DNA of 64,000 nucleotides from contig JAHISQ010000101.1 in NCBI GenBank assembly GCA_018818125.1, forward strand, positions 14,977 through 78,976, read 5' to 3'. The notes under the pieces were generated by a model. The model made no database searches. It saw only the letters and a list, made by a program, of their open reading frames with translations, and was not told the DNA's origin. Position numbers and translations under genes: made by a program. The DNA comes from Candidatus Rifleibacteriota bacterium. Its GTDB lineage: Bacteria; Muiribacteriota; Ozemobacteria; Ozemobacterales; Ozemobacteraceae. The stretch's first letter is position 1, and each line of letters opens with the position of its first letter. Shown piece by piece: positions 1 through 64,000 of this stretch.

Positions 1-533
1 ATCAAGACCAGATAGTCAACACCTGTTACGGCTTTCTTCATAACCGTTCGGATGCCGAAGATGCTTCTCAGGAAGTCTTTCTCAAGGCCTGGAAAGCCAT
101 ACCCACATTCCGGGGTGAATGCAAGCTATCGACCTGGTTGTATCGGATCGCTACTCGCACCTCATTGGATATCCTGCGTAAGCGAAAGCGAGATCAACGC
201 TGGAATTGGGTTCTCGGGTTGGTAGGATTAAACAAATTACCGGCCGTCACACCCAGCGAAAAAGACCCTCTCGTCGTCATCGAACAACGCGAACGGGCAA
301 AAATTTTGATGAAAGCAATCGACAATCTCCCTGAGACACAGCGCACAGCCTACACCTTGGCAAACTTTGAAAATCTGCAGGGAAAAGAAATTGCAGAGAT
401 TATGGAAACATCAGTTACCGCAGTCGAGTCGTTGCTATTCAGATCTCGAAAAGGTCTGCGAGAGCATTTGCAGAGCTATTATCAGAAAGACACCACCCCC
501 GGATGCCCGGAAGAAAATACTAAGAAGGAGTAA
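1..533 (+). CDS. ECF-type sigma-70 family RNA polymerase sigma factor (5-prime truncated at window edge, reading frame 3)
   Basis: Translation from nt 3: ...FLKAWKAIPTFRGECKLSTWLYRIATRTSLDILRKRKRD (sigma-70 region 2) and LPETQRTAYTLANFENLQGKEIAEIMETSVTAVESLLFRSRKGL (region 4 HTH); stop at 533. Confidence 0.8.
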   Translation, partial: QDQIVNTCYGFLHNRSDAEDASQEVFLKAWKAIPTFRGECKLSTWLYRIATRTSLDILRKRKRDQRWNWVLGLVGLNKLPAVTPSEKDPLVVIEQRERAKILMKAIDNLPETQRTAYTLANFENLQGKEIAEIMETSVTAVESLLFRSRKGLREHLQSYYQKDTTPGCPEENTKKE

Positions 534-540
534 GGCAATC

Positions 541-876
541 ATGGATGTAAAACAAATGAATAAAGAAGTTGACGCGACCTTGGCCAGTCTGGATAAAGTT
601 CGCCCTTGCCAGGCCTCCGAATCTTTTGCGCAACGGGTTCTGACTTCGGCCACCATCTCCGCTAAGGAAAAAAGCCAGACGGGCTGGCAACCCAACCTTG
701 CGATTGCCATGGCCGTCATGCTCATTTTTCTTAACGGAGCGGCTCTGACCTGGACCTGGAAAAATCAGACAACTAAGACCCGAAGCAAAATTCTTCGAGA
801 AATAGCCCTTGAAGGGCATGAGACAACACTATCCTTTTTTCCGGCCAAAGCGGATGAAAGATCTGGAGGTTTTTAA
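541..876 (+). CDS. putative anti-sigma factor (single-pass membrane protein)
   Basis: ATG at 541 is 8 nt after AGGAG (529-533); 111 aa with one hydrophobic TM segment (LAIAMAVMLIFLNGAALTW); sits immediately downstream of the ECF sigma gene, the usual sigma/anti-sigma arrangement. Confidence 0.5.
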   Translation: MDVKQMNKEVDATLASLDKVRPCQASESFAQRVLTSATISAKEKSQTGWQPNLAIAMAVMLIFLNGAALTWTWKNQTTKTRSKILREIALEGHETTLSFFPAKADERSGGF

Positions 877-878
877 TC

Positions 879-1358
879 ATGGAAAAAACGAAAAAACTGA
901 GCTTGGTGATGATAATCCTTGGCCTCATGAATATTGCTCTGCTAAGTATTCTGATGTGGCCACACATGCTCCCTTTCATCTCAAACCCACGAGATCAGAA
1001 CATTACACGTGAGGCAGATTTTTACATAGAGAAACAGCTTAAGATGTCACCAGATCAGATTGCCCTATTTGAGGAAGCCCGTCATAACGTCCGGATCGGC
1101 ACGAATAAACTTCGCGATCAAACTCGGCAAGTCCGGAAAAGCTTGATCATGAGTATTTTCGATGATCCTGTCGATCCAGCTAAGGTCAGTCGAATGCTTG
1201 ACGAACTGGCTTCCTGCTCGCGGGTTCTGGAAGAAATTTCTTATAAACACCTTTTGGAAGTCCGCGGATTCTGCAATCAAGAACAAAAAGTTCGATTAAA
1301 AGCTTTAATGGTGGATGTATTCAAGGAGTCCGAAAATTGTTCGCCCGAAGATTCTTAA
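879..1358 (+). CDS. Spy/CpxP-like periplasmic LTXXQ-motif protein (periplasmic stress/metal sensor family)
   Basis: Starts 2 nt after the anti-sigma stop; N-terminal signal anchor; two LTXXQ-like motifs (MSPDQIALF and CNQEQKVRL) as in Spy/CpxP/CnrX; third gene of the ECF triad. Confidence 0.5.
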   Translation: MEKTKKLSLVMIILGLMNIALLSILMWPHMLPFISNPRDQNITREADFYIEKQLKMSPDQIALFEEARHNVRIGTNKLRDQTRQVRKSLIMSIFDDPVDPAKVSRMLDELASCSRVLEEISYKHLLEVRGFCNQEQKVRLKALMVDVFKESENCSPEDS

Positions 1359-1375
1359 TTTGATTGTCACCTGCG

Positions 1376-1577
1376 CCTATAGCATTTCAAAGTAAAGCAT
1401 ACCCACAATCTTTATGGCTATTTGATCTGTCATTGCGAGGAGCAAAGCAATTTGCCCAAGGATGGGCTTATGCAGTTGCGCCACAGGATAGTCGCGCAAC
1501 CTGCCTTGGCAATCTCAGCTAATGGGTTATTACAAGTGCCTCTTTTAGACATGTTTCAATTTTGAAATGCTATAGAA
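1376..1577. repeat. about 200-bp element bounded by a perfect 15-bp terminal inverted repeat (MITE-like element or structured RNA)
   Basis: CTATAGCATTTCAAA at 1378-1392 and its exact reverse complement TTTGAAATGCTATAG at 1561-1575; arms extend imperfectly to about 25 bp; interior holds further hairpins (GTTGCGC..GCGCAAC at about 1477-1502); lies in the intergenic gap before the efflux operon. Confidence 0.35.
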
Positions 1578-1623
1578 CTATCACCGCAAGGCTTCTTTAT
1601 CGAAACAATTCACACTTGGAGTT

Positions 1624-3012
1624 ATGACTATGAAAACAAATTTGAAGATACTCTTTATTTTTCTGATTATTGCCGGAGTTGGAATTTCCTTTGCACAGTT
1701 TCAGAAAGTCGCAGAGAAAGATAAGTCTGACTCTGCACAAACAGAAAGCAAACTGGTTACGCTAGGATCTCTCCAAACAACGGTTACTGGCACGGGGCAG
1801 GTCATACCAAATCTATCCGTGGAAGTGAAATGCAAAGCCAGTGGTACGATCCTGAAACTTCCGTTTGAAGAAAGCGATGCAGTAAAAAAAGGCGATCTGC
1901 TTATGGAGCTGGATCCAAGAGACGAAGAAAACAACGTCAGACAGGCAGAAGTAAGTCTGGATGCCACAGTTAGTCGTCTGGCCCAGGCTGAGCAGAGTCT
2001 CGCAATCGCCATTCGCAACATTGTAATCATAAGCAACCGCGCCCAGACAGAATTAAAAAAAGCCAAGGAACAAGCTCAAAATTCGAGCAAAAAAGCAGCT
2101 CGCCTGAAAACGCTCCTGGGGAAAAAAATCATCAGTCAGGAAGACTATGATGATGCACAAACGCTTGCGATCATAGCTGAATGCAGTGAGGAGGATGCCC
2201 GGCTCGAATTGGCTAATATTGAGCTCGAAAAATTGAGCCTGGAGCAGAAACGCCAGGATGTCCAAATTTCGAAAACTGAAGTTGAATCACGAAAAATAGA
2301 TCTTTCAATTGCTCGTCGGAGGCTACAGGAAACCAGCATCACAGCTCCTATGGACGGCATAGTTTCGACACGCGACGTGCAGATAGGACAAATCGTTTCC
2401 TCAGGAATCAGCAACGTGGGTGGCGGCACAACAATCCTCACCCTGATAGATCTTTCACGGATTTTTGTGTATGCCTATATCGACGAGAGCTCGATCGGCC
2501 AACTTCGCAATGGTCAGAATGCCAAGATTAGCGTGGATGCCTTTCCGGGCCAGGAGTTTGACGGCAAAGTGGTTCGCATTTCGCCAGAAGGGCGCAATTC
2601 CTCGAATGTGGTCACTTTCGAAACCAAGATAGAAGTAACAGATACCCGTAAAAGCATACTCAAACCACAGATGACCGCCAGTGTTGATATTCTGGTGGAG
2701 GAACGGGAAAAATGTCTGTCCTTACCCTCTGAGGCACTTTTCCGCAAAGGGGCTCAACTCTTCGTTCGGTTGATAAACAAAGACGGCACGACCTCTGAAA
2801 AACTGGTCGAGACAGGAATCAGCGATGGATTGGTAACCGAGATCAAAAGCGGTCTGCAAGAGGGCGACCGGGTTGAAATTAATCAGCAGACGGCATTGAG
2901 CAAATGGAAACAGACCAGCACGCAGGAATCTACCCAAGATACCCAGGGCCCCCAAGGGCCCCAAGGGCCCCAAGCTCCCCAAGCTTCGGCAATGCCCATG
3001 AAAGGCAGATAA
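1624..3012 (+). CDS. HlyD/MacA-family efflux periplasmic adaptor (membrane fusion protein)
   Basis: N-terminal TM anchor, long coiled-coil region, beta-barrel/MP domain motifs (ITAPMDGIVS, AKISVDAFPGQEFDGKVVRISP); alternative in-frame ATG at 1630 has better RBS spacing; C-terminus carries a QGPQGPQGPQAPQA repeat. Confidence 0.85.
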   Translation: MTMKTNLKILFIFLIIAGVGISFAQFQKVAEKDKSDSAQTESKLVTLGSLQTTVTGTGQVIPNLSVEVKCKASGTILKLPFEESDAVKKGDLLMELDPRDEENNVRQAEVSLDATVSRLAQAEQSLAIAIRNIVIISNRAQTELKKAKEQAQNSSKKAARLKTLLGKKIISQEDYDDAQTLAIIAECSEEDARLELANIELEKLSLEQKRQDVQISKTEVESRKIDLSIARRRLQETSITAPMDGIVSTRDVQIGQIVSSGISNVGGGTTILTLIDLSRIFVYAYIDESSIGQLRNGQNAKISVDAFPGQEFDGKVVRISPEGRNSSNVVTFETKIEVTDTRKSILKPQMTASVDILVEEREKCLSLPSEALFRKGAQLFVRLINKDGTTSEKLVETGISDGLVTEIKSGLQEGDRVEINQQTALSKWKQTSTQESTQDTQGPQGPQGPQAPQASAMPMKGR

Positions 3013-3013
3013 C

Positions 3014-3694
3014 ATGGTACAGCTAGAAGAAATTCGCAAAACGTTTCCCATGGAAGCAGGCCCTGTTTATGCTCTGCGAGGCGTTAATCTCCACATTAAG
3101 CGTGGCGAGATGGTTGCTATCACAGGTTCCTCCGGCAGCGGCAAGACGACTCTGATGAATATTCTTGGCTGTCTTTCAAGTCCGGATTCAGGAACTTACC
3201 GCCTGGCAGGAGAAGAAGTGTCAAACCTTTCGCAGCAGCAGCTGGCAACAATTCGTAGTCGCCGCATCGGTTTCGTCTTCCAGACCTTCAATCTTCTTCC
3301 TCGACTTAATGCCTTGCAGAATGTCGAATTGCCGCTGCTATATGCGCGGGCAACCGCAGGGGCCATAGACCGAGCTCGGCATGCTCTGGAGCGCGTCGGG
3401 TTGGCAGATCGGGTAGAACATTTTCCGAATCAGCTTTCTGGCGGCCAATGCCAGCGAGTTGCCATCGCCCGAGCCCTGGTAAACGAGCCAAGTATAATTC
3501 TCGCCGACGAACCTACAGGTGCCGTCGATAGTGTAACCAGCCAGGATATCATGAAGCTTTTTCACAGTCTGCATGCCGAGGGGCGAACTATCATAATCGT
3601 CACGCACGACCAGGGGGTTGCCGCACAATGTGAGCGACAGATTGTTCTAAAAGACGGCACTGTAACAATTCCTGGCAAAGGAGGAAATTCCTGA
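3014..3694 (+). CDS. ABC transporter ATP-binding protein (MacB/LolD-type)
   Basis: Walker [11 protein letters not shown]-loop, ABC signature [15 protein letters not shown], Walker [13 protein letters not shown]-loop VTHD. Confidence 0.9.
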
Positions 3695-4899
3695 TGTTAT
3701 TTTGGACTACAGTTCGAGTGGCACTTCAAAGCTTATATTCCAGTGGACTTCGGTCCTTTTTGGCCATGCTCGGTATTATTATCGGGGTGGGAGCCGTCAT
3801 TTCAATGTTGGCAGTGGGAGCGGGAGCCCAGATGGAAGTCACTCAAAAAGTATCGAATATGGGCACAAATCTGTTGAGCGTTCGGCCAACCAGATCACGC
3901 AGTCAAGGTGCGGCAGGTGCAGCAAGACAAAATTTGACTCTGGAAGATGCTCAGTCTCTTCTCGCAATTCCCCAAATCGCCGAAGTAGCACCAATAGTTA
4001 GAGATCAGGGCCAGATAAAATACTATGAACAGAATGCGCCAGCCAGCATTATCGGCACTGCCGTGACCTATTTCTCAACTCGCAGTCTGCAGACAGAACG
4101 CGGCCGCATTTTCACTGAGTTTGAAACAGAAAAATCAATGCGAGTGGTTGTTATCGGCTCTACCCTCGCAACAGAACTTTTCGACACAACCGACCCTCTG
4201 GGAGAAAATATTCGAATCAACGGCGAAGATTTCCGAGTCATCGGAATTCTGAAAGCCAAGGGCGACCGGGATCGAGATAACCCGGACCAGGCTGTGATCG
4301 TTCCCTATACGGTGGCTATGAAGAAAATGATGGGAGCTACCCGCATTCAGGACATTGATGTTCGAGGGGCAGAAAACTGTGACATGACCGCGATTCAGAA
4401 TGATATAACACTAATGCTCCGCAAGCAACATAACTTGTTACCTGATACCGACAATGACTTTCAGGTATTTAACCAGGCTGAGCTCCTTGAGACTGCCTCC
4501 GAAGTTTCTCGAACGTTCACCGTGCTTCTCGGTAGTATCGCAGGAATTTCCATGGTGGTTGGGGGAATCGGTATCATGAACATGATGCTATTGACCGTCT
4601 CCGAGCGAACCCGGGAAATCGGCGTAAGAAAAGCAATTGGCGGACAGAACAAGGATATTCTCTTACAATTTTTGCTTGAGTCAATTTTAATCAGCTGTCT
4701 TGGAGGTGTGCTTGGAATTGTCTTCGGGTGCGGTGTAGCCGTTGCCATTGAGAATTTTGCCGGCTATCCTACTGTTCTCGAAATGAATAGTATCCTGTTC
4801 GCTCTGATAATTTCCACAGCAGTCGGCATATTTTTTGGTTTCTACCCCGCCTGGCGTGCCGCCCAGCTCGATCCGATAGAAGCTCTGCGCTGGGAATAG
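3694..4899 (+). CDS. ABC transporter permease, FtsX/MacB family
   Basis: N-terminal TM helix, large periplasmic domain, then three C-terminal TM helices (FtsX fold); ATGA overlap with the upstream ATPase gene. Confidence 0.85.
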   Translation: MLFWTTVRVALQSLYSSGLRSFLAMLGIIIGVGAVISMLAVGAGAQMEVTQKVSNMGTNLLSVRPTRSRSQGAAGAARQNLTLEDAQSLLAIPQIAEVAPIVRDQGQIKYYEQNAPASIIGTAVTYFSTRSLQTERGRIFTEFETEKSMRVVVIGSTLATELFDTTDPLGENIRINGEDFRVIGILKAKGDRDRDNPDQAVIVPYTVAMKKMMGATRIQDIDVRGAENCDMTAIQNDITLMLRKQHNLLPDTDNDFQVFNQAELLETASEVSRTFTVLLGSIAGISMVVGGIGIMNMMLLTVSERTREIGVRKAIGGQNKDILLQFLLESILISCLGGVLGIVFGCGVAVAIENFAGYPTVLEMNSILFALIISTAVGIFFGFYPAWRAAQLDPIEALRWE

Positions 4900-5017
4900 C
4901 AATTTTCCAATACCACAACTCAGTTAGCCGCTGGTAGCAAACTTGCCTACTGGTTCATTGAAGCACTCTTCCATCTGGGAAGATGACAATGACTATTCTA
5001 TATACCCGGAGAAAAAA

Positions 5018-6355
5018 ATGAAACTTGTAAAACTTTGTATTGTTCTAATCTTGCTTTTCAACAGCATCGCTATTTTGGGGTCTGAGGAAACTCAGATAAA
5101 AAAGTGGAGTCTTTCCGAGTGTCTCCAATACGGGCTTGAGAATCATCCCTTGATTCGAATTTCTGAAAGTTCCATAACTTCTGAAAATGCCCTTCTTAAT
5201 CAAACTCGAGCCTATTGGGATCCTAAAGTGGATCTGCACGCGAATTGGAATCACCGAAAAACTTATACAAGCGGAGTAATTGATGATGTTGTGGACAGCA
5301 CATCCGAATCAGTTGGAGTAAACAAGGTATTGTATGATTCCGGTCAGAATCGTTTTGACGTATCTTCCGTAAAAAGTTTGATTAAATCAGCAGAATCCCG
5401 GCGCGAAAATACTCTGCTCGAAGTAGCTGCTGGAATTAAAAAAGCCTTTTATGCGGTGCAACAAGCACAGGCGCTGATTCTTGTCCAAGAGGAAACTCTG
5501 GATGGATATCAGAAGCACCTCGCAAAAGTTGAGACCTATGTTGAAGTTGGAACCAAAACCCCTTACGATATCACCAGAGCAAAAGTTGACATTGCCAATT
5601 CACAGGTTGAGCTTATTTCCGCCAAAAGCCAGCTTAAAGTGGCCAAAGCCAACCTTGCCAAAGCCATCGGGCTCGAAGCAGAACTTGATATTGCTGATTT
5701 TGAGCTTGCCGAATTGCCGCAATTTGAAGCTGTCAGAGAAGATCTGAAACAGGAAGCATTCAGTAGACCCGAATTGAAATCTGCGGGCTTTGAAATAGAT
5801 TCAGCTGATGCAAAAATCATGAGCTTAAAAAGAAGCCTCAAGCCAACTATTGCCGCTTCAGCTGATTATTCATGGAGCGGAACCAATACTCCTTTGGACA
5901 GACAATGGACTGCCGGAGTCAGCCTTAACTGGTCTCTTTTTGATGGCGCTCTTACCAGATCAAAAGTTGATGGGGCGAAAAGCCAGCTTGTCAGCGCCAG
6001 AGAGAATCTAAGAAATTTGCGATTGGCAGTTAACACTGAACTCGAGAATGCACTGACAAGCCTTAAAGACGCGCTTGAAAGACATAACGCCACCGGGGTC
6101 CTTGTTCAGCAGGCCAGCGAAAGTTTGAGTCTGGCCGAAGGCAGATATGATGCCGGTGTAGGAAACCCCATCGAAATTAATGATGCAAGAGTTGAATATG
6201 CACGAGCACGCGGTAATTTTGTGGTCGCGCATTTTGATAGCCTGATAGCTTCAGCAGAAGTTGAAAGAGTTGCAGGAAGGTTGCCTGACGAATATAAGAT
6301 TCAAGCTATGGAGCCACTTAAACCAGCCCCTGAATTGTCTTCGGGTGTAAAATAG
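5018..6355 (+). CDS. TolC-family outer membrane efflux protein
   Basis: ATG at 5018 preceded by GGAG; signal peptide MKLVKLCIVLILLFNSIAIL; two repeated alpha-helical/beta-barrel halves typical of the OEP family (TolC-like sequences such as LSECLQYGLENHP, RYDAGVGNPIEINDAR). Confidence 0.8.
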   Translation: MKLVKLCIVLILLFNSIAILGSEETQIKKWSLSECLQYGLENHPLIRISESSITSENALLNQTRAYWDPKVDLHANWNHRKTYTSGVIDDVVDSTSESVGVNKVLYDSGQNRFDVSSVKSLIKSAESRRENTLLEVAAGIKKAFYAVQQAQALILVQEETLDGYQKHLAKVETYVEVGTKTPYDITRAKVDIANSQVELISAKSQLKVAKANLAKAIGLEAELDIADFELAELPQFEAVREDLKQEAFSRPELKSAGFEIDSADAKIMSLKRSLKPTIAASADYSWSGTNTPLDRQWTAGVSLNWSLFDGALTRSKVDGAKSQLVSARENLRNLRLAVNTELENALTSLKDALERHNATGVLVQQASESLSLAEGRYDAGVGNPIEINDARVEYARARGNFVVAHFDSLIASAEVERVAGRLPDEYKIQAMEPLKPAPELSSGVK

Positions 6356-6430
6356 CCGCTGTCATTGGGCATTTTGCCGGCTATTCTACTGTTCTCGAAA
6401 TGAATAGTATCCTGGCGCGCCGCCCAGCTC
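6355..6430 (+). repeat. degenerate duplicate of the 3-prime end of the FtsX permease gene
   Basis: 6355-6414 matches 4738-4797 at about 54/60 nt (GCCG.TG.CATTG.G.ATTTTGCCGGCTAT.CTACTGTTCTCGAAATGAATAGTATCCTG); 6415-6430 matches 4852-4867 (GCGCCGCCCAGCTC) with the intervening about 55 nt deleted. Confidence 0.6.
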
Positions 6431-6459
6431 AAAACAGATTTTCGAAAAGGAGCCTCATT

Positions 6460-7080
6460 ATGAAAAAAATCGCTCTATATATCTTTTTCAGCCTTGTAGT
6501 CGCAGTCCTGGCCATAGGGGCTCAGACTCTGCTGGAAAAACCGGTTCGACAGGCGCTCTCCCCGCTGGAAGAGCAATCTGTCTCGTCGCCAGCTTCCGGA
6601 AAAGCATTCGTCCTTCTCAGTCCGGAAGTTTCGAACGGGGGACAACTTCCCAAGGATTTCACTGGTGACGGAACCGGTTCCACCCTCCCGCTCGAATGGA
6701 GCGGAGCCCCGGAAGGAACCAGAAGCTTCGCGGTCATCATGCATCATGTGGCGCCTGATAAGACCAAATGGTATTGGACTATCTACAATATTCCGGCGGA
6801 CTCAAAAGGTCTTCCTAAAAATGTCAAAGGGATCGGCATCCTGGGCAATAACAGTGTGAACGATCGGACGGAATACGCCCCACCACACTCGAAGGGTCCC
6901 GGCGACAAAACCTACATCTATACCGTCTACGCCCTGTCCGCGCCCCCAACAATCACCGTTCCTCCCCGGGAGGTTAATCGGGATGTCCTGCTCACCGCCA
7001 TGAAGAATCTCATTCTTGACACCGCCGAAATGCGCGTTGTCTACTCACGCCCGGGGGACACTCCTCCGCCGCGGCATTAA
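6460..7080 (+). CDS. YbhB/YbcL-family phosphatidylethanolamine-binding (PEBP/Raf kinase inhibitor-like) protein, secreted
   Basis: ATG 6460 about 9 nt after AAAGGAG; signal peptide; motifs FAVIMHHVAPDK, WYWTIYNIPA, YIYTVYAL typical of the bacterial PEBP family. Confidence 0.75.
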   Translation: MKKIALYIFFSLVVAVLAIGAQTLLEKPVRQALSPLEEQSVSSPASGKAFVLLSPEVSNGGQLPKDFTGDGTGSTLPLEWSGAPEGTRSFAVIMHHVAPDKTKWYWTIYNIPADSKGLPKNVKGIGILGNNSVNDRTEYAPPHSKGPGDKTYIYTVYALSAPPTITVPPREVNRDVLLTAMKNLILDTAEMRVVYSRPGDTPPPRH

Positions 7081-7393
7081 AGGTATTCCATGTGAGCTTT
7101 ACTTTTCTTAAAATTGTCTTATCGTCATTTAAATGAAAGTTTCCAGCAGGGAATCAAAAGGACTGTTTTTTTAAATTTAACTTTGAGTCTCTGTGGTCTG
7201 CTACAGCATCTGCTCAAGATCTGACTTTTGCAGCTTAGCTTTTTCCGCCTGAAATTGCTGCATCTGAGCCCATGTAAAACTTCAGTTTCTCTGAAAAGTC
7301 AGGCCAATTCAAATATCAATAATGAATGCAAAAGCGATAACGCGTAAGGATAGACGCGGAAAATGAGGCCGTTCATGGGTCTTATTGTAATAA

Positions 7394-7458
7394 GGCTGCC
7401 TTACCGGCCCATAACTCTTATTATATCAATAATAAGAATTCGGGCAGGTAAGACAGCC
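7394..7458 (-). terminator. long imperfect hairpin downstream of the lipoprotein gene (candidate terminator)
   Basis: GGCTGCCTTACCGGCCC (7394-7410) pairs with GGGCAGGTAAGACAGCC (7442-7458), about 14/17; the loop holds the palindrome CTTATTATATCAATAATAAG; sits between convergent genes (PEBP + and lipoprotein -). Confidence 0.35.
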
Positions 7459-7480
7459 GGTTACTTGTGGACGCTATTTT

Positions 7481-10213
7481 CTAGAAGGTAGGAGCGCCTG
7501 GTGGGGGAAGCATAGTGCCGTCATCAGGAGCGCCTGTAGGAGGAAGCATGCCACCGCCGCCGGGGGGAATGGGCATGGCGTCGGCTGTGCCAACTACTGT
7601 AGCAATAGAGGTCATAGCAGCAGTTGTATATAACGTTCCATTAGAGTATGTGCCGCCTGAATACACGCCATCCTTGTTGATTCCGCTATGAGAGCCACCT
7701 ATAAAGATTGAATAGGTTTCGCCTACGGTAAGTTTGCTGCTGCCAAAAACCAGAGAATTAGAGTCCTGGTTTCCAAAGCAGGTAAGTATTTCATCCTGCG
7801 TTGAATCCATGATATGAATAAGCTGCCCTTTGGGAACGCTTACTGAGAAGTTTACGTTCAAAGATGGTACCGAAGAATAGCTAGCGCCCGGAGCATGAGC
7901 CATTGAGGATGGCCCTAATCCCACAAAGGTTCCTCCAGTAAACTTGAAATTTCCCTGATCGGTGTCAATTGCAGCATTTGCAATACCAAGAGGGTTTGCG
8001 TTAGAAACTAGAAAACCACCGGAAATAGATAGATCACTATTGGTATCCACTCCGTCGCCATTGGATTCAACATAAATGTAGCCACCACTGATGCTGATCA
8101 GATGAGTAGTTCCGTCGCCAGCGGTACCTCCCGCATTAATGCCATCAGAATCATCAAGAGGAGTGGATATTCTTATATCGCCGCCCTCAATTGAAAGAAT
8201 GGCTTTACTTTCAATGCCTTCTTCGCCATTGAATACGTAAATTTTGGGATCGCTGTCTTTACCAATCGTGACATTAGAAGTTCCAGAAATGCCTTTACCC
8301 AATGACGGGTAAGCCCTGATGGCCGGGGAACCTGTTATATCGACAGTTCCTTTGCTTTTAACAGCATGGTCAGTGGTGTTAAAAGTAAAATCGCCACCAT
8401 TAATAACAATGCTACCATTTCTTGTATCTGTGCCAGTTTTTATACCCTTGCTGCTTTCATCCTGAGCTTCAAAAGCTGTATTGGTGGTGGTAACATTGAA
8501 TGTTCCGCCACAGATTACCAGTTCGTCTGTAGCCTGAATACCGTCTCCAAAAGCGTTTATGTTAAAATTGCCTCCAGCAATGTAAACATCTCCATCAGGA
8601 GTTATTGTAGTGTCATCTTCCCAGTCGTTTTCGGCCTTAATAACATCACCGCCTCGACTTGTAAGGTTGAACGTTCCTTTAACAATATAAACGTAGGTTT
8701 CTGAGCTTTCGATGCATTCACCATCACCGGCAACTGTGACATTAAAGGTTCCGTCGTTGATTGCGACCATTTTTCCCTTAATACCGTTGCCGCCAGCAGT
8801 GACATTAATAGTTCCCCCGGTTATAACCAGGCCTTTTGTTTCACCTTTTGACTGAATACCGTTTTCTGAAGACTTTCCGTTGATAGTCAGAGTGCCACTG
8901 CCTTTTATCAGCAGGTCACCTTTTATGAACAGACATGCCCCAGGTTCGTCATCGTCAGCGTATGTATAAGTAGTAGCATCGCTAAGAGTGTTAGTTTTAC
9001 CCGCGGGAAGAATAATTGTGATCGGAGTTGATTTTTTCTCACTGTATATTGCTGCATGGGTCTGGCCAGCTATAGTAACACCGTTTAGAACGAGAGTTAC
9101 ACCGTCAGTCAGTTTGCCTGAGACAAAAATATGGCCATCGAGAGTTCCAGACAACACGTAAGTCCCTGCAATATCAATAGTTACAACGCCGTTAGAATAT
9201 GTTGCACCTGCGCCGTTTATGACAGTTTCGCTATTATTAAGCGTGATGGAAGTGGCGCCGGCAGTATTGTAGGTCGATTCTGAATCAGCATCTAAAAAGG
9301 TGTACGGCGCAACCTTTCCCGCATCCGCAAGGGTTGAAGAAGTTCCTGAAATTGCTGGCCAGCTTGAGGTAGTAGAAGTAAAGACTGAGTTCGTGCCTGT
9401 AGTGGTGCCAGGCGGTACATTGGTGCCTCCAGGATTAGCGCCGGGGATTATGGCTGTACTGGTTGCTGTACCGGCTAATGGGTTGGCTGAACTGAAGTCT
9501 CGATTGGTGGTAGTAATTTCCGTCGCAATTTGCTCCAATTGGCTAACAGCTGCGCTGTAAGTTGCCGAAAACACGTTTCCGTTAGCCCATTCATTTAGAA
9601 AAGGTACAAATACTGCGGTTGTCGCACCTGACAAATATGCAGTGTAAGACGAGATATTGGCTGCAAAATTATTTGCAACAGAACCTATCACTTCGATCTG
9701 ATGTTGATCGAGATTCTGAACAAAATTGTTGTAGGTTCTAATTGTTGGATTGGTGCTGGTTTTCCATTTTTCAAAAGCAATTCGCCGGGCAGTTGACAAC
9801 GAGGTTGCTTCTATTGTTGTTGTGTTGCTGGCAGCTTCGAGATTTTGCATAGCAGAAAGAATTGATGTTCCAGAGGCATCAAGCAACTCTACCAGAAACT
9901 CTGTATAAGCTTCTGCAAAGCTTATTGTTCCACCAAGCGTTCCATCAGAATTGGCAGATGCTGTAACCTCGCTCCAACTTCCAATCGGTTCGCCGGACGA
10001 CATTGCCTTAACACGAAATCTGAAGAGATTGGAGCTCAGAGTTGCAGCCCGTAAACTGCTGAATGTTGTTCCGGTGCCAAGATCCGCTTTCAATGTTAAA
10101 CCAGTGGTTGTATCAGTATTGGCAACAGTTGTGGAAGAAGAACCGCCGCCTCCACAGCCCACGGCGCAAAGCGCCACAACAATTAAACAAAGAGATAATA
10201 ATGTTCTTTTCAT
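7481..10213 (-). CDS. large surface lipoprotein with right-handed parallel beta-helix repeats (carbohydrate-binding/pectate-lyase-like fold)
   Basis: Lipobox MKRTLLSLCLIVVALCAVGCGG; many G-G-x-F/I-N-V/I-T turn repeats (GGTINVTAGGNG, GGNFNINAFGDG, GGDFTFNTTD) typical of a beta-helix; Thr/Ser-rich linker; C-terminal Pro/Gly-rich MLPP repeats. Confidence 0.6.
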   Translation of the reverse strand: MKRTLLSLCLIVVALCAVGCGGGGSSSTTVANTDTTTGLTLKADLGTGTTFSSLRAATLSSNLFRFRVKAMSSGEPIGSWSEVTASANSDGTLGGTISFAEAYTEFLVELLDASGTSILSAMQNLEAASNTTTIEATSLSTARRIAFEKWKTSTNPTIRTYNNFVQNLDQHQIEVIGSVANNFAANISSYTAYLSGATTAVFVPFLNEWANGNVFSATYSAAVSQLEQIATEITTTNRDFSSANPLAGTATSTAIIPGANPGGTNVPPGTTTGTNSVFTSTTSSWPAISGTSSTLADAGKVAPYTFLDADSESTYNTAGATSITLNNSETVINGAGATYSNGVVTIDIAGTYVLSGTLDGHIFVSGKLTDGVTLVLNGVTIAGQTHAAIYSEKKSTPITIILPAGKTNTLSDATTYTYADDDEPGACLFIKGDLLIKGSGTLTINGKSSENGIQSKGETKGLVITGGTINVTAGGNGIKGKMVAINDGTFNVTVAGDGECIESSETYVYIVKGTFNLTSRGGDVIKAENDWEDDTTITPDGDVYIAGGNFNINAFGDGIQATDELVICGGTFNVTTTNTAFEAQDESSKGIKTGTDTRNGSIVINGGDFTFNTTDHAVKSKGTVDITGSPAIRAYPSLGKGISGTSNVTIGKDSDPKIYVFNGEEGIESKAILSIEGGDIRISTPLDDSDGINAGGTAGDGTTHLISISGGYIYVESNGDGVDTNSDLSISGGFLVSNANPLGIANAAIDTDQGNFKFTGGTFVGLGPSSMAHAPGASYSSVPSLNVNFSVSVPKGQLIHIMDSTQDEILTCFGNQDSNSLVFGSSKLTVGETYSIFIGGSHSGINKDGVYSGGTYSNGTLYTTAAMTSIATVVGTADAMPIPPGGGGMLPPTGAPDDGTMLPPPGAPTF

Positions 10214-10362
10214 ATTGTCCTTTTCATCAAAGTATTTGTCAGCCTTTTTGGGGAAAGCTTAAGGATTTGCTAAGACACAACAAAGTTGGGTGCACAAACG
10301 CATGGAAATCATGAGTCTACGACTGAGGGTGCGCCAATCATTGCGCCCGCCATTTTTTTGTA

Positions 10363-10875
10363 TTATGCAGAAAGATTGATCATCAAGCCGCTTTGAAGAA
10401 TTCCTTTTGCCTGAAGCTGCTCAATAATGCTTTGCTGATCATCTTCTGAAAGATTGTTTAAATCAAAATTTTGCAGAATCTCAGACAAAGGCTGTAGTAA
10501 GTCTACATTTAAGCTGTTGCCAGAAATAGCGGAACTGGTTCCTTCGCTCTCGCCTGATTTAGGTGGAGGAGGCGGTCTATTGCCACCTTTACCCTTTGGT
10601 GCGCCTGTTTGTTGTGTCCCTGATTCATCTTCAGGTCTCAGCTGGCCAGGATCAAACCCAGCGCTTTTTATAGCGTCTCCAAGGGCTTTGGTTGGGGTGA
10701 AATTTGCGCTTTTGAGTTCAGATTTTAGTTCGGCAAGAGAACTTTCGTCCATGTTTTCAGCGTCATAATTGCTGAGTATTTCCTGTAGTTTCTTTGAGTC
10801 AGTGCTGCTTAACTGGCTACTAGATTGAGATGGCGAAAAAGAGCCTACGTTACCATTGATACTACTAATTGACAT
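10363..10875 (-). CDS. hypothetical Ser/Gln-rich protein with two internal repeats (paralog A)
   Basis: ATG at 10875 six nt after GGAGGA; 170 aa, no signal peptide; internal repeat KKLQEILSNYDAENMDESSLAELK / LQPLSEILQNFDLNNLSEDDQQSI; about 85% nt identity to the copy at 14097-14600. Confidence 0.6.
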   Translation of the reverse strand: MSISSINGNVGSFSPSQSSSQLSSTDSKKLQEILSNYDAENMDESSLAELKSELKSANFTPTKALGDAIKSAGFDPGQLRPEDESGTQQTGAPKGKGGNRPPPPPKSGESEGTSSAISGNSLNVDLLQPLSEILQNFDLNNLSEDDQQSIIEQLQAKGILQSGLMINLSA

Positions 10876-10942
10876 TTTATTCCTCCAGATAGAATTTGAT
10901 TTAATCAATATCACCTGTATGATATTCTTTTGAGAAGTCTAC

Positions 10943-10964
10943 GTCTGTTAAATGAATGTAAAAT
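10943..10964 (-). promoter_or_regulatory. conserved 22-nt motif GTCTGTTAAATGAATGTAAAAT (copy 1 of 3), candidate OmpR-family operator
   Basis: Near-identical copies at 14671-14692 and 16940-16961, all 70-180 nt upstream of minus-strand start codons; contains the direct repeat TGTTAAAT..TGTAAAAT with 11-bp periodicity. Confidence 0.35.
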
Positions 10965-10999
10965 CGAGTAAGAGCAGACGGTGCATAAAAAATCTGATT

Positions 11000-11587
11000 T
11001 TACTGTTTTCTATTTTTATAAAAAATCATAACATCTGCGCTGTCTTTTAAAAAATCAATATCTCCGATTTCAAACCTGACAATGTTTTGTATTCCGGTTC
11101 TTTCTTTGAGATCTTTCAAAAACAGTTCATGATTTTCCGGTTTTATCATTTCTATTTTTTCATATCTAATATTTTTTTTTGTTTCATAGCTGAAACCCCA
11201 GCCGTTTTCAAGCACCCAGGCAACAGTAACAATACAAAAATTTGCTACAGCAAATTGTGTGTACAAATGGTTATTCAACATTACGGCATTCATTACTGAA
11301 GAAGACATGATAATAAACAGATAAGTCATGTCTCTTATCGGAAGAGTATCGGTACGATAACGTAGCACAGAGAACAATGCAAACAGGCCAAAACCAACCC
11401 CAACACCCAGTTTAACATTTGTCACCAGCCCAATAACGAAGAAAATTACCGTACTGAAAGAAATGAACGTGAAAATGTTATTCTTGTCATGACTCAAAGA
11501 GCAGTAAATAAATCTGGTAATAATAAAAACAATCGCCAAATTCAATAAAAAACCAGATAAATACAATGAAAACGCATCCATTAACAA
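11000..11587 (-). CDS. DUF4956-family integral membrane protein
   Basis: Five predicted TM helices; LFSVLRYRTDTLPIRDMTYLF resembles the DUF4956 signature; DUF4956 proteins typically pair with VTC-domain proteins, as here. Confidence 0.55.
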   Translation of the reverse strand: MLMDAFSLYLSGFLLNLAIVFIITRFIYCSLSHDKNNIFTFISFSTVIFFVIGLVTNVKLGVGVGFGLFALFSVLRYRTDTLPIRDMTYLFIIMSSSVMNAVMLNNHLYTQFAVANFCIVTVAWVLENGWGFSYETKKNIRYEKIEMIKPENHELFLKDLKERTGIQNIVRFEIGDIDFLKDSADVMIFYKNRKQ

Positions 11588-12378
11588 ATTCTCCCAGCCA
11601 GCTTATTTACGAGCAAAACTTTTTCTTTAAAATTATTTTTTTTAACATTGTTATAAAGCACTGAAACACCGATGCAATACTTACTGAAGCCTTCTTCTCT
11701 AACGGACTTTTCTGACATCAGTCTCACAAAATCAGATTTGTGCACCAGTCCATCTTTTTTAACTTCTGCGATAACAATTCCCTGCAGATCTACAACTTTA
11801 TCCTGATTTGAATTTGCAAATTCCAGGTTCAAATCAATTGTTACCCTTTCAATACTTGTCTTGCTGACCAGAGTAATACGCGTATACCTGTTCCACAAAA
11901 CTGGTTGCAAATCTTCTGCGCGAAATTTGCTAATTTCTGAAATGAATTTTTCAGCATCATTGTCGAAATAAGCCCTGATAGCAGGAACTTTTATTCGGTT
12001 TTTTTGGGTTACACCTTTGTTGTTCTTGAATTTGACTTCCATGAATGATTCGGCGGAATCCATATACTCTCTGATGCGAACCTTGTATCTGTTCATTACT
12101 CCGTTATGATGGCTTCTATACATTTCCAGATCAGAAGTATCGAAATAGAGCGTTTGATAGTTGTTTTCTCTTTTGTCTTTTATCTCAAGAACCTTGTAAT
12201 ACTTTGTCAGATTCTCAAGCACCTCAGTAAGCATGCTGACGTTCATCACATATTTTATGTCAGACCTCTTCATGAGCGCGACAGATTTCATTTCATCAAG
12301 CGTAACAGTTTCAAATTCACTAAGTATAGGGCTTAATTTGTTTTCTGCCAAAAGCGACTGATTTCCTGAATTGTGCAT
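11581..12378 (-). CDS. VTC-domain (polyphosphate polymerase-like, CYTH superfamily) protein
   Basis: DIKYVM...YQTLYFDTSDLEMYRSHHNGVMNRYKVRIREYMDSAESFMEVKFKNNKGVTQKNRI matches the bacterial VTC-domain pattern (E-Y-K-Y..YFDT..Y....G...R.K.R.R.Y....FLE.K.K); 7-nt overlap with the downstream DUF4956 gene. Confidence 0.65.
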   Translation of the reverse strand: MHNSGNQSLLAENKLSPILSEFETVTLDEMKSVALMKRSDIKYVMNVSMLTEVLENLTKYYKVLEIKDKRENNYQTLYFDTSDLEMYRSHHNGVMNRYKVRIREYMDSAESFMEVKFKNNKGVTQKNRIKVPAIRAYFDNDAEKFISEISKFRAEDLQPVLWNRYTRITLVSKTSIERVTIDLNLEFANSNQDKVVDLQGIVIAEVKKDGLVHKSDFVRLMSEKSVREEGFSKYCIGVSVLYNNVKKNNFKEKVLLVNKLAGRIC

Positions 12379-12562
12379 TTTGAATACCGCCTTGATTGTT
12401 TCTCTTTAATCAGCTGTCTACATTATAATATCGGGAAATCTACGCTGCTCTGTCATTAAGAAATGTTAAGCAATGTTAATCTGTAAGATGTAATTGCTTG
12501 GCTGACAGGTTTTGAACGCTTGAGACCAGAGTCAAACAACAGTTCGAATCGCAAGCAAGCAG

Positions 12563-13879
12563 TTAATCAATCATCATTTGCAACGAAACGAGATACTTTT
12601 TCTCGGAAGACTTGTCGTCATCGCTGTCTTTACTATTTGTTCTGCTATACTCGATCTCACCAGAACATTTTTTAGAAATATCGAACTTAAATCCGGTCTT
12701 GAACTTATTTTCATAAGCATCTTGCCCGTATCTGCTGATATCAAGAGAATTGCCAGTTGTATAAGTTTCAGTTCTCCGACTGAATTCCATAAACAGCAAA
12801 GTGTCGCGTGATAACTTCCAGGAAGGGGCGATTTCTATTGTCTTACGTTTAGAGGATCGATCGACCATACTGATGACAGGCGCATTTTCTTTTAATTTGC
12901 CGTCACCGTTTGCGTCAATCTTCGAAATAGTTTCATCATAAAGAAACAGCTCCTGATTGGTTTTTGAATCAACCTCTCCATATTGATACTGAATTCGAAG
13001 TCCAAATCTGGAGTAGAATTGTAAAGCCAACTCCAATCCGCCGTAAGGTAGTTTGTAGCTACGATTGCTGAAAGTGGAATTGTAATTTCGCCAACGATAT
13101 CCGACAAACGGCACGAGATTTAAATCAGAAAGTTTTTTATGTTTGTTTTTAATCAGAGCATATTTGTAAGCAAACTTGCCTTCAAAGTCATCATAAATAG
13201 CCGATGAATAAATTCGCTCTTCCCTGGTAATGTTACCGTTTGAATTCGCATCCTGTACACCTGAAAGATAATTCTTTTTGAACTTTCCAAAAGACAATTT
13301 TCCATCAAACTCCAGTTTGGCGTTTTCTCCAGCATCCCTTTCAAGTTTTATACGCCCTTCAGGAAAACTCCCTTTGGCATTCTTTGTGTAATAATTGTAG
13401 CGCAAAATACTGGTCATACTCAGATTGCCGGTCGCAGGATTTTTAGATTGAAACTTGGCGCCAATAGCAGGTGCAATGATTTGCTCAGAGATAGAATTCA
13501 TATCTGAATATCTATTTGTGGCTTGATCCGTTGCATCGTTTGTTGTCAGCCTGGTCTCTTGAGAATCGGAAAGATTGAAAATATTGTCAGAATACTCAAA
13601 ACCAATTTCAGAAAACAAACGTATCTTCTTCTGCTCAGTTATCTTATCTTTTTTCTTCTTTTTTTTAGAATCCTTAGCGCCAGGATCTGTGATTTCATCA
13701 GCAACGGCTACAAGTATAGCTGACTGATTTAAATTTTTAACAATATTTTCAGCTTCCAATGCTGTTTGGCTCTCATCGGGATGAATCTGAGCCATGCAAG
13801 GGAAAGGAAAATGTAGCAGCACCAAAAAAACACATGTTACCTGCAACAAAAAACAACAGGATTTTTTTCTATTCTTCAT
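12563..13879 (-). CDS. putative outer-membrane beta-barrel protein, Lys-rich N-terminal region
   Basis: Signal peptide MKNRKKSCCFLLQVTCVFLVLLHFPFPCMA; KKKKKKDK tract; alternating amphipathic beta-strand patterns ending in an aromatic residue; follows the VTC/DUF4956 pair on the same strand. Confidence 0.45.
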   Translation of the reverse strand: MKNRKKSCCFLLQVTCVFLVLLHFPFPCMAQIHPDESQTALEAENIVKNLNQSAILVAVADEITDPGAKDSKKKKKKDKITEQKKIRLFSEIGFEYSDNIFNLSDSQETRLTTNDATDQATNRYSDMNSISEQIIAPAIGAKFQSKNPATGNLSMTSILRYNYYTKNAKGSFPEGRIKLERDAGENAKLEFDGKLSFGKFKKNYLSGVQDANSNGNITREERIYSSAIYDDFEGKFAYKYALIKNKHKKLSDLNLVPFVGYRWRNYNSTFSNRSYKLPYGGLELALQFYSRFGLRIQYQYGEVDSKTNQELFLYDETISKIDANGDGKLKENAPVISMVDRSSKRKTIEIAPSWKLSRDTLLFMEFSRRTETYTTGNSLDISRYGQDAYENKFKTGFKFDISKKCSGEIEYSRTNSKDSDDDKSSEKKYLVSLQMMID

Positions 13880-14096
13880 TTATTTTCTCCATGGAGCGCC
13901 TATCTATAAGCTTTTCAAAAATTGCAATATCTTGCATCACCGAACACTATGGTAAGAGTCTGAATAAACACATCAATAATGATGGTGCTGAAATTCGTGA
14001 TCAATCTACGTAAATAATGATTGATGCTTGTTGTTAATTGAGCCAGACATCGTCGCGTTGAGATGCGACAATCTTTCGCCGGCATGGTTATTGGTA

Positions 14097-14600
14097 TTAT
14101 GCAGAAAGATTGATCATCAAGCCGCTTTGAAGAATTCCTTTTGCCTGAAGCTGCTCAATAATGCTTTGCTGGTCATCTTCAGAAAGATTGTTTAAATCAA
14201 AATTTTGCAGAATCTCAGACAAAGGTTGTAGTAAGCTTTCATTTAAAGTGTTACCAGAAGCGCTGACACTATTTCCTTCAGCTTCTCCAGACTTAGGCGG
14301 AGGAGGAGGTCTATTGCCCTTTGGTGCGCCCGTTTGCTGTGTCCCTGATTCATCTTCAGGTCTCAGCGCTCCAGGATCAAATCCGGCGCTTTTTATGACA
14401 TCTCCAAGGGATTTGCTCGGAGTAAAATTTGCGCTTTTCAGTTCAGATTTCAGTTTGGCAAGTGAACTTTCATCCATATTTTCAGAGTCATAATTGCTGA
14501 GTATTTCCTGTAGCTTCTTTGCGTCACTGATGCTTAGCTGACTACCAGATTGAGTTGACGAAAAAGAGGCGGTGTTGCTAGTGATACTACTAATTGACAT
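14097..14600 (-). CDS. hypothetical Ser/Gln-rich protein with two internal repeats (paralog B)
   Basis: ATG at 14600 after GGAGGA; 167 aa, collinear with paralog A; main difference is the absence of the GKGG insert in the PPPPPK region. Confidence 0.6.
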   Translation of the reverse strand: MSISSITSNTASFSSTQSGSQLSISDAKKLQEILSNYDSENMDESSLAKLKSELKSANFTPSKSLGDVIKSAGFDPGALRPEDESGTQQTGAPKGNRPPPPPKSGEAEGNSVSASGNTLNESLLQPLSEILQNFDLNNLSEDDQQSIIEQLQAKGILQSGLMINLSA

Positions 14601-14670
14601 TTTATTCCTCCAGATAGAGTTTGATTTAATCAACATCACTACCCGTAGAGTATTCTTTTGAGCAATCTAA

Positions 14671-14692
14671 GTCTGTTAAATGAATGTAAAAT
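14671..14692 (-). promoter_or_regulatory. conserved motif GTCTGTTAAATGAATGTAAAAT (copy 2)
   Basis: Identical to copy 1; about 70 nt upstream of the paralog B start and just after the histidine kinase stop. Confidence 0.35.
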
Positions 14693-14710
14693 TGAGTAAG
14701 CGAGTGTAAG

Positions 14711-16048
14711 CTACTGGCTAAAATACAACTCAATCTGAAACCCTTTTGGATCGGCATTTCTCAGGCTTACACTTCCATTGAGTTTCCTTACAATTCGGTT
14801 AACAATTGATAAGCCAAGTCCAGGGCTTTCACTGCCAAATTCCACTGAGCCACTGGAAAAAGGCACTAGCAATTCGGCAATCTTATCTTCAGGCACTCCT
14901 GGTCGCTGATCTTTGAAAACAATCCAAAACTTGGATATGCCATCTACTTGCTGGAGACTCAAAGAGATATTGATTTCTGAGTTTTGTGGCGAATACTTGA
15001 TACTATTTCTAAGAACGCTTTCACAGGCTCGCCGAAAAAGGAGAGGGTGAGAAACACACTGTAAGCTGGTTCTGTTCTTGAAAACAAGGTTGATCCTCTT
15101 ATTGTCAGCTTCTATTTGCAAATCTGCTAATAGATCATTAAGCAAATGATCTATTCTGAAAGACTCTTTTGGGCCCATTAGACCGGCATCAATTTTTGCT
15201 ACTGCAAGAATCTGATCAACCAGGCTTTTTATTCGGTGGCACTCCAGTTTTATCCTGCTAATTTCCTCTGAATATTTCTCTGGATCAGTCATTTCAATGG
15301 ATTCAATGCTTAACTGCAGGCGGGTCAAAGGCGATTTGAATTCATGAGAAATCTCATGAAAAAGCTTTTTCTGGCTGGAAACAAGGATTTCGAGATTTTC
15401 AGCCATTCGATTAAAACCTCGTGCCAGATCGCCGATTTCGTCTTCTCTGACAGTTAGTTGTTCACTTGTTCTGGCTGACAAATCATTGGTACCTAGTCGA
15501 AAAGACGTGTCTCGAAGATTTATCAATGGATTAATGATTGTTCGAGAGAGTCTGTAACAAAGAAAAAGCGCTACAGACAAAACGATTAGCAACCTGAAAA
15601 AAAACAACTTGTCTGCCAAGAATGATTCAATGAGACCCACAATAACAGGCCCTTCAAACATTAAAAAACCTGATTTGCCTTGTGAATAGTAAAACTTTTG
15701 AATAATTGTAACCCTGTCTCTTCCACGTTCTTTGTAAATATCCTTAGCACACAAAGACTCCATAGCCGGTTGAAAAGCTTTTGGAAGCTCTTTTTCAGCG
15801 TAAAACCTCCATACTTCAGGGCCATGACTTATCGCCAGAAGCTTCTTATTAAAATCTACCTCTCCATCTTTTTCAAGAATAGGAATACCTAACAGAAGAA
15901 TCATGTCGGCTCGATGGTTATATGCATCATCAATTGGCGGCGGGGGCCTGAAATCAGAAGTTAACGCAACAGTTAAAAATATTATGCCAAAGAAAAGAAT
16001 ACTAAAAAACGTAAAGCCCCAAAAAATCTGCCAGAAAATTGATTTCAT
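14711..16048 (-). CDS. sensor histidine kinase (two TM segments, HAMP, HisKA, HATPase_c)
   Basis: Periplasmic loop between two TM helices; H-box EISHEFKSPLTRLQLS; N-box and G-boxes (GFQIELYF, SPGLGLSIV); 4-nt overlap with the upstream response regulator gene. Confidence 0.85.
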   Translation of the reverse strand: MKSIFWQIFWGFTFFSILFFGIIFLTVALTSDFRPPPPIDDAYNHRADMILLLGIPILEKDGEVDFNKKLLAISHGPEVWRFYAEKELPKAFQPAMESLCAKDIYKERGRDRVTIIQKFYYSQGKSGFLMFEGPVIVGLIESFLADKLFFFRLLIVLSVALFLCYRLSRTIINPLINLRDTSFRLGTNDLSARTSEQLTVREDEIGDLARGFNRMAENLEILVSSQKKLFHEISHEFKSPLTRLQLSIESIEMTDPEKYSEEISRIKLECHRIKSLVDQILAVAKIDAGLMGPKESFRIDHLLNDLLADLQIEADNKRINLVFKNRTSLQCVSHPLLFRRACESVLRNSIKYSPQNSEINISLSLQQVDGISKFWIVFKDQRPGVPEDKIAELLVPFSSGSVEFGSESPGLGLSIVNRIVRKLNGSVSLRNADPKGFQIELYFSQ

Positions 16049-16761
16049 TTCTTTTCCTCTGGAGAAACAAAAATGACTCCAGCGTTTCTAATGGTTAAAA
16101 TTCGCTCTTCACCATTTGGCCTGCAACCAATTTTTTTCCTGACTCTGCTTAAATGCACATCAATTCTTCTGTCGATGGAGTGAAATCCTTCATCCAAAAG
16201 AGACTTGGAAAGATCTTCTTTGCTGACAACTTTGCCGCAATTCTGCATAAGCAGCTTCAACAGCTCGAATTCTTTGGTTCTCAATTCTATGGTCTGTCCT
16301 GTTTTTTTGAGCGACATTGATTCTAAGTTTAGCTCCAGGTCTTCAATACAAATGGTTGGTTTGTTTTCAGCATTTTCAGGCAACGAGCCAGCTTTGTTAA
16401 ATCTTCGTAAAACAGCGCTGATTCTTGCGCATAGCTCGCGAAAATAGAATGGTTTTGACAGATAATCGTCAGCACCTAATTCAAGCCCTAAAACTCTATC
16501 GAGCTCCTCACCACGCGCTGTCAACATAATGACCGGAATCTCAGATTCTCTTCTGAGAAGTTTAAGGATTTCGAATCCGTTGGTATCTGGAAAATTTACA
16601 TCCAGCAAGATTAAATCAGAGTTCAGACTGTTGCAAATTCCAAGATCTTTAACCGGGTCAGTGCTGTAGTGAAAGTCGTAACCCTGACTTGAAAAGTATT
16701 TTTTCAAGATCTCACAGAGCTCAAGATCATCATCAAACATTATAATTCTTGGCGAGACCAT
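16045..16761 (-). CDS. OmpR/PhoB-family response regulator (REC + winged-helix)
   Basis: REC motifs (DDD...DLILLDVNFPDTNGFEIL, K at SKPF); C-terminal trans_reg_C wing (ELRTKEFELLKLLMQNCGKVVSKEDL...RRIDVHLSRVRKKI). Confidence 0.85.
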   Translation of the reverse strand: MVSPRIIMFDDDLELCEILKKYFSSQGYDFHYSTDPVKDLGICNSLNSDLILLDVNFPDTNGFEILKLLRRESEIPVIMLTARGEELDRVLGLELGADDYLSKPFYFRELCARISAVLRRFNKAGSLPENAENKPTICIEDLELNLESMSLKKTGQTIELRTKEFELLKLLMQNCGKVVSKEDLSKSLLDEGFHSIDRRIDVHLSRVRKKIGCRPNGEERILTIRNAGVIFVSPEEKK

Positions 16762-16939
16762 ATTTATGCGTTTACCAACTCTAGAAAAGTATAAATCGTC
16801 TTAGCGTTATTGCAAAGCTTTCTTTCAAAGCTTTGTTACAGGAAAAGTCACCTGTACATCAGAACTAAGTCGATGACTTGGAAGATAACTTTTTGTAAAT
16901 ATTTTGTACTAGTTTATCATAATGATACAAACTTTGATT

Positions 16940-16961
16940 GTCTGTTAAATGAACGTAAAAT
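16940..16961 (-). promoter_or_regulatory. conserved motif GTCTGTTAAATGAACGTAAAAT (copy 3) upstream of the response regulator gene
   Basis: 21/22 identity to copies 1 and 2; lies between the regulator start codon (16761) and the IS3 remnant. Confidence 0.35.
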
Positions 16962-16987
16962 ATTGAAAATAGCCGTGTAGAGCAAAA

Positions 16988-17225
16988 GACCAGGTCCGGG
17001 TTTGATTCTTCACTCTGATCGTGAAAGCGGTATTGCTGCAACGAATTTCGTGCGCTGCTGGCCTTTCATGGGATGAAAAGCAGCATAGCAGAAAAGGAAA
17101 CTGCTGGGACAATGCTGCGGCAGAAAGCTTCTTTGCTTCACTGAAAAAAAGAACAGACCCTGTCTTTTCAGCGCTTTGACCATATCCAGGTAAAGCTTGT
17201 CGAGTTTCTGCTGTTCCTGTGGTAA
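16988..17225 (+). pseudogene. IS3-family transposase (OrfB integrase core) C-terminal remnant, frameshifted and 5-prime truncated
   Basis: Translations give RPGPGLILHSDRESGIAATNFV then, after a frameshift, KGNCWDNAAAESFFASLKKEQTLSF, i.e. the hallmark IS3 motifs HSDRGSQY...SMSRKGNCWDNA.AESFF..LK.E; no upstream catalytic domain and no intact ORF. Confidence 0.6.
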
Positions 17226-17502
17226 CATAGAATTATCTTATCAATCGTGATGTATCCGGGCCTAAATCCCGGTGGCAGAGGAGTTTTACAACGGGCATCA
17301 TCAGGAGTGGAGAATGAGAAACAGTTTTTGTCCTGTTCCGACTGTTTCCTTACGCAGAGTATCTGTGTGCCCGGTACAGCCCATATGCATAAGGCTAAGG
17401 ACTGCTCCCTATTCGGCTTTCCGACCTCTATGCAATGTGATTATGGGAAACATTTGAATACAATGATATTTGCATTTCTCTCATGCGAGGTATATTAAAA
17501 AT

Positions 17503-18534
17503 ATGAATAGATCAAATCCTTTTGAGTTGGGCCCGATAAGACCGGTTGATGAAGCCGGTAGTCTTTTAATTCGTACAACACGGGGCTGTCCATGGAACAA
17601 GTGTGATTTCTGCGTTAACTACAAGGGTATGCCTTTTTCTATCCGAAAAATGGAAGAGATAAGAGCTGATATTGAAGCCGCTGCACAATATTACAACGGG
17701 CGGGCATTTGACTCATGTTTTCTTCAGGATGGTGACAGCTTTATCATGAAGACATCTGATCTTCTGGAGGTTTTAAAGCTTCTCAAGCAGCATTTCCCTA
17801 CACTTACAAGAATTTCCAGCTATGGGCGCGCGCAAACAATGACAACAAAAAGCCTCGAGGAAATGAAAGAAATCTGTAATGCAGGCCTTAATACATTATA
17901 TTGCGGAATGGAATCGGGTTCTGATATCGTCTTGAAAAATATACACAAAGGCACAACCGCAAAAGAGCTTATACACTCTGGCTCTATGGCAAAAGACTCG
18001 GGAATGGTCATCTCCGAGTTTATTATTCTTGGATTGGGAGGGCAGAAACTGTGGAAGGAACATGCACTTGAAACTGCACGCGTACTCAACGAGATAAACC
18101 CGGATTTTATCAGGATCCTTACGATAGGTGTCAAGAAAGGATCTGGATTAGAGAAGCAGTTAGCGGAAGGAAGCTACACGCTTCAGACCGAGACGAATCT
18201 TATTGAAGAGCAGCGACTTCTCATTGAGCATTTGGATGGTATTACAAGCTATTATAAGAATCATCACGGAGTAGACTTGCTCATGGAGGCTCGTGGCCAA
18301 CTGCCTGAAGATAAGGAAAAACTGTTGGCAATAATGGATCGCTATCTCAATTTATCGAAAGAAGAAAGAAATATCTATACTCTGGGAAAGCGAACAGGAC
18401 TGTACAATTGCCTTGACGATATGGACAATAAGGATTTAAGAGTACAGGTAGAGGAAAAGTTAGCAGAAATTCAGAAATTATATCCTGGGCAGCTTGATGA
18501 AGTCTTCCACTATCTACGCGAACAGGTCGTATAG
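17503..18534 (+). CDS. radical SAM superfamily protein with non-canonical C-x4-C-x2-C cluster motif
   Basis: ATG at 17503 (the ORF in the supplied track starts earlier at 17470 without an RBS); TRGCPWNKCDFC in the N-terminal region, then GGDSF (SAM-binding glycine-rich motif) and a TIM-barrel-like pattern; 344 aa, no C-terminal Cys-rich SPASM/twitch domain. Confidence 0.65.
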   Translation: MNRSNPFELGPIRPVDEAGSLLIRTTRGCPWNKCDFCVNYKGMPFSIRKMEEIRADIEAAAQYYNGRAFDSCFLQDGDSFIMKTSDLLEVLKLLKQHFPTLTRISSYGRAQTMTTKSLEEMKEICNAGLNTLYCGMESGSDIVLKNIHKGTTAKELIHSGSMAKDSGMVISEFIILGLGGQKLWKEHALETARVLNEINPDFIRILTIGVKKGSGLEKQLAEGSYTLQTETNLIEEQRLLIEHLDGITSYYKNHHGVDLLMEARGQLPEDKEKLLAIMDRYLNLSKEERNIYTLGKRTGLYNCLDDMDNKDLRVQVEEKLAEIQKLYPGQLDEVFHYLREQVV

Positions 18535-18590
18535 AGGAACTGGTGATAAGGAAACGCTTATGACTCTGGTTTGTTTTGCGAAACAGTGCT

Positions 18591-18731
18591 AAGACACAAG
18601 ACAAGCTTCTCGTCCCTGGCGCCTTGGCTGACACAAATTTGTTCATTTCATTCACTTTCAGAAAGAGATTAATCAGGGTTATCTCTGCAAGGGTCATGAT
18701 CAAAGGTGAATTTAGGGAGTATGAAAAATGA
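18591..18731 (+). pseudogene. BrnT-like (DUF497) type II toxin C-terminal remnant
   Basis: Translation LLVPGALADTNLFISFTFRKRLIRVISARVMIKGEFREYEK* resembles the BrnT C-terminus (..LLVVVYTERGD.IRIISARKATKKER..YE); N-terminal half missing (in-frame stop at 18588); TGA overlaps the ATG of the next ORF (ATGA). Confidence 0.4.
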
Positions 18732-18907
18732 AGAAAATAATTCCAAAATTTAATAACGAACAGGAAGAAAGAGAATTTTGGCTGGCTCATGACTCCTGCG
18801 ATTATGTAGACTGGGCTGACGCTGAAAGAATTGTTTTCCCAAACTTAAAACCCACATCAAAAACAATTTCAATTCGTCTGCCAGAAAGCAAAAATAGAGC
18901 CTCGTAA
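18728..18907 (+). pseudogene. BrnA-like antitoxin, C-terminally truncated (lacks the RHH DNA-binding part)
   Basis: MKKIIPKFNNEQEEREFWLAHDSCDYVDWADAERIVFPNLKPTSKTISIRLPESKNRAS* matches the BrnA N-terminal region (..EAEE.EFWE.HDS.DY.D.S.A....FPNLKPSTKTISLRLPESLL...); ends 5 residues after RLPES where full-length proteins continue about 30 aa. Confidence 0.55.
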
Positions 18908-18949
18908 CAAAAGCGTAAAGAAGGAAATGAAAAAGGATAATAAGAAATT

Positions 18950-19807
18950 TTGAGAAAAAAATATTTAGTGATTTTCTTGATCTTGTTTGTTCTTGTAACA
19001 CAGCACTGTTTCTGTCTGGTTCGTTGTATCACCCAGGAGGAAATATTTCTAGATCGCGGGAATTTAGCCTTATTCATTAACAAATCTCAACCAGAGAATA
19101 TTGTTGTGGGGCCAATTTATGGAAAATATTTTGAGAGTAATGATTTTGGGATAGCTTTCAAAATAATTTCAAGTTTTACACCCACACTTTTTGATAATTT
19201 TATAGATAGCAGCTTTAAGCAGCTTTACCAGCTTGAATTTGCCACCGACAGCCTTGTTTTAAATTTTAAAAAGACTGATGAAGCTGATTGGACTCCGACA
19301 AGTTTATCAGAATTTGTTGGCATGCTCGAATGGTCAAATTATTTAACAGGATGCAGTTATGGAAAAGTTCGGTTCTTTGAAAACTATGAATTAAACTCAA
19401 AGGTATCCGCACTTTTCTGTGTTTTACTGACTATTTTTGCTTCTATCTCTTTGAACAGATGCGTAGCGAAGGAAAAAAGAAATTATTTGTTTTGGCCTAC
19501 TGTTCTTTATTTTTCTTTTTTCTACTATTTGTTCCTCCTTGTTTTGCCGCAGTTTTGCGAAATTTTCCAAGGAATGTCGTTAAATAGATTACCTAACTCC
19601 ACGATTTGCTTATTGACTTCTTTTGATAGTTATTATGGGATGTTTCTTAATTCGATCGTATTTACCCTATTTTCGCCAACAATCTTTTTCCAACTTCGCC
19701 ATATTTTAACGGAACAAAAAGCAAAGTTCCTCCAGGGAGCATGGGTTCTACTTTTTCTTTCCTTCATGGCACTTATGGTTTTTTGTATCTTTATGCCAAT
19801 GCTTTAG
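18950..19807 (+). CDS. hypothetical polytopic membrane protein
   Basis: 285 aa; N-terminal signal/TM; a soluble domain of about 130 aa then four or more TM helices; ends 3 nt before the DDAH-like gene. Confidence 0.45.
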   Translation: MRKKYLVIFLILFVLVTQHCFCLVRCITQEEIFLDRGNLALFINKSQPENIVVGPIYGKYFESNDFGIAFKIISSFTPTLFDNFIDSSFKQLYQLEFATDSLVLNFKKTDEADWTPTSLSEFVGMLEWSNYLTGCSYGKVRFFENYELNSKVSALFCVLLTIFASISLNRCVAKEKRNYLFWPTVLYFSFFYYLFLLVLPQFCEIFQGMSLNRLPNSTICLLTSFDSYYGMFLNSIVFTLFSPTIFFQLRHILTEQKAKFLQGAWVLLFLSFMALMVFCIFMPML

Positions 19808-19837
19808 GTTGTGCGCAGCGTGACATCGCTAAAAAAC

Positions 19838-20650
19838 ATGAAAATTGCTATTGTTAATAGACCTAATTTCGCGCTCAAACAGTGCGAATTGACTTTTCTA
19901 AATCGAGTATCAATAGATCTGGCAACAGCACAAAAACAGCACTCAAACTATATTGAAGCTCTAAGAAATACTGGTGCCCAGGTAGAAGTGCTGGAGGTGA
20001 ATCAGACGTCTCCAGACTCTGCATTCGTTGAAGACGTAGCAGTCATTCTCGATGAGTTAGCTGTAATTACATCTATGGGAATTGCGGCTCGCCGGGAAGA
20101 GGTTATCCTCATGGCAGATCTGATCGCAGGCTTCCGCCAAGAAGTCCGGCATATTCCGCTTCCCGCAACCATTGAAGGCGGCGATGTCTTGAGGGTAGGA
20201 AAAACACTCTTCGTCGGTGAAAGTTCACGCACCAACCGGGCTGGAATCGCAACGCTTGGGGAGATCGTCAGGCCTTTCGGATACAACGTTGTGTCGGTGA
20301 GAGTTCATGGTTGCCTTCATTTAAAAACCGGCGTTACTGCTTTAAATGACGAAACATTTATTCTCAATCCCGACTGGATCGACCCATCGCCTTTTGAAAA
20401 TTTCAAACTAATTCATGTAGCTTCCGACGAACCATGGGGAGCCAATGTGTTACGAATTGAGAATTGTCTAATCGTTAATGCTTCTTATCCACGAACCGCT
20501 GACCGGATCGATGCATTAGGACTTCGGAGTGATAGAGTTTACATATCTGAGTTCGGAAAAGCCGAGGCCGGGCTAACTTGCATGAGTCTGGTTTTCGAAA
20601 AAACGATAACAAGTGCGATAGCCACGTTGCCCAAATCAGGCAAGAATTGA
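19838..20650 (+). CDS. dimethylarginine dimethylaminohydrolase (DDAH)/amidinotransferase-superfamily hydrolase
   Basis: ATG at 19838 (the supplied ORF starts at GTG 19811); motifs GGDVL, VRVHGCLHLKTG and C-terminal EFGKAEAGLTCMSLVF with the catalytic Cys, as in DDAH / arginine deiminase-like enzymes. Confidence 0.65.
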   Translation: MKIAIVNRPNFALKQCELTFLNRVSIDLATAQKQHSNYIEALRNTGAQVEVLEVNQTSPDSAFVEDVAVILDELAVITSMGIAARREEVILMADLIAGFRQEVRHIPLPATIEGGDVLRVGKTLFVGESSRTNRAGIATLGEIVRPFGYNVVSVRVHGCLHLKTGVTALNDETFILNPDWIDPSPFENFKLIHVASDEPWGANVLRIENCLIVNASYPRTADRIDALGLRSDRVYISEFGKAEAGLTCMSLVFEKTITSAIATLPKSGKN

Positions 20651-21676
20651 GTTTCGCACCAAATCGACATTGGCGAGCAACGAATCAATCCAGAAATTTA
20701 CCTGTTCGGCATTTGTCAGATCATTCCAGTGCGAGAAGATCGGAAAATACGGTCCGAGTGGTGTTCGCCCAGGCTGCGGGTGAACTTCGATCATAAAGGA
20801 AAGCTCCTTGGGGTTCTTCCGTTCAAGAGCTCTTTTTAAAAGCATTTTCAGTCCATTCACTCCGAAAATTCCCGGAAGAAGATGAGAACCCTTAAAGGGA
20901 AAAGGAATCCGTATTTTTTGCAGAAAACTAAGGTGATCGCTGACATGCCATCGGCTCAGAGTCGAGCATGGATGCCCATCGTGCAGATGAAAGTGAAGAG
21001 GGCCTTCAAGCCTGGCAAGACGATCGAGAATCTCCATGGTCAGCTCAAAAGCTTCAAGACACGAAAGCTGAATGTCCGCAATAAAACTCGGAAGTTCTGG
21101 CGAATCTGGCGTGAACTCAAACACATTTCGGGTCGGATGCCTGCTTGCAAATTGTTGACGGCAAAAGGTGAGAGCCAGATGGCAGATATCAAGACAGGGA
21201 AAAACCCTTTGACGACCTGGTGTCACCTCGAACAGAGTCAGGAAAAAATCCGGATCGAGCATAGCGGCATATTCGACAAAAACGAATGGAGATTGCTCAA
21301 AAGACCGGAGGCGATGATCTAACTCAAGTAGAGCTTTAAATGTCTTTTCCGGACAGCGTGAAAAATCCTTTTGATCATGAACGATCAATCCGAATATCTT
21401 TCCGGGAGCTGTATCGACGTAGGATATGATTTCTGAAACATCTTCCGGCACAAGAACGTTCAGGTTTCTTAAAAGATGGAGCGAGCATTCATGATTTTCA
21501 GGAAGGAATTTGACAAGCTCCCTGGCTTCTTCAAAGGATTCTGGATACATCTCAACCCCAATTCCGGCTTCGGTCAGTCTTGTCCGGAAAAGTCCGTAGA
21601 GGGAATCATCGCCATCAATTCCCTGTTTTCCGCACATCGCCAGAATTTTTGGAAATGCGTTTTCTTTTTTCATCAT
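20636..21676 (-). CDS. sugar phosphate isomerase/epimerase (xylose isomerase-like TIM barrel) family protein
   Basis: LHFHLHDGH metal-binding motif and MIEVHPQ, N-terminal TIM-barrel pattern; convergent with and overlapping the 3-prime end of the DDAH-like gene by 15 nt. Confidence 0.45.
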   Translation of the reverse strand: MMKKENAFPKILAMCGKQGIDGDDSLYGLFRTRLTEAGIGVEMYPESFEEARELVKFLPENHECSLHLLRNLNVLVPEDVSEIISYVDTAPGKIFGLIVHDQKDFSRCPEKTFKALLELDHRLRSFEQSPFVFVEYAAMLDPDFFLTLFEVTPGRQRVFPCLDICHLALTFCRQQFASRHPTRNVFEFTPDSPELPSFIADIQLSCLEAFELTMEILDRLARLEGPLHFHLHDGHPCSTLSRWHVSDHLSFLQKIRIPFPFKGSHLLPGIFGVNGLKMLLKRALERKNPKELSFMIEVHPQPGRTPLGPYFPIFSHWNDLTNAEQVNFWIDSLLANVDLVRNSILA

Positions 21677-21677
21677 G

Positions 21678-22886
21678 TTACCGCTTCGCTATACTGGTTG
21701 GGGCCATCGGCACCAGGCCAGGAATATTGCCACCGATCTGCGAGAACATTATTGCATACATTGGCGCCTCAAGCTTTCGCGCGGCATTCAACAGACCATC
21801 GTTCGCGCTGCGGGGAAACATCGAGTCCTTTGACAAAAGTGCGTTTACAATTTTTTCGATTGCTGATGGTTTTCTTGTGCCAAGAATATCGTCATAGGCT
21901 CTGCGCCAGCCGAAAAGATGGCAGACGATTCCTTTCTCACCAACCTTCCATAGAGGGGCCGCTTGTTGCGGGGATATCGCGGTTTTGCCAGAATTAAGGT
22001 GGTAAACTCTTGAGAGATCAGGCGTGAGCGCCGCAAAATTCTGTCGGTCAATAAACCTCTTCACCTCGGCGCTTCCAGAGATAACTGTTGCCGGTCTTAT
22101 TCGCAGCAACGCGCGCGGTTCTAGAGTTTCTACATGGAATACACCATCAATGCGTTTGCCGTAAACATACCAGCCCTGACCATTGCTTGTGGCGCTTTCT
22201 ATCTTATCCGTAGAGGTAACAGGTATGCTGTCAGCCGGAAAATCTGGCATGCACATCCGCACAACCTCTCTTTTGCCCGACTGAAAGCTTCTGGTAGCCG
22301 AGTCAAAATGCTCGACCAATCTCAAGCCGCTTTCTTCTGCGCCGACAAATCGCACCAGTCCGTATTCATCACCCGCGATTTGAATTGGCATGTCTGAGAT
22401 AACCAGGGAGTTGCCCTGTCTAACAGGATTTATCAACATAACTTCAATGTCGTCGACCATGTGAGCACCAGCAATTGACTCAAGAGGACTAACCGATTTC
22501 CAGCCGTTAAGCCGCCTTGGCAGCAAAGATTTGAATTTACCTTCGGATTTTGCAGCAGCTTCTTCGTCGATGGCAACATCAACAGTCAGATCTTTGAACC
22601 AGCCGTTTTCTGGTTTACTGAAATCCCAGCAAAGCCTGAGAATCTTACCGCACAGCTCTTTGTCTGGACTGGAGTCCAATTGTATCCACACAGAGCCGTC
22701 ACTTTCTCGTTGATCTTTCTCGGGAAGAATCAGGCAGCCCGACCATGCAGAAATCTCACGATAATTTGCTGCGAATTCAGCAGATTTCTGGTTTGTAAGC
22801 AGTTCCCGAAGGTCATCAGCCAGCAACAGTTGCGGTAACAGCGCACAAATAATCGCCAGAATAAAACATTTCACTGTGTACCTCAT
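21678..22886 (-). CDS. hypothetical secreted protein
   Basis: Signal peptide MRYTVKCFILAIICALLPQLLLADD; 402 aa; start of the two-gene minus-strand unit with the TIM-barrel gene (1-nt gap). Confidence 0.5.
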   Translation of the reverse strand: MRYTVKCFILAIICALLPQLLLADDLRELLTNQKSAEFAANYREISAWSGCLILPEKDQRESDGSVWIQLDSSPDKELCGKILRLCWDFSKPENGWFKDLTVDVAIDEEAAAKSEGKFKSLLPRRLNGWKSVSPLESIAGAHMVDDIEVMLINPVRQGNSLVISDMPIQIAGDEYGLVRFVGAEESGLRLVEHFDSATRSFQSGKREVVRMCMPDFPADSIPVTSTDKIESATSNGQGWYVYGKRIDGVFHVETLEPRALLRIRPATVISGSAEVKRFIDRQNFAALTPDLSRVYHLNSGKTAISPQQAAPLWKVGEKGIVCHLFGWRRAYDDILGTRKPSAIEKIVNALLSKDSMFPRSANDGLLNAARKLEAPMYAIMFSQIGGNIPGLVPMAPTSIAKR

Positions 22887-23000
22887 TTTAACCCCTCAGA
22901 ATTACTGCTTTGTCATCAAATCAAATCTTATTCAAAATTATACTATAGTAAGTTGATTCTCTCGCCAACACCTGGTAAAAAATCACACGCCGATCGGCAA

Positions 23001-23030
23001 GAAAACAACTATTGGCTTGCCAGTTCTACT
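23001..23030. repeat. direct repeat copy 1 (GAAAACAACTATTGGCTTGCCAGTTCTACT), duplicate of the 3-prime end of the VOC gene
   Basis: 23/24 identical to 26416-26439; reverse complement encodes V-E-L-A-S-Q-stop, the C-terminus of the VOC protein at 26418. Confidence 0.6.
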
Positions 23031-23174
23031 CCTATCACTCATTTTGCTCAACTCTCTGATAACAGTATTATTAAAAAACAACCATGTGAATTTGTAAGCA
23101 TATTATATTTGAAACAATCACTACGAAAGAATATAATCAACTCGACAAATAATACACATAACTCCTAGAGGTAA

Positions 23175-23723
23175 ATGATGCTGAAAAGAATATTTGTTTT
23201 TTTCATATTTGCTCTTTCGTTTTTTCCTGTTTCTGCTGAAAAAATCGATGTTAACGAACTCCTTGATCAGGCTGACATACTTCTAAAAAAAGCCTGGGAA
23301 GCAGATGATAATGCCCAATTTGACAAGAGCAAAAAGCTTTACGAACAATATCTCCAATTCCTTACGCAGGCTGCTGATGCCGGTTCTGCTAACACATGCT
23401 TCAAGTTAGCACGGCACTACAGTATAACCCATTCACCCGAAAGCATTAAATGGGCTAAAGAAGGCGCTGAAAGGGGCGATCCAGAAGCAATGGAATTGCT
23501 CGGGCAAAAATATTTCGTAGGCAAAGAGATAGAACAAAATTGGCTTAAAACTCATTATTATTACATGCTTGCCATAAAAATTGGTGGCGAAAAACATATG
23601 AGAGGAACTGTAGAACGTGTCAGACGGCTTGAAAGGCGTTTAACCGCCGAGCAGATAGCAAACACAAAAAAACTGCTGGAAGAGTTTAAACCCAAAACAA
23701 TCTCGTTCGGCCAAAAGGAATAA
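23175..23723 (+). CDS. Sel1-like repeat protein, secreted
   Basis: Signal peptide MMLKRIFVFFIFALSFFPVSA; Sel1-type repeats (AADAGSANTCFKLARHY..., KWAKEGAERGDPEAMELLGQKYFVGKEIEQNWLKT). Confidence 0.6.
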   Translation: MMLKRIFVFFIFALSFFPVSAEKIDVNELLDQADILLKKAWEADDNAQFDKSKKLYEQYLQFLTQAADAGSANTCFKLARHYSITHSPESIKWAKEGAERGDPEAMELLGQKYFVGKEIEQNWLKTHYYYMLAIKIGGEKHMRGTVERVRRLERRLTAEQIANTKKLLEEFKPKTISFGQKE

Positions 23724-23726
23724 ACA

Positions 23727-26321
23727 ATGAGATCAATGAATAAATCAGTATGTTTAAAATTATTCGTATGCTGCTGCATCTTCTTTTCAGATGATCTTCA
23801 TGCGCAGACAAATTCACACACTAATGAAATAAAACCACAACACAATTTGTCGAAAGATAGATATTTATCAAATGATAAGAAGGCAAGCGGAAGTGAAAAC
23901 ACCAGCCTCCAAAAACACCACCAACACTTAAATATATCGCAAGAATTAGCTCAAACAACAGCAATGAATGAGGCAATCGCAAATCATGCCCCTGCATCGG
24001 ATATAGTAAGAATGATAGAAAACGGTGCCAATGTTTTTCATAGAGAGCGAATGTCTAACAAAACTCCTCTTCATGAAGCAGCAAAGCATGAAGACTATCT
24101 TGATGTCGTAAAAGCTTTGATAAAACGAGGTGCTGATGTTAACGCAAAAACGCAATCAGGATACAGCCCTTTGTATTATGCCGACAGCAGCAATATAGAA
24201 ATAGCAAGAACCCTTATCGAAAACGGTGCCAATGTAAATGAAACAACAGCGCGCAACGGGGAAACTCCGCTGATGCACCTCGCAAGTGTTTCTCCGAATC
24301 CAGATATTGTAAATCTTCTGATAGAAAACAAGGCTGATATAAATGCCGTTGCAAAGAACGGTAGCCCTGTCCTGGCATTTGTTTCAGACTATCGCAGTTC
24401 TTCGCCAAAATCAATTGACAGCAGAAACCCTGAAAATATAAAAAGACTGCTAAAATTTGGATGCAATCCAGATTCTGCCAACACAAAAGATGGAACAACT
24501 GCATTAATGTATGCCATCAACAGTGAAAATAAGGAGATAATATCTATTCTTCTAGATGCAGGAGCAGACAGAGTTATTGCCGACAAAGATGGCAACATAC
24601 CTTTAAGCTATGGATTGTTGTGCGCAAACAGTCTGGAAATAACCAGACTGCTGCTGCAAAAAGAGTGCGACATCAATGCCCAAAACAACGAAGGAAATAC
24701 CGCATTACTGCTTGCCGCATATACGACAGACAATCCCGAACTGATAGATTTGCTCATAGAACATGGTGCTGACATCAGTATTACTGATAAATGGAAGAAT
24801 TCCGCCCTGATCTGTGCGGCCGAGAAAAATACGAACCCACTGATCATTGCCGCACTTATTGACAAGGGACTTCCAATTGACCGGGGAAATGGCATAGATA
24901 CAACTCCTCTGATGAACGCTGTCAGTTACAATCCGAACTCTGAAATTGCCGAACTCTTACTGGAAAAAGGTGCCAGCGTTAATAAAAAAACAAAATATGG
25001 AAAAACAGCATTGATGAATGCCGCTCAATTCAGTCACCCGGAAAGAGTCAGTATGCTGCTTAAAAGGGGTGCCTTGATTAATGCGAAAGATAATCAGGGA
25101 AACAATGCACTCATATGTGCGGTAAAATTTAGCAAATCAATTCAGCCCCCTAAACCAGATAGAACAAAACCCGGATTGCTGGATGATGACAAGACCAGCA
25201 GTAATTCACAGAAAAGAAGCCCCAGTTACAAAATCATCCAGATTCTACTAGATAATGGCGCTGATATTAAAGTCACAGACAGTAAAAAGAACAATCTTCT
25301 TTGCGCTCTGTTTGAATTCCCCTCCCCGACCGACCCTGATGTATTGAAACTTCTCATAGAAAAAGGCGTTGATGTAAATGAAGCGAACAATTTAGGCCGC
25401 ACCCCACTGTATAAAGCTCTTGTATGGTCAGCAGACGTAAGCATCATTTCGATACTTCTGGCAAATGGCGCGAAAATTGATCACAAGGACGAATTTGACG
25501 AGTCAATAACTGATGTTGCCTTAAAAGCCAAAAATGCGAAAGAACTAATCCCTTTGCTTCAGAAACATGGTAAACCTGAAGCAAACAGTGAAGTGATGAT
25601 TATTGAGGCAGCCAGAAATTGTAAAAACCCGGAAATATTACAATCTATTGTAAGTAGCGGAGCAGATATAAAGGCTTTCAACCAGCATGGCGAAAACCTT
25701 GTTACCGTAGCCGCAAAAAATAACAATCCCGAAGTTCTAAAATACGTCCTGAGTCTTGCCCTGGATGCTAATATGGCAAACAAAGATGGTTTTACTCCGC
25801 TGATGATATCTGCAGACAACTGCAACCTGATTAATGCAGCAATATTATTAGAATATGGCGCCAAAATAAGTTCACCAGGACAACAAGTGGACTACTCCGA
25901 AATATCTCTTGCGGCCAATTCCGGCAAAAAAACTGAGAATAGGATCGCCATGCTTGATTTCCTTTTCCAAAATGGAGCAAAGCTTTCAACAGCAAAGGAT
26001 GCATACGGCAAACTACTTTCTGAACTGGCAGAACGCGACGAAAGTGCCGAAGTCATTTTATCTCTTGTTAAACACGGAGCAGATATAAATTCGCGTAATC
26101 CCCAAGAGAAAACCCCGTTAATATCTGCAGCAATAAACACCAGATACGGAAAAACAGTTATTGCCGAGTTGCTTGATGCCGGTGCAGATGCAACACTTAT
26201 GGACGACAATTGCAGCCGCGCTTATGACTATGCAGAAATATTCCAGGGAAAGCAAATCAGCGATCCTGTGTTTTTACGACTTGAAAAAGAATGCGCCAAG
26301 CTCGACAACAACTTGAAGTAA
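23727..26321 (+). CDS. ankyrin-repeat protein, 864 aa, secreted
   Basis: Signal peptide; about 20 ANK repeats with the canonical TPLH.AA..G..dvvklLl..GAdvNa pattern (e.g. TPLHEAAKHEDYLDVVKALIKRGADVNAKTQSGYSPLYYA). Confidence 0.85.
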   Translation: MRSMNKSVCLKLFVCCCIFFSDDLHAQTNSHTNEIKPQHNLSKDRYLSNDKKASGSENTSLQKHHQHLNISQELAQTTAMNEAIANHAPASDIVRMIENGANVFHRERMSNKTPLHEAAKHEDYLDVVKALIKRGADVNAKTQSGYSPLYYADSSNIEIARTLIENGANVNETTARNGETPLMHLASVSPNPDIVNLLIENKADINAVAKNGSPVLAFVSDYRSSSPKSIDSRNPENIKRLLKFGCNPDSANTKDGTTALMYAINSENKEIISILLDAGADRVIADKDGNIPLSYGLLCANSLEITRLLLQKECDINAQNNEGNTALLLAAYTTDNPELIDLLIEHGADISITDKWKNSALICAAEKNTNPLIIAALIDKGLPIDRGNGIDTTPLMNAVSYNPNSEIAELLLEKGASVNKKTKYGKTALMNAAQFSHPERVSMLLKRGALINAKDNQGNNALICAVKFSKSIQPPKPDRTKPGLLDDDKTSSNSQKRSPSYKIIQILLDNGADIKVTDSKKNNLLCALFEFPSPTDPDVLKLLIEKGVDVNEANNLGRTPLYKALVWSADVSIISILLANGAKIDHKDEFDESITDVALKAKNAKELIPLLQKHGKPEANSEVMIIEAARNCKNPEILQSIVSSGADIKAFNQHGENLVTVAAKNNNPEVLKYVLSLALDANMANKDGFTPLMISADNCNLINAAILLEYGAKISSPGQQVDYSEISLAANSGKKTENRIAMLDFLFQNGAKLSTAKDAYGKLLSELAERDESAEVILSLVKHGADINSRNPQEKTPLISAAINTRYGKTVIAELLDAGADATLMDDNCSRAYDYAEIFQGKQISDPVFLRLEKECAKLDNNLK

Positions 26322-26415
26322 GCGCATGTATCCAAGAGGATAATGTTAAATCCATTTTTCCTCGACTGCGCTGCAAGCGGCCGAATTCAGCATAAGCGTC
26401 GAGACGAAAAAAAAA

Positions 26416-26439
26416 AACTATTGGCTTGCCAGTTCCACT
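26416..26439. repeat. direct repeat copy 2 (AACTATTGGCTTGCCAGTTCCACT) overlapping the VOC gene stop codon
   Basis: See copy 1; preceded by an A11 homopolymer (26407-26417). Confidence 0.6.
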
Positions 26440-27119
26440 TTGAGGCGCTCAGGATCTTCAAAAAAAACGGCATAAAATTCGGGCCCAGCAGCATGAGGAT
26501 GACGGTCTTCATATAAAATTACAGCGCCGCGTTCACGCAGTTGCGACGAGATTTCGTCTACTTGTTGGCGACTCGTCGCATGAAAAGCCAGATGATTCAA
26601 GCCGGGTCGACAGCGATGAAAAGGCGTTGCGAGATGCCTGCCTTCAGCCTGCACAAACACCAGATAAGTGTCGGATAGTTTGAAACTTACACCGTCCGGC
26701 CATTTCTGATACTGTTTATAACCAAGAACCGAGAGAAACCAGGCCCAGAATTCTTCTGTTTTTTTGAGATCCGAGCAGTAAATCTCAACATGATGCAGCT
26801 TGCCAGCAGAAGAAAGCGCTTCACTCACACAGGTTTCTTCAGTTATTTCAGAATTCTGCGGATCGAGAATTTCGCCTTTAAACACCGTGAAAAGCTTTTG
26901 AATCGCCGGATCAGAATCAATGCGCTGAATGTTGGAACTGGCATCGGCACCCGAGAACCTGACCACCTCGGTGCGCTGCGTCGAGTCTTTGGCGTCGCGC
27001 AAAAGAAGCACTTCAACCTCTGCGTGCGACCGATAGAGAACCAGCACGTCTTCCTGAAGCTGGAGATAGCGTTTTTCAGACCCTTCGCGAATCTTATATC
27101 GATAAATACGTGTCAGCAT
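26418..27119 (-). CDS. VOC-family (glyoxalase/bleomycin resistance/dioxygenase fold) protein with extra N-terminal domain
   Basis: C-terminal half HHVEIYCSDLKKTEEFWAWFLSVLGY...GLNHLAFHA...AVFFEDPERLKVEL is a typical VOC fold; likely start MLTRIYRYK at 27119. Confidence 0.65.
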   Translation of the reverse strand: MLTRIYRYKIREGSEKRYLQLQEDVLVLYRSHAEVEVLLLRDAKDSTQRTEVVRFSGADASSNIQRIDSDPAIQKLFTVFKGEILDPQNSEITEETCVSEALSSAGKLHHVEIYCSDLKKTEEFWAWFLSVLGYKQYQKWPDGVSFKLSDTYLVFVQAEGRHLATPFHRCRPGLNHLAFHATSRQQVDEISSQLRERGAVILYEDRHPHAAGPEFYAVFFEDPERLKVELASQ

Positions 27120-27361
27120 AATTGCCCAACCTTTTATTTTGCAGATCGACAAAAACATAGAATCCAGCTCATTTAACCACAGGCTCACCCCACGGGGCAA
27201 AGGTAATTAAACCTTCCACACCTGCGAGGCCTTTTAGATTCCTTTATGTTGAATGAACGATTTATCGGTATTAATGCAAAGTCAGTCGAATTTCTGGTAA
27301 AATGAGCGAAGTAGATCTGTATGTCATATCGTATACATTCGTTAGTCAGGAGATGCTTGGC

Positions 27362-28216
27362 ATGAATCGAAAAATGTTTCGCAGCTTAATCTGGATTCTC
27401 ATTCTACAGCTCATAATTGGCCCGGCCATGCTATTGGCACAGACCGATGCTGCGCCGAAAACAAACAGTGCCCTCGAAACCATGCTGAACTACGACTATA
27501 AAACCTACGCCGGCAAGGTTCTCGTCCAACAGATCCGTGAAGATCTTGCCGCCGGCCGGCCAATAGATATGAATAAAGTCAGCAAAGAATTGACCGGCAA
27601 GCCTTATCTGACTCAGGTCGCCATCGGAGGCGGTTCAGAAGTTGCCGCAAATGTTCTCCAGTATGGCATGACCGGAGTTTGCCCTCCTTACGGTATGATT
27701 GCCGGGGCAATCATCGCATCGACCATGCAGGCTTTCGGTGGCGCCGTTGGGTATGAGTCAAGCGAGGCAATGAAGTCAGGCAAAACGCAGACGTCAAAAC
27801 AGATTCTGGGCAAAGCACTTTCAAGCATCGACATGCCTGAATTTATTGGCCAGACTACTGGTGGAGTGATTGGCTCAATGGTAGGGCAGGCATTGATTCC
27901 CATACCCATCGTCGGGATGATGATCGGAAGTATTGTCGGCAGTCTGGTTGGCAGCGCCGCAGTAAACCTGCTGCGCAAAATTCCAGCCTTTGCCTCTGCC
28001 TTCGACGCCATGCAGAAGAAGTGGGAGAAGATTGGCAAATCAATGATGGAAAATGAAGAGCCAGAGCCAGCAACAGACTCACCACAAGTGACCGTGACCG
28101 CAACCGCAGACACAACCAGCCAATCGACAACAACTCAACCAGAGACAAACCCGGGCAGTCTCATGCATGTCGCTCCAACAGCAGCAGACAGCCTGGCAAG
28201 CGAAAACGGCCAATAA
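27362..28216 (+). CDS. hypothetical membrane/secreted protein with glycine-zipper segments
   Basis: ATG 27362 ten nt after AGGAG; signal peptide; GxxxGxxxG zippers (GMIAGAIIASTMQAFGGAVG, GGVIGSMVGQALIPIPIVGMMIGSIVGSLVGSAAV); Thr/Ser/Gln-rich tail. Confidence 0.45.
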   Translation: MNRKMFRSLIWILILQLIIGPAMLLAQTDAAPKTNSALETMLNYDYKTYAGKVLVQQIREDLAAGRPIDMNKVSKELTGKPYLTQVAIGGGSEVAANVLQYGMTGVCPPYGMIAGAIIASTMQAFGGAVGYESSEAMKSGKTQTSKQILGKALSSIDMPEFIGQTTGGVIGSMVGQALIPIPIVGMMIGSIVGSLVGSAAVNLLRKIPAFASAFDAMQKKWEKIGKSMMENEEPEPATDSPQVTVTATADTTSQSTTTQPETNPGSLMHVAPTAADSLASENGQ

Positions 28217-28232
28217 TTTCAGTCAGGAAAAC

Positions 28233-28898
28233 TCAGAATTCACCGGTTACTCCGATAATTGGGCCGCTGAATTCCTGTTTTTTGGCACGGCTTTCCTCAT
28301 CAGAATTATTCAGTGAAGTCAGTAAACCCGGTTTAGTCTGTTCTGGTGCTGTGTTATCAGTTCTGCTCATCTGCGAATCGCGGCCGCCTTTTTTAAAGCC
28401 AAAACCAAGCATCCAGCTTGGCTGAGATCTTTCAGTCGGCCGGTTCAGGCGATATCCGATCAGATATCGTTCCGACTGGCTGTCACGCTTGTCGTCATCA
28501 GCGTTACTACGAGGCAAATCGCTGCTACTATAACGTGGTTGCTGCATTCTTTCGCGCTTCTCGGCGCTGAAAATCGGTATAATCCATCGTTTGTCGCTGC
28601 TTCCCTCTTTAAGATCAAAGCGCTCAAGAATATTTTCGCCCGTTTCCCGCAGAGATTGAAACAAAGGATTTTTCTCGAGCAGCTGGAGCGGCCCGCGCTT
28701 TTCTGGTGGGTCATTCTGGTCATTCAGCAGCAAAGAATTCTGATAGCTTTCTCTGGACTGAAATTCGAATTGCGTGTCATTTACCCAGGCCCCCAGAGAC
28801 GCATTTTTGTTGTCAACGGCAGTAAACCCGGAACTGCACACACCCAAACACAAAGCAAAAACTCCGCATATTTTCTGAACAGTCCTGGTCGGGCGCAT
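28233..28898 (-). CDS. hypothetical secreted protein
   Basis: Signal peptide MRPTRTVQKICGVFALCLGVCSSGFTA; 221 aa, charged low-complexity regions. Confidence 0.4.
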   Translation of the reverse strand: MRPTRTVQKICGVFALCLGVCSSGFTAVDNKNASLGAWVNDTQFEFQSRESYQNSLLLNDQNDPPEKRGPLQLLEKNPLFQSLRETGENILERFDLKEGSSDKRWIIPIFSAEKRERMQQPRYSSSDLPRSNADDDKRDSQSERYLIGYRLNRPTERSQPSWMLGFGFKKGGRDSQMSRTDNTAPEQTKPGLLTSLNNSDEESRAKKQEFSGPIIGVTGEF

Positions 28899-29017
28899 AA
28901 TTGTTTTCTCCGCAGAATCTAATCATTATCCAAGTACACTATCGACTAGACTTGAAGATTTATCATGCGAAAAGGTCGCGCGACTGCCCGGCAAGTGTAA
29001 AGTTTTATTAAGCTTGA

Positions 29018-29422
29018 TCAGCGAAAATCTGCGTATTTTACACCACTGATGCTGAGTTCTTCGCTGGCAGAATGAAACAGTGGCCGGCCCTGGGCGTCCT
29101 GGGCAAGAACCCAGTCAAACTGGCCGGTAAATGGGTCTGAATAAGCCTGACGCAGGAAGCGATTGCCGACGCTGTCGCGCAGCAGTTCTTCGGTTCCGGT
29201 CGGGGGGCGGTCGTGGCAGCGCTCGAACTTGTTAACGGCGCGCTTAAATTCGCCGAGAATAAAGCGCAACTGGTCTTCTTTGCCACGGCGGACTTCGAGA
29301 TCTACACGCGGAATCACAACGGCAAGACTTATTGCCAGAAGCACCACCGAGATGCTTATTATCAGGAGAGAGACGCCACGGCGGGCATTAGCAGGTGCTG
29401 TGATCGCCTCAAAACTCGGCAT
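29018..29422 (-). CDS. pseudopilin-like protein with degenerate prepilin leader
   Basis: N-terminus RRGVSLLIISISVVLLAISLAVVIP resembles a class III signal but lacks the +5 Glu; C-terminal DPFTGQFDW...SGVKYADF parallels the neighbouring GspG-like protein; 14-nt overlap with it. Confidence 0.5.
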   Translation of the reverse strand: MPSFEAITAPANARRGVSLLIISISVVLLAISLAVVIPRVDLEVRRGKEDQLRFILGEFKRAVNKFERCHDRPPTGTEELLRDSVGNRFLRQAYSDPFTGQFDWVLAQDAQGRPLFHSASEELSISGVKYADFR

Positions 29423-29792
29423 AGCTTATTCCATCAAGACTGAGGCCGTCAGCGCCAGATTTAACGTCATAAACATCATTACCCTGCTGCGAAGGCACGG
29501 TGACCCAGGTATCATTCTTTTCGGTAAAAGGATCGGGCGGAATGCTGCGAATATAGCCTTGTTTTACCAGTGTTTCGAGGGTTTCTGGCCACTGTTCGTG
29601 ATCTTTAAAGTAATCGTTGAGAGTATTGCGAAAAACGTAGAGGTCTTTTTTCAGCGCAGTCTCTTTGGTGCGTTTAATGGTGCGGCCATACATCGGCACA
29701 ACGGTGACGTAAAGCAATCCGATAATGGCAACGACAACACTCATTTCGACAAGTGTAAAGGCCACTCGGTTCTTTTGCAAATTCACGAACAT
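29409..29792 (-). CDS. GspG/PulG-like major pseudopilin (prepilin-type N-terminal cleavage/methylation domain)
   Basis: AFTLVEMSVVVAIIGLL prepilin motif (G-F-T-L-V-E); 127 aa; C-terminal DPF/W/YDV..SGADG pattern as in GspG. Confidence 0.75.
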   Translation of the reverse strand: MFVNLQKNRVAFTLVEMSVVVAIIGLLYVTVVPMYGRTIKRTKETALKKDLYVFRNTLNDYFKDHEQWPETLETLVKQGYIRSIPPDPFTEKNDTWVTVPSQQGNDVYDVKSGADGLSLDGISYAEF

Positions 29793-29795
29793 AGT

Positions 29796-30836
29796 TTACC
29801 CCCTGGTACCCCGGTAAAAATCCAGAAAGTTTTCGCCGGCAACGCGATCAAGTTCATTCTTAAGATACAGCTTTTGAACCGATTGTGCAAACAACTGACT
29901 GCCCTGACCGGCACTCGCGATATTGGGTTCGATCTGTGTGATTTTGCCCTTCTGAATGATGCTCGTTACGGTACTGTTCATGACCAGAGTCTCGTGAACC
30001 GGTATAATGCGCTTGCCAACCTGATCGGCAATCAGAGCCTGCGAAACAACGCCCTGCAGATTGTCGGCAAGAACCTGGCAGACGAATTCACGATCGCTCT
30101 CGGGGAAAGAAAAAATGAATTTTTCGAGCGTGTTCACTATGCCAAGCGTCTGCATGCTCAATATTACAAAATGGCCGCCGGCAACGTATTCAATGATGCT
30201 CTTGAATGGTATCTCGCGCTTAAGATCGCCAATTACCAACACATCAACATCCATACGTTTCGCGAAGTTGATACCCTGATCAATTACAAAAATATCTTTC
30301 CGAAACTGGCGCTGCGAAATGCGACAGCGCTTCGGCTCGAAATTGAATTCAATCGGATCTTCGATTATCAGAATATGCCTGGAATGGCGCTGGTTCATGC
30401 GCTCAACAATGCTCGCCAGAGAAGTCGAAATACCTGAGCGGGCCGGACCGGCAATGATAAAAACACCTTTTTTGGCGTCGAGAAATGGCACCAGCGTATC
30501 AGGGAACTTGATTTCTTCGAGCGTAGGAATCTTGCTGTCGATGATTTTTATCAGCGCAACCGGCTTCTGCTGTGAATGAAACAGGGTAAGACGATAGTTA
30601 CATGGCGGCTTACCAAAAAAATTAGCTTCAAAGGAGCTGTTTTTATTGAATTTTTCAATATCTTCCGGGCTCAGCAAGGCTGCTAACAGGTCGTTCATGT
30701 CGGCTTCCTGGACTGGTGGGGAGTCCATGTGGCGGAGAAATTTGTTTTTGCGAATAAGCGGACGAGCTGAGATCTTGAGGTGAAGCTCAGTACCACCTGA
30801 TTTCTTTACGTTTTCGATGAGTTTTTTGATATCCAT
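29796..30836 (-). CDS. PilT-family ATPase paralog with degenerate catalytic motifs (pseudo-ATPase)
   Basis: PilT N-domain (ELHLKISARPLIR) and core architecture, but Walker A is GPARSGISTSL (catalytic Lys replaced by Ile), Walker B/Asp box is DVLVIGDLKR (Glu to Asp) and His box TLHT is replaced by SMQT. Confidence 0.75.
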   Translation of the reverse strand: MDIKKLIENVKKSGGTELHLKISARPLIRKNKFLRHMDSPPVQEADMNDLLAALLSPEDIEKFNKNSSFEANFFGKPPCNYRLTLFHSQQKPVALIKIIDSKIPTLEEIKFPDTLVPFLDAKKGVFIIAGPARSGISTSLASIVERMNQRHSRHILIIEDPIEFNFEPKRCRISQRQFRKDIFVIDQGINFAKRMDVDVLVIGDLKREIPFKSIIEYVAGGHFVILSMQTLGIVNTLEKFIFSFPESDREFVCQVLADNLQGVVSQALIADQVGKRIIPVHETLVMNSTVTSIIQKGKITQIEPNIASAGQGSQLFAQSVQKLYLKNELDRVAGENFLDFYRGTRG

Positions 30837-30848
30837 GCGCTGCCCCTC

Positions 30849-31901
30849 TTACGCTTTGCCCGAAATGCGCGACTTGTCGATCGCGTATTCAGCGGCAGTT
30901 TTCTGAGTTATAACCCGTTTGCGCGCCAGTGCGGCGAGCTGCGAATCAAAAGTTTTCATTCCGACAGTATCACCCTGACCCTGCAAGGCCCGGAACATGC
31001 TCATATTGTTGTTGCGCACCAGCGCCTTCATCTGCGGGGTGTTGACCAATATATCAAAGATGGCAACACGACCACTTTGGTCATCTCTTGGCACCAGACG
31101 CTGGCTTACGATCAACTTGAGCTGCGAAGCAATACGCGCCCGCAAAGCTTCGCGATCGGCATGTTCACGACAGCTGATAAGGCGGTCAAGAACCTGCTGA
31201 CAATCGCCACCTTCGGTTGAGGCGATAACCATACAACCTGATTCACAGAGGGTCAACGCCTGATCCATGGCATCGGAGTAGTTGATCGAATCAGACACTA
31301 CCACATCAGGATCAACGCGATAGGCTTCGCACAGCCCATTATAAAAATTTGAAATATCGACTGGAATACTGCGCTGAATAAAGGCGCTCTTGTCATCTTT
31401 AAAAACGTATTCAACCGGGTTTTCGATCGTGAAGATACTCTTTTCAAAATGACGGTTGATAAAGTTGAGCATGGCCGCGATGGTCGAGGTTTTACCCTCC
31501 CCAGATGGGCTGCCAACCATAATCAGGCCGGATGGCTGAGAAATAACCTTGCGCACGCCTTCGCCAAAACCAAGATCTTCGAGCTCAAAAAATTTCTCGC
31601 TGATAAAACGAATTGCGATGGCAAATTTGCTCTTGTCGAGAAACACCGAAAACCTGAGGCGACCAACGGTAGGAACATCTTCAGCATAAGTCACCTGACG
31701 CTGCCGGCCAAGAATTTCGCGAGCCTTTGGCGTGCTGGTTTCGATAATTATCTTTTTGATCTGATCTTCGTTGAGAATTATGCCTTCGAGTTTTTCGATG
31801 GCTCCATTCAATCGGTAAAATATCGGCTGATCAGGAAAAAGATGCAGGTCAGAAGCACCTTTAACCTTAACCATCTGACAAATCTTCATTAATTCCGTCA
31901 T
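30849..31901 (-). CDS. PilT-family ATPase paralog with degenerate Walker B and His box
   Basis: Walker A GSPSGEGKTST (Lys kept, one-residue insertion); Asp box DVVVSDSINYSD instead of DIILVGEMRD; His box region ASTEGGD instead of GTLHT. Confidence 0.75.
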   Translation of the reverse strand: MTELMKICQMVKVKGASDLHLFPDQPIFYRLNGAIEKLEGIILNEDQIKKIIIETSTPKAREILGRQRQVTYAEDVPTVGRLRFSVFLDKSKFAIAIRFISEKFFELEDLGFGEGVRKVISQPSGLIMVGSPSGEGKTSTIAAMLNFINRHFEKSIFTIENPVEYVFKDDKSAFIQRSIPVDISNFYNGLCEAYRVDPDVVVSDSINYSDAMDQALTLCESGCMVIASTEGGDCQQVLDRLISCREHADREALRARIASQLKLIVSQRLVPRDDQSGRVAIFDILVNTPQMKALVRNNNMSMFRALQGQGDTVGMKTFDSQLAALARKRVITQKTAAEYAIDKSRISGKA

Positions 31902-31978
31902 TTTCAGACCTCTATAAAGTTTATTTGCTGTTTAATCGGCAAGCTCGCAGTTTTTATTCACCCGCCCGGGCAAATTAC

Positions 31979-34126
31979 TCAAATGCGCTGCAGAAGTTCG
32001 ACTACATTTTTAAGAACCTGACTGTCGGGTGGAAGCGTTTTGCGCAGCCCCTCAAGAATAACTCTGGCCTTTTCACTCTCTTCAATAGCGTAGTAGCAAA
32101 GAGCCAGATGATACGAAGAAGACAGGTCGCGCGGGTTAGCCTGCAGTCCCCGACTAAGCGCCGATATTGCCTGTGCATATTTCTTCTGATGAAAATAGGC
32201 CAGGCCAAGTGCACCATAAATGCGAATGAGATTTTTCTTGTCGTCGGCATTTACGTATTGCTGCACCCGTTCATAGCATGAAGCGAGCTGTTCCCATTCT
32301 TTTTTGCGAAAATAGATCTGCCCCAGCAGCACTGCCGCGTTTATATGTGACGGTTCATCGTCAACTATGCCAGCAAGCATGGCGGAGGCCTTTTTCATTT
32401 CGCCGAGACTATAAAAAGTGTGCCCAAGATAGTAACGTGCCTCAATATTATCTGGCTGAGCCGAAACCAGCTTCTCAAGCAGTTCCCGGGCTTTGGCAAA
32501 ATCGCCGCCGGTGAACAGCTCGATGCTCTGAGACAAAAGATCAGACTCAGGTATTTCGGCACTCGTGGTACCAAGAGTAGTAAGACCTTCCATGTCGCGG
32601 CCGACTTCTTCCGCAAGCCCTTTGAGCAGAATATTAGAAAATTTCTCGGGCAGCTGCACATAAGAGCCAATGTTTCCGGCAATTCGCACCCAGCTTAACA
32701 ACTCATTCTCACGCTTCTTTTCATTTAATGCCGTGGCGACCTCATCAAAAACGGCAAGTTCGCCGTTAAGCAAAAGCGCCTTATAGTATTCAGAAAAGAC
32801 TTCGGCGCGAACCGTGCCAAGAAATTTCTTGATCTTAAGCAGTTCTTCGCGGGCACCAAGATGACCAAGAGCCGCAATCAGCCAGGGCATCTCTTCTTCT
32901 GGTTCTTTTTTGATGCGGTCAAAAAGGTTCGCAATCGCCTCTTTGATGTTGCGCGAAACTACGTAATCGAGAGCACAGCTTATCACCGGTGCACTGTCTT
33001 CCTTTTTAAGGAGATCGAGAATATCCTGATCGGGAAAATCTTCAATCCTGATTGCGCACTCAACCGCCTCTTTGCGCACCCACTGGCTCTCATCACTGAG
33101 CAAAGGCCTTATTTCACGAACTCCCACTCCGGCTTCTAATGACAAAGCCGCTTTTAATGCCATTTTTCGGACACCGAAATTCTCGTCTCTGAGCAGCTGA
33201 TGCACATATTCTTCACGTTTGTCGTTAGCGATACGGGCAAGAACATAGGCTGCCGAGCGCCGGGTTGAAGCATCAGAGCTCTTCATCATGGTTTGAAGCT
33301 CTTCGGTAACCGCCTCTGAATCCGCAGTTGCCAGGGCAATACAAACATTGGCGCGAACACGGTTATTCGAATGACCGTAGAATTTTTTTAGCTTTCGTTT
33401 CATTTCGAGCGCTGGAATCTTGAGATACGAAATAGCTTCAACAGAATTCGCCTGTATTCTCGGATCGAAAGAGTCCAAACCGCTCTCGAAAGTCTTGAGC
33501 AGGCGAGCTTCGGCAAAGGTTGCCAGCGATGAAACTATGATCGCCTTGAGTCGCGAATCTCTTGCAATCTCGAACTGGCCAACCAAGGCAGGGACAGCTT
33601 CGGGATCTTTAAGTTTTGACAGAATTTCAAGAACATTTATCACGATCCATTCGTCCGGATCGTTAAGCAGGCCGCACAAACTCTGCACAACATCACGACC
33701 ACCCATTTTATACAAAGCTCGTGCCGAATAATATCGCACCATGCGGTCTTCGTCGTGCAGTAGCTCCATCAGGGGGCGAGCCGCCTGAGGGTCGCCGATT
33801 TCGCCCAGCACCCTTACTATCTCTTCTTTATGTAGTGCATCAGGGTTCTGTAAGCGCTCGATCAGCCGGGCAACCGGCGTGCTGCTTTTAAAATAGCCAA
33901 GAGCTGTAATTGGCTCGATGTAATCGGCATACTCGTCAAATGCCTTGGTAAGAGTAGGCAATGACTGGTTGTCACCAATTTTACCAAGGCTGAGCAGAGT
34001 CTCAAATCTTAACTCGTCAGAGATATCGTTCTGCAATAATTCCTCAAGACGCGTGGTGGCCGGGCGCAAAAGTCTTCTCGCCGCCTTAACATATCTGAAG
34101 GATTCAATCTGATGCAGGTCACTCAT
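31979..34126 (-). CDS. HEAT-repeat (PBS-lyase type) plus TPR-repeat protein
   Basis: Many about 30-aa HEAT-like units (VR..A..ALG.IGD..A...L) across the first 480 aa; C-terminal TPR units (ARYYLGHTFYSLGEMKKA..., LGLAYFHQKKYAQAISAL...); 4-nt overlap with the downstream PilT gene. Confidence 0.7.
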   Translation of the reverse strand: MSDLHQIESFRYVKAARRLLRPATTRLEELLQNDISDELRFETLLSLGKIGDNQSLPTLTKAFDEYADYIEPITALGYFKSSTPVARLIERLQNPDALHKEEIVRVLGEIGDPQAARPLMELLHDEDRMVRYYSARALYKMGGRDVVQSLCGLLNDPDEWIVINVLEILSKLKDPEAVPALVGQFEIARDSRLKAIIVSSLATFAEARLLKTFESGLDSFDPRIQANSVEAISYLKIPALEMKRKLKKFYGHSNNRVRANVCIALATADSEAVTEELQTMMKSSDASTRRSAAYVLARIANDKREEYVHQLLRDENFGVRKMALKAALSLEAGVGVREIRPLLSDESQWVRKEAVECAIRIEDFPDQDILDLLKKEDSAPVISCALDYVVSRNIKEAIANLFDRIKKEPEEEMPWLIAALGHLGAREELLKIKKFLGTVRAEVFSEYYKALLLNGELAVFDEVATALNEKKRENELLSWVRIAGNIGSYVQLPEKFSNILLKGLAEEVGRDMEGLTTLGTTSAEIPESDLLSQSIELFTGGDFAKARELLEKLVSAQPDNIEARYYLGHTFYSLGEMKKASAMLAGIVDDEPSHINAAVLLGQIYFRKKEWEQLASCYERVQQYVNADDKKNLIRIYGALGLAYFHQKKYAQAISALSRGLQANPRDLSSSYHLALCYYAIEESEKARVILEGLRKTLPPDSQVLKNVVELLQRI

Positions 34127-35160
34127 TCAATAATCTCCTTCATGATAGTTGCTACCAGCTTGCCGTCTACTCGTTCATCTTTAAGAATTTCGTTAAGAGA
34201 ATCCTTTAGCGTTTTGCACCCATCTTTGCGCGCCAGCATCAATGCTGATTTAAGCTGATTTGTCTTCTTTTCTCTGATCAGATTGCGCATGGCCGAGTTC
34301 ATAATCATCAGTTCATAGGCCATTACACGCTCACGCTTATGCAGGCTGGGTAACAGAATCTGGGAAATAATGCCAATCAGCGACATCGAGAGCTGGGTGC
34401 GTATCTCTTCGTGCCGGTGTCCCGGAAATACATTGATGATACGATCTATGGTCTGCACAGCACCGACCGTGTGCAGCGTCGAAAATACCAGATGCCCGGT
34501 CTCAGCTGCGGTAAGAACCATTTCCATTGTATCGGTATCGCGCATTTCACCAACCAGAATCACATCGGGATCTTCTCTTAAAGCACTCATCAGAGCACCA
34601 TGATAATTGCCGGCGGTAACTCCGATTTCACGTTGCGTAAAAATAGATTTGCGCTCACGGTAGACAAACTCAATCGGGTCTTCGATCGTAATTACATGTC
34701 GGTGCGAGGTGCGATTTATTTCGTTAACGATAGCGGCCAGCGTATGGGTCTTGCCTGAGTTGGCAGGCCCGGTAACCAGGAACAGCCCGCGCGGTCGCGC
34801 CGCGATTTCCTTGAGCATCATTGGCAGGTTCAGCGAGTCGATAGACGGGACATGCATCGGAATAAAACGAAATGCACCCGATAAACACCCACGCTGTCTG
34901 AAAATACAGACGCGAACCCGCCAGCGATTTTTGTAGCGAATCATAAAGTTAGTTTCGTGCATGGCACGTAAGTCACTTTGCGCCTTAACATCCATTAAGG
35001 GAAGAAAAAGGTTTGGCATTTCCTGATACGCCAGCGGTTCATGCGGCAAAGGGATCAGACGTCCACCAACTCTTATCAGCGGCGGCGCGCCAGTCTTTAA
35101 ATGCAGGTCAGAAGCCTGACGCTCAATAGCGGTTTCGAAAAAATCGTGTATTCTCAGCAT
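34123..35160 (-). CDS. PilT-family twitching-motility (retraction-type) ATPase, canonical motifs
   Basis: Walker A GPANSGKTHT, Asp box DVILVGEMRD, His box TLHT, PilT N-domain DLHLKTGAPPLIRV. Confidence 0.85.
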   Translation of the reverse strand: MLRIHDFFETAIERQASDLHLKTGAPPLIRVGGRLIPLPHEPLAYQEMPNLFLPLMDVKAQSDLRAMHETNFMIRYKNRWRVRVCIFRQRGCLSGAFRFIPMHVPSIDSLNLPMMLKEIAARPRGLFLVTGPANSGKTHTLAAIVNEINRTSHRHVITIEDPIEFVYRERKSIFTQREIGVTAGNYHGALMSALREDPDVILVGEMRDTDTMEMVLTAAETGHLVFSTLHTVGAVQTIDRIINVFPGHRHEEIRTQLSMSLIGIISQILLPSLHKRERVMAYELMIMNSAMRNLIREKKTNQLKSALMLARKDGCKTLKDSLNEILKDERVDGKLVATIMKEIIE

Positions 35161-35180
35161 CTGGGCCTCATCTTTGCTTC

Positions 35181-36290
35181 TTACATCGGTGGTTCGTTCA
35201 GAATTTTTCTCAGTGCAGCTGGATTTGGAGCTGCCGCCAAGGCGTCTTCTTTTTTAACCACCCGGTCTTTTACCAGCTGCGCCAGTGACATTTCCATGGT
35301 CATCATACCGTATTCGGCGCCGGTCTCAAGATATGACGGCAACATGTGTATCTTGCCATCAGCAATCAGGGAACGCACAGCCGATGAGTTTATAAGCACT
35401 TCAAATGCTGCAACACGCCCACCGTCAGGTTTGGGGAGCAGTGTTTGCGAAACAACTCCGCGCAAAACCATCGAAAGTTGAAGTAAAATCTGATGATGCC
35501 GCGATTCCGGAAAAACGTTAACAATACGTTCGGCCGTGCTCACTGCCGAACTGGTGTGTAGTGTAGCAATTACCAGTTTGCCAGTTTCGGCGGCGTTAAG
35601 CGTCAGTGAAATAGTTTCAGGTTCCCGCATTTCGCCGACAACTATGATATCTGGATCCTGACGCAATACGGTCAAAAGCCCCTCATAGAAACTCAAACAG
35701 TCAACACCAACCTGGCGCTGATTAAAAAAACTCATGTTATCTTCAAACTGAAATTCAATAGGATCTTCGAGCGTAACCACGTGGCGTCGAGCCATTCGGT
35801 TAACGTAGCTCAGATAACTCGCCATGGTCGAAGTTTTGCCGGCACCAGTCGGGCCGGTAATCAGAATCAGACCGTTGGGTTGCTCGATCAGACGGCGGGC
35901 GGCCAGCGGCAAACCAATTTCGTCAAACTCCATCACACGATAGGGTATGACGCGAAAAACCGCGCCAAAACCATTGATATCATTGTAGAGGTTTACCCTG
36001 AAACGACAAACACCTTCAAGGGTGTAGGCAAAGTCGATTTCGTGGCTTTTTCTGAACAGGTCTTCCTGTTCAGGGGCCAGCAATACTTCGATAATACGAT
36101 CAAAGTCTTTTTTGCTGAACTTGAAACCATCGACGTGCCGAATATGCCCATCTACACGAATCGCAGGCGCCTTACCTACTTTCAGATGCAGGTCAGATGC
36201 GCCCTCGTCAAAAGTGAGTTTAAGTAATCGGTGTAAGCTTCTTTCGTCTGCCATGAACGGTATTATACTCATCAGGCTCCTTCTTAACAA
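35181..36290 (-). CDS. PilT/PilU-family ATPase, canonical motifs
   Basis: Walker A GPTGAGKTST, Asp box DIIVVGEMRE, His box TLHTSSA, N-domain DLHLKVGKAPAIRV. Confidence 0.85.
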   Translation of the reverse strand: MLRRSLMSIIPFMADERSLHRLLKLTFDEGASDLHLKVGKAPAIRVDGHIRHVDGFKFSKKDFDRIIEVLLAPEQEDLFRKSHEIDFAYTLEGVCRFRVNLYNDINGFGAVFRVIPYRVMEFDEIGLPLAARRLIEQPNGLILITGPTGAGKTSTMASYLSYVNRMARRHVVTLEDPIEFQFEDNMSFFNQRQVGVDCLSFYEGLLTVLRQDPDIIVVGEMREPETISLTLNAAETGKLVIATLHTSSAVSTAERIVNVFPESRHHQILLQLSMVLRGVVSQTLLPKPDGGRVAAFEVLINSSAVRSLIADGKIHMLPSYLETGAEYGMMTMEMSLAQLVKDRVVKKEDALAAAPNPAALRKILNEPPM

Positions 36291-36369
36291 TCGAATTTAA
36301 TTGCTTATTTAAAAAAAATAAATTTTCTGGTAATATGCAAAAGGATTAAAAGTTGAGTCGGGGAGTCAA

Positions 36370-38835
36370 ATGCCAGCATACGAAGCAGTTATTAGTAATA
36401 TCAAACCGCTGATTGCACGTCTTTTACACTTTTTTCTTACAGGTGAATACGAACAGCGACGCGAATCAGCAATTGCACTGTCAAAATTCAAGGGCGAAAA
36501 AGCAACAGATTTTCTGCTCGAAACCTACGAAAGCGACAACATCCAGGACTTCATGGCCCTGGCGCTCGGTAACATCGACAACCTCAAGGCAGTAAACCTG
36601 CTGATACATGCCCTCAACGATTCCCAGCAGGAAGTCAGATTTCATGCCGCCCAGGCGCTGGGCATGCTCGAAAACCCTGAAGCTCTCGACATATTGATGG
36701 ATGCTCTGCACGTTTATGCTGAGGCCAGCGTTGGTGTTACTCCCGAACCACCTCTCGAGGAAGCGGCGAGTCAGATCTTCTTCGAAGAAGACGCAATCAT
36801 CAGCGCGATTCTTGCTGTCGGCAAAATTAAGAACTGGCGGGCAATTTCGCTGCTCAAAAAGCTTCTAGCCCAGGAAAAAAGCGCACGTATCCGCGCCTCG
36901 ATCATCATGTCGCTAGGATTGATGGCTTCAGACAAGCTGATGCCGGTTTTTCAGGCGGCACTGCGTGATGAGGATCCCAGAGTCAGAGCGAACGCAATTG
37001 AAGCTATTGAAACGATCAAATCAGGATCAATCGTCGGAATTATCCAACCCTATCTGGAAGACCCCAGTAACCGCGTGCGCGCCAACGTAGCCAAGGCAAT
37101 CTGGAAATACGGCGATTTCGATGTATCAGACACTCTGAGGCAAATGCTGGAGCACCCGGATAAGTGGTATCGCGCTTCAGCAGCCTACGCCATCGGCGAG
37201 ATTAAAGACGCCCGCTTCGTTCGCGAGCTTGCAAAAGCTCTCAAAGACGAAGACCCTGACGTCAGACGCAACGCAACCAACGCCATGCGCAAGGTTGAAG
37301 CAAAAGACGCCCTGCAGCACGTAAAACCGCTGCTCGACGACCCGAATTTTGATGTACGCGTCGAAGCGGTATTGGCCGTCAGCAGATGCGCCCCGGAAAT
37401 CGCGAATGAGCTGTTGAAAGAAAAACTTCAGCACGAAGAAAACTTTATCGTTCAGGCAACACTGATTTCCTGCATCGGTCAGTCTGGCAAACCAGCAATG
37501 ATCCCTGTTATTCGCAGTTACCTCGATAGCGAAGATCCTCGCGTCGTCTCAAACACAATCGACGCCCTCGTAAAGCTCTCGCCTAAGTCTGACCCTGCAC
37601 TGATATCAATGTTAAAAACCCTGTTGAAGCATGAGGATAACCGTGTAAAAAGCACAGCGATCCGGACCCTCTGGGTTTGGGGAGAATACGAAGTTCTCGA
37701 CAAACTGCGGGAGCTGTTCAGCAGCCCCGACAAGCGTCTAATCCAGTCGGCGACATTTGTTCTCGGCGAAATCGGCAAAGAAATCAGCAAAGTAGAGGTT
37801 CTCTCCGCAAGGGTTAATCTGATCGTAACCGAACTCATTGACAATCCTGAGACAATAAACGATCTGATCAGGTCTGAATCTGCTTCTGCTGAATCCACTG
37901 CGCCAGCACAGACAGCTGAAGAGTCAACGCCTCAGGCAGAACCTGAGTTAACCGCTGACAAAGAAACATCAGGCGAACCAGAACGAGAACTCCCCCCCCC
38001 AATGGAACCGGAGTTCGAAATACTGCAGCCTTCTGCTGATCCAGCCAGCAAAGAGCCGGAGCAGCCAGCTGCAGCGCTGCCGCAGCCAATCAGCGCTCAG
38101 ATTCTTCCAGACAACAGTTTCAATGAAGAAATCGAGATAGCCAATCGCTTTGTAACGGCACGCAATTACCCCGCTGCCGAAAAGGTTTTTGCACAGATTC
38201 TGCACAAGTCGCCTTCGCATCTCAAAGCGATCCTGGGCATAGCCAACCTTTGTTTCCTGCAGAAGAAAAATGCCGAAGCGGTTAAATACTATCAGTCCGC
38301 GCTTAAAATCAATCCAAATCTGGTCAAGGCACATTTCAATCTTGGCACAATTTTCTATTATGCACGCAAATATGACGATGCGGTCAAGCATCTGGCCAAG
38401 GCTCTCAAGCTGTATCCCAAAATTCTCGGCGCCTATCTGATTCTCGGGCAGATTTATCAAATTGCCGGCAAATTCAGCGAAAGCGTGCGACTGATGACTC
38501 ATGCCGCGGCGCTGTCTCCGCGCAATCCAGTTATTTACCAAAAGCTGGCAACCCTGCATATTCAGCTTGGCAAATACGACGATGCAATTGAAGTGCTGCT
38601 CAAAGCAGTCGACATTTCTCCGGCCGACGTTGAGTCTAACCTGCTGCTTGCCTATTGCTTCAATTTGACCGGGCAGTCCCAAAAAGCGTTCAGCGCTATG
38701 GATCTCACATTAAGGGCCTGCGCCCAGTCTCCGCAACAGGATCTGGCGCTGCGCCAGATGCTCAAGGCGTATCTATACCTTAGCTCTATCCAGAAAGAAC
38801 CCACACCTGCACAGGAGAACAATAATGCCTCTTGA
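36370..38835 (+). CDS. HEAT-repeat plus TPR-repeat protein (paralogous architecture to 31979-34126)
   Basis: N-terminal PBS-lyase HEAT-like repeats (DPRVRANAIEAI, NRVRANVAKAI, DPDVRRNATNAM), acidic Pro/Glu-rich linker, C-terminal TPR units; divergent from the PilT operon. Confidence 0.7.
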   Translation: MPAYEAVISNIKPLIARLLHFFLTGEYEQRRESAIALSKFKGEKATDFLLETYESDNIQDFMALALGNIDNLKAVNLLIHALNDSQQEVRFHAAQALGMLENPEALDILMDALHVYAEASVGVTPEPPLEEAASQIFFEEDAIISAILAVGKIKNWRAISLLKKLLAQEKSARIRASIIMSLGLMASDKLMPVFQAALRDEDPRVRANAIEAIETIKSGSIVGIIQPYLEDPSNRVRANVAKAIWKYGDFDVSDTLRQMLEHPDKWYRASAAYAIGEIKDARFVRELAKALKDEDPDVRRNATNAMRKVEAKDALQHVKPLLDDPNFDVRVEAVLAVSRCAPEIANELLKEKLQHEENFIVQATLISCIGQSGKPAMIPVIRSYLDSEDPRVVSNTIDALVKLSPKSDPALISMLKTLLKHEDNRVKSTAIRTLWVWGEYEVLDKLRELFSSPDKRLIQSATFVLGEIGKEISKVEVLSARVNLIVTELIDNPETINDLIRSESASAESTAPAQTAEESTPQAEPELTADKETSGEPERELPPPMEPEFEILQPSADPASKEPEQPAAALPQPISAQILPDNSFNEEIEIANRFVTARNYPAAEKVFAQILHKSPSHLKAILGIANLCFLQKKNAEAVKYYQSALKINPNLVKAHFNLGTIFYYARKYDDAVKHLAKALKLYPKILGAYLILGQIYQIAGKFSESVRLMTHAAALSPRNPVIYQKLATLHIQLGKYDDAIEVLLKAVDISPADVESNLLLAYCFNLTGQSQKAFSAMDLTLRACAQSPQQDLALRQMLKAYLYLSSIQKEPTPAQENNNAS

Positions 38836-39010
38836 AAAATCGCCACAACGCTGGAACTACAAAACTCTTGATCTTACCGGACTCAGAGGCGATGATTTTC
38901 TGGAAAGACTTGGTTATCTTCTTGACGAAGCGGGGCGTAACGGCTGGGATCTCGCCTATATGTGCGAAGACTACATGATCATGAAACAGCTTTATTTTGC
39001 CAAAGAGTGA
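38825..39010 (+). CDS. DUF4177-like small protein
   Basis: 61 aa; RWNYKTLDLTGLRGDDFLERLGYLLDEAGRNGWDL matches the DUF4177 pattern (W-E/N-Y-K-T...G...G..D...LE..LNE.G.EGWEL); 11-nt overlap with the upstream HEAT-TPR gene. Confidence 0.45.
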   Translation: MPLEKSPQRWNYKTLDLTGLRGDDFLERLGYLLDEAGRNGWDLAYMCEDYMIMKQLYFAKE

Positions 39011-39019
39011 TAATGCGAA

Positions 39020-41104
39020 TTGTTGACGACCAGCAGACTAACTCTTGACGATTCGTTAAGCAAAGTAAAGGGAATCGGCCCCAAAAAATCAGAAGCGCTC
39101 AGGCAGAACGGAATAGCGCAGATTGTTGATTTGCTGCGCCTTTATCCTGCCAGATACCAGGATCGCCGCAGTTCCATAGCAATTTCCCAGTTGTCAGCAG
39201 GCGTCGATTGCCTGATCTGCGCGCGTCTCGAATCAGTTAAGTCGTATCACGCACGGCGCGGACTTACCGTGATCAACGCCGAATTTTCTGACACTACCGG
39301 CAAAATTTCGGCAAAGTGGTTCAACCGTGTATATCTTACCCGGCAACTCATAACCGGCAAGCATTACTGGCTGTATGGGCAGGTAACAGAGATAAAAAAC
39401 AAACTCTGCCTGTCAAACCCTGAAATTGAGCCTGTTGACGACAAGCAGACATTGACCGGCACAGGTGATCGACTTACGCCGGTTTATTCTTCGAATACTC
39501 GCCTTTCTCAGGCGGGCATTTCAGCGCTATCACTGCGTCGACTGATTGCCGGAATCATCCCGCGCATAGACTGGGATACCTCGCTGCCACCAGGCATAAG
39601 GAACTCATCATTCAATGCGATCAGCGAAGCACTGGAGCAAGCACATCGGCCATCATCATTAGAAGCCGCCAACAAGGCGCGGCACACTCTGGCATTTTTC
39701 GACCAGGTGCTTTTTCAAATCGGTGTATTAAAGCGACGCGAAGCATTGACCGGCGTTTTGAGCCTGCCAGATGCCAATCGCGCCAAAGCCGTCGATTCAG
39801 ATTATCCCCTGCCCTTTTCGCTGACATCAGCACAAAAACAAAGTCTCGGCGAGATTCTTTCTGATATCCAGGCGCATAGCAAAGACAACCCGCCGATGAA
39901 CAGGCTGGTACAGGGTGACGTTGGCTCTGGCAAAACCCTGGTAGCCTTTCTGGCAATACTGCATTTCAACCAGAAAACCAGCCCCGGCAGTCAATGTGCC
40001 TTTATGGCGCCAACCGAGATTCTCGCGCGCCAGCATCTGCAAAGTTTTATCAATTTTTTCCCCCAGTTTGCCGATCGCGCCTGCATACTTACCGGCAGCT
40101 GCAAAAGCGCAGAACGAAAAAAAATCAACGCAGCAATAGGCAGCGGCGCAATCAGCTTTGTTTTTGGCACCCACGCCCTTTTCCAGGAAAGCCTGGAGTT
40201 TGCTGACCTCGGCCTGTGTGTTATCGATGAACAACAGCGTTTTGGCGTCAATCACCGCCGGCAGTTCGTGCGTAAAGGCCGAAATCCCCACCAGTTATTG
40301 CTCTCGGCCACTCCTATACCGCGCACGCTTTCACTCACTATTTTTGGCGACATGGACACCAGCACTATCCAAGAATTGCCACCCGGGCGGCAACCGGTCA
40401 AAACCACACTTGCTACGAGCTTTGCTCAGACAGTTGAGCACATTGAAGCTGCCCTGCACAACCGGCAACAGATCTACCTGGTCTGCCCACTGATTGAACT
40501 GTCTGACAAGAAAGACTGGACCTCTGTCGAAGAAGCGGCCGAGCGAACTGCCGAACTGCTGCCACAAATAAAATTTGCCTGTCTCACCGGCCAGCAAAGC
40601 TGGGAAGAAAAATCAGCCATCATGCAGGCTTTCAAACAGGGGCTGCTCGACATGGTTATCGCGACCACTGTTGTTGAAGTTGGCGTCGATAACCCGAATG
40701 CAACACTGATGATAATAGAGAACGCAGACTGCTTTGGTCTTTCGCAACTGCATCAGTTGCGAGGTCGTGTTGGCAGAGGAATGCATGCCTCTTTATGTAT
40801 TCTGGTATCACATGTGGCCGAAGAATCTGAGCGGCTGAAGGTGCTGGCATCAACTAACGATGGGTTTGAGCTTTCGCTCGAAGATTTGCGTCTGCGCGGC
40901 CCCGGCGATCTCGTTGGCACACGTCAGAGTGGCCTCTCCCACCCCTGCTTTTCTCACCGTATTGGGCAAAAACTGATCGAAAATGCACGAACCAGAGCTT
41001 TTTCGATTCTCACCGAAGAAACCGGCGAAGTAAAAGACTGGTTCATGGCGCAAATGATTAAATCTTTTGGCGACAGTTACAAAACATTTATGGAAGGCGG
41101 CTAA
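39020..41104 (+). CDS. recG: ATP-dependent DNA helicase RecG
   Basis: TTG start at 39020 in the supplied track; wedge domain, helicase motifs GDVGSGKT and VIDEQQRFG, C-terminal helicase domain; 694 aa. Confidence 0.85.
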   Translation: MLTTSRLTLDDSLSKVKGIGPKKSEALRQNGIAQIVDLLRLYPARYQDRRSSIAISQLSAGVDCLICARLESVKSYHARRGLTVINAEFSDTTGKISAKWFNRVYLTRQLITGKHYWLYGQVTEIKNKLCLSNPEIEPVDDKQTLTGTGDRLTPVYSSNTRLSQAGISALSLRRLIAGIIPRIDWDTSLPPGIRNSSFNAISEALEQAHRPSSLEAANKARHTLAFFDQVLFQIGVLKRREALTGVLSLPDANRAKAVDSDYPLPFSLTSAQKQSLGEILSDIQAHSKDNPPMNRLVQGDVGSGKTLVAFLAILHFNQKTSPGSQCAFMAPTEILARQHLQSFINFFPQFADRACILTGSCKSAERKKINAAIGSGAISFVFGTHALFQESLEFADLGLCVIDEQQRFGVNHRRQFVRKGRNPHQLLLSATPIPRTLSLTIFGDMDTSTIQELPPGRQPVKTTLATSFAQTVEHIEAALHNRQQIYLVCPLIELSDKKDWTSVEEAAERTAELLPQIKFACLTGQQSWEEKSAIMQAFKQGLLDMVIATTVVEVGVDNPNATLMIIENADCFGLSQLHQLRGRVGRGMHASLCILVSHVAEESERLKVLASTNDGFELSLEDLRLRGPGDLVGTRQSGLSHPCFSHRIGQKLIENARTRAFSILTEETGEVKDWFMAQMIKSFGDSYKTFMEGG

Positions 41105-41105
41105 A

Positions 41106-41675
41106 ATGCGGGTTATCACCGGAAGTGCAAAAGGCAGAAAACTTAAAATGCCGGGGGGCGGCAAAACAAGACCAGCAATGGATATTGTTAAGGGCTCAAC
41201 TTTTAATATGATTGCAGAGTTTGTTCCTGACGCACGTTTTCTTGATCTCTTTGCCGGCTCGGGAAATCTTGGCATCGAAGCGCTCAGTCGAGGCGGCAGT
41301 TATGCTGCTTTTGTTGATAGCTCACGCGAATGCACTGTCACGATCAAAGAAAACCTGACCCTCACCAAACTTGAAGATCGGGCAGAAATCTTCACCATGG
41401 ACTGCATGAAGTTTCTGCAGCGCCACAATATGCCGCGCTTTGATGTGGTCTTTATTGATCCGCCATATCTCAAAGGGCTGCTTGAACCTATTCTGAAATA
41501 CATACCTGATTGTTCGATGTTCAGCCCAGACACCCTTTTTATCATAGAACGCCAGAAAAGAGATCTGCTCGGACTCGAAGATATGCCTGAATACAGGCTG
41601 CTCGACGAAAGAGTATTCGGCGACACCGTAATAACGTTCTTTCGACTCAAAAATCCTGACACAACTACCAGCTGA
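41106..41675 (+). CDS. rsmD: 16S rRNA (guanine966-N2)-methyltransferase RsmD
   Basis: MRVITGSAKGRKLKMPGGGKTRPAMDIVKGSTFNMI, DLFAGSGNLGIEALSRG, FIDPPY motif; ATG at 41106 two nt after the recG stop. Confidence 0.85.
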   Translation: MRVITGSAKGRKLKMPGGGKTRPAMDIVKGSTFNMIAEFVPDARFLDLFAGSGNLGIEALSRGGSYAAFVDSSRECTVTIKENLTLTKLEDRAEIFTMDCMKFLQRHNMPRFDVVFIDPPYLKGLLEPILKYIPDCSMFSPDTLFIIERQKRDLLGLEDMPEYRLLDERVFGDTVITFFRLKNPDTTTS

Positions 41676-41697
41676 AGCAGATGGCAGAAGAGGTATA

Positions 41698-43782
41698 TTA
41701 ATTGGCCTCTGTATCATCCAAAACATTGCGCACCTTTGTCACCAGATCACGTAACGAAAAGGGTTTCTGAATGAAATTTACTCCGTCTTCCAGCACTCCG
41801 TGATGAGCAATCACATCAGATGTATAGCCTGACATAAAAACACACTTGAGTGACGGATGGATGGAAATTATATCGTTAGCCAGAGCCCTGCCATTCATTT
41901 CAGGCATAATCACGTCGGTCATAAGCAGATGAATATGGGAGTATTCCTTGGCAAGTTGAATACCCTCAGTAGGTGTCTTCGCCTTAAGTACGGTATAGCC
42001 CTGACTGGTGAGAAATCTCGAAACCATGTTCAGTATGGCTGCTTCATCCTCAACCAGCAGAATAGTCTCTGCTCCACGCGGTGCCGGTGCGAAGTCCCTT
42101 TCGGTGGACAAATTCTCAATCCTCCCTGCATACCTGGGTAAATAGATCGTGAACTTTGTTCCGATACCAGGTTCACTGACAAGAGCAACAAAGCCATTGT
42201 TCTGTTTGACTGCACCAAATACTGTGGCCAGTCCAAGACCAGTGCCCTCACCAACTTCTTTAGTAGTAAAGAAAGGCTCAAAAATATGAGACATAGTCTC
42301 TTCATTCATGCCGCAGCCATCATCGCTTATTGTTATGGTCACATATTCTCCGGGTAATGAGTCTATATTCTTTGTAATGTAATTCTTGTCGATGGTGATG
42401 TTCCCTGTAGCAATCATTACCCTGCCGACGTTAGAAATAGAATCCCTGGCATTAACACATAGATTGGCCAGGATTTGATCTATTTGAGAAGGATCCACTT
42501 TGATCGGCCAAAGATCATCAGCAGGATTCCAGATAAGATTGATATCCTCGCCGATGAGCCGTTGTAGCATTTTTAGCATCCCGGAAATGGTCGCGTTCAG
42601 ATCCAGAACTTTGGGAGCAACTGTCTGCTTGCGGGCAAAGGCCAGCAACTGTCGCGTCAAATCGGCAGAACGTTCTGCAGACTTTCTTATTTCTTCAAGG
42701 TATTGATAGAGCGGCTGAGCTGGATCTGCCTCCATTTCTGCCAGATTTACATAGCCGAGAATGACACTCAGCATGTTGTTGAAATCATGAGCTACACCAC
42801 CGGCCAGACGTCCTACAGATTCCATCTTATACATCTGTCGAAGTTGGCTTTCGAGTTTAATTTTCTCTTCCTCGCTATTTTTGCGGTCAGTAATATCCTC
42901 GTAAACCCCTAACACACCAATGATTGAACCGGAGGCATCCAAAAGAGGTATCTTAGTGGTATCGGCCCAGACGACCTTGCCATCGGCCTGACGCTGGGTT
43001 TCAACAATATGAATTTTGGATTTTGCACTGTCCATGACCTCACGGTCATCAGCACGGTATCCTTCTGACTCTTCACGACTCCAAGGCAAGTCAAAATCAC
43101 TTTTACCGATAATATCATCCGGACTGGCTAGTCCAGCCCGACTCGAAAACACACGGTTACAACCAAGATAAACTGATTTTAGATCTTTCCAGAAAATAGA
43201 CTGGGGAATGGAATTCATGATATGAGAAAGCATATTACTATTCCGGAGAAGTCTCTCATTTGATGCCAACAACTCCATTCTGGCAAGTCCCATCTCCCCA
43301 ATCAACTTAGCCAGGCGGGTAAAAAAAGTCATCATTGCTTTGATGGTATCTTCCGAAAAAATGGGAACACGCTTCAACGCAGCAAGATAGGCTTCTTTTT
43401 CAAACCCGAACTCCTCTGCCTGACGAATAAAATATTCCAGATTCGGCTCCTCGGAGAGGAACTGACCAGTAAAAAAATTTGCCACATGCTCGCCACGAAT
43501 AATTATCGGCACGGCAACATCTATTAATCCGTTTTTGCATTTATAAATGTTGTAAGATTCCCCATCCCTCAACGTTCCCGCAAGGTCGGTGTCACTCTCG
43601 CGACAACGACAGGCTGTAGCAGCATTGACCCTGTGAAAATGAGTGCAAATATCTTGCCATCCGGTGTCTAGAAGGATATTACCGTCCAGTTCAAGAAGAG
43701 CGGTTACGGCACCGGTTACGGCAGTATAGCTTTCGCAAAGCCTTCGCAGTTCGTCAACATTCACAAGCTCAGAGAATTTCAT
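41698..43782 (-). CDS. hybrid sensor histidine kinase/response regulator with N-terminal PocR-like sensory domain and PAS domain
   Basis: N-terminal Cys/His-rich PocR-like region (ICTHFHRVNAATACRCRESD), PAS, H-box HDFNNMLSVILGYVNLA, HATPase_c G-boxes, C-terminal REC domain (ILLVEDEAAIL...LLMTDVIMPEMNG). Confidence 0.8.
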   Translation of the reverse strand: MKFSELVNVDELRRLCESYTAVTGAVTALLELDGNILLDTGWQDICTHFHRVNAATACRCRESDTDLAGTLRDGESYNIYKCKNGLIDVAVPIIIRGEHVANFFTGQFLSEEPNLEYFIRQAEEFGFEKEAYLAALKRVPIFSEDTIKAMMTFFTRLAKLIGEMGLARMELLASNERLLRNSNMLSHIMNSIPQSIFWKDLKSVYLGCNRVFSSRAGLASPDDIIGKSDFDLPWSREESEGYRADDREVMDSAKSKIHIVETQRQADGKVVWADTTKIPLLDASGSIIGVLGVYEDITDRKNSEEEKIKLESQLRQMYKMESVGRLAGGVAHDFNNMLSVILGYVNLAEMEADPAQPLYQYLEEIRKSAERSADLTRQLLAFARKQTVAPKVLDLNATISGMLKMLQRLIGEDINLIWNPADDLWPIKVDPSQIDQILANLCVNARDSISNVGRVMIATGNITIDKNYITKNIDSLPGEYVTITISDDGCGMNEETMSHIFEPFFTTKEVGEGTGLGLATVFGAVKQNNGFVALVSEPGIGTKFTIYLPRYAGRIENLSTERDFAPAPRGAETILLVEDEAAILNMVSRFLTSQGYTVLKAKTPTEGIQLAKEYSHIHLLMTDVIMPEMNGRALANDIISIHPSLKCVFMSGYTSDVIAHHGVLEDGVNFIQKPFSLRDLVTKVRNVLDDTEAN

Positions 43783-43949
43783 GCTATTCCTTTTAAAGAA
43801 GCGAGCTTTTTAGAATACCGTATTTGACTATCTGATCACAAGTTGTGTCGAAAAATCACGATTGGAACCGAAGACCTGTCGCATCAGGAATTATTTGTAG
43901 ATCAAAAGAACAGTCAGATCATAAAAGGAATTCTTCTGGAAGTTTACAC

Positions 43950-43982
43950 AAAAAAGCCACCCTTACGGGTGGCTTTTTTTAT
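43950..43982. terminator. bidirectional rho-independent terminator
   Basis: AAAAAA-GCCACCC-TTAC-GGGTGGC-TTTTTTT: perfect 7-bp GC-rich stem, 4-nt loop, A-run upstream and T-run downstream; lies 19 nt past the 3-prime end of the minus-strand gene 44001-44879. Confidence 0.6.
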
Positions 43983-44000
43983 TGCTTTTAAACCAGGGGG

Positions 44001-44879
44001 CTATTTACTACCTGAGGAAGCCTTGATGTTCTGATAGTCATTGTAAGCTGCACGATATTCAGCCAGTGCGCGCTGTATTTCAGCAGGATCGGCACCGCCA
44101 CTGTTGGTAACCAGAGTAGTGTATGTCTGGTAAGATGAAATGTATCTGTCGTGAGCCGCTTTGAGACTATCGCTGCCGGTAGGAACACCAGTAACAGCAG
44201 CTTCAGTAACTGTAGTAGTCGGAGCCTGAGCAGCAACAGCAATACTTGGCGGCTCATTGCCGATTGTAACTGAATCGCCAGGACCAATACTGATAACAGC
44301 ACTTTCACCAACACTTACCGGAGCAGCAGCATCACCAGATGGAATAACACCGCTCATTTCATAGTCACCAGGCGTCACATATATTTCATCGCTGCCGGGG
44401 AAGACTTGCTGATCTGCACCAGAAGCCGTATTACCCTGTTTTTTGTTTTTAAAATGCTTGTAGATGAAATAGCCTGCTACAGCAGCACCAACTATTATCA
44501 AAGCTGGAATAAAGAGCGGGCTGGCAAAGATACTGGCGATAAAGCCACCCACAGCACCAAGAGCAGAGGCTATGGCACCACCGAACGCAGCCAATGCGCC
44601 CACAACACCGCCAGCAGTGGCAGCGACACCACCCACAACGGCCGCACCTACGCCACCAGCAGCAGCTACCGCGCCACCAATTGCAGGAGCAGCAAGAACA
44701 ATACCGGCACCAGCAGCCACACCTACGCCTGCCCCGACCAGAACACTTTTAGTATCAAGTGCAAGAGCTGGAGCTGGATTGAAGACTGTGAAGTCAACCA
44801 GCATAAGAAGAGATAGAACAATGCAGAGTGTTACTCTTAGTTCATATCGGCGAATCATATCAAACCCCCTGTTTATCAT
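44001..44879 (-). CDS. hypothetical membrane protein with Gly/Ala-rich glycine-zipper TM region
   Basis: Signal anchor then about 90 aa of GAGVGVAAGAGIVLAAPAIGGAVAAAGGVGAAVVGG...; extracytoplasmic Ser/Thr/Pro-rich domain. Confidence 0.45.
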   Translation of the reverse strand: MINRGFDMIRRYELRVTLCIVLSLLMLVDFTVFNPAPALALDTKSVLVGAGVGVAAGAGIVLAAPAIGGAVAAAGGVGAAVVGGVAATAGGVVGALAAFGGAIASALGAVGGFIASIFASPLFIPALIIVGAAVAGYFIYKHFKNKKQGNTASGADQQVFPGSDEIYVTPGDYEMSGVIPSGDAAAPVSVGESAVISIGPGDSVTIGNEPPSIAVAAQAPTTTVTEAAVTGVPTGSDSLKAAHDRYISSYQTYTTLVTNSGGADPAEIQRALAEYRAAYNDYQNIKASSGSK

Positions 44880-44998
44880 CAGAGATTATGTACCTCGAAA
44901 GATTAATTTAAGTCTAATGACGGCGAGGCAAAGCGTCAAGGCAATCACACACTTTTTTTTTAATATGTGCCATTATTTTTTTGGTCTGACGCTCATAA

Positions 44999-47179
44999 TC
45001 ATTCTGGCATGTTCTGAAGAAGCACAGAGAGAACCGTATTGCGCATCTTTTGCCGATTATTTTTTACTGCAAGACCAATCGCTTTGCGACTGCCCAGAAA
45101 TACCATAGTTTGCCGCGCACGAGTGAGACCTGTATACAATAGATTGCGCTGAAGCATAATGAAGTGCTGAGTAGAAGCAATCATGACTACAGCAGGATAC
45201 TCACTGCCTTGTGCTTTATGTACGGTTATAGCGTATGCATGTGCCAGATCAAGAAAATCAGAACTCTGAAAGGTAACAGCGCCCTGCGGAAACTCTATCA
45301 GCGCCTCCTGATCTTCTGACTGAATGTCTGTTATCAGACCAATATCGCCATTGAAAACTTCCAGATCATAGTTGTTGCGCAGCTGAATAACCTTGTCGCC
45401 AACCCTGAATACGCGGTCAAGATGCTCAAACTCATCTTTCTCGGACGATGGCGGATTAAGCGCTTCCTGAAGAACGATGTTGAGATTCATAGAGCCGAGC
45501 TTACCCCGATTCATTGGGGTGAGAACCTGAATATCGATCACCGGATTATAGCCAAAGCGACCTGGCAGGCTTTTTTGCACTACATTTTTAAGCAATCCTA
45601 TCAGCTTTTCGGGATCTTCAGCCGGAACAAGATAACAGTCAGACTGACTCTGTCCATCGGGAACCGTCAGGATCGGCATCTGTCCATGATTGATCAGATG
45701 CGCATTCTTAATGATATTTGAAGTTTCAGCCTGCCTAAAAATAGCATCTAGCCTTACCACAGGCACCTTTTCAGACTTGATCAGCTCATTTAGCACCAGT
45801 CCAGCTCCAACCGAAGGCAGCTGATCAGCATCGCCAACCAGAATAAGAGAAGCGTGCGGCGGCACGGCCTGCAGCAAACTGTAGAACAACTGCATGTCAA
45901 TCATCGAAGCCTCATCGACAACCAGCGTGTCACAATCAAGCGGCTGCTTCTGGTTGCGCTTAAAGCCTTTTTCCTGTGGGGAAAACTCGAGCAGGCGATG
46001 GATTGTTTGAGCACTGAAGCCAGAAACCTCTGCAAGCCGTTTGGCAGCACGACCAGTTGGGCTGGCAAGCTGCACTCGCCGTCCCAGAGCTTTATTGGCG
46101 CTGACAACCGCTTTCAGGGTAGTAGTCTTGCCGGTACCGGGGCCACCAGTAATGATCATAAATCCGTGAGTGAGGGAACTCTCTACCGCCATCTGCTGAA
46201 TATCACTAAGCTTCAGACCATGCGAACCCAACGCCTGATCAAGAGCCTCGATTATTTTTTGCCGCGGTATTTCGCGACGCATAGCAGCCAACTGCTTTAT
46301 AAGGGTAGCACTGCCGTCTTCGGCACGAAAATTGGCCGGCATATAGTAAAGATTCTGCTGTCTGAATTCCCGCGCCATCAATCTCTTCTCAGTAACAAGC
46401 ACAGAAAGGGCCTTCTCAAGATCGCTCCGCTCATCAACGGCCAAGGCCTCCATAGATACCTTGAGCAACTCTTCTTCCTGCAAAAACAAATGCCCGTCGT
46501 TGGAGGCGTTGGTCAGTATATAGAGTATACCAGCCTTCAGACGCCGAATATCGTTACCGGTGATACCAAATTCTGCCGCAATGGCGTCGGCCTTCTTAAA
46601 GCCCATACCTGAAACTTCGTGAGCCAGAATATATGGGTTTTCAGAAATTTTTCGCACTGCTTCGCGATCATATTTTTTGAAAATACGAATAGCGTAGGCC
46701 GGCGAAATGCCGTGTCCCTGCAAAAAAATCATTACATCTTGAATTGAGCGTTGCAAAAACCAGCCACTGCATATTTTGTCTGCCTTAGAAGGCCCGATGC
46801 CAGGACACTGCGCCAGTTTATCCGGCTCCTTTTCAATAATCTCAAGCGTGTCAAGGCCAAAAGTCTCGACCAGCCGACGGGCGGTCGCCGGACCAATTCC
46901 TTTGATCAAACCTGAGCCAAGATACTTTTCGATTCCTTTGAGAGTAGCCGGCTTGAGCAGCGTATATTTTATTGCCTGAAACTGCATGCCGAAATTCGGA
47001 TGGCAGGCCCAGGTGCCATAAACTCGGACTTCTTCGCCCGGCTGTATGTAGCAAAAATTGCCAACTACCGTCACCCCCTGCGGATGCTGGCGCGAAGACG
47101 CTTTTAGCACATAATAGCCGCTCTGCTCGTTACAGAAGGTGATACGATCAATGGTTACCGTGATGCATTCGTTTTCCAC
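44999..47179 (-). CDS. recD2: ATP-dependent RecD-like DNA helicase (RecD2 family)
   Basis: N-terminal RecD2-type domain, HhH region, Walker A ITGGPGTGKTTT, Walker B DTLVVDEASMID, C-terminal SH3-like domain; 726 aa. Confidence 0.85.
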   Translation of the reverse strand: MENECITVTIDRITFCNEQSGYYVLKASSRQHPQGVTVVGNFCYIQPGEEVRVYGTWACHPNFGMQFQAIKYTLLKPATLKGIEKYLGSGLIKGIGPATARRLVETFGLDTLEIIEKEPDKLAQCPGIGPSKADKICSGWFLQRSIQDVMIFLQGHGISPAYAIRIFKKYDREAVRKISENPYILAHEVSGMGFKKADAIAAEFGITGNDIRRLKAGILYILTNASNDGHLFLQEEELLKVSMEALAVDERSDLEKALSVLVTEKRLMAREFRQQNLYYMPANFRAEDGSATLIKQLAAMRREIPRQKIIEALDQALGSHGLKLSDIQQMAVESSLTHGFMIITGGPGTGKTTTLKAVVSANKALGRRVQLASPTGRAAKRLAEVSGFSAQTIHRLLEFSPQEKGFKRNQKQPLDCDTLVVDEASMIDMQLFYSLLQAVPPHASLILVGDADQLPSVGAGLVLNELIKSEKVPVVRLDAIFRQAETSNIIKNAHLINHGQMPILTVPDGQSQSDCYLVPAEDPEKLIGLLKNVVQKSLPGRFGYNPVIDIQVLTPMNRGKLGSMNLNIVLQEALNPPSSEKDEFEHLDRVFRVGDKVIQLRNNYDLEVFNGDIGLITDIQSEDQEALIEFPQGAVTFQSSDFLDLAHAYAITVHKAQGSEYPAVVMIASTQHFIMLQRNLLYTGLTRARQTMVFLGSRKAIGLAVKNNRQKMRNTVLSVLLQNMPE

Positions 47180-47434
47180 AAGCTATTTATAACATGGTTT
47201 GTGCAAACAATAAATAGCGTAAAGTCTTGTAACGAATTAACCTTGTGATTTCACATTTCGTCACCGACATTTTCCGCTGAGCACTGCAAGATACCTGACT
47301 CTATTGTCTAAGGCTATTAGAGCCACCTAACAGCTTCTCTCAGGAAACAACTGAAACAATCAGGTTTTTTCTGACAGGCCATAAAGTTTTCAGTTAAATT
47401 GACAAGTTGCTCTGGTAATGCTAAGTTTCGACAC

Positions 47435-49444
47435 ATGCACAAAATCTTTCAGACAGCTCTGGTTCTGCTGCTTATTGCTGGCTTTACACTTCTTTTAAAG
47501 CCCGGGCAAAAACCGGAAGACGTTGATAAATCCAGTTTTGTTGCGGTCTCGGCTGACAGCGCTATAATCGCCGGCAACAGACAAGATTTTGTCATCTATG
47601 TATTGAATCCGGCGGGCAAAGCGCCTTCTCCCGAAAATGCAAAAAAACTTACCGCCCGACTGAATTTGCCCTCTGCGAATACCCAACAACCTGTAATTCT
47701 ACAGTCTGAAGCAAAAAGACTCTCTGACGGTGCCTACGTAGCGAGCTTCGAGATTCCCGAGCAGATATCGCAGCAACCGGCAACGCTAGAAATCAACTGT
47801 CAGGAAAGTCGCAAACTGATCTTTCGCGACGAGGCGAAGACTGGTCGAAGCGTCGCATTACTGGTTTTGCCGCCTCCCGCTATTGTTTACGCCGGAGATT
47901 GGCTGAACATAAGAATAGCTGCGGTCTGCCGTAAAACCGGCCAGGGAATTTTCAAAATTCCTGTCAGAGTTAAATTTACCATACCTGGCGGTCATCAAAC
48001 CGTTAATCGAGTTATACACACTGACATTGACGGTACAGCAATTTTTTCAACTCACATTAACAGCAGCGCTGCAGGTGGGCACTACAGCTGTGAGTTTTTT
48101 TGTGGCATGGAAACAGTCCGTGTGAATTTAAACATCAAAGGCATAACTGCGAAGCACCAGCAGCGTGTAAAATTACTGCAGAATAGAAACTTGAGCCCGA
48201 TCTCAACAATGCTTAAGTCGGGTAAAAATCCGGCTGAAGCCCAGCAATATTATTTCGCATCTCCTCTCTCGCAACAAACAAACAGTGAGGGCCTTAACGC
48301 GGTAACTCTTGAGAAGGGGCAAATCTTTCTCAATTATAACTGCCCAGACTCTGTCTGGCGACAAATTGAAGTCTGGCAGAATGGAAGAATTCATTATTCT
48401 TCAGATCTACAGCTCGCCTCGGGACGCATCTCTGTCAGCTTCAGAACGCCATTGCAATCGAACATGCCAGTAAAACTTAAACTCTGGTATCTTAACGACA
48501 ACGGTATAAAGATATACGAGCAAACTTTTTACCAGGCAGGCGAGCATCAAACGCCGATCAGCATGTTCTTCAAAGAAGCAGACAGTCTGATTGCAGAAAA
48601 CGGCAGCACAATACTGGCTCGACAAGCGCTCGTTACAAAAGGACTACTGACAAGTAACCAAGGCAGCAGAATTCGCATAAATCAGGCTGATCGGCTTCCC
48701 GAACAGATTATTGAATCAGTCCCTCAGCCCGTAACTGAATTCATCGTGATTCAGGAAACTCCGGCGCGACTGCTTGAATCAGATGTTCGGCGAATGGCAG
48801 ACAAACGTTTTTTTCTTGTCGATACTGAACTGCAGCTAAGCCGCTACAAGTTTTCGAATATCAGAATATGGCATAATCCCAGGAGGTTTTTTGGCAGCCT
48901 CGTTGGGTCGCTGATGGCAGAGCGCTCAAACATTGCCTTTTTGATCGGCGAAGCAGAGGCAAGAACCCTGAGACTACCGTATATGAGCCTGGCGGCACGA
49001 TCTGTCGAACTTGAAAAGCTCGAAGGCCTGCTTGCTCCACTTTGTGAGTTTTTCGAATTCTGTCAGGATAAGCCTGAACTTCTAGATGCATGGCAACCGG
49101 GAATTTTACGTGCAACAAGTCGTCTGGCAGAATGCATCTTTATTCCCGATAAACTCGCAAAGGCAGTAAAAGCCCACAAAATCGACACAACCAGAATCGG
49201 GCCGTTCACGCCTGTTCTGCCCTTCGAGTTACCGCTCGCAGAACTATTACCGGCTCTCAAATCTGGTGGTAAGGTTATATTGGTCAGCGGAGATCGACAG
49301 ATGCCAATCAATCTTGCCGGAGATGTCAGCATTTTCAGCAGTAAAAGCTTTTCTGGCAAAAAAGAGCGCTTTGAAAAATTGCTGAACACGAGAGCGATCC
49401 CGGTCGTGGTAGAGCTTGACTTTTCCGGATCGCGAGACAATTAA
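47435..49444 (+). CDS. hypothetical large secreted/membrane-anchored protein
   Basis: ATG 47435 (MHKIFQTALVLLLIAGFTLLL signal anchor); 669 aa; beta-rich N-terminal half (possible Ig/MG-like domains); no motif I can name. Confidence 0.45.
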   Translation: MHKIFQTALVLLLIAGFTLLLKPGQKPEDVDKSSFVAVSADSAIIAGNRQDFVIYVLNPAGKAPSPENAKKLTARLNLPSANTQQPVILQSEAKRLSDGAYVASFEIPEQISQQPATLEINCQESRKLIFRDEAKTGRSVALLVLPPPAIVYAGDWLNIRIAAVCRKTGQGIFKIPVRVKFTIPGGHQTVNRVIHTDIDGTAIFSTHINSSAAGGHYSCEFFCGMETVRVNLNIKGITAKHQQRVKLLQNRNLSPISTMLKSGKNPAEAQQYYFASPLSQQTNSEGLNAVTLEKGQIFLNYNCPDSVWRQIEVWQNGRIHYSSDLQLASGRISVSFRTPLQSNMPVKLKLWYLNDNGIKIYEQTFYQAGEHQTPISMFFKEADSLIAENGSTILARQALVTKGLLTSNQGSRIRINQADRLPEQIIESVPQPVTEFIVIQETPARLLESDVRRMADKRFFLVDTELQLSRYKFSNIRIWHNPRRFFGSLVGSLMAERSNIAFLIGEAEARTLRLPYMSLAARSVELEKLEGLLAPLCEFFEFCQDKPELLDAWQPGILRATSRLAECIFIPDKLAKAVKAHKIDTTRIGPFTPVLPFELPLAELLPALKSGGKVILVSGDRQMPINLAGDVSIFSSKSFSGKKERFEKLLNTRAIPVVVELDFSGSRDN

Positions 49445-49523
49445 CTACTGCTTAGAGCCCTGGTGAAATGTGTAATCATAAGTTAGCTTACTGCAGTGCC
49501 TTACAACTCACTTCTACCAAACA

Positions 49524-49553
49524 CTTGGATTAGCAGCTGAAACTGTGGTAAAA
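49524..49553 (+). promoter_or_regulatory. candidate sigma-70 promoter for moeA
   Basis: TTGGAT - 18 nt - TAAAAT ending 7 nt before the ATG at 49561 (short or leaderless 5-prime UTR). Confidence 0.3.
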
Positions 49554-49560
49554 TCGAAGC

Positions 49561-50799
49561 ATGAAAACAGTGCCAAACATACATCCGGTTTCTTTTGATC
49601 TGGCTCTGGAGCTGATACTGAAATATGATCAGAACCAGAAAAAGGCAACCGAGACAATCGAGCTCAAAGATTCAGCGGGAAGAACTCTGGCCAGCGATGT
49701 TTTCGCCGACATTGACTTTCCAGGTGCTGATATCTCGGCGATGGATGGCTATTGCCTCTCGACTGTGAACCTGGCTGGCGCGGGCATCAACAATCTAATC
49801 GGCCTGCCGATTCTGGCTGGAATAGATGCCGGCCATAAAATCGACAAAATCACCCCGGGAAGCTGCGCCTACATAGCAACTGGCGGCATGTTGCCATCAG
49901 GAGCCGACAGTGTGGTTAAAATTGAAGATGTAGAAATAAGTCCTGATGGCAACAATGCAATATTTTCTGCACCAGCAAAGGTCGGCAATTTTATCCGGCC
50001 ACGCGCAACAGAGCTTAGGACTGGCGACATAATGGTAGCTGCCGGCACCCAGATAACACCTTTCGTAATTGGACAACTGGCAACCGCCGGGCAGACTGTG
50101 GTACAAACAATAAAAAAACCCAAAGTCGCTATTATCACATCTGGCGATGAAGTTTTAATGCCCTGGGAAAAGCCCCAGCCATGGCAGGTGCGCAACGGCA
50201 ACTGCCCGATGCTGCGGGCTCAGGTCGAAGAAGCTGGCGCGATTGCTTTCGAAATCGGAATCGCACGTGATGTTGGCGATCACGCGCTTGAGCTCTTTTT
50301 AAAAGCAGCAGAATGTGCCGACATAATAGTCACCAGCGGAGGCATTTCGATGGGGCGCAAAGACCCTTTTAAACAGGTCTTTGCCCGACTGGAGATCGAA
50401 CCGGTATTTTATGGAATTAAAATGAAGCCGGGCAAACCGGTCTTTTTTGGTTCGTATAAAAACAAACCAGTGTTTGGACTGCCGGGCAACCAGACCTCGA
50501 CCGCTGTAACCTTTGAATTACTGGTTCGGCCTTATATCCGTAAGATCCTTGGTTTGCCCAACAGATTAACAATGCATCTGAAGCTTTCAAAAGAGAGCAT
50601 CAATGATTCCAGACGCGATTTTTTCAAACGTGGGCACCTGATTGAGCAGGACAACATAACGCTCGTGCAGCCGCTCGAATCCCAGGAGTCACACATGCTG
50701 TCCAGCCTGGCCGGAGCAGAAATACTGTTTCTGCATCCTGCTAACGATGAAAAGATTGCAGCTGGCAGCAGCGTCAAATGCTGGCTGTTGAAGGGCTGA
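49561..50799 (+). CDS. moeA: molybdopterin molybdotransferase MoeA
   Basis: ISAMDGYCL motif, MoeA N, MoCF-binding (GGISMG) and C-terminal domains; 412 aa. Confidence 0.85.
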   Translation: MKTVPNIHPVSFDLALELILKYDQNQKKATETIELKDSAGRTLASDVFADIDFPGADISAMDGYCLSTVNLAGAGINNLIGLPILAGIDAGHKIDKITPGSCAYIATGGMLPSGADSVVKIEDVEISPDGNNAIFSAPAKVGNFIRPRATELRTGDIMVAAGTQITPFVIGQLATAGQTVVQTIKKPKVAIITSGDEVLMPWEKPQPWQVRNGNCPMLRAQVEEAGAIAFEIGIARDVGDHALELFLKAAECADIIVTSGGISMGRKDPFKQVFARLEIEPVFYGIKMKPGKPVFFGSYKNKPVFGLPGNQTSTAVTFELLVRPYIRKILGLPNRLTMHLKLSKESINDSRRDFFKRGHLIEQDNITLVQPLESQESHMLSSLAGAEILFLHPANDEKIAAGSSVKCWLLKG

Positions 50800-50801
50800 A
50801 A

Positions 50802-51566
50802 ATGAGAAAACTCGTTAAGAACTCTCTGCTCATGCTCTTAATCACCCTGATTTGTCATAGTGTGCCTGTGACTGCCTGCGATGACACTCTTGTAATGTTA
50901 CTGACCGCGCAAAATCCGGGCAGCGAATTTTCAAAGGTAATTCGCAGCTTTTCCACTGATCTCACTGCTCTCGGGCTCGCTCTAAAAGGCATGGAAAAAG
51001 CCAGTTACGATTCAGAGATGAATAAGGTTATGGAATCCTGGCTGGAATTTTCAAAAAAATATATGACCAATCCACCAACAGAAGCTCGCAACGATTTGCG
51101 CTGGGCGGCAAAAACCAGCGAAACGGCTCGCAGTATTGGCGAAATTCGTCGGCTGGTAAACGAGAAACGCTTTATGGACGCCCATGATCGCATTCTCGAT
51201 TTGAACAGCAAAATTGGCCTGTTCTTCGAAGCCTTTGGCGTAAGCGACGAAAAACAGCTTTTCATTACAACCTCAGCTAATTTAACCAGCCTTGAGCGTG
51301 CTCTGCTGAACAATGATAAAGTGAGCGCCGCCAGCTTAACAAAAGAAATCGAAAATAACCTGAAAGACTTTACTCCTCTGTTAGAAGGCAAGGCCGACAA
51401 CAGAGGAGAAAATGCCAAAAAATTGCTGCTGGAACTCGCTGCAGAAATTGGGCAGAGCCAAAGCCTTGTCGCACTTGATGCAAAACTGCAACAACTTAAA
51501 ACAATTTTTGAAGAAATGCGTGCGCAGATACTTCTGCACGAGTGGTTTCCCAGTCTAAAGAATTGA
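50802..51566 (+). CDS. hypothetical secreted all-alpha protein
   Basis: ATG 3 nt after the moeA stop; signal peptide MRKLVKNSLLMLLITLICHSVPVTA; helical-bundle-like heptad patterns. Confidence 0.45.
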   Translation: MRKLVKNSLLMLLITLICHSVPVTACDDTLVMLLTAQNPGSEFSKVIRSFSTDLTALGLALKGMEKASYDSEMNKVMESWLEFSKKYMTNPPTEARNDLRWAAKTSETARSIGEIRRLVNEKRFMDAHDRILDLNSKIGLFFEAFGVSDEKQLFITTSANLTSLERALLNNDKVSAASLTKEIENNLKDFTPLLEGKADNRGENAKKLLLELAAEIGQSQSLVALDAKLQQLKTIFEEMRAQILLHEWFPSLKN

Positions 51567-51578
51567 AAGGAGAAAACA

Positions 51579-51848
51579 ATGCTCAAAGTAACTGTTATTA
51601 AAAGCTCCAGCAATTGCACTACCTGCAGCGAGACCGAACAACTGGTCAGCGAAATTGCTAAAAATTACAAGGATCGCGTTGAATTCAGAGTAATCACCAA
51701 TGGCACCTCCGAAGCTGGAAAATTTGGCATTGTAACAACTCCGGTTGTTGTTATTGAAAACAAGATTTACTCAATGGGCAAGCCCGTTATCAAAGAAAAG
51801 GTAGAAGGCTGGATCAAAAAAGAACTTGCTACTGAATCGACCCAGTAA
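51579..51848 (+). CDS. small thioredoxin-fold protein (redox-active disulfide protein 2-like)
   Basis: 89 aa; CTTC-SE redox motif (SSNCTTCSET) near the N-terminus and a cis-Pro region TTPVVVIE; commonly paired with DUF318 permeases. Confidence 0.6.
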   Translation: MLKVTVIKSSSNCTTCSETEQLVSEIAKNYKDRVEFRVITNGTSEAGKFGIVTTPVVVIENKIYSMGKPVIKEKVEGWIKKELATESTQ

Positions 51849-51859
51849 GAAGAAATAAA

Positions 51860-52990
51860 ATGCTGCAGTATTTAACCACATCATTTATTGCGCTATTCTC
51901 ACCACTTGAGAAGACCTGGATCTGGCCGGGGCTTGTTGAAGTTGGCAAGTTTCTCGGCACTCACCTTATCTCGGGCATGGTTCCTGCGTTCTTCATCGCC
52001 GGAGCAATTGCAATCTTTCTAGATAAACAGCAAATTACCAAGCTTATGGGAGCTAAAGCCAACCCTCTGATCGCCTATCCGGTTGCCGCGTTTTCTGGCG
52101 GACTGCTAACTGTCTGTTCATGCGGAGTTATCCCTATATTCACCGGCATTCTTCAGCAGGGAGCAGGCATCGGACCGGCATTCACCTTTTTGATGGCATC
52201 GCCAGCTGTTAACCTGATCGCCCTTTCTTACACTTATACGCTGCTCGGCACCAAATTCATGGTCTGGCGAGGACTGCTGGTAATGGCCAGCGCAATCTCT
52301 ATTGGTGCCGGCATGAAAGTTCTCTGCGGAGAGACCGAGCAGCCAGCTGAAACCTCATCAGTGATAATCGTCGAAGAAGAATCGGAAAGGACTGGCTCTC
52401 AGCTCTTGATTTTTTTCATGTTGTTGGTCCTGGTCATGGTTACAGCGACCGGAGTGCTTGACCCGATCATTTTTACAGGCGCTGAAAAGATTGGTATCAC
52501 CAGCCAGCTTCTGCCCAGACTACTCACTATTCTGGCTGAAATTCTATTGCTGGCGGCAATATCGCTAAAATGGTTTGAGAAGCAGGAAATCATTCTCTGG
52601 CTGCGCAAGTCGAAAAGCTTGTTCTGGCTTATTTTTCCAAAGGTCGTTGGTGGAATCTTCTTGTGTGGGCTTATAGCCGCTGCATTTCCGTTGAGTGATT
52701 TTATGAAATTTTTTGACAGCAACGATTTTTCAGGAAATTTTGTTGCATCAATACTGGGAAGTATGATGTACTTTGGTACAATAGTTGGGGTCACAATCGT
52801 TTCGATACTCACAGACTACGGGATGCACCCAGGGCCAGCCATGACTCTGCTGCTTTCAGCTCCGGCAGTGAGTCTGCCGAGCATACTGGCCCTGGTTCCA
52901 ATTGCCGGAGCAAAAAAATCGGCAGTCTTTCTGGCTCTGGTTATTGTATTCAGTGCGCTAAGCGGTTATATTTTCGGTATGACGTTTTAA
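51860..52990 (+). CDS. DUF318-family permease (ArsP-like, conserved CSC motif)
   Basis: Polytopic; LTVCSCGVIPIF matches the T-x-C-S-C-G-x-x-P signature of the ArsP/DUF318 permease family. Confidence 0.65.
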   Translation: MLQYLTTSFIALFSPLEKTWIWPGLVEVGKFLGTHLISGMVPAFFIAGAIAIFLDKQQITKLMGAKANPLIAYPVAAFSGGLLTVCSCGVIPIFTGILQQGAGIGPAFTFLMASPAVNLIALSYTYTLLGTKFMVWRGLLVMASAISIGAGMKVLCGETEQPAETSSVIIVEEESERTGSQLLIFFMLLVLVMVTATGVLDPIIFTGAEKIGITSQLLPRLLTILAEILLLAAISLKWFEKQEIILWLRKSKSLFWLIFPKVVGGIFLCGLIAAAFPLSDFMKFFDSNDFSGNFVASILGSMMYFGTIVGVTIVSILTDYGMHPGPAMTLLLSAPAVSLPSILALVPIAGAKKSAVFLALVIVFSALSGYIFGMTF

Positions 52991-53024
52991 CAGCCTAATG
53001 TAAATTACCTGGAAAGGATAATAT

Positions 53025-53723
53025 ATGGGAGAAGTAACACAAGACCTGGGCCGAATCCAGAAAATCATGGAAAACGGCAATTATGAAGAGGCACGACCCT
53101 TGCTAAAGGAATATCTGGCAGCCTCACCCAATGACCCTCTTGCAATAAGACTCTATGGAAATACCTATGCTTACACAGGCTATCTGGGCAAAGCAAAAAA
53201 GATCTGGCACGACGGGCTTCGCAAGTTCCCGGAAAATATCGACCTGATCTACAACTACGCACTGGCTCACTATCTTCAGGGCAACCTCTTCTACGCCCGG
53301 CGTTACTGGAAAAAGGCTCTCAAATTAGCTCCCGAAGACTCAGAAATCTACTTTAACCTCGGGCAGATAGCCCGCGATGAAGGTCGATTGCGGCTTGCCA
53401 TAAATTACTGGCGAAAAGCACTTCAATTCAAGGCTGACAATGTTGAGGTCATGAATAATATTGGAGTTGCTTTTGCAAGTCTACGCAGCTTTGGCAAAGC
53501 TGCGATCTGGTACAAAAAGGCTGTAAAAACAGACAAAAACTACGCTTTGGCCCACTTTAACCTGGCAAATGCCCTCTTTGAAACCGGTGAACTCGTAGCC
53601 GCCCAGAAACACGCCGAAGCAGCGGCCAAACTTGACCCTGCATCGCACATGGAAACAGTAAGTCTGCTGAACCACAAAATCAAAGAAAAACTCGCTGGCG
53701 AAAAAGCTCCGAAACAGGGTTAA
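53025..53723 (+). CDS. TPR-repeat protein
   Basis: Six TPR units with the W-LG-Y-A-F-P pattern (AIRLYGNTYAYTGYLGKAKKIWHDGLRKFPEN...). Confidence 0.7.
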   Translation: MGEVTQDLGRIQKIMENGNYEEARPLLKEYLAASPNDPLAIRLYGNTYAYTGYLGKAKKIWHDGLRKFPENIDLIYNYALAHYLQGNLFYARRYWKKALKLAPEDSEIYFNLGQIARDEGRLRLAINYWRKALQFKADNVEVMNNIGVAFASLRSFGKAAIWYKKAVKTDKNYALAHFNLANALFETGELVAAQKHAEAAAKLDPASHMETVSLLNHKIKEKLAGEKAPKQG

Positions 53724-54256
53724 TTCATCAGCTGATCATCAAGGTCTTCCTCGGCAATGTTCTCGGCACTCTGCCTGAGATGGCTCATCAGAGCCAGTTC
53801 TCGATTGCGCAGAGTGCTGAGTTCTTTTTCCAGTGTCATATTCTTTGCCTGAGAAATATTGAGTTCTTTGATCAAATGGTCATACTTAAGCATTAAAGCC
53901 CGCAACTGCACCTGCAGCGTTTCGGCCTCAGTTGATACCGCCTCAAATGCGCCAACAAGACGCACATATGCGTCGGCAGGTTTTTCCTGGGATGTCTCAT
54001 CATATAGATCCGGCGTCTTGATCAGCTCACACACTGCTTCGGCACTTATAGCGCTGCCCTTTTTTTCAAGCTGACTGATAAAGAGAAGCCGGCGAAATGA
54101 AAGCTCATCGAGAAAAACCTCTTTCTTACCGCTGCCGCTATCTTCTCTGGCAACATTCAAATACTGACTATTTTTCTTTATCAGTTTTTGGATCTCTGTG
54201 GGGCTGATATCAATAATTCTCTGGATATGATCAATCGAATACTTCTTTTCTTTCAT
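53720..54256 (-). CDS. hypothetical protein, possible N-terminal HTH plus C-terminal coiled coil
   Basis: 178 aa, last gene of the minus-strand pseudopilin operon; 4-nt overlap with the convergent TPR gene. Confidence 0.4.
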   Translation of the reverse strand: MKEKKYSIDHIQRIIDISPTEIQKLIKKNSQYLNVAREDSGSGKKEVFLDELSFRRLLFISQLEKKGSAISAEAVCELIKTPDLYDETSQEKPADAYVRLVGAFEAVSTEAETLQVQLRALMLKYDHLIKELNISQAKNMTLEKELSTLRNRELALMSHLRQSAENIAEEDLDDQLMN

Positions 54257-54340
54257 GGCTACCCCTGCAAAAGTGATTTTGCACTAACTATCGTAAGCAG
54301 GGATGATTTTTATAAGCTTTTTTTCGTAAGAAACGCTATA

Positions 54341-55453
54341 TTATTTGACGGGCTTAACCAGTAGGCGCTCTACATCTGAGTCCGTTGCTTTCAATCCAAT
54401 TGACTCGTTTTTAGAATCGCTATTAATTGAGCTGACTTTATAAGTCCCAACCATACCGCCAACTGAAACAGTCAGCTCACTGTTGTTATATTTAACTTTT
54501 GCCGAGCCGGAAGGACCTGCCGAAAACACCTGCAAAAGCTCAAGATACTCTGTGCCGGCCAATGTTACGAGTTCAACATTGTTGATAACTGAACACTGAT
54601 CGCTCAACCAGATTTTGCCATCCTTTGGATGGCTACATGAGACATTTATCGAGACAAGAATTCTCTTGGTTGTAACTTCGTTTTTCTGACCACTCTGGGT
54701 AACAAAAACACCGCGCAACTCGTCGATGGCATATGAGTCGACTTCGATCCCATTTACGTCATTTATTATTTCGCGCTCACGGCTTACCGGAATTGCGCGA
54801 TCAAATTCATTGGTCAGTCCGAAAGCTCTTCGATAAGGATCTGATTTAGTATTGTAAGTTTCGTTGCGTTCAACAAGGATTAAACTAGCAAGGCCACTGG
54901 TTGAATAATGACGTTCAGGTCGAAGCAACAGCTCAACCCAGGTTATATTGCCAGCTGTATAACCATCTTCAAAATCCTTTTCCGGCTCACAGATCGGAAA
55001 ATACATGATCGTCTGGTCCTTAAAGCTTGGTCTGATAATACCAGAACCAGTAATCACCGAGTGCATGTCAAAAGCGTCGCTGGAATTGAGTTCGAGATCG
55101 CGCAAACGCCCGCTGCCCTTTTTATCCGCTAAATTGCCAAAAGCATCTTCACCATCGTATGTGCGCTTTTCTTTAAATGAAATAACCTTCTCGTTTCTAG
55201 CAGCTCCAGAACCAGTTCTGATGATAGTAGAAGGGTAAGAAGTCTTTTTGAGCATGTCGGTTATTGCGCGCGTTCCATTACGCAACTGAGAAATCGCCTG
55301 CTGAATCCAGAAGCCCTTTTCGGTCTCGCGCCGAGAATAGCTCAAAACACTATTAGCGGCACCAAATAACAAACTGAGAAGAGTTACCGCCAGCATTGTT
55401 TCGACAAGCGTCACACCACGGGCATTGCGACTGATATGTGACGTTGCAATCAT
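54341..55453 (-). CDS. large pseudopilin/minor pilin-like protein (prepilin-type N-terminal domain)
   Basis: N-terminus ARGVTLVETMLAVTLLSLLFG fits the prepilin cleavage/methylation motif (G-x-T-L-V-E); 370 aa. Confidence 0.65.
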   Translation of the reverse strand: MIATSHISRNARGVTLVETMLAVTLLSLLFGAANSVLSYSRRETEKGFWIQQAISQLRNGTRAITDMLKKTSYPSTIIRTGSGAARNEKVISFKEKRTYDGEDAFGNLADKKGSGRLRDLELNSSDAFDMHSVITGSGIIRPSFKDQTIMYFPICEPEKDFEDGYTAGNITWVELLLRPERHYSTSGLASLILVERNETYNTKSDPYRRAFGLTNEFDRAIPVSREREIINDVNGIEVDSYAIDELRGVFVTQSGQKNEVTTKRILVSINVSCSHPKDGKIWLSDQCSVINNVELVTLAGTEYLELLQVFSAGPSGSAKVKYNNSELTVSVGGMVGTYKVSSINSDSKNESIGLKATDSDVERLLVKPVK

Positions 55454-55992
55454 TTGATGCCTCCGGTGAATCTTGAGACAATAATCTCCTCGACCAGTTC
55501 AGTTTCAAATTTTTTACTTGGGCCGCTGTCAACCTCTGATTTGACAACTAATTTATAGCCATCCTGTATCATTTTCATGCGGTTATGTGAGCCAGTCAGC
55601 CCAAGACTTTCAACATAGTATTTACCGCCGTATGGAAACATATTGTCTGGCGACTTGGCTTCGCTAAAGAGATCATAACTAGCCTGTTCGCTTTTGAATA
55701 CGCCCATGGCGGTCGGAACATGCCTCGACGAATCGATATCGTCAAGTGCGTTGCCAGAACCATTTTTATCGAAAAAATCGAATGTCTCTTTAGGTAAAAG
55801 TCGCAACTGCAGCTTGGCATGCTGCATACCGGAATGCGCCAGGTAGTAGGCCTGCATCTGATAGACGGTCTGTTTGTTCTGGAAAGCAAGGTTTGTATTT
55901 GAATGCGCCATGAAAAAGAATATGGTTGAGATCGAAAAAGCAAAAAACAGCACAACAACAACCGCAATTCCTGATTTTTTATGCATTTTCAA
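55450..55992 (-). CDS. PilX/GspK-like minor pseudopilin (N-terminal signal anchor)
   Basis: KKSGIAVVVVLFFAFSISTIFFFMA resembles the PilX N-terminal domain; 4-nt overlaps with both neighbours. Confidence 0.45.
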   Translation of the reverse strand: MKMHKKSGIAVVVVLFFAFSISTIFFFMAHSNTNLAFQNKQTVYQMQAYYLAHSGMQHAKLQLRLLPKETFDFFDKNGSGNALDDIDSSRHVPTAMGVFKSEQASYDLFSEAKSPDNMFPYGGKYYVESLGLTGSHNRMKMIQDGYKLVVKSEVDSGPSKKFETELVEEIIVSRFTGGIK

Positions 55993-56621
55993 CCTTCCAG
56001 ATCAGACTTGAAACCGACCAGAAAAACACTTTTTGCGTGCGGATCAGAGTTCGGATCAAGATTTTTGATGTTCGACCATTTAACCTGCACTATAATCTTT
56101 TTGATAAGATTAAATTTATCGTAGTCATCCTTGGGCACCAGGTCACTGATTTGAAAATACTGCTTCAGCTTACCAGGCACCTCAATAGTAAACTGAATTG
56201 GCGCCGTGCTTGAATCCTGATCAAGATCTACAACCTTGACCCGGGCTCTGAACAGAAAGCCTTTTCGACACTGATACAAGCCATCACCCTGAAATACTTT
56301 TGGCTTGACCGTCTCACAGCCGGTGCCAAACATTCGTGGGACTGCTCTGCTGATAAAACTCTCAACCCCCACGACTGCTTTTCGATCTTCAAATATACAA
56401 GGATTGCCCTCGCCAATAGCACGCCATGGCATCTGAAACATAAGCGAATCCATAATAAACTTGGCACGAGAAATTGCAATAGTTTCGGTATAAAAGCGCT
56501 CGGTTTCTTTTACTGCGCCAGTCAGGAATTGAAAAACCGGCAACGCAACAAGGCCGAGGATTAGAAATGCTAAACAAACCTCGACAAACGTGATACCGCT
56601 TTTTTTTGCGTTGCTTCTCAT
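55989..56621 (-). CDS. pseudopilin (prepilin-type N-terminal cleavage/methylation domain)
   Basis: KKSGITFVEVCLAFLILGLVALPVF (G-I-T-F-V-E); 210 aa. Confidence 0.65.
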   Translation of the reverse strand: MRSNAKKSGITFVEVCLAFLILGLVALPVFQFLTGAVKETERFYTETIAISRAKFIMDSLMFQMPWRAIGEGNPCIFEDRKAVVGVESFISRAVPRMFGTGCETVKPKVFQGDGLYQCRKGFLFRARVKVVDLDQDSSTAPIQFTIEVPGKLKQYFQISDLVPKDDYDKFNLIKKIIVQVKWSNIKNLDPNSDPHAKSVFLVGFKSDLEG

Positions 56622-56724
56622 TGATTAATTGGCTCTCTTATAAAGATAACACAAACCACAACCACATGCCAAAAAAAAAGTCGCCAGAGAATTTCCTCTC
56701 TGGCGACTCTTTGTCATTCAGTGC

Positions 56725-57738
56725 CTATTTGACAACGTTGAGAGGAACAAACAGAACCTGCCGATTTCCGGTAGTATCGGCTGCATCAATGTATATATAA
56801 GCATTTTCGGGTATAGTGATCTTCGACAGATCCAGGGTCTCTTCGTTAATCGGACCAACTGGAGACGGCTCACCGCCGGCTCCGTTGCAGATACCGAATT
56901 TCACCTTCGCGTTGTCGAGCTTGTAATTGTCTCCACCAATAACCCTTATGGTGAGCTGATCTGTGGCTGCAACACCAATAGTAACCTGTTCCGGGTTAAT
57001 AATCATGCTATCACCCAAAGTCAGTCCTTCGACCACAATCTCTTTATCTACAGCGCCAAACAGCTGACCGCCGAAATAAACATTGGCCGTTTTCGGCAAA
57101 GGATATTTGTCAGCAGGATACTCTACCGGCCAGAAAGAACCTGATTTCCCGTCTTTTACAGTAATTTCAAGACCACAAAGCGGCGGAGTAATATCAAGCA
57201 CTCTCACATCTCTGCCTCCACTGGAGTTCGCGTAAGATACGATACTTCGGCCTGGTTCCGGTGCATCATAACGCATTCTTCGCGCCATGTGGCAGGTAAC
57301 GGCACCCTTCCCGGTAGGGGTAGTGGGCATTACTACCATCTGGTTAGCGGCAAGACCAGGAGTGGCAGATGCATTAAAGTTTTTGTTCTTTTCCCAGTCG
57401 ATGAAATACCACGAAACTGCGGTTGAGGCGTCCCAGCGCGGATTCGGAATTTCCTGATCGTTAGCCTTGCTGGGCGCGTCAGAATCAAAAATGGCAGTAT
57501 CGGCAACCACAACTATGGGCACATCTTCGGTCAAGGTTGCCGGTATCGCTTCACCATTTTCAAGATAAATCGCCAGCGGCAGAGTTGGGGTCAGGTTAGT
57601 CGGATATGGACTCAGCTCAACCCCCTTCAGCCACGGCGTTTTTTCGAGGTTAACAGGAGCCCCGGAGGGCTCCTGTGCCATTACCATCGAACCAAACATC
57701 ACAACTGCTGAAATTGCTACTATTCTAATTGTTTTCAT
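56725..57738 (-). CDS. hypothetical secreted protein
   Basis: Signal peptide MKTIRIVAISAVVMFGSMVMAQEPS; beta-rich; second gene of the pseudopilin operon. Confidence 0.5.
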   Translation of the reverse strand: MKTIRIVAISAVVMFGSMVMAQEPSGAPVNLEKTPWLKGVELSPYPTNLTPTLPLAIYLENGEAIPATLTEDVPIVVVADTAIFDSDAPSKANDQEIPNPRWDASTAVSWYFIDWEKNKNFNASATPGLAANQMVVMPTTPTGKGAVTCHMARRMRYDAPEPGRSIVSYANSSGGRDVRVLDITPPLCGLEITVKDGKSGSFWPVEYPADKYPLPKTANVYFGGQLFGAVDKEIVVEGLTLGDSMIINPEQVTIGVAATDQLTIRVIGGDNYKLDNAKVKFGICNGAGGEPSPVGPINEETLDLSKITIPENAYIYIDAADTTGNRQVLFVPLNVVK

Positions 57739-57758
57739 GTTTCTACAACTACCCCTGG

Positions 57759-59114
57759 TTACTTATTTCTGCCACCTTCAAAGGCTGCCTGGATGTTAAC
57801 AATGTGAAGAGGCATTCTGACGGTGGTCAGGTTACCTGATTTATCCAAGGCCTTGGAGACGAAGAAATATTCGGGCTGTTCTTTGTACTCTTCGCGGGGG
57901 AAGTTAGGAATGCGGAACATATAGGCTTTGCCATCTTTTTCGACTTCATTGCCATCAGCGGTTTCGATGCGGCATGCAACTTCTGCGGGTTTGCCACGAT
58001 TGTCACCGTTATCAACTGACATGGCTGCGAAAATAAAAGGTACGTTGCGTCTTACAAACACACCTTTAAGAGCGCTTTTTTCGCCACCGGCAATGTGAAT
58101 CTGTGAAGTCATCTCTTCCTGGTCAAGGGGCTTGGATTCAACAACTTTTGTTTCAAATTTGGGAGCGCCAGCTGCATTGAAAAGCGTGCCAGCCACAGAA
58201 AGACGTGCTGTCTTCTTCCAGGGTTCGAGATCTCTTTCATCAGCAGCACCTTCATCAACGAATACATAACTTGCGTCTTCATAGTCTTCAGCTTTTGAAG
58301 AGAATGGTCGTCCGAGATTTGAGACGATCTTTTCGAGCATCTTGTCCTTGAGTTCCTGCTCGGTTGTAGCCATATCGATATTACCAGCGCCTTCCTGGAA
58401 GGCAATCCACATATCGGGTGAAGTTACGTCATGGACAAGAACGCCCATAGCCTGGTTAGCAGTAACAGTTTTGGCGCCGCCCGCTGCGGTCTCACCATTT
58501 TCGCCGACCAGAGAACCGTCAACGGTTTCGCTGCCACCGGCAGAAGGATTGCCCTCTGCACCAGGAGTGGCGCCTTCTACAGTGTTTTCTCCACCAGCAG
58601 TCCCAGGGGTTCCATCTTCGTTACCAGTTGTAACATCTTCAGCACCTTCAGCGCCGCCGACCTGTCTTGCGCCGCCGTTGCCGATCTGATACTCGCCAGG
58701 AGCGAAAAATTTACCACCGTTACCAGCCATATTGGTATTAACTGAAGAGACGGTCTGAAAATTACCATCAGCATCTTTCACCTTGGTATCCCAGGTGATG
58801 TTGGGGTCGCCTTCAAATTTTGCACCATCGGCAACTTCAGCAGCATCTTCTTTGTAAAGAATTGAATGTTCATGCTGCTCATAGAAAACATCTTCTACTG
58901 CATTAACCAGACCACGGTCAGGGTCACCACCACGAAAGTTAGCTGGCATGACGAATTTATCGGGTTTCATTTCGAGAGTCATGTCCACGCTTGCTGGCAC
59001 TTCAGCTGCTGCAGCTACTTCTTCAGTTGCCGCTTCCTCTTGTTGAGCCGAAATCACCATAGCAAAAGAAAATAAGACCGCGACAATAAACAAAAATCCA
59101 CCAAGTTTTTTCAT
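57759..59114 (-). CDS. hypothetical secreted protein with Gly/Ala/Thr-rich low-complexity region
   Basis: Signal peptide MKKLGGFLFIVAVLFSFAMVISAQQ; first gene of the minus-strand operon. Confidence 0.5.
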   Translation of the reverse strand: MKKLGGFLFIVAVLFSFAMVISAQQEEAATEEVAAAAEVPASVDMTLEMKPDKFVMPANFRGGDPDRGLVNAVEDVFYEQHEHSILYKEDAAEVADGAKFEGDPNITWDTKVKDADGNFQTVSSVNTNMAGNGGKFFAPGEYQIGNGGARQVGGAEGAEDVTTGNEDGTPGTAGGENTVEGATPGAEGNPSAGGSETVDGSLVGENGETAAGGAKTVTANQAMGVLVHDVTSPDMWIAFQEGAGNIDMATTEQELKDKMLEKIVSNLGRPFSSKAEDYEDASYVFVDEGAADERDLEPWKKTARLSVAGTLFNAAGAPKFETKVVESKPLDQEEMTSQIHIAGGEKSALKGVFVRRNVPFIFAAMSVDNGDNRGKPAEVACRIETADGNEVEKDGKAYMFRIPNFPREEYKEQPEYFFVSKALDKSGNLTTVRMPLHIVNIQAAFEGGRNK

Positions 59115-59586
59115 AGTTCCCTCCAGTTTTTAATTCCTCTTGATCATTTCCGGGCGATTGTTAAAAAAATAGTCCCAAACGTCCTTCAATGATTAATACG
59201 CAGTAAGACACACAAACGTTTCAGAAAAACTTTTACCAGATTTTAGAGCTTCGCAATGACCGCATACTGACGCTGCTTTGCGACCTGGCATTCCTCCTCT
59301 GAGCATTCCACTTTGTACACTATATCTTTTCCGTTCGGTCACATGTTTCATTATAAAACTACTCTCATGAATAGTCCAACTTCTTTTTTAATGCAAAACA
59401 AGCGCTTGTTATCTTCCTGGAACAACGGAATACGCAAGCATTTTGAAACATTTCAGACTTTTCAAACTCTTTAATCTTGCATCAGTAATAATCCATTTGC
59501 CTATCCATGAGGCTTTTGCGAGACATTTCGTTTGAAATACTGCTCAGACAAGCTAGTCATAGGAAGTCTGCAGGTTCTTTAGGATA

Positions 59587-59690
59587 ATTATCCGCAGATT
59601 AAAGGATTAGCGCAGATTATTAAGAAGTTTTTTATATGTTTTTTCCTTTTCCGAAAAACTATCTGCGCAATCTGCGCAAATCTGTGGAAA
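59587..59690. repeat. dyad-symmetric 9-mer repeat array flanking an AT-rich spacer, with DnaA-box-like 9-mers
   Basis: TTATCCGCAGATTA (59587-59601) and GCGCAGATTA (59610-59619) on the left; ATCTGCGCA at 59661-59669 and 59670-59678 plus ATCTGTGGAAAA at 59680-59691 on the right, the reverse complements of the left arms; about 40-bp AT-rich spacer; TTATCCGCA and TTTTCCACA (reverse strand) are each 8/9 matches to TTATCCACA. Confidence 0.4.
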
Positions 59691-59718
59691 AATGCATAAA
59701 GAAGTAAAACAAAATATC

Positions 59719-59961
59719 TCTAGAACCCGCTTCCGGAATCAAATGGATTACAACTGAATCGAGAATCAGGCATTTGATGTTCTGAAAAACCACGGCTATA
59801 ATCTTGAACACAATTTTGGCCATGGCGAAAAAATGGGAACCAAACATAAGATTTGGGATGAAATTCGGGTTCTGCTGAATCACTTCGTTTGGGGGAGTTG
59901 GGAGGCCTTATTAGAGCATATGCTAGATTATCGAGACGACACTGGCTTCAATAGCGGTTAA
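59719..59961 (+). pseudogene. DDE transposase (IS4/IS982/IS701-like) C-terminal remnant with in-frame stop
   Basis: ..RTRFRNQMDYN*IENQAFDVLKNHGYNLEHNFGHG.. fits the generic C-terminal pattern R-W-x-I-E-x-x-F-x-x-L-K-x-x-(F/G)-x-L-(E/D) of DDE_Tnp_1-type transposases, but with a stop codon in place of the Trp; family cannot be assigned from memory. Confidence 0.3.
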
Positions 59962-60099
59962 AACGAGACTCTATGACTAATTCTTTGTGGAGACCCGTGC
60001 CAAATCATAAATGGATTATTACTGGACCAATTACCTGATACTTGACTTGGCCAATATGATAAAGTACTATTCTGCTGAATTAACACTTTAAGGAGTCAC

Positions 60100-61113
60100 A
60101 TGAAAGCGTTAAGAAAAGCCGTTATTTCTGGCACTGGAATCAGCCTCCCCGAGAAGATTGTAACAAATCAGGATCTCGAGAAAGTCGTCGACACAACCGA
60201 TGAATGGATCGTTACGCGAACCGGAATCAAGCAAAGACACCAGATAGCAGATGATCAGACTCTGCTGCAGCTTTCGATCCCGGCCGCACAACAGGCAATA
60301 GCCAATGCCGGCCTGACCCCCGATGATATAGATCTGATTATTTTTGCAACTTATACCCCTGACTACCAGATCCCGGCGACCGCCTGCCTGCTTCAGGATA
60401 AACTTGGCTGCAGCAAAGCAGGTGCTTTTGATTTGCAGGCTGCCTGTACCGGCTTTGTTTATTCATCTTCAATCGCTGTACAGTTCATAGCAACTTCAAC
60501 CTATGATCATGTTCTGGTAGTTGGAGGAGACCTAACTACCAGAGTACTTGACTTTACCGATCGCAACTCATGCGTACTCTTCGGCGACGGCGTTGGAGCC
60601 GCGGTATATTCGCCAGCCAAAGGCGATCAGGGCGTCTTCGACACCCTGCTTGGCTCTATTGGCAGCGGAGGCGAACACATTATAGTCGAAGTCGGTGGCT
60701 CGGCTAAACGCCCCACCGAAGAAATGATCAGAAACCGCGAACATTTTCTCAAAATCAATGGCAAAGAGGTCTTTAAGTTCTCGACCAGAATCGTTCCCGA
60801 GATCATCGAAGAGACACTCAAACGCAACAACCTGACCCTTGATGACGTTGCTCTTATCATACCCCATCAGGCTAATATCCGCATTCTTGAGTCGGCAGCG
60901 AAGAGATTTGAGTGCCCAATCGAAAAATTCTATGTAAATATAGACCGCTACGGCAATACCGTTGCGGCTTCAATCCCGCTGGCACTGCACGACGCTCTTG
61001 TCGAGGGACGCATCAAAGAAAACGACATAATATTGCTCGTCGGCTTTGGCGGCGGCCTGACCTACGGCACCATTCTCATCAAATGGGGCAGCTACACCAC
61101 CCCCAAAAGCTGA
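60100..61113 (+). CDS. fabH: beta-ketoacyl-ACP synthase III (FabH)
   Basis: AGGAG 5 nt upstream; active-site Cys context FDLQAACTGFVYS, His in IPHQANIRI, Asn in GNTVAASIP; 337 aa. Confidence 0.9.
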   Translation: MKALRKAVISGTGISLPEKIVTNQDLEKVVDTTDEWIVTRTGIKQRHQIADDQTLLQLSIPAAQQAIANAGLTPDDIDLIIFATYTPDYQIPATACLLQDKLGCSKAGAFDLQAACTGFVYSSSIAVQFIATSTYDHVLVVGGDLTTRVLDFTDRNSCVLFGDGVGAAVYSPAKGDQGVFDTLLGSIGSGGEHIIVEVGGSAKRPTEEMIRNREHFLKINGKEVFKFSTRIVPEIIEETLKRNNLTLDDVALIIPHQANIRILESAAKRFECPIEKFYVNIDRYGNTVAASIPLALHDALVEGRIKENDIILLVGFGGGLTYGTILIKWGSYTTPKS

Positions 61114-61130
61114 TCAAAAACTCTCAAATG

Positions 61131-61168
61131 ACGGCAGCGAAACAGGCTAAAACCCGCTTCGCTGCCGT
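61131..61168 (+). terminator. possible terminator/attenuator hairpin after fabH
   Basis: ACGGCAGCGAA..16 nt..TTCGCTGCCGT, 11-bp perfect stem; downstream U-tract is weak (TGTGCAATT). Confidence 0.3.
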
Positions 61169-61244
61169 TGTGCAATTCCCTGCACATTAAATCCACGCAG
61201 AAATCTGGTTCTGTTTACTCCAAAACTGCTGTATAATCAGGAAA

Positions 61245-61835
61245 ATGAGCAAAAACACCGGTAAAATTGGCAGGGCAGATTTTTTAAAAAGCTACCTTTT
61301 CGAACTGCTTGAAAGCGCATATTCAGCATTTCCGGATGAGCTGACGGAGTTTGCCGAAAAATTTCCAGAGTTGATTCGGCCACCAGGGGCCATCGCCGAG
61401 CAGGAATTTCTCGAAAAATGCCAGCGTTGTGGCGCATGCATCAAAGCCTGTCAGTTCCACGCACTGCGACCAGTCATGCAAAGCAATGAATTCGATCTCG
61501 GCACTCCAGCATTACGCGTGAGCGAATCCTATTGTCGTTTCTGCAGCGACTTGCCCTGTGTCAATGCTTGTCCCAGTGGAGCTCTCAGCCTGAAAAACAA
61601 GGCGGCACTGCAGAAAATTGCAGTCGCCAATATAGTTAAAGCCAGTTGTCTGCGCAGTCGCGGCGAATCGTGCCTGACCTGCCTTGAAAAATGTGCCAAC
61701 ATTGCCGCAGCTGTTATTCATCCGGAACCAGCAAAACCGCCACGGATTGACGCCAGAAAATGCAGCGGATGCGGAGCCTGTGCGGTATTCTGCCCGGCCT
61801 ACCCCGATAATGCCATAAAACTGGTCAGGATATGA
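61245..61835 (+). CDS. 4Fe-4S ferredoxin-type protein with four cluster motifs (NapF-like)
   Basis: CQRCGACIKAC, CRFCSDLPCVNACP, CLTCLEKC, CSGCGACAVFCP; TATAAT at 61232-61237 just upstream. Confidence 0.75.
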   Translation: MSKNTGKIGRADFLKSYLFELLESAYSAFPDELTEFAEKFPELIRPPGAIAEQEFLEKCQRCGACIKACQFHALRPVMQSNEFDLGTPALRVSESYCRFCSDLPCVNACPSGALSLKNKAALQKIAVANIVKASCLRSRGESCLTCLEKCANIAAAVIHPEPAKPPRIDARKCSGCGACAVFCPAYPDNAIKLVRI

Positions 61836-62358
61836 GCGTCTTATGTTGTTGCCCAAGCCCGACATAACGCTGTGCAGACAAAAGAATCCGGTCTCGCCAC
61901 TCGGCAGCAACCGTCCCCTTTATCTTAGCCGGCAAACCAGCTACCAGCGAGCCGGCCGGGATCTTTTCGTTTTCCTTTATGACGCTGCCGGCAGCCACAA
62001 TACAACCATCACCAATTTCAGCACCTGAGAGCACGATTGCTCCCATACCGATAAGACAGTTGTCGCCAATCCGGCAGGCATGCAAGAGCGCCTTGTGCCC
62101 AACCGTAACATTTTTTCCAATGAACACATCGCCTTCACCAGAGGCAGATTTCGCATAATCGCCATGAATCACGCTGCCATCCTGGATATTAGTGTTAGAG
62201 CCTATCTCTATCCGGCTTATGTCGCCGCGGATAACTGTTCCATACCAGATGCTCACATTCTCTCCAAGCCTCACATCTCCGATAAGCTCGACTCCATCAG
62301 CAATAAAACACGAATCCGGGAACACCGGCATCATTTCACCAAATTTTCGAATCATCAT
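61825..62358 (-). CDS. gamma-class carbonic anhydrase/left-handed beta-helix hexapeptide-repeat protein (PaaY/YrdA-like)
   Basis: ATG 62358 after AGGAG; hexapeptide repeats and metal-binding His pattern (GDVRLGENVSIWYGTVIRGD...VIHGD...GHKALLHAC). Confidence 0.8.
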   Translation of the reverse strand: MMIRKFGEMMPVFPDSCFIADGVELIGDVRLGENVSIWYGTVIRGDISRIEIGSNTNIQDGSVIHGDYAKSASGEGDVFIGKNVTVGHKALLHACRIGDNCLIGMGAIVLSGAEIGDGCIVAAGSVIKENEKIPAGSLVAGLPAKIKGTVAAEWRDRILLSAQRYVGLGQQHKTLIS

Positions 62359-62527
62359 ACGACTCCTGCAAAAAAAGTTCATGGGGCATTAGAGCTTAAT
62401 TTGCAATCTTTTTCAAGTGTCAGGCGCATTTTTTCGGAGATTCCAGGGTCTTCAAAAGATAGCAAAATTGTGTTACACTGCACCAGGTTGTAATGCAAAG
62501 TAATCTTTTTGCCGATATATTTTCAGT

Positions 62528-62860
62528 ATGCAAAGTGAAAAATTCTGGGCAAAAAATCAAGCGCAAAAGTTGTTTGAGCAAGCATTGCAGCTGGAACTAG
62601 AAGGCAAGACCGGCGAAGCAGTCGCTGCCTATCAGCGTTCCCTGGCATGCTGGCCTAACAACAGTCAGGCTCAGTATAACCTTGGAGTCGCTCTGGCAAC
62701 GGATGGGCTGATCGACCAGGCCGTAAGAGCCTGGACCCGTGCAATCTGGCTTGACCCGGCTCTTAAATATGAGCTGGTCAGGGCATTTGATCTCGATGAC
62801 GATGCACGAGAAGAACTACTGGCTTGTCTAACTTATGAAAATATGGCCAAAGCGGCCTGA
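62528..62860 (+). CDS. small TPR-repeat protein
   Basis: Two or three TPR units (AQYNLGVALATDGLIDQAVRAWTRAIWLDP). Confidence 0.55.
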   Translation: MQSEKFWAKNQAQKLFEQALQLELEGKTGEAVAAYQRSLACWPNNSQAQYNLGVALATDGLIDQAVRAWTRAIWLDPALKYELVRAFDLDDDAREELLACLTYENMAKAA

Positions 62861-62877
62861 TTATAGGAGTTATACCA

Positions 62878-63006
62878 TGACATACTGCTGGGAAGTCTAC
62901 AACAATTCAAAATGTGAAACCTGCAAGCACTTCGTTGCTTTTCAGGACGGCACCCTCAACGTTGACGAGGTAAAAGACGTCATTGTTGTCGATGACGAAA
63001 ACTGAG
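62878..63006 (+). CDS. candidate 42-aa Cys-containing small protein
   Basis: AGGAG 7 nt upstream of ATG; MTYCWEVYNNSKCETCKHFVAFQDGTLNVDEVKDVIVVDDEN; C-x7-C-x2-C spacing, acidic tail; below the 60-aa cutoff of the supplied track. Confidence 0.3.
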
Positions 63007-63087
63007 CAAAACTTAGACTACAAATTGCTGTAATGCAGAAAGCTGCATGACAGACGTTCAGCTCTATGACCGGAGCGCTGAACAGTG

Positions 63088-63462
63088 TCAGTTATTCTTA
63101 CGCCGCATCAACCATGGCCTGAATAGCTTATCTAGCAGGGAAAATCTGGCAAAGTAACGAGTGTTAAGCTCCTCGCGGCCGCTGGCAGGTTCCCAAGGCT
63201 TTACTTCGCGCGCAGGCGCTGAGAGCATTAAAACTGCTTTGCGGTCAGCCGCCAGCAAATTCGCCTGATTGTTAAATGCACTTTCCATGCCAGTAAGCTT
63301 GGTTTCAAGCTGTTCCATTCGGCGCGCCATGTTTTTCAACAAAGCCTGATTCGCCGCAAGAATCTGACCAACGTCTATGGACACATCGCAGGTAGGCAGA
63401 TGGGCAGCCTGCAGCTGACTGTTGCTGGCAACAGATTCCTGGTTTTTATTTTCATCACTCAT
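63088..63462 (-). CDS. hypothetical protein
   Basis: 124 aa ORF with plausible RBS context; no recognisable motif. Confidence 0.35.
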   Translation of the reverse strand: MSDENKNQESVASNSQLQAAHLPTCDVSIDVGQILAANQALLKNMARRMEQLETKLTGMESAFNNQANLLAADRKAVLMLSAPAREVKPWEPASGREELNTRYFARFSLLDKLFRPWLMRRKNN

Positions 63463-63567
63463 GTTCAGGCTCCTGAATTTTCTTCTTCAATCACTAATCG
63501 ACAATAGCTGCAAATAATTTTAGCCTTCACGTTGTTTGCCTCAGAGGTAGTATGATATAGTTATTGA

Positions 63568-64000
63568 CATGGACGGAATAAAATTACCAATAATTCTTCT
63601 CGTTGTCGTGTTGTTACTCGGGTTATACCTTTTTAATCCATTGGCGAAACCAGATCCGGGCACCATACCGAAACCTGTTTCAACGCGAATAGAAACACCA
63701 GTTAAAACAGCAGAAGAAACTGTTGCAGCAGCAAAAACTGCCTTTGAAAATGTCGATTATGCAAAAGTAGTCGAACTGCTTGAGCCCCACAGAAACAGCG
63801 AAGAATTTGACGTTCAGCGTCTTCTTGGCTACTCCTATGCTGGTATCAAGCGCTTCGACCCGGCAATTGTCGCCTTCGAGAATGCTCTGAAAAGCAGGAA
63901 AATACCGGAAATAGGCTATTCCCTGGCATACCTCTACGAAATTACCGGTCGCGTTACCGTGGCACGCATGCTTTATGATGATCTGCGGCAGGCAAAACTA
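63568..64000 (+). CDS. TPR-like membrane-anchored protein (3-prime partial, runs off the window)
   Basis: ATG 63568; N-terminal TM (IILLVVVLLLGLYLF) then TPR-like helices; no stop before the window end. Confidence 0.4.

Follow-up and report, generated by a model that had tools for sequence, protein, structure and literature searches.

We identified two degenerate PilT paralogs, PilT-C and PilT-D (hereafter C and D), on the minus strand of the window, that is, the whole 64-kb stretch of DNA that was analysed, together with two canonical PilTs (PilT-A and PilT-B, hereafter A and B), two HEAT-TPR proteins and two pilin-like proteins (G1 and G2). The genes of this cluster and the motifs of C and D are as follows, with the sources of the assignments in brackets.

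36370..38835, plus strand: divergent HEAT + TPR protein, 821 aa (Pfam; conserved neighbour)
35181..36290, minus strand: PilT-A, canonical PilT/PilU-family ATPase (TIGR01420 404.4 bits, above the cut-off; motif alignment)
34123..35160, minus strand: PilT-B, canonical PilT with all four motifs and AMRNLIRE (TIGR01420 390.4 bits, above the cut-off; omega ~0.03)
31979..34126, minus strand: 715-aa protein with HEAT and TPR repeats, its gene lying between those of PilT-B and PilT-C (matches to Pfam HEAT_2 and TPR families)
30849..31901, minus strand: PilT-C, degenerate PilT paralog, 350 aa, Walker A Lys retained (ORF list, Pfam, TIGR01420, PDB, AF2, orthologs)
31485..31511, minus strand: Walker A of C, SPSGEGKTS; Lys retained, first Gly to Ser, no insertion
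31410..31424, minus strand: Asp box of C, ENPVE; Asp to Asn
31278..31307, minus strand: Walker B region of C, DVVVSDSINY; Gly-Glu to Asp-Ser
31209..31244, minus strand: His box of C, ESGCMVIASTEG; both His gone, the second being Glu or Asp
29796..30836, minus strand: PilT-D, degenerate PilT paralog, 346 aa (ORF list, Pfam, TIGR01420, PDB, AF2, orthologs)
30423..30449, minus strand: Walker A variant of D, GPARSGIST; Lys to Ile, with Arg at P-loop position 4
30216..30245, minus strand: Walker B variant of D, DVLVIGDLKR; Asp in place of the catalytic Glu and Lys in place of Arg
30147..30182, minus strand: His box variant of D, AGGHFVILSMQT; Gln in place of the second His and Gly in place of the His-box Thr
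29409..29792, minus strand: G1, GspG-like pseudopilin, 127 aa, prepilin signal RVA|FTLVEM (TIGR01710, N_methyl motif)
29018..29422, minus strand: G2, 134 aa, pilin-like, with a hydrophobic N-terminal segment and no Glu5 (ORF list)

The eight-gene order, namely, the divergent HEAT-TPR gene, A, B, the second HEAT-TPR gene, C, D and the two pseudopilin genes, is found in nine of ten loci, and the tenth retains C-D-G1. Two canonical PilTs lie upstream of C and D in 9/10 loci, and a prepilin-type gene directly follows D in all ten, with a gap of 3-6 nt in eight of them and of 120 nt in L005; this adjacency persists even in the locus in which A, B and the HEAT-TPR gene are not neighbours. Two of the Riflebacteria loci used for synteny (L010 and L041) came from a profile scan of genome contigs with the D alignment, a scan in which matches to the generic EDPIEF pattern predominated and which gave no other Riflebacteria loci. 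The frames of C and D had been described as intact and tightly packed, and this holds: they are 12 nt apart, with a Shine-Dalgarno-like GAGGGG in the gap, and are unbroken in every full-length ortholog. G1 starts 3 nt past the stop of D and overlaps G2 by 14 nt, and the start of the 715-aa HEAT-TPR gene, whose position is kept in 9/10 loci, overlaps the stop of B by 4 nt. The two HEAT-TPR proteins are paralogs (24% identity over 689 aa). Gene callers place the start of A at 36272, giving 363 aa. G1, present in 10/10 loci, matches TIGR01710 with an E-value of 8.6e-11, under that model's cut-off; G2, whose position is kept in nine loci (omega 0.16-0.21), has no family match among the Pfam and TIGR models. 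No PilB, PilC or secretin genes were found in the cluster or the 64-kb window, and the PADLOC defence models gave no match for C, D or the pseudopilins and only repeat-level similarity for the HEAT proteins. A scan for promoters and terminators gave no more matches than shuffled sequence did and is thus uninformative on operon boundaries. The recG gene adjoins the cluster in most loci. The cluster is chromosomal and vertically inherited.

The original prediction was headed by the claim that both paralogs have lost the catalytic lysine, glutamate and histidine of PilT. The motif strings that it quoted were all found on the minus strand where it had placed them, and their register was upheld, with a motif shift excluded, by three alignments: a MAFFT alignment with the canonical neighbours A and B, phmmer alignments to 3jvu (P. 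aeruginosa) and 5fl3 (Thermus) with E-values of 1e-44 to 1e-51, in which the motifs are gap-free, and a third one covering about 200 orthologs. Both proteins have indeed lost the catalytic Glu and the His-box His; the Lys, however, is lost in D only, as the body of the prediction had correctly said. In D, the Lys to Ile, Glu to Asp and His to Gln replacements are all present and fixed in its orthologs, the full set in P. aeruginosa PilT numbering being G133R, K136I, E204D, R206K and H229Q, and the Asp box EDPIE and H222 are retained. The phosphate-binding K136 of GxxxxGK[ST] is replaced by Ile in 81/82 orthologs, with the P-loop Arg in 78/82; Walker B has Asp at the catalytic E204 in 82/82 and Lys at the next changed position in 81/82, and the His box has Gln in 74/82 and Gly in 81/82. 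Judged by these residues, the P-loop of D (GPARSGIST) is rewired.

In C, the predicted loss of the Asp/Glu box and the His box was likewise borne out, with E204S and H229E in the alignments to solved PilTs; its changes are G130S, D160N, G203D, E204S, R206N, D207Y, H222C and H229E. For Walker A, the statement that Lys is kept stands, but that of an insertion does not: VGSPSGEGKTST aligns gap-free, column by column, with TGPTGSGKSTT, so the change in C is of the first Gly to Ser. As Ser and Lys are each found in 108/108 orthologs, the Walker A feature is essentially intact. K136 and T137 are retained in C, as are both N-domain arginines, and the position of the classical Walker B Asp is still acidic. 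The change of the Asp box from EDPIE to ENPVE (Asn in 108/108 orthologs) adds to the motif losses listed earlier. Asp, Ser and Tyr in Walker B are each found in 108/108 orthologs, Ser standing at the catalytic E204, and the second His-box position is Glu or Asp in 103/108. The acidic residues gained by C, D203 and E/D229, could in principle make a new catalytic arrangement. Also gone from both C and D are the Thr residues that form the closed inter-subunit interface and that, in the proposal of McCallum et al. 2019, relay the proton. The residues of the Asp box and the His box also make open/closed interface contacts, H230-T221-T133 being the proposed proton relay (PMC6858323), and according to one structural paper every member of the family has the His-box histidine.

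Both proteins score above the gathering threshold of Pfam PF00437 (T2SSE; 24.9 bits), with 81.4 bits for C and 49.3 bits for D, and under the curated cut-off of NCBIfam TIGR01420 (319.1 bits), with 271.4 and 222.7 bits, respectively; their phmmer E-values against PDB PilTs are 3e-51 and 3.5e-44. In agreement with the prediction that the PilT N-domain and the overall length (~345 aa) are kept, the AF2 models of C (pLDDT 88.9) and D (pLDDT 91) have the complete two-domain PilT fold (N2D + CTD, without N1). Their top PDB matches in Foldseek are PilT4, PilT2 and PilU, with TM 0.80-0.92 over 333-351 columns (up to 0.92 for C, and 0.80-0.90 against PilT/PilU for D).

Orthologs of C and D are confined to Riflebacteria/Ozemobacteraceae. 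The C family contains 108 full-length orthologs with 44-100% identity and the D family 82 with 45-92% identity, followed in each case by a steep fall to canonical PilTs, and a search of 1.84 billion representatives with the D-family profile returned one full-length D representative. Frames are intact and length is constant in about 190 C/D orthologs, the shorter copies lying on short contigs. Each family is fixed for its substitutions, which are present in 81-82 of the 82 D orthologs and 103-108 of the 108 C orthologs; thus, the motif changes did not arise by chance, the former catalytic positions being fixed in a new state. Purifying selection is indicated by omega (dN/dS) values for the closest pair (L001/L006) of 0.064-0.075 for C and 0.048-0.076 for D, each by three methods, or 0.05-0.08 overall vs 0.02-0.035 for A/B; since dS is ~0.7-1.0 in this pair and saturated or undefined beyond it, these values rest mainly on one pair and on protein-level conservation. 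At the protein level, C and D evolve ~2x faster than A/B. Their nucleotide pockets are about three times better conserved than their other positions, the entropy being 0.48 vs 1.33 bits for the remaining protein in C and 0.51 vs 1.49 bits in D (P < 5e-5 for both), and the substituted pocket positions alone are also conserved (P = 0.010 for C and 0.002 for D). The idea that the pocket may still be in use gains support from this conservation.

Since C and D have lost the residues for burning ATP and are under strong selection phylum-wide, they are probably non-catalytic partners of the neighbouring PilTs. Our preferred reading, which we hold with reasonable though not high confidence, is that they are non-catalytic PilT descendants maintained by purifying selection as fixed parts of a Riflebacteria-wide cluster, where they serve the live motors A and B as adaptors or scaffolds. 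The machine would combine two catalytically competent PilTs (A and B), two cytoplasmic HEAT-TPR scaffolds and two pseudopilins with C and D. Because its P-loop Lys/Thr, N-domain arginines and acidic Walker B-position residue are kept, C probably binds Mg-nucleotide, with very slow or absent hydrolysis. In D, where the P-loop Lys is gone and a fixed Arg stands three residues upstream, the pocket may be self-filled, or else Arg-dependent and weakly binding. C and D would assemble into rings, alone, together or with A/B, and on a pseudopilus machine these rings may gate the two live motors, couple them or hold them in position. By analogy, the arrangement might be a hard-wired version of the retraction powered by PilU with a dead PilT. 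A more specific form, which is decidedly tentative, is that C and D build a dedicated non-catalytic ring (a C3D3 heterohexamer or stacked homohexamers), docked on the pseudopilus platform and recruiting or gating the live PilTs via the HEAT-TPR scaffolds; the PilT/VirB11 secretion-ATPase superfamily would then have its first described pseudo-ATPase subunits. No fusion or covariation linking C to D, or C/D to A/B, was found.

It is rather unlikely that C, D or both still hydrolyse ATP in a rewired site, in which Arg133 would stand in for Lys136 and Asp204 for Glu204 in D, and catalysis would run via Asp203 and Glu/Asp229 in C. The near-invariance of the altered pocket residues is what continuing chemistry would produce. 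The D replacements preserve charge or hydrogen-bonding character, and since they are mild in chemical terms (Glu to Asp, His to Gln, Arg to Lys, and a Lys to Ile change accompanied by Gly to Arg), D may keep residual activity. The loop G-x-A-R-S-G-[IL]-S-T recurs in the unrelated PilT-like protein P0281, and type I thymidylate kinases contact the phosphates with an Arg at the fourth P-loop position. However, all proposed proton-relay elements (Glu, His-box His, His-box Thr and Walker A Thr) are altered together in both families, PilT with a substituted Walker A Lys or Walker B Glu is non-functional in vivo in cells that lack PilU, and C and D evolve faster than A/B.

We give a similarly low probability to the reading that C and/or D are ligand sensors, whose pocket binds ATP/ADP or a second messenger and acts as an allosteric switch of A/B, rather than passive scaffolds; this reading overlaps with the preferred one. 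The pocket is conserved above the remaining protein, new residues included, and C has the P-loop Lys/Thr and both N-domain arginines. On the other hand, nothing separates sensing from a purely structural role. For the second-messenger role raised in the original prediction we found no specific pointer, PF00437 being the sole detection and no known second-messenger-binding domain or motif being found with the Pfam and TIGR models. Moreover, the known c-di-GMP sensing in the superfamily relies on an additional domain at the N-terminus of the extension ATPase (PMC11656802), a domain that is missing in C/D.

Still less probable is a role of C and D outside pilus biology, in some other cytoplasmic process with the HEAT-TPR proteins, the pseudopilin link being merely positional. 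The missing PilB/PilC/PilQ genes nearby, the recG gene adjoining most loci, and the AIRNLIRE-type motif, which B keeps and C and D do not have, would fit such a role, but the prepilin-type gene right after D in 10/10 loci and the operon shared with the canonical PilTs A and B argue against it. Finally, that C and D are decaying pseudogenes, which the prediction had already doubted, or that the motif loss is an alignment artefact, has no support besides the substitutions themselves and is refuted by the intact frames, the low omega, the phylum-wide synteny, the fixed substitutions and the confident AF2 PilT folds in the one case, and by the gap-free motif register against the PDB sequences in the other.

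PilT-family motors are treated as homohexamers with ATP turnover by every subunit, and F1 and many AAA+ machines have produced dedicated pseudo-enzymes. If the preferred reading is true, the PilT family too has yielded such pseudo-enzymes, and C and D would offer a natural system for the non-hydrolysis contribution of the PilT ring (docking, coupling and conformational templating), a question raised by the work on PilT-PilU. With their small, confidently predicted folds, they are accessible via synthetic genes despite the uncultured organism. As the C/D genes are publicly annotated as PilT, TadA, 'T2SS/T4P/T4SS ATPase' or hypothetical, motor-gene counts in such genomes exceed the true catalytic capacity. 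Our search of the openly readable literature turned up neither a paper on riflebacterial PilT nor one that describes naturally motif-less PilT paralogs.

Compared with PilT/PilU (TIGR01420; 3jvu, 6ojx, 5fl3 and 9n32), C and D have the same length and two-domain fold, match at E-values of 1e-44 to 1e-51, and are encoded beside canonical PilTs and pilin-like genes. They differ in falling under the TIGR01420 cut-off, in the loss of the catalytic Glu and the His-box His from both, of the Walker A Lys from D and of the Asp-box Asp from C, and in having no AIRNLIRE-type motif. Unlike C and D, every paralog of Myxococcus and Geobacter, the well-studied multi-PilT organisms that we checked, has all four motifs. 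PilT modules without Lys, Glu or His do recur in other lineages in metagenomes, some of them covalently joined to a canonical module, as tandem PilT-PilT fusions with a degenerate half (P0231, P0232, P0238, P0239 and P0240) or as degenerate single proteins (P0281, P0247 and P0246), and P0281 carries the ARSG[IL]ST P-loop of D. However, by the family HMMs only P0281, P0365 and the N-terminal half of P0232 match D best, marginally, and none matches C best. We rejected a Rosetta-stone link, since the 700-1000 aa matches to the D profile are such tandem fusions, with bit scores that sum two ordinary domains; no half is clearly C- or D-like, the N-terminal half of P0232 alone having a small advantage with D (134 vs 124 bits). 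The fusions thus do no more than set a general precedent and do not tie C to D. None of these fusions or degenerate single proteins shares the operon of C and D. P0246, P0222 and P0281/P0372 were also rejected as context relatives, since each stands alone in an unrelated context.

P-loop proteins that bind nucleotide without turnover, as permanent partners of a catalytic ring, are known in the F1 alpha subunits and in archaellum FlaH with FlaI, the latter being of the same secretion-ATPase superfamily as PilT. F1 alpha and FlaH, however, belong to other protein families, FlaH being RecA/KaiC-like and not a PilT paralog. In V. cholerae, Walker A/B mutants of PilT (K136 and E204) and the natural R206S variant of strain MO10 work through PilU (PMC6762196, PMC6821130). 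There, as proposed for C and D, a non-hydrolysing PilT ring is still functional as the partner of an active PilT-family ATPase, and K136, E204 and R206 are among the positions changed in C/D. However, those are engineered mutants or one recent allele of the primary motor, whereas C and D are two separate, anciently fixed paralog families beside two intact motors.

PilT-C and PilT-D, the two degenerate PilT paralogs, are encoded on the window's minus strand in the order PilT-A, PilT-B, HEAT-TPR, PilT-C, PilT-D, G1, G2 (hereafter A, B, C and D for the four PilT paralogs), with a paralogous HEAT-TPR gene divergent from them:

Genes of the cluster (coordinates in the window, strand, product)
36370-38835, plus: paralogous HEAT and TPR repeat protein, divergent
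35181-36290 (start by gene callers 36272), minus: A, canonical PilT-family gene
34123-35160, minus: B, canonical PilT
31979-34126, minus: HEAT and TPR repeat protein, 715 aa
30849-31901, minus: C, 350 aa
29796-30836, minus: D, 346 aa
29409-29792, minus: G1, GspG-like pseudopilin
29018-29422, minus: G2, pilin-like protein, 134 aa

A and B are 20 nt apart, B overlaps the HEAT-TPR gene by 4 nt, 77 nt separate the latter from C, and G1 and G2 overlap by 14 nt. C and D are indeed tightly packed, as originally noted, with 12 nt between them and 3 nt between D and G1; the C-D spacer carries GAGGGG 5' of D's ATG.

Residues are numbered as in P. aeruginosa PilT, a scheme that two papers use for K136 and E204. 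The original prediction held in its title that both paralogs have lost the catalytic Lys, Glu and His, but in its text left C the Walker A Lys. All motif strings that it quoted were found in the two sequences, the coordinates of every motif were verified by translation, and its motif register is not shifted in an alignment with A and B, nor in phmmer alignments to solved PilT structures (D to 3jvu, E = 3.5e-44; C to 5fl3, E = 3e-51), which are gap-free over the motifs. The loss of Glu and His holds for both proteins, but that of Lys for D only, C having kept K136; nor is there a Walker A insertion in C, since SPSGEGKT matches GPTGSGKS position for position.

Motif residues of D and C (P. aeruginosa PilT position; D; C)
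G130 (Walker A); kept; Ser
G133 (Walker A); Arg; kept
K136 (Walker A); Ile; kept
D160 (Asp box); kept; Asn
G203; kept; Asp
E204 (catalytic Glu); Asp; Ser
R206; Lys; Asn
D207; Arg; Tyr
H222 (His box); kept; Cys
H229 (His box); Gln; Glu

Ile136 occurs in 81 of the 82 aligned D orthologs, Arg133 in 78, Asp204 in all 82, Lys206 in 81 and Gln229 in 74. Ser130, Lys136, Asn160, Asp203, Ser204 and Tyr207 are each present in all 108 aligned C orthologs, and Glu or Asp229 in 103. C also retains Thr137, Glu159, Glu163 and the N-domain arginines R82 and R97, and has acquired an Asp where the classical Walker B aspartate would stand; D retains the Asp box, Ser137, His222 and Arg82, its Ile in place of Lys being preceded three residues earlier by a fixed Arg.

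Searches covering about 5.8 billion proteins recovered 88 orthologs of D (45-92% identity) and 111 of C (44-100%), beyond which identity falls steeply to canonical PilTs (at most 29% for D and 37% for C); a D-family profile run against 1.84 billion cluster representatives found one full-length D representative. Nearly all named sources are Candidatus Riflebacteria, Rifleibacterium or Ozemobacteraceae, and the few bins labelled Firmicutes look like mis-binning; the proteins of some bins labelled Erysipelotrichia or Clostridiales group with Riflebacteria. Public names of the orthologs vary (P0001, P0077, P0103, P0130, P0150) among PilT, 'Flp pilus assembly complex ATPase component TadA', 'ATPase, T2SS/T4P/T4SS family' and hypothetical. 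Ortholog lengths are constant, short ones being located on short contigs. In alignments thinned to 85% identity, the mean entropy of 32 pocket positions was 0.48 bits in C and 0.51 bits in D, versus 1.33 and 1.49 bits for the rest (P < 5e-5 for both, by resampling), and the substituted positions alone were conserved above average (P = 0.010 in C, 0.002 in D). Omega between the window and locus L006, the closest pair, was 0.064 (NG86), 0.071 (YN00) and 0.075 (ML) for C and 0.048, 0.076 and 0.057 for D, while A and B gave 0.02-0.035 and the HEAT-TPR proteins about 0.05-0.08; because synonymous sites are saturated in remoter pairs, this evidence comes mainly from one pair, together with conservation at the protein level. 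Between more distant loci, identity is about 53% for C and D and about 75% for A and B. C and D evolve at about twice the rate of the live motors, yet are clearly constrained. The view that they are not decaying pseudogenes is therefore upheld by constant lengths, fixed substitutions, conserved pockets and purifying selection (omega 0.048-0.076): C and D are functional genes. The fixed substitutions, omega and gap-free motif register exclude a pseudogene or misalignment reading.

AlphaFold2 models built with ortholog alignments were of high confidence (D, pLDDT 91.0, pTM 0.84; C, 88.9 and 0.85) and matched Geobacter PilT4, Thermus PilT2 and P. aeruginosa PilT and PilU best in Foldseek searches of the PDB, with TM 0.80-0.92 over nearly full length. 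Therefore, the N2D and CTD domains are kept, in agreement with the expectation that the N-domain and overall PilT length are preserved. Both proteins score above the Pfam T2SSE threshold but below the NCBIfam PilT/PilU cut-off of 319 (C 271, D 223; A 404 and B 390 are above). The two are only about 22% identical to one another, each is about 28% identical to P. aeruginosa PilT, and they form two separate, long-branched monophyletic groups in a neighbour-joining tree, within which the sampled loci branch similarly. This pattern fits a history in which each left canonical PilT independently and long ago, and both were then inherited vertically together.

A working PilT binds the phosphates through the Walker A Lys, uses Glu204 as catalytic base and touches the gamma-phosphate with the His-box His. 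McCallum et al. (PMC6858323) showed that Asp-box and His-box residues form the inter-chain contacts by which open interfaces differ from closed ones (in G. metallireducens numbering, P. aeruginosa + 1, these are H230-T221, T221-T133 and R195-D161) and proposed a proton relay from Glu through H230 and T221 to T133. In the ortholog alignments of both families, none of the four relay residues is kept: they are replaced by Asp, Gln, Gly and Ala in D and by Ser, Glu or Asp, Ser and Ser in C, where the Asp of the R195-D161 contact is also altered. By alignment, the contacts for open/closed ring switching are thus altered in both, and normal ATP hydrolysis appears unlikely. That one or both active sites are rewired but still working we regard as improbable given these replacements, although those in D are chemically conservative and C gains two conserved acidic residues. 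C probably still binds Mg-nucleotide. In type I thymidylate kinases, an Arg three residues before the P-loop Lys contacts the phosphates; by this parallel, the D pocket, with its fixed Arg, may depend on that Arg or be filled by the protein itself. That both altered pockets are strongly conserved argues that they matter, either because they bind a ligand or because they keep the protein in a particular conformation.

We compared ten loci across the family's diversity (the window itself, L003-L009, and two from species-representative genomes, L010 and L041). Nine have the divergent HEAT-TPR gene, A, B, HEAT-TPR, C, D, G1 and G2, and most have recG and a conserved 61-codon ORF past the divergent gene. 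The remaining locus, L004, has C, D and G1 alone together, C and D overlapping by one base; therefore, C-D-pseudopilin is the invariant core. Genes for PilB, PilC, PilD or a secretin were found neither in the cluster nor in the rest of the 64-kb window. The 61-codon ORF (38825-39010, plus), with the divergent HEAT-TPR gene on one side and recG on the other, is called at the equivalent place in seven loci (L001, which is the window, L003 and L005-L009; 61-63 residues) and has no family match. The stretch downstream of G2, including a 221-aa ORF (28233-28898), varies among otherwise syntenic loci. Farther away, a second group of prepilin-like ORFs of 370, 180 and 210 aa (54341-56621, minus; N-termini RG/VTLVET, SG/IAVVVV and SG/ITFVEV) is preceded by two signal-peptide proteins of 337 and 451 aa (56725-59114, minus) with no family match. 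An ankyrin-repeat protein of 864 aa whose N-terminus carries a hydrophobic leader (23175-26321, plus) has upstream a 182-aa protein with a signal-like N-terminus. Positions 10001-20000, with VTC-domain and DUF4956 genes, a histidine kinase/response regulator pair and a radical SAM gene, have a G+C of 0.38-0.41 versus 0.45-0.50 elsewhere, and may be acquired DNA.

With engineered PilT Walker A or Walker B mutants, and with the natural R206S allele, pili are still retracted if the second ATPase, PilU, is active (PMC6762196, PMC6821130), so that the PilT ring has a role besides hydrolysis. On this ground, we propose that C and D would be permanent non-catalytic partners (adaptors, scaffolds or gates) of motors A and B on a pseudopilus machine, possibly organised by both HEAT-TPR proteins; SgmX, a cytoplasmic TPR protein, activates type IV pili in Myxococcus. 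A variant of this model, in which C and D are sensors, seems doubtful. A role outside pilus biology, in keeping with the absence of other pilus genes nearby, is very unlikely, as a prepilin-type gene lies directly 3' of D in every locus examined.

Lys, Glu or His is missing from about 25 other domains among the best 150 D-profile matches, including a Vulcanimicrobiota protein and halves of tandem PilT-PilT fusions (e.g. a Verrucomicrobiota MAG protein). Such fusions, of 700-1000 aa, occur in metagenomes (P0223-P0240); in P0231, P0232, P0238, P0239 (Verrucomicrobiota MAG) and P0240 one or both halves are without catalytic residues, the other half being canonical in P0231 and P0240. To judge from these sequences, degenerate PilT-like modules are not unique to Riflebacteria. 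None of those outside the Riflebacteria falls clearly in family C or D, three being marginally best with D, and none whose context was compared shares the operon. P0281/P0372, a 409-aa PilT-like protein with 29% identity to D, also lacks the catalytic Glu and His, and its P-loop GAARSGLST (D, GPARSGIST) has the pattern G-x-A-R-S-G-L-S-T, D having I for L; it is either distantly related to D or has converged on its loop. Its gene stands alone (L094:318-1547), and the upstream gene ends in TYHPAYLLRNP, read by eye as uracil-DNA-glycosylase-like. The nearest C relatives outside the Riflebacteria (P0215, P0217-P0222; 35-37% identity) already have Asn for the Asp-box Asp and Pro or Ser for the His-box His, with the Walker A Lys and catalytic Glu kept. 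One solitary C-relative gene (L092:9001-10071) lies a few kb from a minor-pilin cluster.

C and D appear to represent a phylum-wide, previously undescribed, non-catalytic PilT-family variant in a conserved eight-gene cluster, which specialists may find somewhat surprising and which offers, in an uncultured host, a natural test bed for a non-enzymatic role of PilT rings. In the searchable literature we found no paper that deals with PilT in Riflebacteria or describes PilT paralogs naturally devoid of the motifs. Explicit statements were found for two organisms with several PilTs, Myxococcus with five paralogs and Geobacter with four; there all paralogs keep the four motifs, and C and D differ from them in this respect.
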